Of a stretch of 26,828 bases of DNA, positions 1 through 26,828 are shown one piece after another. A model generated the notes under the pieces. The model was not told where the DNA came from, ran no database searches, and saw only the letters and a program-made list of their open reading frames with translations. Position 1 is the stretch's first letter; every line of letters begins with the position of its first letter. Origin of the DNA: a virus (taxonomy: Duplodnaviria > Caudoviricetes); the IMG/VR virus record IMGVR_UViG_3300037674_000278, positions 1-26,828 of that record; one strand, written 5' to 3'. Position numbers and translations under genes: made by a program.

Positions 1-1085
1 GCTTCTAATCTACTTGAAGGCACGTTTAAACTTCTGTAAAGTTTTGATCTAAAATATTCTATATCAGAAATTTCACCTAAATTTGCACCACCAGGTAACG
101 TCTCAATAGAGGTACCTCGGCCGCCTTCTCTACTTGGTAACCAAAAGTCTTCAAGCATAGACATATAGTTTCTATCGTCTCTAACTTCTCCAGTAGCTGC
201 GTCATAAACAAGTTTATTTCTATACCTTGCCATAACATCACGGAGATATTGTTCTGCTTTTACTTTTGGAAGATTACCAACGTCAATCTTAAATACTCTT
301 CTTTCAGGCGCTCTAACTATTCTGTATATAACAGCAGCGTCTTCAATCATACGTAATTGATTGACTGGTTTAATTGCCTTATGTAAATAAGACAACACCA
401 TATTTCTATTTTGGTCTATTAGACCAGAAGGACAAAATGTTATTGCGTCTGTAGCAATTTTTATCCCGCCAGATGTGGTATTTGTAATACCTTTTTCATT
501 GTAAATATAATACTCTTCAAACTCATCAATGATTGATAATCCATAAGGTGTAGGACCATCTGGTCTTTTCTTTCTAATCTCACGAATCTTTTTAATTTTT
601 CGTGGATCAATATATCTTAATTCAGTTATCCCCTTTCTTGTTGCTTCGGGGTCAATAACTTTGTGGTAGAAAATTCTACCATCAACATACCAACGTCTGT
701 ATATGTCGTGACCTTTTGTATTAAAATTCATTAAGTTTAAGAGTTCTCTGAACTCATCCTCAATTTTTCTTTTAATATCATCTCCAAAAGGTACATCATC
801 TAATACAACCTTAACTGCGTCCTTATCCGTTTCATTAGCGATAACGGATTCGTTGACAATATCTTCTATTGCCATATCGCATTCGGGGTGTATTGAGATT
901 TCTCTATATCTTCTAATCAGATCCTGTTCGGTCTTAGCAGTACCTTCCATATCAAGGTACTGACCGAAATAACCCCCAGCGGCGATGGTAGCTGTACCAT
1001 CATCCGCTTGAGGTGTTGTAAATGATTGTTTCGGATCTTGTTTCGGTTTTATCCGATTGATAGAAAATCCAAATAATTCAGCCAT
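1..1085 (-). CDS. gp20: T4-like portal vertex protein (3'-truncated by window edge)
   Basis: Not in the ORF track; hand-translated from ATG at 1085: MAELFGFSI...RRWYVDGRIFYHK...LRYIDPRKI...SYLHKAIKPVNQLRMIEDA.VIYRIVRAPERRVF.IDVGNLPKVKAEQYL...MLEDFWLP.REGGRGT. These are hallmark gp20 motifs, and the gene follows gp19. Confidence 0.97.
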   Translation of the reverse strand, partial: MAELFGFSINRIKPKQDPKQSFTTPQADDGTATIAAGGYFGQYLDMEGTAKTEQDLIRRYREISIHPECDMAIEDIVNESVIANETDKDAVKVVLDDVPFGDDIKRKIEDEFRELLNLMNFNTKGHDIYRRWYVDGRIFYHKVIDPEATRKGITELRYIDPRKIKKIREIRKKRPDGPTPYGLSIIDEFEEYYIYNEKGITNTTSGGIKIATDAITFCPSGLIDQNRNMVLSYLHKAIKPVNQLRMIEDAAVIYRIVRAPERRVFKIDVGNLPKVKAEQYLRDVMARYRNKLVYDAATGEVRDDRNYMSMLEDFWLPSREGGRGTSIETLPGGANLGEISDIEYFRSKLYRSLNVPSSRLE

Positions 1086-1111
1086 AATTTACTTCCTTTT
1101 TTTACTAATCC

Positions 1112-1119
1112 TATTTAGT
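1112..1119 (-). promoter_or_regulatory. Probable late promoter variant (ACTAAATA) upstream of gp20
   Basis: TAAATA core in the gp19-gp20 intergenic gap, about 26 nt upstream of the ATG; deviates from TATAAATA. Confidence 0.5.
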
Positions 1120-1125
1120 TTAGAA

Positions 1126-1653
1126 TTAAGTAGTTGTATTCGATTCAAAATATTGATAAGCCAAGGTAACAGCAAATTCTTCAATTGCTGTAGCTTCGTC
1201 ATAAGATAAGTCAATCGCTGCTATTGCAGTTGGAAAAACTCCTCTTAATGTATAACTTTTAATCGTAGCTCCGTTTCTATCCAATTGATCAACAAAAGCG
1301 TCAACTTGATAATCAGCAGGATTTGTTAATCCTTCGTTATCAGTCATATTGTTGATACCATTTGACCATCTTTCAAATGCGTTTCTTAATTTGAAATTTG
1401 TATCGTTATAAACGGTTACTGACCAATCATCTATTGTTCTATCTCCAGCAATTTTTATAGATCTTCCTCTGAAAGGAACATTAAAACTAGGTACAGCCAT
1501 ACCTGGTAATGATGTCGTTCTACATAAAAATGCTAGTTCTTCTATTTCTCCACCAACTTGTGCAAATCCAGGGAAAGGCATTACTACCTTAAACTGGTTC
1601 GCTCTAGCGCCGCCGCCAGCAAGTTTAGCTTTGAAGTCATTAATGTTTGCCAT
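1126..1653 (-). CDS. gp19: Tail tube protein
   Basis: GGARANQF, LPG...VPFRGR.IKIAGDRT.DDWSVTVYND, FERW.NGIN and IEEF.VTL.YQYF motifs; lies between sheath and portal. Confidence 0.96.
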   Translation of the reverse strand: MANINDFKAKLAGGGARANQFKVVMPFPGFAQVGGEIEELAFLCRTTSLPGMAVPSFNVPFRGRSIKIAGDRTIDDWSVTVYNDTNFKLRNAFERWSNGINNMTDNEGLTNPADYQVDAFVDQLDRNGATIKSYTLRGVFPTAIAAIDLSYDEATAIEEFAVTLAYQYFESNTTT

Positions 1654-1674
1654 TTGATTTCTCCTATTCTATCC

Positions 1675-3600
1675 TTAGCCTGCGACCTCTTCAAAGCTTA
1701 CACCTGTTCGTGTCGCTATGAATTGTAATGTGATAAAGTTGATACTTCTTGCTGGTTTAACAAAAATCTCAGCAATAAATTCGTTTCTATCAATTACTTC
1801 GCCTGTGTTGTTAGTTTCATCACACACTACCATAAAGTCCGTTAATCCACGTCTGCCTTGTATCTCTCGTAAGAAAGGTTCAACGATATTTCTAAATTGT
1901 GCTCTAGTAAATTCATCATTGAATTCAAACAATTGATATTTGGAAGCTGTAGATATTGCTTTCTCTAGTACTATGAATAAACGTCTTACATTAATTCTAT
2001 CAAAAGCACTTGGAGAAGATAGACCAGTTTTATCTCCGAACAATAATGTTCCTTGACCTGGGAATGTACAAACTGGATTTACTCTAGCTCTGTACAAATC
2101 GTCTCTTTGTGTTTTGTTAGGGTTGTAAGCAAGTTTAACTGCTCCTCTAATGATACCTCTGTTGTAACCAGCAGGTGACCACCAAGAGTCTGCAATCAAA
2201 TCCGTTCTAGCAGCTAGGCCAGCAACGTCTCCGTTAAGTGGTACATATCTATAAACATCATTATATCTATCGTACATATATTTGTATCCTGAATCCAAGA
2301 TTACATATGAAGATGATCTAATTCCGTTCATAAAATCTAATACATTTGTTGTTTGAGTTATTGCACTTGCAACTCCAACCACATCTGCTCTTTCAGGAGA
2401 CGCAAATACTACAGCGTCTTTTCTGCCTTCTGCAATTGTGATTAAGTTATCAATATGAATAGCGCTACCAGCGCCTGCAATTATCAATCCAACGTCAACC
2501 GTGTCAGCGTCCTGGAATCTTTCGTAAGCTGTTTTAGTTTCGCCTACTGAAGCTGCCGAGCCGTCTGCTCCGTTATCTAATGATGTACTAGTTGGTGTAT
2601 CTACTGCTGTGAATGTTGTTCCACTAGCTGCATTACCCCAGTTCGTTCCACTTGCGTTGTGATCCATCCAAAAAGCGTAATTACTTTTTCTGAAAATTAC
2701 ATTTGGATAGTAATTATTATCTCCTTGAGGTGATAAAGCGTCTGAAGCTTTTGAAACTTTTTCATAAACTTCTAGTACTTCGCCTTTACTACCTGTTATA
2801 GCGCCATCTTCGTCCACTACTACGATATGCATTTCGTCTAAAGAACCACCTTTAGCAGCTGCACTTGGACTTGTTCCTGGTGCGCCTGCTACTGCTTCGT
2901 AATATGCCCAACGTCTTCTTACGTTTTGACCATCTACGATAGCAGAATGTGTTCCTGCAGAATCAGAAGCACCGTAATAACCTGGTTCTTCTTTTCTTAC
3001 GAATGTTAAATCGTTTGTAGCTTTTGAGATAACTCTATACTCATAACCGCCTGATTCACCAAAATTAACTATATCACCGGCCTCAATCGTTGAAGCGTCT
3101 GCAACGGTGATACCTGTATCACCAACTGCTGTACTTGCGTCATTGATTGTAGTTGCTATTGTTGTTTCATAAGCAGTAGCTGTAGCGCAAATGGAAATTT
3201 TTAAACTATTTCCCCACGCACCAGCAGATCTAGCTGCCCATTCTCCAACAACACCTTGTCCTGTGCTATAATTAACGGTATAATCTTCGGCGTTCTTAAC
3301 TATAAAATTACTTCCAGTTGCGGAAGCAGAATATAGACCAGTATTATTTGTTCTTACTACACGAAGAGCATTTGAGTATTGTAAAAAGTTAGCAGCGCTG
3401 AACCAATCTTCAAAATTGGTGTTGTCTGGTTTACCAAATACAGATACTAATTCCTGTTCACTTGAAATTGTTGTAACCTCATCTACGGGGCCTCTTCGGA
3501 ATACTCCTGCAAAAGCGCCTGTTGATGTTGATACAGCAGGAATTATTCTTGTTAAATCCTTCTCCTGTACGAGAACACCTGGTGATACTTGAAATGCCAT
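1675..3600 (-). CDS. gp18: Contractile tail sheath protein
   Basis: N-terminal FQVSPGV..QEKDLT; C-terminal WWSPAG.NRG, LFGDKT, FDRINVRRLF, FEFNDEFTR and KPARSINFITL.F.ATRTG; strong SD (GAGGAG). Confidence 0.98.
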   Translation of the reverse strand: MAFQVSPGVLVQEKDLTRIIPAVSTSTGAFAGVFRRGPVDEVTTISSEQELVSVFGKPDNTNFEDWFSAANFLQYSNALRVVRTNNTGLYSASATGSNFIVKNAEDYTVNYSTGQGVVGEWAARSAGAWGNSLKISICATATAYETTIATTINDASTAVGDTGITVADASTIEAGDIVNFGESGGYEYRVISKATNDLTFVRKEEPGYYGASDSAGTHSAIVDGQNVRRRWAYYEAVAGAPGTSPSAAAKGGSLDEMHIVVVDEDGAITGSKGEVLEVYEKVSKASDALSPQGDNNYYPNVIFRKSNYAFWMDHNASGTNWGNAASGTTFTAVDTPTSTSLDNGADGSAASVGETKTAYERFQDADTVDVGLIIAGAGSAIHIDNLITIAEGRKDAVVFASPERADVVGVASAITQTTNVLDFMNGIRSSSYVILDSGYKYMYDRYNDVYRYVPLNGDVAGLAARTDLIADSWWSPAGYNRGIIRGAVKLAYNPNKTQRDDLYRARVNPVCTFPGQGTLLFGDKTGLSSPSAFDRINVRRLFIVLEKAISTASKYQLFEFNDEFTRAQFRNIVEPFLREIQGRRGLTDFMVVCDETNNTGEVIDRNEFIAEIFVKPARSINFITLQFIATRTGVSFEEVAG

Positions 3601-3618
3601 AAGGTTTTCTCCTCTTAA

Positions 3619-3684
3619 TTAGCTAATTATTAATTTTATCTGTTCAAAACTCGTATTATTCATACGCCCATAGTTAAATTTCAT
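3619..3684 (-). other. Candidate 21-aa leader ORF (MKFNYGRMNNTSFEQIKLIIS) in the gp18 5' leader
   Basis: ATG lies 8 nt after a TATAAATA box; the frame is open to a TAA just before the gp18 SD. Could be chance. Confidence 0.35.
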
Positions 3685-3692
3685 CTTATCAA

Positions 3693-3700
3693 TATTTATA
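3693..3700 (-). promoter_or_regulatory. T4-type late promoter TATAAATA upstream of gp18
   Basis: Exact gp55-sigma consensus in the gp17-gp18 intergenic region, oriented toward gp18. Confidence 0.85.
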
Positions 3701-3713
3701 ATAAGGCCATTCC

Positions 3714-5348
3714 TCAATGTCCTTTTCTGGTTACGTTATGCCACACCGTACCATATTCATCTATATTCTTCTCCGGTTCCGGATCATTTATACCGTCATC
3801 TACAAAACCGAAAGGCGCCATATCTTGCTCAATTAGGTTAGCCTGCTCTTCATATAGTTGTTGTCTAGCATTGGTATTAGTCATTTCTTTAAAGAACGTC
3901 TGGTTGGATAACCAACCAAATACTACTAAACACATCATAAGGTCATCATTACAACCCTCCTCTGCCATCCAGGAGTTACCACGCCTACTAAAAGTTGACA
4001 TTTCTTCTACTATCTGAAAATCTGTAAGTAATAATTTATCTGCTTCAATCAATGTTTTAATATTAGAACAACCTATTTTTTTAATTTGTTTGGTCATCCT
4101 AACACCCATTGAGGAACCTCTAGCACTATAACCTACACCTAATACCTGACCTGCTCTACCTCTTTGAGTAGTCATAAGAATATTATCATACTCTAATTCA
4201 AAATGCATTGCCTCAGCAATTTGTTGGCCAAGGTCATTTACTTCACAAAGTATATGAGCGTGATTATATGCCTTACAAGCCTTGTCTATAATATGTGGAA
4301 AAGTTATAGGTTTAATTTCATTATTTTTATATTTTGCAACCACCTTATAAGGCATTTTGGTTACATCAACTATAATAAAAGCAGAGTAATCTTTTTCAAC
4401 TCCTCTAGCAACATCCACCGTACACACATAAGTCCTATTTTTTGTAGGTCTTTCATATACGTCCAAACCACCAGATGATTCAATTGGATTGACCAATGGT
4501 ATTGCTTTAATTTTTGTTGGTGAAATTAAAGTATCTACTGAACCTAAAAACTCACACTCAAACTCCTGCTGGAATTGTTCAGGTGATGTATTTCTTATTG
4601 TCTCTTCTTTCCATTTTTCGTCTCTACCAGGCACTTCACTCCAATGTACCTCTATTGGTGTATAATCATTTCTTTTATTTACACTATCTGTCCATAATTT
4701 ATAGTACATATTCATTCCGTGTGGAGTAGAAACAATAATCATTTTTGTTGTTTTACCAGATGAAATTGTGGGAAAAACTGAACTAAAAAATTGTTCGGCA
4801 ATATTAGCAGGTACGAAAGCAAACTCATCAAGAAATATTATATTATATGAACCACCTCGGATTGCACTTGAAGATGTAGCAGCCGCTACAATGGTTGATT
4901 TATTTTCTAATTCAATACTACCTTTGTTCCAATTTAAAACACCTTGTTGTAACCAAGGTGGTAAGTTTTCATAAGCAAGTTGTAATCTTCCCAATATATC
5001 TCTAGCAGTTGAAGATTTATTGGCAAGAATAGCCACGTTAGAATTAGGATTAAATATTGCATAATGTAATAGATAAGATATAATAGTAGTTGACTTACCT
5101 GATTGTCTAGGTAATTTTGCAATTGTAAATCTTTCATTATGAATCGTACCAACTATTTCTTTTTGAAAATCATACATTTGAAAAGGTACAAGACCTTCGT
5201 CAAGTGAAACTATCTTTAAATAGTTTTGTATAAAATAAATTGGATCTTTCTGGCACTTCTGAAATTCCAAAATGTTTTCTTTTGTGAACTCCTGAACTAC
5301 GCCAGCCTTTTTTAAATTAGGATTTCCTAGATATGCGTCTTTACTCAT
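3714..5348 (-). CDS. gp17: Terminase large subunit
   Basis: YLGNPNLKK N-terminus, Walker A RQSGKST, Walker B IIFLDEFAF, STPHGMN, nuclease motifs VDVARG and NDDLMM. Start moved from 5363 to the ATG at 5348 (ATGA overlap with the upstream stop). Confidence 0.98.
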   Translation of the reverse strand: MSKDAYLGNPNLKKAGVVQEFTKENILEFQKCQKDPIYFIQNYLKIVSLDEGLVPFQMYDFQKEIVGTIHNERFTIAKLPRQSGKSTTIISYLLHYAIFNPNSNVAILANKSSTARDILGRLQLAYENLPPWLQQGVLNWNKGSIELENKSTIVAAATSSSAIRGGSYNIIFLDEFAFVPANIAEQFFSSVFPTISSGKTTKMIIVSTPHGMNMYYKLWTDSVNKRNDYTPIEVHWSEVPGRDEKWKEETIRNTSPEQFQQEFECEFLGSVDTLISPTKIKAIPLVNPIESSGGLDVYERPTKNRTYVCTVDVARGVEKDYSAFIIVDVTKMPYKVVAKYKNNEIKPITFPHIIDKACKAYNHAHILCEVNDLGQQIAEAMHFELEYDNILMTTQRGRAGQVLGVGYSARGSSMGVRMTKQIKKIGCSNIKTLIEADKLLLTDFQIVEEMSTFSRRGNSWMAEEGCNDDLMMCLVVFGWLSNQTFFKEMTNTNARQQLYEEQANLIEQDMAPFGFVDDGINDPEPEKNIDEYGTVWHNVTRKGH

Positions 5349-5947
5349 TGTTTTGTATCCCAAAAATTAAAATTTATTACTTCTCTAAATGGATGGTCTT
5401 TTGGATGGTTACCACTATGCATAATATTAGGCCTCATATAAACGGCTCTACCTTTTTTAAATGGGATTCTTTCTATTTCATTATTATCATCATCAAATAA
5501 AACCGTGTCTCCATCGGAATTATTTAGGTGTACTATACAAATTTTCAAGTGTGCTTTCTCTTCAGGTTCTACATCACAATGAGGAGTATTATAACCTCCT
5601 TCAATAATTTTTTCTGATTTAAGTTGTAAATTTAGTTTTACTCTATATGATTTTACTATTCCTAAATCTTCTGCAATAGGTCCTACTATTCTATTCACAT
5701 ATGGAGAAACAATTTTGGCGTGACCAACCAACATATGAAAAAATTGTATGTCTTCATACATCTTTGGATATTCCATTCTAATTGGTTGAGCGTCAATAGA
5801 AATACCAGGTTTAAATACCGTACCATAAGAGGCAAGAAACCAAGGAAAGTCATCATTATGAATTGTGGTATATTCAATAGCTTTAAGTCTCTTATCGTCT
5901 ATTATACCATCTTTGACAATAAATTTGTCTTTAGATAAATCAATCAT
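5345..5947 (-). CDS. Putative 2OG-Fe(II) oxygenase-like protein
   Basis: FPWF N-terminal motif, PHCD (HxD), LNNSDGDT, KGRAV...MHSG (distal His), R.VINFNF (2OG-binding Arg). Confidence 0.75.
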   Translation of the reverse strand: MIDLSKDKFIVKDGIIDDKRLKAIEYTTIHNDDFPWFLASYGTVFKPGISIDAQPIRMEYPKMYEDIQFFHMLVGHAKIVSPYVNRIVGPIAEDLGIVKSYRVKLNLQLKSEKIIEGGYNTPHCDVEPEEKAHLKICIVHLNNSDGDTVLFDDDNNEIERIPFKKGRAVYMRPNIMHSGNHPKDHPFREVINFNFWDTKQ

Positions 5948-7004
5948 TGCCTAATGTTTTTTCCTCTCTAAATTCTGGACGTAATTTATGTAAATCTTTT
6001 CTATGCGTTGTCATATGTTTTTCTATAAACACATCATTATTTTCTCTATCTTTAATTCTAACCATAGGTACTCTATTTTTTTCAATCTCAACGTCTCTTA
6101 CAAAAAGGGTCATTGTTAATCTAGATTCTTCTGGTGAGTTCATTACATAATTATTTAATCTATGATGATTTTGTGCGTCATAACCAACAAAACGATTATA
6201 AACATTTTTTATATTTACCGTCTCTTCAAATCTTTCGTGAAATTTTTTATGTTCTTCTCTATACTCTTCATCTCCAACTTCAGCGGCTGCTATTCTTTTT
6301 TGATAAACTCCAATGCCTTCTCTTGTTTCACCACTTGAATTCTTTTCTTTATGCCATTGTTCTCTAAATTGTTTATGATTGTTGTAAGCTTCCTCTGTAT
6401 ATGCACCTTGCGTGGCCATATAGTTAGCACAATCTTTACCCCTATAAAACGTTCCATCTTTAAAATATCTCCAAGGATAAAATCCCATTCTACGACCATA
6501 TTTTAAAAAATTACTTTTGTCTGTTGGTTTCATTCTAAACAAAGAAGTTCCAGAATCAAGTCTTGCATTAGGATTTAAATAAACTAAACCAGCAAAATGT
6601 ACATCACTATCTTGGTGTACCCAACCTTGATTCATTATATCATCTGGATTATTATTGTAAGCAGGTATTTCGTGGAAGTAAATATTACTAAATCCCCATT
6701 GGACATTTTGTCTACCTAAATCAAAGTAGGCTGAAAAAACTTTAAGTAATATTTGTTGTGCTAATTGTTGGTCTATTTCGTGAAGAGGTGGTGTTCTAAT
6801 ACCAGGCCATTTTGAATCAGGCGATGGTCCTTTTGGTAGACTTAATGCATAATCTCTAATTATATCCGGATTATCAAAAAAATTATCAACAATAAATGGA
6901 AAAAATTGTGTGTTATCGTCTGGCATATCTGGTGCTACCCAGCTGCCACCACCATTTTTATCTAGTTTTATTTTTGTCTGTTTCTGGTCTAACGTTTCGT
7001 TCAT
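5940..7004 (-). CDS. Putative 2OG-Fe(II) oxygenase-like protein (DUF6445-like)
   Basis: IVDNFFDNPD.IR.YAL, WPG.RT, WVHQD (HxD), AGLVYLNP..SGTSLF, VYNR...YD...HH, RLT..LF. ATG at 7004 preferred over GTG at 7013 because of a GGTGA SD. Confidence 0.72.
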   Translation of the reverse strand: MNETLDQKQTKIKLDKNGGGSWVAPDMPDDNTQFFPFIVDNFFDNPDIIRDYALSLPKGPSPDSKWPGIRTPPLHEIDQQLAQQILLKVFSAYFDLGRQNVQWGFSNIYFHEIPAYNNNPDDIMNQGWVHQDSDVHFAGLVYLNPNARLDSGTSLFRMKPTDKSNFLKYGRRMGFYPWRYFKDGTFYRGKDCANYMATQGAYTEEAYNNHKQFREQWHKEKNSSGETREGIGVYQKRIAAAEVGDEEYREEHKKFHERFEETVNIKNVYNRFVGYDAQNHHRLNNYVMNSPEESRLTMTLFVRDVEIEKNRVPMVRIKDRENNDVFIEKHMTTHRKDLHKLRPEFREEKTLGND

Positions 7005-7395
7005 TCTTTTCACCTTTTAACATTTTTTGTAGCTCTGCTGTAGAACCTACGAATAAAGCATTTTTAATAGTAGCGTTAGTTTTATTTGGAACGTCTTTTA
7101 AATCTCTTAATTTCTTTTGTAAGTCTTGTAATTTATCAACCGTTTCGCCAACATTTTTAATTAATATTCCTGCCACTTCGTAAGCTCGTGGGTGTTGCCC
7201 CTCTTGAGCGATTTCTAAAATACCATCAATAGCTTTTTGTCCACGATCTATTAAACTATAATAATTTTCTCTACTATAATCGTGGTCACTATCTACTTGA
7301 TTTTCTTTTTCTATTGGTACAGGAGGTTCCTTTTTTACTTCTGGTAATGTTGAAACTCCTAATATTTCAGACATCTTATCTTCTAATTTACCCAT
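6958..7395 (-). CDS. gp16: Terminase small subunit
   Basis: DHDYSRENYYSLI..GQ.AI.GIL, HPRAYEVAG.LIK.V and NALFVGSTAELQKML motifs; lies downstream of gp15. Confidence 0.95.
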   Translation of the reverse strand: MGKLEDKMSEILGVSTLPEVKKEPPVPIEKENQVDSDHDYSRENYYSLIDRGQKAIDGILEIAQEGQHPRAYEVAGILIKNVGETVDKLQDLQKKLRDLKDVPNKTNATIKNALFVGSTAELQKMLKGEKNERNVRPETDKNKTR

Positions 7396-7415
7396 AATAT
7401 TATATATCCTTTTCC

Positions 7416-8177
7416 TTATTCACCCTTTTGAGAAAATGTAATAGTAGTTGTAAAACCAAAATCATCATCAGCGTCTGCTGTGGTTGGATTAGGTTCTATT
7501 ACTATTCTTTCTTCATAAGCTGCTGGTGCTAAATCTGTTGCTATATCCGTTACCGCTTTCTTAATTACACCTTGTTGTGTTATTGGTCCATATAAGTAAG
7601 TTTTAGCTGTAAAGTTCATAGTATATATTACTGCTCTACGTGTTTCAAAATTACCTGTATAACTATCTTCATAAGATACCGTATTTAAAATAATTGGTAC
7701 GTCTCTTTTTAAACTTAATTTTGGTATCATATTAATTGTTACCGTATAATCAGGTTGAAAGAACGGTAAAATTTGTTCTACAATTTGCAAACCATTTTCT
7801 GCTGTAGATGTAAATGAATATAAATTATAACTTATATTATATGGAACAGGTGTATAGTTCCACTCTAAAGTCTTTCCATCTTTTACTTGTTTAAATTTTT
7901 GAAGTTTATTTAATTTTCTACTTGAGTCATATTCTAATCCTGAAATTTCAAATCCCATTCTAGGTAATACAATAGAAAATTCTCTACTAGTTAAATCTGG
8001 TTGTTGGTCTAATCTTACTAAAAATTTTTCTTTAGGTGCATATGCTAAAGGCACACGCATTCTTTTAGTGATAGCACCAGTACTTGATTTGGTTACTACA
8101 TCTATATTATTAAATATCTGTCCAAATGCAACCGTTAATCTTCTTAAACCTTCGTTATAAAAATAATTTCCAAACAT
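7416..8177 (-). CDS. gp15: Tail sheath stabilizer / tail terminator
   Basis: YFYNE.LR....AFG.IFNNI, VPLAYAPKEKFL.RL, LPRM.FE, QIVEQILPFFQP and F..KTYLYGP motifs. Confidence 0.95.
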   Translation of the reverse strand: MFGNYFYNEGLRRLTVAFGQIFNNIDVVTKSSTGAITKRMRVPLAYAPKEKFLVRLDQQPDLTSREFSIVLPRMGFEISGLEYDSSRKLNKLQKFKQVKDGKTLEWNYTPVPYNISYNLYSFTSTAENGLQIVEQILPFFQPDYTVTINMIPKLSLKRDVPIILNTVSYEDSYTGNFETRRAVIYTMNFTAKTYLYGPITQQGVIKKAVTDIATDLAPAAYEERIVIEPNPTTADADDDFGFTTTITFSQKGE

Positions 8178-8989
8178 TAATTAATATCTCCAAATGGATT
8201 GCTTTCTGTAAAATCTAATATGTCGTCTTCAACGGTTTCAGTATCAAATCCACCAGCAGTATCTAAATCTAAATTGTCTGCATAAGGAGATTGTTCTTGT
8301 AATATTTCACCTTCTACAAATTCCTCATTTGTAAGGAAATTAGGTTCACCTGTTGGTTTATCTTGTTCCATTAATATTGATCCTGCTCCTGTACTTTCTT
8401 CCGTACCTATTTCTAAACTAAATCTGTAAATTAATTCATTGAGTGAATACTTATCTTCAGCTGCGTCTATAGCAGATACACCAGTATCCAATTTTTCACT
8501 TGCGTATTCCCATTTAGTAACCCTTAATTTATATACTGGTAAATTTCCTAATTGATAGAAAGGTTCCTGGTCTTCAACAAATAAAATTTCAAAAAAGGAA
8601 CCCATTAAAGGCATATAGATTATATCGCCTTCTCTTGGTCTTTGTTCTGTTATTACATTGTTAGCATTGCCAACGTGGTAATCCCAAGTTCTTTTTGCAA
8701 CACAAAAAGTTGTGTCGTCTCTAATTTCTAATCCAAATTTGGAAACTAATTCTTGTTCGCCAGCAAAACCTTCGGTAGTCTGCATATACATTTCAACCAT
8801 ATATGAGTGGTCAAAACGTGAAGATACATCTTCACCTAAAACTAGGTCTCTATTTACTAAAGTTCTTGGTAAGTAATAACAATCGTGTCCGTAGATTTTT
8901 AAACTCTCTACTACAATGTCCTCGTAGAGACGTTTCTCTGCGTGGTTTCCAATGCCCTTACCACCTTGAAAGTAATGATTAACTGGCAT
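8177..8989 (-). CDS. gp14: Neck protein
   Basis: E.LKIYG.D.YYLPR, SKFGLEIRD, RPREGD.IY.P, PFYQLG, C-terminal DFTESNPFG. Confidence 0.95.
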   Translation of the reverse strand: MPVNHYFQGGKGIGNHAEKRLYEDIVVESLKIYGHDCYYLPRTLVNRDLVLGEDVSSRFDHSYMVEMYMQTTEGFAGEQELVSKFGLEIRDDTTFCVAKRTWDYHVGNANNVITEQRPREGDIIYMPLMGSFFEILFVEDQEPFYQLGNLPVYKLRVTKWEYASEKLDTGVSAIDAAEDKYSLNELIYRFSLEIGTEESTGAGSILMEQDKPTGEPNFLTNEEFVEGEILQEQSPYADNLDLDTAGGFDTETVEDDILDFTESNPFGDIN

Positions 8990-8993
8990 TTTT

Positions 8994-9803
8994 TTATCCT
9001 ATCAAAAAGTCTGGATTAACTTCGTATGTTGATCTTATTTTTGTTTCTAAATGGTCTAAATCTGTCATAGCTTCTTGGAATATTTGTTTACCATTTAGTG
9101 AAACTCCACCTATCATAGTAACCCCGTCAAATTTGGACAAATTAGTACCCCATTGTTTTTTAAATAAAGCGGTAACATATCTTTTTAAAAATATGTCGTT
9201 GTAAATATCTGTATATGTTTCTGGATCTAATACTCTATAACATTCTATAACCAAATACTCATCAAGAAATAAATCATTTTTCCAATCCATATCAATATAT
9301 AATTTATTTTCGTGTTCGTTAAATCTTAATGGTTTTTCACCAACTAATATATGGTCCAAGAAATCTAAATGTCTTAAAACTATATCATAATTGATAACAG
9401 AAGTAGATGAAAAATCATAAAGGTCATTTAACCTTAATTGGTATCTAACATCAAATAAATTCATATTTGATTTATTAGAAAAAGGAAATATATTGGTAAC
9501 TGATATAACAGAAGAAGGCATAATTAAATAACCATTACCTTCCGTCCAACTAGTTGTTTCGGAACCTTGCGTACCTGTTGTTGTGGGTTCTGTACCTAAA
9601 ATTCTATCTTTTTCAGCTTGAGTATATTTGTATTTAAGATAAGTTCTGCTTATACCACCATAGTGATATTGACCAAAATATTGCAACGCTTCATCAATTC
9701 TATCTTCTAACTGGTCGTCATCTACGTTTATCTCAATGACAGGTTTACCCAATGCTCTTAAAGCATATTGTTTTAAATTTTCCCTTGTAGCCGGATTAGC
9801 CAT
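8994..9803 (-). CDS. gp13: Neck protein
   Basis: LKQYALRALG.PVIEINVDDDQLEDRIDEALQYF, LFDVRYQLRLND, K.QWG.NLSKF.G....GGV.LNG, C-terminal DFLIG. Confidence 0.96.
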   Translation of the reverse strand: MANPATRENLKQYALRALGKPVIEINVDDDQLEDRIDEALQYFGQYHYGGISRTYLKYKYTQAEKDRILGTEPTTTGTQGSETTSWTEGNGYLIMPSSVISVTNIFPFSNKSNMNLFDVRYQLRLNDLYDFSSTSVINYDIVLRHLDFLDHILVGEKPLRFNEHENKLYIDMDWKNDLFLDEYLVIECYRVLDPETYTDIYNDIFLKRYVTALFKKQWGTNLSKFDGVTMIGGVSLNGKQIFQEAMTDLDHLETKIRSTYEVNPDFLIG

Positions 9804-9824
9804 ATATTCTACCTCTTTGTGGTA

Positions 9825-9832
9825 TATTTATA
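9825..9832 (-). promoter_or_regulatory. T4-type late promoter TATAAATA upstream of gp13
   Basis: Exact consensus 21 nt upstream of the gp13 ATG. Confidence 0.85.
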
Positions 9833-9838
9833 AGATTA

Positions 9839-10519
9839 TTAAGTTATCTTCGGCCAAAGATTGTTTTCATTGAAGATTTTTACGTCTTCCTCTGGTAAAC
9901 CTAATGATAACATAACCTTTGGAGTATGTGGATTCTGTGCCTGGTGTTCACAATAGAAATTCTGAGCCCTAATCACATCTTCTTTCTTTGAATCGGAGTT
10001 GTAATGACTAATCTTATCCAAATAACTATTCAAATTACTTACTGCCAATTCACATATCTGGTTTAATTCTTTAAACTCTCTAATATTAGCAGCCGCTATC
10101 ATACCTTTACTAAAAATTTCCTTTGCCCAATCAGGCAATTCTCTTGCTTTAGTTGGTTTAAACCACTTGGTTTCTTCTATGAAATACTTTGTTAATGGGT
10201 GTTCTTTTAATAATAATGGACTGAAATCGTGAAAACAACCTGTTACCTTATTCTTACCTGCAATAACATCAAATCCATAAATTGGTCCACCATTCTCTAA
10301 CATTGGAAATAAACATACGTGTGCCATCCAAAGACCTTTAGTTTCTCTGGCGTCCACTACATCTATGTGAGCACGTCTAACACTCATATTAGACCAAGTA
10401 CGATTCGTCCAACCTGGTTTATTAAATTTTTCCATACCAGGTTCTTTATACTCTGTACAAGTTCTATCTAATACTTCTATAATATCTTTTTCTAATCTAA
10501 TTAGTCTGTCCCAAATCAT
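9839..10519 (-). CDS. pcyX: Ferredoxin-dependent bilin reductase, PcyX type
   Basis: RRAHIDVVD, LWMAHVCLFP, PIYGFDVI.G, HDFSP, R.LP.WA..IFS and YC..Q..NPHT motifs. His67/Asp84 have the 17-residue spacing of PcyA His88/Asp105, and Asp53 appears to replace PcyA Glu76, as I recall for PcyX. Directly downstream of heme oxygenase. Start moved to ATG 10519 (GGAGA SD). Confidence 0.88.
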   Translation of the reverse strand: MIWDRLIRLEKDIIEVLDRTCTEYKEPGMEKFNKPGWTNRTWSNMSVRRAHIDVVDARETKGLWMAHVCLFPMLENGGPIYGFDVIAGKNKVTGCFHDFSPLLLKEHPLTKYFIEETKWFKPTKARELPDWAKEIFSKGMIAAANIREFKELNQICELAVSNLNSYLDKISHYNSDSKKEDVIRAQNFYCEHQAQNPHTPKVMLSLGLPEEDVKIFNENNLWPKIT

Positions 10520-11072
10520 ACATTTCTCCAAATAATCTTGTTGCGCTATCAAAACAATAATTAGCCTCTGCTACTATATTAACTTGATATACATTTAAAT
10601 AGTTATTAACAATTTCTCTCACAATTCTTTTATATTCTTTTACCTGATTATGTTTAAACTTATAATATCTATTAGGTCCTGGTGTCTTTCTCATAATCAT
10701 TTGACCACCAGATAAATCTCCTAAATGCCTAACATAGATATGTGCATATAATTTTTCTGCGTCATCCATTATTGCGTCAAGGTGTTTAATATAATCTTTT
10801 GTACTTTCAGTTATAGCAGGTGGTTCTTTACCTTTCCATAATGTTTTATAATCATAATGCAATGCTTCTGCTCTTTGCAATCCTGGTGTTTGATTAAACA
10901 AAGAATTGTGCATACCATATTTTTCTAGTGTTGAATAACATTGTAGTTGATTATAAAGATAAGTAGCATACAATTGTTCATCAATCTCACCTGACATTAA
11001 TATCTTTACAAAGGCTTGTCTTTCAGCATTCTTATGTTTCTCATAAGTTAAATCTTTTATATCATATATCAT
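10497..11072 (-). CDS. hemO: Heme oxygenase (biliverdin-forming)
   Basis: Proximal His in T.EKH.NAE, distal-helix motif AHIYVRHLGDLSGGQ, C-terminal EA..CFD....LF; overlaps the bilin reductase gene. Confidence 0.93.
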   Translation of the reverse strand: MIYDIKDLTYEKHKNAERQAFVKILMSGEIDEQLYATYLYNQLQCYSTLEKYGMHNSLFNQTPGLQRAEALHYDYKTLWKGKEPPAITESTKDYIKHLDAIMDDAEKLYAHIYVRHLGDLSGGQMIMRKTPGPNRYYKFKHNQVKEYKRIVREIVNNYLNVYQVNIVAEANYCFDSATRLFGEMYDLGQTN

Positions 11073-11893
11073 TTATTATATTTTCCTGTCCATACTTTAT
11101 TTCGTGTTTCTAAATCGGTGCTATCACCTTTACCCTCCAAACCAATTTGGTTTCTAACGTGTTCAGCTAATGCTTGTTCATAGTTGTCCACATATCTAGG
11201 GTCATAAGTTATTTGTTCTCCCTTGGCAACTCCTTCTTTTTCCATATCTTCATACGTTGGTAAATCGTGTATGTTAGTTGTATGTAATAACATATCAAAC
11301 GCTATACTAATTCTATCTTCTTTTGTTTCATTACACTCAACACTATGTTTCATATGCGAAGGCATAACTATCATTTTTCCAGGTTTAGGTGTAAGCATAA
11401 ATCTTAAACTATTCATTGAATTATAATTAAAGTTATCTCTATTTGCCCAATAAAATCTTTTCATTTCTTGTCTCATATCTGGAGACTCTACAGATAATTG
11501 ACCAGAGTTTTCATTTCCTTTAACATAATATACAGCAGAGAAATCGGAGTGTACGTGTTGATGTATAGTATTATAATGTCCAGGTGCGCTAATATTAAAC
11601 CATAATTCTCCAATACTTAAAGAATATTTTGATTTTAATCCATATTGATCAACATAATTCTCAACTTCTGGCATAACCATTTGGAAAAATTTATCTATAA
11701 CCATTGGTGGTGTAGCAAGATTAATTAACTTACTTTGAAATCCACCTCTATTAGTTAAATTTCTTCCTTGAGATTTATTTTTAAGTTCGTAAGCATAATC
11801 TTCCAATTGTTTATTTAATTCTCCAAAGTCTTCGGAAAAATCAAATAGACCTGCAATCGTTGAAAATATTGTTTTTGTTTCTGTTTTAATCAT
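11069..11893 (-). CDS. Putative 2OG-Fe(II) oxygenase, TIGR02466-like, with C-terminal extension
   Basis: GGFQS, WFNI...G.YN.IHQH...FSAVYYV, P..G..IVMPS.M.H.V..N, RISIAFD. Confidence 0.8.
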   Translation of the reverse strand: MIKTETKTIFSTIAGLFDFSEDFGELNKQLEDYAYELKNKSQGRNLTNRGGFQSKLINLATPPMVIDKFFQMVMPEVENYVDQYGLKSKYSLSIGELWFNISAPGHYNTIHQHVHSDFSAVYYVKGNENSGQLSVESPDMRQEMKRFYWANRDNFNYNSMNSLRFMLTPKPGKMIVMPSHMKHSVECNETKEDRISIAFDMLLHTTNIHDLPTYEDMEKEGVAKGEQITYDPRYVDNYEQALAEHVRNQIGLEGKGDSTDLETRNKVWTGKYNK

Positions 11894-12527
11894 CTAGGTA
11901 TTTTGTTTCTACGTCTCCAAACTGCTTAACCAAGTCTTCATATTTAAATTGATACCAACCTGTTGTTATATACTTATGTTCAGTTGGAGATACTATTCCT
12001 TTATGCATATGTGTCCAATCTGTAGGCCAAAAAACGGTCAAACCTTTCTCTGGTTTAATTTTTACTCCTTGAATCGGCCACTCTGTTTCACCACCATCAT
12101 TGACCGTATTTAAATAGGTCATAAAGGTTAACATTCTCTGACCGTGAGCATACATATCTCTTTCATTATGTAATATAAAATATCCACCACCTGGTTTATA
12201 ATGTTGTATGTTCATTGGTGCAACTATTCCCCAAGGTCCATAATGGTCTCTTGGTATCTTATATTTATTTTGCCATTGAAGACAAGCTTTCTGTAATTCT
12301 TTAAAATAATCTCTTACTGCAAAATCTCTTTGAGCTTCTTCCTGTGTTACCAATAAATCAGTTGAATCTTTTAATTTTTTCTGTACTTTTCCTGGACCCA
12401 ATTTACCCACAAATTTACCAGGTGTTCTTTCATAGTACGTTATCATTCTATCACATATACTTTCAGACATATAATAACCATCTATAAAAAGATTCTTCTC
12501 TTGATTTATTTTATGTTCTCTCATCAT
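11886..12527 (-). CDS. 2OG-Fe(II) oxygenase, prolyl-4-hydroxylase-like
   Basis: K.STD, NIQHYKPG.GY...HNE, R.L.FMTYLN.V..GGETE, P.KG..VFWP..WTH.H.G, KYI.TGW. Confidence 0.88.
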   Translation of the reverse strand: MMREHKINQEKNLFIDGYYMSESICDRMITYYERTPGKFVGKLGPGKVQKKLKDSTDLLVTQEEAQRDFAVRDYFKELQKACLQWQNKYKIPRDHYGPWGIVAPMNIQHYKPGGGYFILHNERDMYAHGQRMLTFMTYLNTVNDGGETEWPIQGVKIKPEKGLTVFWPTDWTHMHKGIVSPTEHKYITTGWYQFKYEDLVKQFGDVETKYLDD

Positions 12528-13060
12528 TGTGCTACAGAACTTAACCTAGGTTCCCAATTTACATTTAATACTAATCTATATTTTTTATCTGTTTGAGTTA
12601 ATACTCTATGAGCCGTATCTTCTTCATCACTATCAAATATTACAGCTCTGTTTGCCACACAATTTACAATTTTTCCATTTTTAAATTCAGTACCACCATT
12701 ACAAGTATTATAATAATATATTAATACTTTATGGTCAAAAGATTGGTCTACGTGGTAACCAGATTTTAATTGTTTTCCGAAATTAGGACTAAAATTAGTA
12801 TCAGCTCTTATAATAGTTTGTTCTTTTAATTTTATATTTAAAGAGTCTAGTATAGGAACAACCATTTCAAAAAAGAATTTACTAGCTATTTCACCTCTAT
12901 TATAAACATACTTATGGGTAAAACAATAAATTCCTTTATCATCATCTCCTTCAGGTCCTTTTAGATATGGTTGATACTCCCATAAAAACCTAGAAGAGGT
13001 CATATTTTGGACAATATTATCCAATACTTCTGGCTCTAAAACATCATCAATAATTTCCAC
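12524..13060 (-). CDS. Putative 2OG-Fe(II) oxygenase-like protein
   Basis: IIDD.L, YHVD (HxD), YYNTCNGGT.F, ANRAVIFD, H...TQTD...R.VLN.N; GTG start with GGAGG SD; paralog of 14667-15353. Confidence 0.78.
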   Translation of the reverse strand: MEIIDDVLEPEVLDNIVQNMTSSRFLWEYQPYLKGPEGDDDKGIYCFTHKYVYNRGEIASKFFFEMVVPILDSLNIKLKEQTIIRADTNFSPNFGKQLKSGYHVDQSFDHKVLIYYYNTCNGGTEFKNGKIVNCVANRAVIFDSDEEDTAHRVLTQTDKKYRLVLNVNWEPRLSSVAQ

Positions 13061-13093
13061 AAGTTTCCTCCCAATTAGATTCCGATTCCGAGA

Positions 13094-14692
13094 TTATTCT
13101 TCATCTTGGTACCATTTATCTTTTAAAAAATTATACGTGGACTTTCCCTTTTCAGCTTCTAGTTTCCAATTTAATTTTCTAGCATCCATTCTGTTTAACG
13201 TTTCCATCCATCTTTGTTTATAAAAATTTATATCACCTTGACCAGTTTGTAATCGTTGTCTCATCCAACCCCAAGGCTGCCAATTCATACCAACACCAAT
13301 ACAATTCATTCCTTCTGTATTATCCCACCTACCGGCATCCCAAAATTGTTGCCATTTTGCTTTCCAATAATTTGTTCCGTGTGCGTCTGGTAATGGATCT
13401 TCTTCCATCCAATCTCTTGCCTGTATATCTTGCCAATATTTTGTATCGTCTCTAACACTTAACGCATAATGGCAGGTAACAAAACGAGAGAATATATCAA
13501 ATATTCTGCAACATTGATAATTGACATTAGCTCTATCTAAACTAGTTGCATAAGGCATTCTTGATTCCATTTGAGAAGTAAAGTAATTTAAAAATTCGTG
13601 TACAGAATATAATCCATTACTCTCTAATGGTTCTATAAATCCTGCTGATAGTCCTATTGCAAGAACATTTTTAACCCATATTCTCTTATGTCTACCAACA
13701 CGCATACCTATTTTTCTGTATTCATAATTTTCGGTGTCTGTATAACCTCTTGATTTTAAATGTTCTTTAAATTCTTTTAATGCGTCTTCATCACTAACGT
13801 ACTTGTCTGAAAATACATAGCCTGTTCCCCACCTAGACCATAAAGGTATTTCCCATACCCAACCATTACCTAATGCAAAACAATTTGTATAAGAACAAAT
13901 TTCCTTTTTCTTATCTTTATAAGGTATTCGTGTCGCCCAAGCTTTATTGTTCGGCAACATAGGAGAGAAATCTATAAAAGGTTCCTTTAATGCTTTATCT
14001 ATTAGTAATGCTTTAAAACCTGTGCAGTCAACAAATAAGTCTGCCTCAATTTTTGAACCATCATCTACAAGTAAATGATCAATATATCCATTTTCATCTA
14101 AAGGAGTTTCTTTTACTTCTTTTAATATATGTGTAAATCTTTCATTAGGAATACATACATTATTTTTTAACCATTGACCAAATTTAGTTGCGTCAAAGTG
14201 TAATGCTTTATCTGATTCGTATTTGAAATTTGGAAATGTTTCTGTTAAAACATTTGCATTAACCATAGCCATTTGTGGGTAATAACAATCTGCAAAATCT
14301 GTAACCGGTGTTTCTGGATATAAATGTTTTTTCCAGAACCAATCATTATTTAAATTCGGCATTTGGGTTACATCTAAAGCCCCAAAAGGGTAATGAAATC
14401 CTCCATCACCTTTTTTATAAAAATTTTCAAATCTAATACTTAATTTAATAGTAGCATCCGTCTCCTTCATAAAAGGTAAAGTTCTATTTAAACCTTGTAT
14501 CTCCAACCAATGACTTATTCCACCAATGGTACTTTCACCAACACCTACCGTTGGATGATTTGGACTTTCTACTAGTGTGATTTTTGCTTTTGTTGTATTT
14601 AAAAAATGTGTCGCTGACATCCAGCCAGCAGAACCACCACCTACGATAACTATGTTATCAATTTTATTATATAGTTTCTTTGTTTCCATCAT
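13094..14692 (-). CDS. Flavin-dependent halogenase (tryptophan halogenase/PrnA family)
   Basis: GGGSAG FAD motif, VGVGEST, catalytic-Lys position ATIK83, DCTGF, WVWEIP (WxWxIP), FIEPLESNG. Confidence 0.92.
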   Translation of the reverse strand: MMETKKLYNKIDNIVIVGGGSAGWMSATHFLNTTKAKITLVESPNHPTVGVGESTIGGISHWLEIQGLNRTLPFMKETDATIKLSIRFENFYKKGDGGFHYPFGALDVTQMPNLNNDWFWKKHLYPETPVTDFADCYYPQMAMVNANVLTETFPNFKYESDKALHFDATKFGQWLKNNVCIPNERFTHILKEVKETPLDENGYIDHLLVDDGSKIEADLFVDCTGFKALLIDKALKEPFIDFSPMLPNNKAWATRIPYKDKKKEICSYTNCFALGNGWVWEIPLWSRWGTGYVFSDKYVSDEDALKEFKEHLKSRGYTDTENYEYRKIGMRVGRHKRIWVKNVLAIGLSAGFIEPLESNGLYSVHEFLNYFTSQMESRMPYATSLDRANVNYQCCRIFDIFSRFVTCHYALSVRDDTKYWQDIQARDWMEEDPLPDAHGTNYWKAKWQQFWDAGRWDNTEGMNCIGVGMNWQPWGWMRQRLQTGQGDINFYKQRWMETLNRMDARKLNWKLEAEKGKSTYNFLKDKWYQDEE

Positions 14693-15353
14693 AATTCCAC
14701 CTTAAATTCATATTCCAGATAACTCTTCGATCCACATCTGTTTGTGTTTCTGCCCAATGTCTTAATCGTCCATCAAAAATAACACATCTATTTGCTACTG
14801 CGTCAACTTTTTGTGTAGTACCATCCATTCTTTCAATGTAAGTAGGACCATTACAAGTATTACAATATAGTATTGCTGAACAAAAATTAAATCTTCCTGT
14901 TTTTTTCGTCTCACCAAATTTAGCTCTAGTGTCTTCATAAAAATCTGTATGTTTAACTAATTCATATTTGGCACCACGATTGGTATATGAGTTTAGTTTC
15001 ACCTTTAACATATATTCAGGTGGATATTTTCCTTTAACAGGTATACCTTTATTTTTAAATTCATCCATTACACATTCAAAGAACGGCCAAAATTGAGATT
15101 GTTCTCTATGTTCTGTACCAACCCAAACCACGTGAGTATGCATAAAGGTACCTAATAAGGCACCTCTCTTTTTTGCGTCTTCTACCAATTCTTTTGTATC
15201 GGGAGCGTCTGCGTCTTCTGTATTGTAGTCTGTATCTGTCCAGTACCAAGGAAAGCCGGCACTTAAAATGTTTTCGTTAAGTCTATCAAAGGTTGTTTGT
15301 GGTACAAAGTTATCAATTATTTTAATCCAACCATCAGTATATTCATTCTGCAT
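14667..15353 (-). CDS. Putative 2OG-Fe(II) oxygenase-like protein
   Basis: IIDNF, FPWYW, KHTD (HxD), LYCNTCNGPT, ANRCVIFDG...H..TQTD..RR...N.N. Confidence 0.78.
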   Translation of the reverse strand: MQNEYTDGWIKIIDNFVPQTTFDRLNENILSAGFPWYWTDTDYNTEDADAPDTKELVEDAKKRGALLGTFMHTHVVWVGTEHREQSQFWPFFECVMDEFKNKGIPVKGKYPPEYMLKVKLNSYTNRGAKYELVKHTDFYEDTRAKFGETKKTGRFNFCSAILYCNTCNGPTYIERMDGTTQKVDAVANRCVIFDGRLRHWAETQTDVDRRVIWNMNLRWNYDGNKETI

Positions 15354-15412
15354 AATAATATATATCCACTTTGATAAGTGGTCTCCAATCTAATAACTAT
15401 GTGTGAAAGTTG

Positions 15413-15862
15413 TTAAACGGCGTCCCAAGTTTTGGTACTATTGTTCCATTGATACCAATTAGAAGTTTCTGTTTCACCATCTTTTTGAGCTTGCCATTTT
15501 GTAATGTCTTCTTTCCAAGTAAATTTTTGGTAACCTACTGACTTTTCTTCGTCATAGTTTTCAGGAGCTTTCCAATTACCTGTTGATGTATCTATTTGCC
15601 AACTATCGTGACCGCCTATATTTGCTTTGTCTTCAACAAAAATTTTGTGTGCAGGATACCAAGTATCTCCAATATCAGGATTATTTTTACATATGCTTGG
15701 TTGAACATTTGGCACATAATCTAAATTAGTACCGAATAATGCTTGTAAATTAGTCGTAGTTGCAGCTATCTCAAAATCATTACTTGCGTTTTGACATTGA
15801 TTCTTTTTTACTGATATAGTATTCAATACTTTTTTATTACTATCTAATACTGCTACTTCCAT
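15413..15862 (-). CDS. Trp-rich partner protein, paralog C
   Basis: SW......G.W.AP, F.W.E...KW.A and YQWN.....WDAV shared with 17276-17776 and largely with 19160-19618; directly follows a Gly-rich gene. Confidence 0.8.
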   Translation of the reverse strand: MEVAVLDSNKKVLNTISVKKNQCQNASNDFEIAATTTNLQALFGTNLDYVPNVQPSICKNNPDIGDTWYPAHKIFVEDKANIGGHDSWQIDTSTGNWKAPENYDEEKSVGYQKFTWKEDITKWQAQKDGETETSNWYQWNNSTKTWDAV

Positions 15863-15864
15863 CT

Positions 15865-17265
15865 TTATACTCCGTCCCTACATCTATATCTTATTACACA
15901 TACACCGTCTCCACCTCTACCGCCGTATTGGTGATTACCTGTTGTTCCTTGAGTTCCGCCTCCACCTGAACCGGATCTATCTTGAGCACATTGACCTTCA
16001 GCACCGCCACCTGTATGTCCTCCAGCTTCGCCGGTACTTGTATAGTGGTGACCTGTTCCTCCGCCACCTTCACAATACCAAAGTTTTATTCCAGTAATGT
16101 CATTATCTTTTCCTCTACCACCGTGTCCTGGTGAGTGATCTCCGTGAATATTTGAACCAAAGTGAGAAGCACCTCCGCCACCTGAACCAGTATGGTTTTG
16201 GTGATTTCCACCTCTATGACCATCTCCGTTTCCAGTTGCTGGACCGTGTCCTGATGAGTGACCACCGCCACCGCCTGATCCACCAGGTTGACCTGGGTGT
16301 GAACCAGCAGCGCCACCGCCACCACCTTCGGAATTCATTCCGTCAAATTCTGTATCTCCACCTTTGTTACCGTGGTTATTACCTTGGTTTCTTTGTGAAC
16401 CACCTGTACCAACGGTTACGGTATAATCTTGTACGGTTACAGCATAGTCCATTGCATTGTTAGCACGATAACCACCTGCACCACCGCCACCTGCGTGGTG
16501 AGTTCCACCGGAACCTCCACCACCACACATTAAATATTCAATAAATGTGCCGTATGTAGAATCTGAACCTAAAGAGTGAACTCTAAATGTTCCTGATTCT
16601 GTAAATCTGTGAACCATATCATCACCATCCATATAAATGTCGTGAGCATCCGAAGTAGCAACTATGTATTTTTTAGAACCAACACCTTTTGATGATTGTC
16701 CTCTACCTAATTTGTTACCTGCAAGACCTGTATCATCTTCAGCAACCCAATTTATAAATCTCCAAGTTGGAGTTGATGTACCTGTGTCTGAATCATACAA
16801 CATTTCTAGTGATAATCCTTTTGATGTTAATACAAAGTCGTCTGTATTATGTTCAATCTTATTACCATTAGCTGCTAATGTACAATGATTTGTATGGAAT
16901 GTTCTTCCATAATCTATAATTTTTATTAAATCTCCTGTTGATGGAGAAGCAGGCAAAGTTATCGTAATAGCGGCTGCTGATGTATCAACCGTATAACCTG
17001 TACCACCGTCTGCATTAAAACTTGAATTTTTAAATGCTGGAAATGACATACCAACTGCGTCTGTTCCTCTTGCCATTAATTGCCAAGAAGCGTGAACCGT
17101 ACCACCACTTGCTGGGGCATTTCCAGTTGAAGCTGCTTTACAAATGTATGTAGATAAAACTCCAGCATCCGTATGTTGGACTATATCATCTACTTCATAA
17201 GCAGTCGCAACGTTATATACGCCTCTGTTTGTTAATCTTAATTTTCCTAAATCTATTACTGACAT
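15865..17265 (-). CDS. His/Gly-rich tail-fibre or adhesin-like protein, paralog C
   Basis: IDLGKL anchor, CBM-like repeat, VDTS...ITLPASP..GD domain, then HRF..SGTF and a Gly-rich domain ending GG.GV.VIRY. Confidence 0.8.
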   Translation of the reverse strand: MSVIDLGKLRLTNRGVYNVATAYEVDDIVQHTDAGVLSTYICKAASTGNAPASGGTVHASWQLMARGTDAVGMSFPAFKNSSFNADGGTGYTVDTSAAAITITLPASPSTGDLIKIIDYGRTFHTNHCTLAANGNKIEHNTDDFVLTSKGLSLEMLYDSDTGTSTPTWRFINWVAEDDTGLAGNKLGRGQSSKGVGSKKYIVATSDAHDIYMDGDDMVHRFTESGTFRVHSLGSDSTYGTFIEYLMCGGGGSGGTHHAGGGGAGGYRANNAMDYAVTVQDYTVTVGTGGSQRNQGNNHGNKGGDTEFDGMNSEGGGGGAAGSHPGQPGGSGGGGGHSSGHGPATGNGDGHRGGNHQNHTGSGGGGASHFGSNIHGDHSPGHGGRGKDNDITGIKLWYCEGGGGTGHHYTSTGEAGGHTGGGAEGQCAQDRSGSGGGGTQGTTGNHQYGGRGGDGVCVIRYRCRDGV

Positions 17266-17275
17266 TTATTTACCT

Positions 17276-17776
17276 CTATACTGCGTCCCAAGCATTCGTG
17301 CTTGTATTCCATTGATAGTCTGCCGCTGTTGTTCCACTTGCGTCCGCTGATACCATTTCTGCACCTTTTTTAGCATACCATTTTTGAATTCCCTCTTGCC
17401 ATCTAAAATTTCCCATTTTTAAATCCTCTGTTGTACCATCTACGTACATATGTGGAGCTTGCCATTCTCCTGTAGTAGTATTTAGTGTCCAACTAGCAAA
17501 AACTACCGGTGTTCCTAAATCTGGTGTACAACTTTGTGGTCTATCTTCATAAAAAATTTTGTTTGATGAGTCGTAATTATATCCTGTTGAAGCTCTTGTC
17601 TTATCACTATCTTTATTCCATACATAATTACCAGCCCCCCATAATTTAACTGCAAAGTTAATTACTGAATTGTCTGATGGAGCTCCTGTTGCTGGATCAA
17701 TACATTTTTCTTTCTTAACGTTAAATACGTTTTCTACTTTATCCCCAGCTGCATTTAATTTTGCTACTTTTAACAT
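17276..17776 (-). CDS. Trp-rich partner protein, paralog B
   Basis: G.NYD....IFY, SWTLN...G.WQAP, FRW.EG..KW.A, WDAV. Confidence 0.8.
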   Translation of the reverse strand: MLKVAKLNAAGDKVENVFNVKKEKCIDPATGAPSDNSVINFAVKLWGAGNYVWNKDSDKTRASTGYNYDSSNKIFYEDRPQSCTPDLGTPVVFASWTLNTTTGEWQAPHMYVDGTTEDLKMGNFRWQEGIQKWYAKKGAEMVSADASGTTAADYQWNTSTNAWDAV

Positions 17777-17779
17777 TTA

Positions 17780-19150
17780 TTAATCCTTTGCCTTATATCT
17801 TATAATTATAATTCCGTCTCCACCTTGTCCAGAGTGTCTATGACCTCCAGATGAGCCGTCATTTCCACCGCCACCTGAACCTGTACCATTCATACCCCAA
17901 CCACCTGGTGAGTCACCGCCAATGCTGTCTCCGCCACCACCGGCAGCTGCATTAGTGTGATTGTGTCCTGAAGCACCGCCTCCAGCTGCATACCATTTAG
18001 GTATACCTGAAATATCGTTTTGTGCTCCTCTTCCACCGTGTCCTGATTGGTGAGAACCATAGTGGTCAGCGCCTTCACGGCCTGCACCACCTCCACCACC
18101 ACCTTGGTGATTCGAGTGTGAACCGCCTCTATGTCCTGTTCCATTACCTGTTGCGTGACCGTGTCCTGCTGAGTGAGCTGACCCACCGCCTGAACCACCA
18201 TCTTGACCAGTATGCGAACCGCCTGCACCTGTACCGCCACCTTCTGAATTCATTCCGTCAAATGTTGAGTCTGAACCTTTATTACCTCTGTTATTACCAG
18301 AGTGTTCAGTACCACCAGCACCTACGGTTATTGTGTATGCTTGAGCAGTTACCACGTGGTCATATGCATTGTTAGCTCTATAACCTCCGGCACCGCCTCC
18401 ACCACCGTGGTGTTGTCCGCCTGAACCGCCACCACCTACACATAAGTATTCTATTTTATCTCCAAATGTACTATCTGAACCTAGAGAGTGAACCGTCCAA
18501 GTTCCTGAACTTAAAAATTTGTGTACCATATAATCGCCATCCATATAAACTTCTTCAGCATCCGAAGTTGCGATCATATATTTTTTTGAACCTTGTCCTT
18601 GAGAACCACTTTTAAATTTATCTGCTGAACTATCATCACTATATTGCATAATTTTCCAACCCTTAATTCCATCTGCATATACTAAAAATACATTAGTGCC
18701 TCTTTGCCATAAATTCCAATTATCTGTATTGCCTTCAATTTTATTTCCATTAGCTGCTAAAGTACAATGATTTGTATGAAAAGTTTTAGCGTAATCGTTA
18801 ATTCTTATTTCATCACCTGCACTAGGAGCTGCTGGTAAAGTTACCTCAATAGCACCAGAAGTTGTATCAACTTCATATCCATTTGCGCCTGCAGCTGTAA
18901 AGTCTGCTGTTTGAGCCGCATTCCAAGACATACCGACAGAAGATGTACCTTTTGCCATATATTTCCAAGAAGCGTGTTCATTTCCACCAGTTGATGGATT
19001 ATTTCCAGTTGAAGCAGCTATACATAAGTAAGTTGAGGTAACACCACCATCAACATATTGTACTGCGTCATCAACTTCATAAGCTGTAGCAACGTCATAA
19101 ACACCTTGATATTTTATTTTTAATTTGCCTAAATCTATTTGTACTGCCAT
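17780..19150 (-). CDS. His/Gly-rich tail-fibre or adhesin-like protein, paralog B
   Basis: Same three-part architecture as paralogs A and C; Gly-rich domain ends GG.GIIIIRY. Confidence 0.8.
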   Translation of the reverse strand: MAVQIDLGKLKIKYQGVYDVATAYEVDDAVQYVDGGVTSTYLCIAASTGNNPSTGGNEHASWKYMAKGTSSVGMSWNAAQTADFTAAGANGYEVDTTSGAIEVTLPAAPSAGDEIRINDYAKTFHTNHCTLAANGNKIEGNTDNWNLWQRGTNVFLVYADGIKGWKIMQYSDDSSADKFKSGSQGQGSKKYMIATSDAEEVYMDGDYMVHKFLSSGTWTVHSLGSDSTFGDKIEYLCVGGGGSGGQHHGGGGGAGGYRANNAYDHVVTAQAYTITVGAGGTEHSGNNRGNKGSDSTFDGMNSEGGGTGAGGSHTGQDGGSGGGSAHSAGHGHATGNGTGHRGGSHSNHQGGGGGGAGREGADHYGSHQSGHGGRGAQNDISGIPKWYAAGGGASGHNHTNAAAGGGGDSIGGDSPGGWGMNGTGSGGGGNDGSSGGHRHSGQGGDGIIIIRYKAKD

Positions 19151-19159
19151 TTTAGTTTC

Positions 19160-19618
19160 CTATTTTTCGTCTGCTCCTCTCCAAGCATTTCCTGTATCGT
19201 CCCAAGTTCCTGATACTTCATTAAATTCCCAAGAGTTTTGATTAGCTTCTGGTTTCAATGCTCTCCATTTTCTAGTACCTTCTAGCCATCTAAATGCTTT
19301 CCATCCTGCTGTATTATGTACATTTTCATCAAAAGCATATGGGCATTCCCAACGAGCTTTATCTGCGTTCCAAACCCAACTTGGATATGGTTGGTCTAGT
19401 GAATAAACGTCTGCACCTGAATCATAATTTGCACCAGCCCAAGGTGAATTTTTTGTAGTACTTAATACCGGAACATATGTAGCTGCACCAAATTTCTGAC
19501 AAAATGTATTGCAACTAGAAGCGTCTACCACTCCATCTGCATTTAACATCTTGGACTTTGAAACTAATAACACTTGGTCAACTTTGTTGCCTGCACCGTT
19601 TAATTTAGATACCATCAT
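19160..19618 (-). CDS. Trp-rich partner protein, paralog A
   Basis: G.NYD, QPYPSWVWN....WECP, FRW.EG..KW.A; 10 Trp in 152 aa. Confidence 0.8.
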   Translation of the reverse strand: MMVSKLNGAGNKVDQVLLVSKSKMLNADGVVDASSCNTFCQKFGAATYVPVLSTTKNSPWAGANYDSGADVYSLDQPYPSWVWNADKARWECPYAFDENVHNTAGWKAFRWLEGTRKWRALKPEANQNSWEFNEVSGTWDDTGNAWRGADEK

Positions 19619-19624
19619 TGCTTA

Positions 19625-20995
19625 TTATGCTCCCGAACTCTTATATCTTATTATACAGATACCTGAACCGCCTCGGCCTCCGTAGTTATGACCACCATTT
19701 GGTCCGTCATTTCCACCGCCGCCTCCGCCGTAGCCGTCTTGAGCGTCTCCGCCATTTCCGCCACCTGCGTTCCAAGAACCTCCAGCAGCGCAAGAAGTAT
19801 GGTTATAACCAGAACCTCCTCCGCCAGCAGCATACCATTCTGGTATACCTGAAATATCGTTTAATAATCCTCGTCCACCCATTCCTGCCATATGACTACC
19901 ATCGTGATTACCGCCTCTTTCGCCGGCACCACCACCGCCACCACCAGTTGTTGATCCGTGATCTCCACCTCTATGACCTGTTCCATTACCTGTAGCACTT
20001 CCGTGTGTATGCGAGTGACCAGCACCACCGCCGGAACCTCCGTTTTGACCTCGGCCGCCATTACAACCGCCGCCTCCGCCACCTTCGGAATTCATACCAT
20101 CAAATGTTGAGTCTGAACCTTTGTGTCCGTGATTGTTTCCATTATCTTTTTTAGCTGCGCCATCGCCTACTACAATTGCATATGCTTGAGCAGTTACCGT
20201 ATAGTCATAAGCTGAATTAGCTCTATAACCTCCACTACCGCCGCCGCCAGTACCGTGGTGAGTTCCACCACCGCCACCGCCAGCAACGAGTAAATATTCT
20301 ATTTTATCTCCAAATGTACTATCAGTTCCAGTAGTATGAACCGTAAAAGTACCAGAAGATCTAAATTTGTGAACCGTATAATCTCCATCTTGATAAATTT
20401 CTTCAGCATCCGAAGTAGCAATCATCCATTTTTTAGAACCAACACTAGAGTCAATCATTGGTCTTCCAAATCTGTTTTGGTCAGCATTATAATCTGAAAT
20501 TGTCCAACCTTTAGATGTGCCTTCATATGTCAAAGTACATTTAACACCTTGACCTGTTAAAGCATAATCGTCTGAATTACCTTCAATTTTTAATCCGTTA
20601 GCAGCTAATGTTAAAGGATTTGTATTAAAAGATTTTTCCGTATCTTGTATTGAAATTCTGTCTCCTAAACTAGCAGCTGCTGGTAAAGTCATTGTAATTT
20701 GACCACCACTTGTATCAACGTAATATCCATTTTCTGCCGAAGCAGTAAAGCTTGCTGTTTGATTAGCGTTCCAAGACATACCAACTGAATCAGTACCTTT
20801 CGCCATTAAAGCCCAACTTGCGTGAACCGTACCACCAGTTGATGGAGCGTTTCCTGTTGTTGCAACTTTAGCAATGAATGTACTAACTACAGCACCATCT
20901 GTATAGGTAACAATGTCATTTGCCTCATAAGCAGTTGCACCGTTATAAGTGTCTTTAAAAATTAACGCTATTTTTCCTAAATCTATTGCTGTCAT
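19625..20995 (-). CDS. His/Gly-rich tail-fibre or adhesin-like protein, paralog A
   Basis: Same architecture; EYLLVAGGGGGG...GGGG.GG start and GGSGICIIRY end, typical of phage glycine-rich domains. Confidence 0.8.
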   Translation of the reverse strand: MTAIDLGKIALIFKDTYNGATAYEANDIVTYTDGAVVSTFIAKVATTGNAPSTGGTVHASWALMAKGTDSVGMSWNANQTASFTASAENGYYVDTSGGQITMTLPAAASLGDRISIQDTEKSFNTNPLTLAANGLKIEGNSDDYALTGQGVKCTLTYEGTSKGWTISDYNADQNRFGRPMIDSSVGSKKWMIATSDAEEIYQDGDYTVHKFRSSGTFTVHTTGTDSTFGDKIEYLLVAGGGGGGTHHGTGGGGSGGYRANSAYDYTVTAQAYAIVVGDGAAKKDNGNNHGHKGSDSTFDGMNSEGGGGGGCNGGRGQNGGSGGGAGHSHTHGSATGNGTGHRGGDHGSTTGGGGGGAGERGGNHDGSHMAGMGGRGLLNDISGIPEWYAAGGGGSGYNHTSCAAGGSWNAGGGNGGDAQDGYGGGGGGNDGPNGGHNYGGRGGSGICIIRYKSSGA

Positions 20996-21003
20996 ATCTT
21001 ATC

Positions 21004-21234
21004 CTAGTTATCTATTGTCGCTATTAAGTGACCGGCTGCATTTAAACTAAATGTATAACCGATTGGCGCAAATAATACTTCATCAAAACCATTGTATTCT
21101 GCTGAAGTTATTCCAGAAGAACCACCTGCTGTAGTTGTTATTCTTAAAGTATCAGCGACACCATCTGCGTCTGTATCAACTTTATTAAAGCCGTACACTT
21201 CTGCTTTTCCTGTAAAGTCTCTTAAATCTGACAT
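21004..21234 (-). CDS. Small hypothetical protein, probably virion-associated
   Basis: First ORF after a late promoter, with purine-rich SD; contains DTDADG and ends FSLNAAGHLIATI. Confidence 0.75.
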   Translation of the reverse strand: MSDLRDFTGKAEVYGFNKVDTDADGVADTLRITTTAGGSSGITSAEYNGFDEVLFAPIGYTFSLNAAGHLIATIDN

Positions 21235-21257
21235 AGTTTTTTATCTCTTTTCCCTTA

Positions 21258-21265
21258 TATTTATA
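21258..21265 (-). promoter_or_regulatory. T4-type late promoter TATAAATA
   Basis: Exact consensus 23 nt upstream of the 76-aa gene that heads the triplicated array. Confidence 0.82.
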
Positions 21266-21297
21266 TATAATTTAAATATCACCAACATTAAATAATA

Positions 21298-24200
21298 TTA
21301 TACGTTTTCAGTTAATTTCCAACCGTAAGAAGCGCCAGTATAAACTATACCAACGGCAGCGTTATCAGTTGTAACCGTAAAGTCTTGATTTAATCCCATA
21401 ATTTTATTACCGTTTCTTTGTACGGTTAAACCTGCTGTTGCAAAGTTATCAACTAAATCTAAAAATCTCATTTCATCACCTACACTTGGACTTGCCGGTA
21501 ATTGAATTATAGCAGTACCACCACTTGTATCTACAAATGATCTTTGGCCTGCAACTACTGATAATACGGTTGAACCGTCACCTGTAATTGAATCCCAAGG
21601 TAAGTAACCACCAAGACCACCCCATTGAGAACCGTTATAACCTTCCCAAGAAGACTTGTCTGTGTTAAATCTTATTGCACCGGAGAATAAATCTACTCCT
21701 GCGTTTGATGGTCTTTCAGCTGTTGATCCTGTTGGAGGAACCATTGAGCCAATTCCCATTTTATCTCTTGTTAAATATCCTACAATTGCTCTTTCTACTG
21801 GTACAGCTCTGTTTGAATCTCCTGCCATTGTTTCGTCTGTAGAAAATTCATTAATAGCAGCACCTAGTTGAGCACCAATAGTACCTAAAGATAATTCTGT
21901 TAATCCTGATAAATCAAAAGCGTCTGCATTCAATGTAGCAGTACCAGTTGATTGTTGTACTCTGAATAAGTTACCTACTCTAAAGTCACCTCGTTGGTCT
22001 GTTGAAGTATAATAAACACGACCACCATTTGTTTCTGTAACCTCATCTTCTTGTCTTGAAGGTTGAGTTGGATCAAAAGGATAGTTAGTAGTAGTAAAGT
22101 CACCAGTACCTATATCTAGGAAATCGTGACCTGTTAATCTTACGTTAGAAAATTTAATTGTTTGTGTCATTACCGTATCAGCTGGCGCACCATTAGTTGA
22201 AGCAATTTGTGGATTAATTTTAATCATAGCCGTTTGATTAGCTGTATCTTCGTCTGACACTTGCGTAATTCTGTAATAAGTGTTATCGCCTGCGATTTGT
22301 AAGTTACCACCAACATATACTACACCAGTTGAAGCTAATGTATTGTCTGTTGTTTTAATTGGTATTAAGTAACCTGAAATTCCTGCGTTAGCAACCGTAG
22401 AATCTCCAAATGCCGAGTCTAAAGTAAATACGTATGTACTTGTATCTAGTTTAACAACATCACAAATTTCTCCCATTGTGAAATGATCTCCGCCTGTAAA
22501 GTTTTCTACATAAAGTTTTGTAGCACTTGTTTGTAAGTGGAATATTGTCGCTGATACACCAGAAGTTCGGCCTGTTATTACATCACCAATTCCAAACATA
22601 TTTTCATCATTTGAACCACCAACAATTGATAGTTTATTAAATTCTACTACATCTCCTCTTACTTTAAATTGTTTAGGAGTTTCGTATTCAGAAGAACCAT
22701 CTGCCTCAGCACCCTTTTCACCATAAGAACTTGAGCAGTTTGCACCTCTTATAAACCCACCACCTGTAGCATAGAAAGCCTTGTCGCAATAGTACGTAAA
22801 GATTGATACACACTCAGCACGACCAGCATTTAAGCAATGGATTCCTCTACCATCTTCATTAATTTGTGTAAAGTCATTTTGTAGTGTTGAGAAATACCCT
22901 TTACCTTTTTGGTAATATACTCCGTGTTTATAGTGGACATTACCATCAACTTGCATACCTGTAGCGCCTACATTAACAGATGAACTATTTTGAATATAAG
23001 GTGAGAATAATATAACTGGATGTTCTGGATCTAAAGACATTACTGCCTGTTTTCCTGTTGCGCCTGCAACCGGTGTTCCATTTAATCCTTTAAATTGTAA
23101 ATTTCTAACGTTGTTCATATTATTTAATAAGAACATATTTGAAGCATTGCAATTTTCAACACTTGCAACCGTGAAAGTAATATCTTCACAACCACCAACC
23201 CAAGAACCAGAGATTGTAATTTTATCTCCTACTTGGTGATGATAACCACCGTGATAAATTGTTATTGAAGGAGCACTTGAACCGTCTGTAGTTATATCAA
23301 CTACACAACCTTCGCCAGCACCATCTGATTTAGATTGGTGAATATATTTGTAAGTACCTGCTGTACCTAATGTACCACCAGCTATTGTACCAATTGTAGC
23401 AATTTGTGTTCCTGTTCCTTCTGCTGGTTGAATTTTTGAACCTCTTAAAGTTGTTCCATAAACGGCACAACCTGGAGTGATTCGTAAAGGTAATTGTTCC
23501 TTAAACACACCTTGTTTAATGTGTAGAATATCACCAACGTTTGTACTTGCAACTTGGAAACTTAAATCTGCACCGCCACCAATTCCAGCAGCTGCAACGG
23601 TAATAACATCGCCTTCTGCGTAATCAGTACCACCGTCAATGATGTTTATATTATCATTTGTTGGTACCGTTGAAGCGTCTTTAGTAACCCTAACTGATAT
23701 GTCAGAGCCTCTAAATAATTTTCTAATATTTTTATTTGTCATTTGATTTCCATCCCACATTAAATCCATTTGTATAGCGTCTAGGAAATATGATAAATCT
23801 CTTTTACATTTTCCTCTTTGGTCATCATTATGGAATCCAGGATATGTTGTAGTGAACCACTTATCACATTCTTGGATAATAAATTCTTTGTTTTTAGCAA
23901 GGCATAATCTTGCGTCTGGATAATTTGTAGTTGATCCGTTTGCAACATCAGCGTCTATATTACCAAGACCATTTGCTACTACGTCAACTATATCATCAAA
24001 AATTGTAGCACATTTAGTTATTGCACCAGCTTCACCATTTGCGTTATGTAAAACTTGTTGTTCGTAAGTACTACCTAAAGAAGCGTCACCTGGACCTGGA
24101 TAAATGTGTGAACCTTGTACACACGTCATTTCAATATTTTTTAAGGTAACATAATCACCATCTGACATACCGTGAGCTGTTGTTAAACCAACGGTCATAA

Positions 24201-25602
24201 CTCCTGTACCGTGTACGAAATTTGCTGTACTAATATTGTAAGATGTTCCTGTAGCATTTACCGTTGCAACACCACCACTACCTACGTATGTGTGTGCTAT
24301 TGAAGATGTAGCTAAGGTAACATCAAAACCATTTGCTGTTGAATTTGAAATTTGGAAAGAAACTAGTGGTGATTGCCACATTGAGTTAGTTAAAATATAT
24401 GAACCAACTATTTCTTTTGCTTTATTATATAAAGCTTGTGTTTCTGTTTCAGCACCTGTTGAAGTAAATGTTGAAGATATACCAGTTGCAATATATGTTC
24501 CTGCAACACCACCAGTACCACCTGAAATTGTTTTAATATCTACAACATCATTTGTTGATAATTTTGTTAATGCGTATTTAATCGTTCTAAATGGAGCAGA
24601 AGCAGAACCGTCATTTGAATCTGCACCAGAGTTTGATACATAGTATTCGTTACCGCCTTCTGGAAATGACCAGAAAACATCCGTACCATCTGTAGTTAAG
24701 TTTGCACCTTTAGGACCTACTGGTAATCTATCTGTTTGTGAAGCAGAACGATAAAGTAAATCACCTCTTGTTGCTAATACTGCGTTTGAATCTCCTTGAG
24801 CAATAACTTCCCATTTAGCTGCGTCTGTTCCTGGAACAACGTTTAATACAGCATTTGATTTTGCAATGTAAGAACTTGAAACATAACCAACCGTATCACC
24901 TTTATTGTATGTAGTAGCGGCGTCATAAGTGCCTTGCCATTTCATACCTTCATTAATAACTTCCCATTTAGCTGCGTCTGTATGTGGTGTTTCGCCTGCT
25001 GATGTGTCTACCAAACAAACGTAAGACCAACCACCAAACTGCATTGTATCTCCAGTTTTGTATGCTGTAGCGGCATTGTAATCGCCTGTTGCTTTGAAAC
25101 CTGTTGTTAAAACGTCCCATTCAGTTGCTGAAGCTACTGGGGTTACGCCACTATGATTAGTAGTTGCTATGTAAGTATAACCACCGTAGGTTACAACGTC
25201 ACCATCTTGGTAAAATGTTGAATTGTCCCAAGAATCTTCCCATTGTAAGCCTTCGTTATATACCGTAAATTTTGATGTGTCTAGTGGATCTGGACTTGAT
25301 GTTGATGTGTGATGAGTTGTAGTTAAATATTGTTGTGAACCAAATTTAACAACATCATTTAATTTGTAAAAGGTATCGTTAGCGAATTCACCTTTGAACG
25401 CCATACCTTCGGTATGGAGTTGCCATTTTGAATTTGATAAATCAGTATAGAAATCAGGTTCAGTTCCACCTGATGTGTGATTTAATATACAAACATAAGT
25501 GTTTGCACCGAATTTTATAATGTCGTCAACAATATAAGCTGTTGAAGCGACCCAATCGCCTTTCCATTTAAACTTTAATCTACCTAATACGAAATCTGCC
25601 AT
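21298..25602 (-). CDS. Large virion structural/fibre protein with CBM-like repeats, beta-helix-like core and inserted phycobiliprotein-like domain
   Basis: Five W/Y-rich repeats; YYVS.SG.DSNDGS...PFRTI.YAL (DUF1565-like start of beta-helix proteins); G.TAERP...G.IRFNT....EGYNG..W fibre motif; C-terminal VDTSGG...LPASP.VGD domain; helical insert at about aa 385-632. Confidence 0.82.
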   Translation of the reverse strand: MADFVLGRLKFKWKGDWVASTAYIVDDIIKFGANTYVCILNHTSGGTEPDFYTDLSNSKWQLHTEGMAFKGEFANDTFYKLNDVVKFGSQQYLTTTHHTSTSSPDPLDTSKFTVYNEGLQWEDSWDNSTFYQDGDVVTYGGYTYIATTNHSGVTPVASATEWDVLTTGFKATGDYNAATAYKTGDTMQFGGWSYVCLVDTSAGETPHTDAAKWEVINEGMKWQGTYDAATTYNKGDTVGYVSSSYIAKSNAVLNVVPGTDAAKWEVIAQGDSNAVLATRGDLLYRSASQTDRLPVGPKGANLTTDGTDVFWSFPEGGNEYYVSNSGADSNDGSASAPFRTIKYALTKLSTNDVVDIKTISGGTGGVAGTYIATGISSTFTSTGAETETQALYNKAKEIVGSYILTNSMWQSPLVSFQISNSTANGFDVTLATSSIAHTYVGSGGVATVNATGTSYNISTANFVHGTGVMTVGLTTAHGMSDGDYVTLKNIEMTCVQGSHIYPGPGDASLGSTYEQQVLHNANGEAGAITKCATIFDDIVDVVANGLGNIDADVANGSTTNYPDARLCLAKNKEFIIQECDKWFTTTYPGFHNDDQRGKCKRDLSYFLDAIQMDLMWDGNQMTNKNIRKLFRGSDISVRVTKDASTVPTNDNINIIDGGTDYAEGDVITVAAAGIGGGADLSFQVASTNVGDILHIKQGVFKEQLPLRITPGCAVYGTTLRGSKIQPAEGTGTQIATIGTIAGGTLGTAGTYKYIHQSKSDGAGEGCVVDITTDGSSAPSITIYHGGYHHQVGDKITISGSWVGGCEDITFTVASVENCNASNMFLLNNMNNVRNLQFKGLNGTPVAGATGKQAVMSLDPEHPVILFSPYIQNSSSVNVGATGMQVDGNVHYKHGVYYQKGKGYFSTLQNDFTQINEDGRGIHCLNAGRAECVSIFTYYCDKAFYATGGGFIRGANCSSSYGEKGAEADGSSEYETPKQFKVRGDVVEFNKLSIVGGSNDENMFGIGDVITGRTSGVSATIFHLQTSATKLYVENFTGGDHFTMGEICDVVKLDTSTYVFTLDSAFGDSTVANAGISGYLIPIKTTDNTLASTGVVYVGGNLQIAGDNTYYRITQVSDEDTANQTAMIKINPQIASTNGAPADTVMTQTIKFSNVRLTGHDFLDIGTGDFTTTNYPFDPTQPSRQEDEVTETNGGRVYYTSTDQRGDFRVGNLFRVQQSTGTATLNADAFDLSGLTELSLGTIGAQLGAAINEFSTDETMAGDSNRAVPVERAIVGYLTRDKMGIGSMVPPTGSTAERPSNAGVDLFSGAIRFNTDKSSWEGYNGSQWGGLGGYLPWDSITGDGSTVLSVVAGQRSFVDTSGGTAIIQLPASPSVGDEMRFLDLVDNFATAGLTVQRNGNKIMGLNQDFTVTTDNAAVGIVYTGASYGWKLTENV
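24790..25566 (-). repeat. Five tandem ~51-aa CBM5/12-like repeats in the large protein
   Basis: Consensus W.G.W...T.Y..GDVV.YGG..Y.....H.S...P.....W.V..EG; exact 27-bp DNA repeat at 24802-24828 and 24955-24981 (153 bp apart). Confidence 0.85.
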
Positions 25603-25612
25603 TTGTTTCTCT

Positions 25613-26080
25613 CTATGCTTTTATCCAGTTTTTTGTTGAACCTTCTTGAGCACCATAACTATAGTCTGTTCCCAAAAATCTCATAACAAACATACCATCG
25701 CTGTTCATAAAATATTGATATTTGTCCATTTTAAATTGGTGCTGATTCCACTCTCTATTTATTTTATTATTTTCGTGCTGTTCTAAACCACTTTCGCCCA
25801 TTGTTGGATTAGTAGCATTTACTTCTGTTCCGTCTTTGAATTTGTTTGATACTAAATCAGCCAAACCACTATATGCTAAACCACCGGAACTCACATTAAT
25901 CTCATCATTACTATTTAGTTTAACTTTAGTGTAATAAAGCAATCCATCTTTATCTTTTTTTAATGCGTGTATAGCATATTCCGTGGTACTATTTGTAAAT
26001 ACCGACGCCTTTTCATCTCCGAAACTAGCCGCTGATGGATCTCGTACTGCTGTAGTTGTTGTTGATGTTAATAATGCCAT
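25613..26080 (-). CDS. Hypothetical protein, probably virion-associated
   Basis: 155-aa ORF after tandem late promoters, 10 nt upstream of the large fibre gene. Confidence 0.75.
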   Translation of the reverse strand: MALLTSTTTTAVRDPSAASFGDEKASVFTNSTTEYAIHALKKDKDGLLYYTKVKLNSNDEINVSSGGLAYSGLADLVSNKFKDGTEVNATNPTMGESGLEQHENNKINREWNQHQFKMDKYQYFMNSDGMFVMRFLGTDYSYGAQEGSTKNWIKA

Positions 26081-26100
26081 TTAAAATTTTTCTCTCTTTA

Positions 26101-26129
26101 TATTTATATACTATTTATAATTATTTATT
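26101..26129 (-). promoter_or_regulatory. Tandem T4-type late promoters
   Basis: TATAAATA at 26101-26108 and 26112-26119, plus AATAAATA at 26122-26129. Confidence 0.8.
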
Positions 26130-26150
26130 CATTTAAAATACAATTCTCTA

Positions 26151-26486
26151 CTATACCTCTAAAATACTTGCAAATGCTTCACATACTGGAGAACTACCGT
26201 CATCCATAGTAGCAATTATTCTTATCTTATCACCTGTTTCCAGATTGATTGGTTTGTCTATAACCAGAGTATTTTCCATAGCTATCTCAGCAGATTTAGA
26301 TATATGTCTCCAAGTTGAACCACCGTCTATGGTTACCTTAACATCTACCTTTGCTTTTGCTGAATTACTATGATTGGATATGAATAAAGCGTGAATAACA
26401 GCCTGTCCAGTTGCTGAATATAACTCAGCACTTGCACCGTCTGTTCCTGGTACTGCAATACCAGCATTTTTAAATGTTGAAGCCAT
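26151..26486 (-). CDS. Small beta-rich hypothetical protein of marine T4-like structural modules
   Basis: MASTFKNA...ELY......IHALFISN...KPINLETGD.I....SILEV pattern, which I recognise from marine myovirus tail regions. Confidence 0.75.
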   Translation of the reverse strand: MASTFKNAGIAVPGTDGASAELYSATGQAVIHALFISNHSNSAKAKVDVKVTIDGGSTWRHISKSAEIAMENTLVIDKPINLETGDKIRIIATMDDGSSPVCEAFASILEV

Positions 26487-26500
26487 AATTAATTTCTACC

Positions 26501-26828
26501 TTATGACCCAAAAACTATTGAATAAGCTAATGTATCTCCTATTAAAGCCATTGTCCCACTTGCATTTGGTAACGTTATTGTTCTATCAATTGTAGGCTCT
26601 TCAACGGTCAATGTAGTTTCAAAGGCATTATCTAAATTACCTTCAAATATTAGATTTGCACCGTTTAAAAGTATGTCGTGTGTTGTTGAAGCACCTGAAT
26701 TGGTAACTGCCTGTAGTGTTGTTGCACCTGCACCACCTAACTCTTTAATTACATTTGCTGAAGACCTTGAATATAACTTACCATCAATTAAATTGATGGC
26801 TAATTCTCCTACTTCTAAATCTCCTGTT
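26501..26828 (-). CDS. Tail-fibre-like protein, C-terminal part (5'-truncated)
   Basis: Hand translation: ...LEVGELAINLIDGKLY...LIFEG..DNAFETTLTV.EPT.DRTITLPNASGTMAL...AYSIVFGS*; GELAIN..DGKLY and RTITLP..SGT are phage fibre motifs. Confidence 0.8.
   Translation of the reverse strand, partial: TGDLEVGELAINLIDGKLYSRSSANVIKELGGAGATTLQAVTNSGASTTHDILLNGANLIFEGNLDNAFETTLTVEEPTIDRTITLPNASGTMALIGDTLAYSIVFGS

Follow-up and report, generated by a model that had tools for sequence, protein, structure and literature searches.

A 26,828-nucleotide stretch of DNA from an uncultured marine phage (IMG/VR record IMGVR_UViG_3300037674_000278, positions 1 to 26,828; analysed as a whole and here called the window) encodes a tail-fibre-type protein that contains a single copy of a phycobiliprotein-related repeat widespread among phages. 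In the explanation that we favour, and hold with even confidence, a loop of the fibre accommodates one circularly permuted repeat, which would likely close into a globin and likely bind a bilin via Cys599, most plausibly phycoerythrobilin made by the HemO and PcyX of the phage itself. The initial annotation had described a phycobiliprotein-like domain in a virion protein, and its motif, its permuted order, the loss of its X/Y helices and, for the family unit, its fold all stand, although the F' region of the window copy has drifted. Beyond that reading, the domain turned out to belong, as a single copy, to a large family of tandem repeats.

The phage is T4-like and has the pelagiphage Mosig as a close relative, and its host is likely a heterotroph. 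CBM5/12-like repeats lie at the N-terminus of the fibre protein P0001 and its body is beta-rich; judging from its annotation, it would be packaged into the particle. The orthologue in Mosig is Mosig_00063, from which the domain block is missing. The fibre domain and the hemO/pcyX genes are located on one contig, 10 kb apart.

Table 1. Coordinates of the features discussed (nucleotide positions in the window; aa, residues of P0001)
Feature	Position	Strand	Evidence
Host gene P0001, 1434 aa, tail-fibre-type	21298..25602	minus	phrog_9851 tail fibre E 2.6e-205; PF02839
Helix G equivalent, aa 382-405, comes first (permuted)	24388..24459	minus	13.4 bits, 0/200 shuffles
FCCH-like beta-rich fibre module, aa ~412-508, within G-H loop	24079..24369	minus	PF16190 E 0.0028
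Helix H equivalent, aa 525-546	23965..24030	minus	16.7 bits, 0/200 shuffles; predicted helix aa 525-544
Helices A/B, aa 563-590	23833..23916	minus	23.8 bits, 0/200 shuffles; predicted helices aa 562-586
CxRD motif, Cys599-Lys-Arg601-Asp602, candidate bilin attachment site	23797..23808	minus	read in sequence
Helix E, aa 596-619	23746..23817	minus	48.5 bits, 0/200 shuffles; alignment to phycocyanin alpha
Helix F' equivalent, aa 619-632, drifted	23707..23748	minus	predicted helix aa 620-631
Heme oxygenase hemO, candidate biliverdin source	10497..11072	minus	PF01126 E 6.3e-21
Bilin reductase pcyX, candidate phycoerythrobilin source	9839..10552	minus	PF05996 E 1.5e-14

Sequence relationship and helix order of the fibre repeat

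When the window segment alone was compared with the PDB, the top two matches were phycocyanin alpha chains at a non-significant best E of 0.52, and its match to Pfam PF00502 (E 0.12, 12.8 bits) was below the 22.2-bit cut-off. With the profile of alignment A1, 33 of 34 PDB matches were phycocyanin alpha (best E 0.004), the profile of alignment A3 reached phycoerythrin beta with an E of 1.4e-5, PF00502 was matched by 5 of 24 family units (best E 0.0088), and a precomputed PF00502 match exists on two short family members. It is therefore the family profiles that make the relationship significant, the window segment by itself being only suggestive. A search of the ESM Atlas returned unnamed clusters only, all under 0.9, and a search of the accessible literature found no published report of this domain in phage structural proteins.

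Helices were placed by position scores that were calculated from array units without the window, and 200 shuffles served as a control (Table 1). Along the window copy the order is G, beta insert, H, A/B, E and F', with the cut in the F'-G loop, and the copy is therefore circularly permuted, a conclusion supported at the sequence level. The segments resembling helices G and H upstream, from which a permuted order had been proposed, were borne out, their scores being reached by none of the shuffles, and no second copy of any helix piece scored elsewhere in the P0001 chain. The score of helix G is slightly below the 5th percentile of true units, and a helix is predicted at aa 382-403 with a block pLDDT of 83-92; helix F' scored at chance level (2.3 bits, 98/200 shuffles). 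Also as proposed, the helix pattern ahead of the motif can be aligned with phycoerythrin beta without gaps as far as PG; in the loop that follows, the repeat family falls short of phycoerythrin beta by about 7 residues.

The identical cut was seen again in 18 of 282 runs, at a different fibre site, and 8 of these 18 are single units without orphan partners; P0032 3130-3294, a member of the second clade, is an example of a single permuted unit. The beta-rich module occurs alone at the same site in the orthologues L109, L114, L128, L137 and L041. With a cut in the F'-G loop, the new ends would sit side by side, an arrangement that would suit a domain inserted into a loop. The unit may have been excised from a tandem array.

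Predicted structures of natural-order and permuted units

The model of a natural-order family unit had a pLDDT of 92.9 and a pTM of 0.89, and among the Foldseek matches listed for such a unit the top rows were all phycobiliprotein beta chains (probability 1.00, TM 0.71-0.74, best E 5e-3). For the natural-order unit P0146 398-545, VIA gave a Z of 16.0 and an rmsd of 2.0 Å over 132 residues to phycoerythrin beta 5aqd_M, followed by ApcE (14.7) and allophycocyanin (14.6), whereas non-bilin globins reached at most 12.1. Structural matches of the family unit begin at chain residue 35-37, in agreement with the earlier statement that the X/Y helices are absent, and in the window copy helix H stands before A; the domain may, as the initial annotation proposed, be monomeric. 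The homology of the family units to phycobiliproteins is shown, and their predicted fold is a globin that lacks X/Y, which is the first step of the favoured explanation. Among the light-harvesting phycobiliproteins (PF00502), the closest are phycoerythrin beta 5aqd_M and the ApcE bilin domain 4xxi, with which the phage repeat has in common a predicted globin core A-H at 2.0 Å and CxRD on helix E. In contrast to the PF00502 proteins, the phage repeat lacks X/Y, has a shorter loop after helix B and a shortened F region, resides within phage fibres and in tandem arrays, and stays under the Pfam cut-off; the window copy is, in addition, permuted and carries the beta insert.

In the model of the window copy all helices have a block pLDDT of 80-95, the pTM is 0.64 and 100 of 275 residues are under pLDDT 50, the beta insert being unfolded because alignment rows are missing for it. 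We read this model as a single rigid helical body, the alignment itself being in permuted register. The globin-like fold expected from the initial annotation was predicted for the natural-order unit; for the permuted window copy, Foldseek and VIA, both order-dependent, gave no E≤0.001 (best partial match 70 columns at 2.0 Å, phycoerythrin alpha) and a best Z of 5.6, equal to unrelated bundles, respectively. A naturally permuted domain lacking the X/Y helices would give bilin-based fluorescent tags a compact scaffold.

Conservation of the attachment motif and carriers of the repeat

Cys599 (codon 23806-23808), Arg601, Asp602 and Tyr605 were verified at the positions given for them. Conservation of Cys, Arg and Asp across homologs had been named as a test, and of 1594 repeats 1490 contained the motif. 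At the three positions the family has Cys in 96%, Arg in 95% and Asp in 98%, although some units (G028, G029) retain Cys and have lost Arg and others have Cys-x-Asp-Asp. The window copy retains Cys599, Arg601, Asp602, Asp608, Asp613 and Asn619 and differs from the rest of the family at Ser604 (Gly in 78%), Ile626 (Gly/Ala in 94%), Leu629 (Tyr in 98%), Ala384 and Leu391. Cys531 was considered as a second bilin site and ruled out, being 7 positions into helix H and not at the second-Cys position of cyanophage repeats.

Loss of the Tyr present in 98% of the family, together with the chance-level score of F', would suit a drifting passenger: the family binds bilin, whereas the window copy folds, binds it poorly or not at all and has the role of spacer within a modular fibre. 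The same account draws on the lack of the domain in fibre orthologues of hemO/pcyX relatives, and on a homology search that found only one non-self homologue of aa 375-645. We judge it rather unlikely: the six residues listed above are all retained, and between the window copy and the near-identical copy L001 (aa 512-633) there are 9 silent and 2 conservative changes, small numbers from a single pair.

A single Cys was found in 825 of 1077 full units, at an overall Cys frequency of 0.7%, so that a family-wide intra-unit disulfide is excluded. The Cys could instead serve an inter-chain disulfide or a metal site, if the repeat were a captured globin scaffold that is structural or holds another ligand such as a host surface molecule, haem or metal. 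Some giant proteins hold arrays with as many as 32 matched stretches, which resemble building blocks and, like the Cys-x-Asp-Asp units and the loose association with bilin genes described below, would fit such a scaffold. We nevertheless think this improbable: conservation falls on the residues of the bilin site, a partner Cys is missing in most units, cultured carriers are exclusively cyanophages, and the extra Cys of cyanophage units lies at the likely beta-165 position. In 50,697 phage records, all matches were to cyanophages or one marine virus (59/59; 132/132), and the hosts of these carriers are bilin makers.

Bilin genes of the phage and possible pigmentation of the particle

The pcyX product matched PcyX 5owg with an E of 4.8e-109, compared with 3e-9 for PcyA, and no cpeT was found on this contig. 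One report names phycoerythrobilin as the product of PcyX and calls the purpose of the phage HemO/PcyX cassette enigmatic (PMC11480375). Mosig EXVC030M has the same cassette (5owg), also adjoining a neck gene, and in comparison with Mosig this contig has an extra, candidate phage-encoded bilin acceptor, which makes testable one answer to the question why phycoerythrobilin is made by phages whose hosts are not photosynthetic.

The repeat and hemO/pcyX are not obligately linked, as shown by hemO/pcyX phages without the repeat and by the reverse case of the repeat-bearing G064 (284 kb, 100% complete), from which hemO, reductase and cpeT are all absent. Only 3 of 28 records chosen for a bilin reductase, most of them fragments, matched the repeat, and three complete or near-complete ones contained 0 (Mosig), 0 (G001) and 8 (G004) repeats; in Mosig, a local profile found none in 40.7 kb including the fibre genes. 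Among 27 repeat-positive contigs of at least 50 kb (24 of them under 90% complete), one had hemO plus reductase and two had cpeT. The first pass of the record-wide repeat search was loose, and divergent copies may escape it.

Attachment would proceed through a thioether without a lyase, as modelled on the globins BBAG-1 and BBAG-3, which are reported to have CXRD, to bind bilin without lyases, to be non-antenna proteins and to be encoded with genes for heme oxygenase and bilin reductase nearby (PMC10151467). Unlike the fibre domain, BBAGs are described there as stand-alone bacterial proteins beside pre-PcyA, and their likeness to the fibre domain is drawn from these descriptions.

HemO and PcyX of the phage would produce the pigment during infection, and the virus particle may carry a pink bilin; if so, the phycobiliprotein fold would have found a new use in a chromophore-bearing virion protein. 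Because phycoerythrobilin is not known to photoisomerise at C15 or to be photochromic, and because the domain is missing from most related fibres, the pigment would be passive, absorbing light or oxidants, and optional, which is the weakest step of the favoured explanation. The same property of the PcyX product speaks against a fibre light sensor controlling adsorption, which we regard as very unlikely. Such a sensor would be in line with P-HM1 and P-HM2, which have the repeat in a baseplate protein and are reported not to adsorb in darkness (PMC6628666). These are, however, two related phages and provide no correlation, the phage studied here probably has a heterotrophic host, and the BBAGs assayed were photoinactive (PMC10151467).

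More broadly, and tentatively, it is possible that marine and freshwater T4-like phages have pigmented virions, with covalent bilins on natural or permuted fibre and baseplate domains. HemO/PcyX would then supply the pigment in bilin-free hosts, e.g. SAR11, and cyanophage CpeT would load a second site on phage fibres and not on the host antenna. Fibre and baseplate repeats of cyanophages (phrog_5342, phrog_4527; S-PM2, Syn1, S-WAM2, S-H9-1) belong to the same repeat family and are in natural order, present in several copies, equipped with a second Cys before helix H and accompanied by a nearby cpeT, whereas all four features are lacking in the window copy. A structural end-point reading puts this second Cys at the likely CpeT site (beta-165 position), in conflict with HMMER, which pairs it with a later Cys of phycoerythrin beta. 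As a side lead, cyanophage repeats with this Cys are candidate substrates for the CpeT of cultured phages.

Motif and fold of the repeat family

The candidate bilin-attachment motif CxRD of the fibre protein was found exactly where the initial annotation had put it, with Cys599, Arg601, Asp602 and Tyr605 all in place. When the window segment was searched alone, its similarity to phycobiliproteins was only suggestive. Relatives of the repeat were found in 582 proteins among 1.84 billion representatives, many of them giants with at most 32 matched stretches each. In the best 150 of these 582 proteins, to which all repeat-family counts refer, the profile built over the unit of about 110-170 residues revealed conservation of Cys (96%), Arg (95%) and Asp (98%), one of the points on which the bilin-binding claim had been staked beforehand. 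The CRD residues are kept in 1490 of 1594 repeats and exactly one Cys is present in 825 of 1077 full units; since the search seed included the CxRD motif, some ascertainment bias is left in these conservation figures. Units with Cys-x-Asp-Asp, where Arg is lost and a second Cys is kept, occur at loci L191:1249-1746 and L193:1570-2076 (contigs G028 and G029) and at L002:11586-12083; they may use another chemistry or bind another ligand.

Against PDB sequences, 33 of the 34 matches to repeat alignment A1 and all 60 listed of the 140 matches to alignment A3 (best E 1.4e-5) were phycobiliproteins. For a family unit in natural order, a single domain was predicted (pLDDT 92.9, pTM 0.89), which matches phycoerythrin beta with a Z of 16.0 and an rmsd of 2.0 Å over 132 residues. 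This match begins at chain residue 35, so the X/Y oligomerisation helices are missing, as had been suggested. All rows listed by Foldseek for this unit were phycobiliprotein beta chains, none of them reaching an E of 0.001. At the sequence level the repeat is a phycobiliprotein homologue, and a globin-type fold is predicted for it. In contrast to canonical phycobiliproteins, the phage repeat has no X/Y helices and stays below the Pfam cut-off; it is a variant, yet likely one that still works like a phycobiliprotein at the CxRD site. A literature search of article texts, with poor coverage of subscription journals, returned no paper on phage structural proteins with this domain.

Circular permutation of the window copy

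Typical repeat arrays follow the phycobiliprotein order, with 185 of 285 runs beginning at A/B and 193 of 285 finishing at H. A permuted helix order had been proposed for the window copy, and position scores built with this copy left out placed G, H, A/B and E in that order, each above 200 shuffles; helix F' scored at chance level against shuffles.

Coordinates of bilin genes, helix equivalents and second-Cys units
Feature	Position	Strand	Remarks
hemO	10497-11072	minus	adjoins neck gene
bilin reductase	9839-10552	minus	adjoins neck gene; PcyX by 5owg match, E 4.8e-109
fibre gene with phycobiliprotein-like domain	21298-25602	minus	1434 aa
helix G equivalent	aa 382-405 of fibre protein		above 200/200 shuffles, occurs once
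helix H equivalent	aa 525-546 of fibre protein		above 200/200 shuffles, occurs once
helices A/B equivalent	aa 563-590 of fibre protein		above 200/200 shuffles, occurs once
helix E equivalent	aa 596-619 of fibre protein		above 200/200 shuffles, occurs once
second-Cys cyanophage units	L002:8022-8516, L003:8037-8522, L004:8013-8534, L005:8013-8522		cpeT upstream

AlphaFold predicted confident helices at the scored G, H, A/B and E places and left the beta insert unfolded; because the input alignment was in permuted register, the model indicates compatibility with a permuted globin, not proof. Two fold searches with this model gave no clear match, as expected if such searches follow chain order.

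Other proteins also contain the register starting at G and ending at F': it was found in 18 of 282 runs, 8 of them single units without orphan halves. All 18 share a single C-terminal location in a different clade of fibres and probably reflect one event; this location differs from that of the window copy, and these runs provide independent support for permutation. In orthologous fibres, the insertion site of the window copy is empty in pelagiphage Mosig and locus L070 and holds the beta module alone in L109, L114, L128, L137 and L041. In proteins with repeat arrays, G is often followed by this beta module, and a clear downstream H (at least 12 bits) was found in 4 of 11 cases checked. We infer that the window copy was cut out of an array in G-to-F' register, which would leave neighbouring ends suited to loop insertion, and that the permuted fold closes. 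In this copy, five residues conserved in the family have diverged near F' and where G begins, which speaks against bilin binding. A single natural-order domain in the 1597-aa fibre of another hemO/reductase phage (L190:1501-2034, contig G008) offers a natural control.

Distribution of bilin genes and of a second cysteine

The window is a T4-like phage contig of 26.8 kb with tail tube, sheath, terminase, neck, oxygenase and fibre genes, every one of them on the minus strand. The neck proteins of this phage and of Pelagibacter phage Mosig share 79% identity, which makes a SAR11-type host likely. Three tandem pairs of a glycine-rich fibre-like gene (PF21722; 456-466 aa) with His-/Gly-rich tails, interleaved with three phrog_7759 genes (149-166 aa), occupy positions 15413-20995.

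In favour of a bilin link, domain, hemO and reductase share one contig in the window, G008, G016, G036 and G050, and domain and reductase do so in phage genome G004. However, a repeat match was obtained in only 3 of 28 reductase-bearing records, and the repeat was not found in complete Mosig or G001, both reductase-bearing. Among 27 repeat-bearing contigs of at least 50 kb (24 of them fragments), picked from 145 loci in a scan of 7 of 64 parts, hemO and reductase were present in one and cpeT in two; the complete, repeat-bearing G064 has none of the three. Given this sparse co-occurrence, phages cannot in general carry hemO/pcyX on account of the domain. On the hemO/pcyX contig G016 (L192:1474-2526), a 161-aa frame opens with the CxRD domain and, after one stop, the in-frame region appears nitroreductase-like by eye, the domain here lying outside a virion protein.

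All cultured repeat carriers found were cyanophages, which also speaks for a bilin link; they account for 58 of 59 and for 131 of 132 records, with a marine single-cell virus as the remaining one. Four cultured cyanophages carry 7-14 repeat matches each and no hemO or reductase, which fits bilin binding only if the host supplies the pigment. A second Cys just before helix H was present in 12 of 12 distinct H-reaching units of four cultured cyanophages, versus 2 of 27 units from the uncultured loci that were analysed. It is residue 126 of the folded unit, whose residue 145 aligned to chain residue 184, and likely corresponds to phycoerythrin beta position 165 if helix H is ungapped, a structural end-point reading from which the HMMER alignment differs. 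A cited reference names Cys-165 of phycoerythrin beta in its title as the site of CpeT. In all four of these cyanophages, which are syntenic relatives, cpeT lies 1.2-1.5 kb upstream of a repeat-bearing fibre gene on the same strand; none of the other 15 records, most of which are fragments, contains it. A role of phage CpeT on the fibre of the phage itself is possible. The window has neither this second Cys nor cpeT.

Proposed role of the domain

Enzymes of the PcyX class are described as making phycoerythrobilin (PMC11480375), and CXRD-bearing bilin biosynthesis-associated globins of bacteria as binding bilins without lyases (PMC10151467). We see roughly even chances that the window domain is a bilin-carrying accessory, which would be loaded at Cys599 with PcyX-made phycoerythrobilin without a lyase and act passively. 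The fibre protein would presumably be packaged in the particle. Alternatively, HemO may free iron for 2OG-Fe(II) oxygenase-like and halogenase-like enzymes; several genes of the former type and a tryptophan halogenase-like gene (5345-7013 and 11069-15353) flank hemO/pcyX on either side inside the structural block.

Instead of a passive accessory, the domain might be a light switch on the fibre. Phycoerythrobilin is not known to be photochromic, however, and a switch is therefore less likely in the window phage. In its favour, P-HM1 and P-HM2 carry the repeat and are reported to adsorb only in the light, with no adsorption in the dark (PMC6628666). In both phages, the repeat sits in a baseplate wedge protein, gp7 of NC_015284 (P-HM2, hit H124) and of NC_015280 (P-HM1, hit H126).
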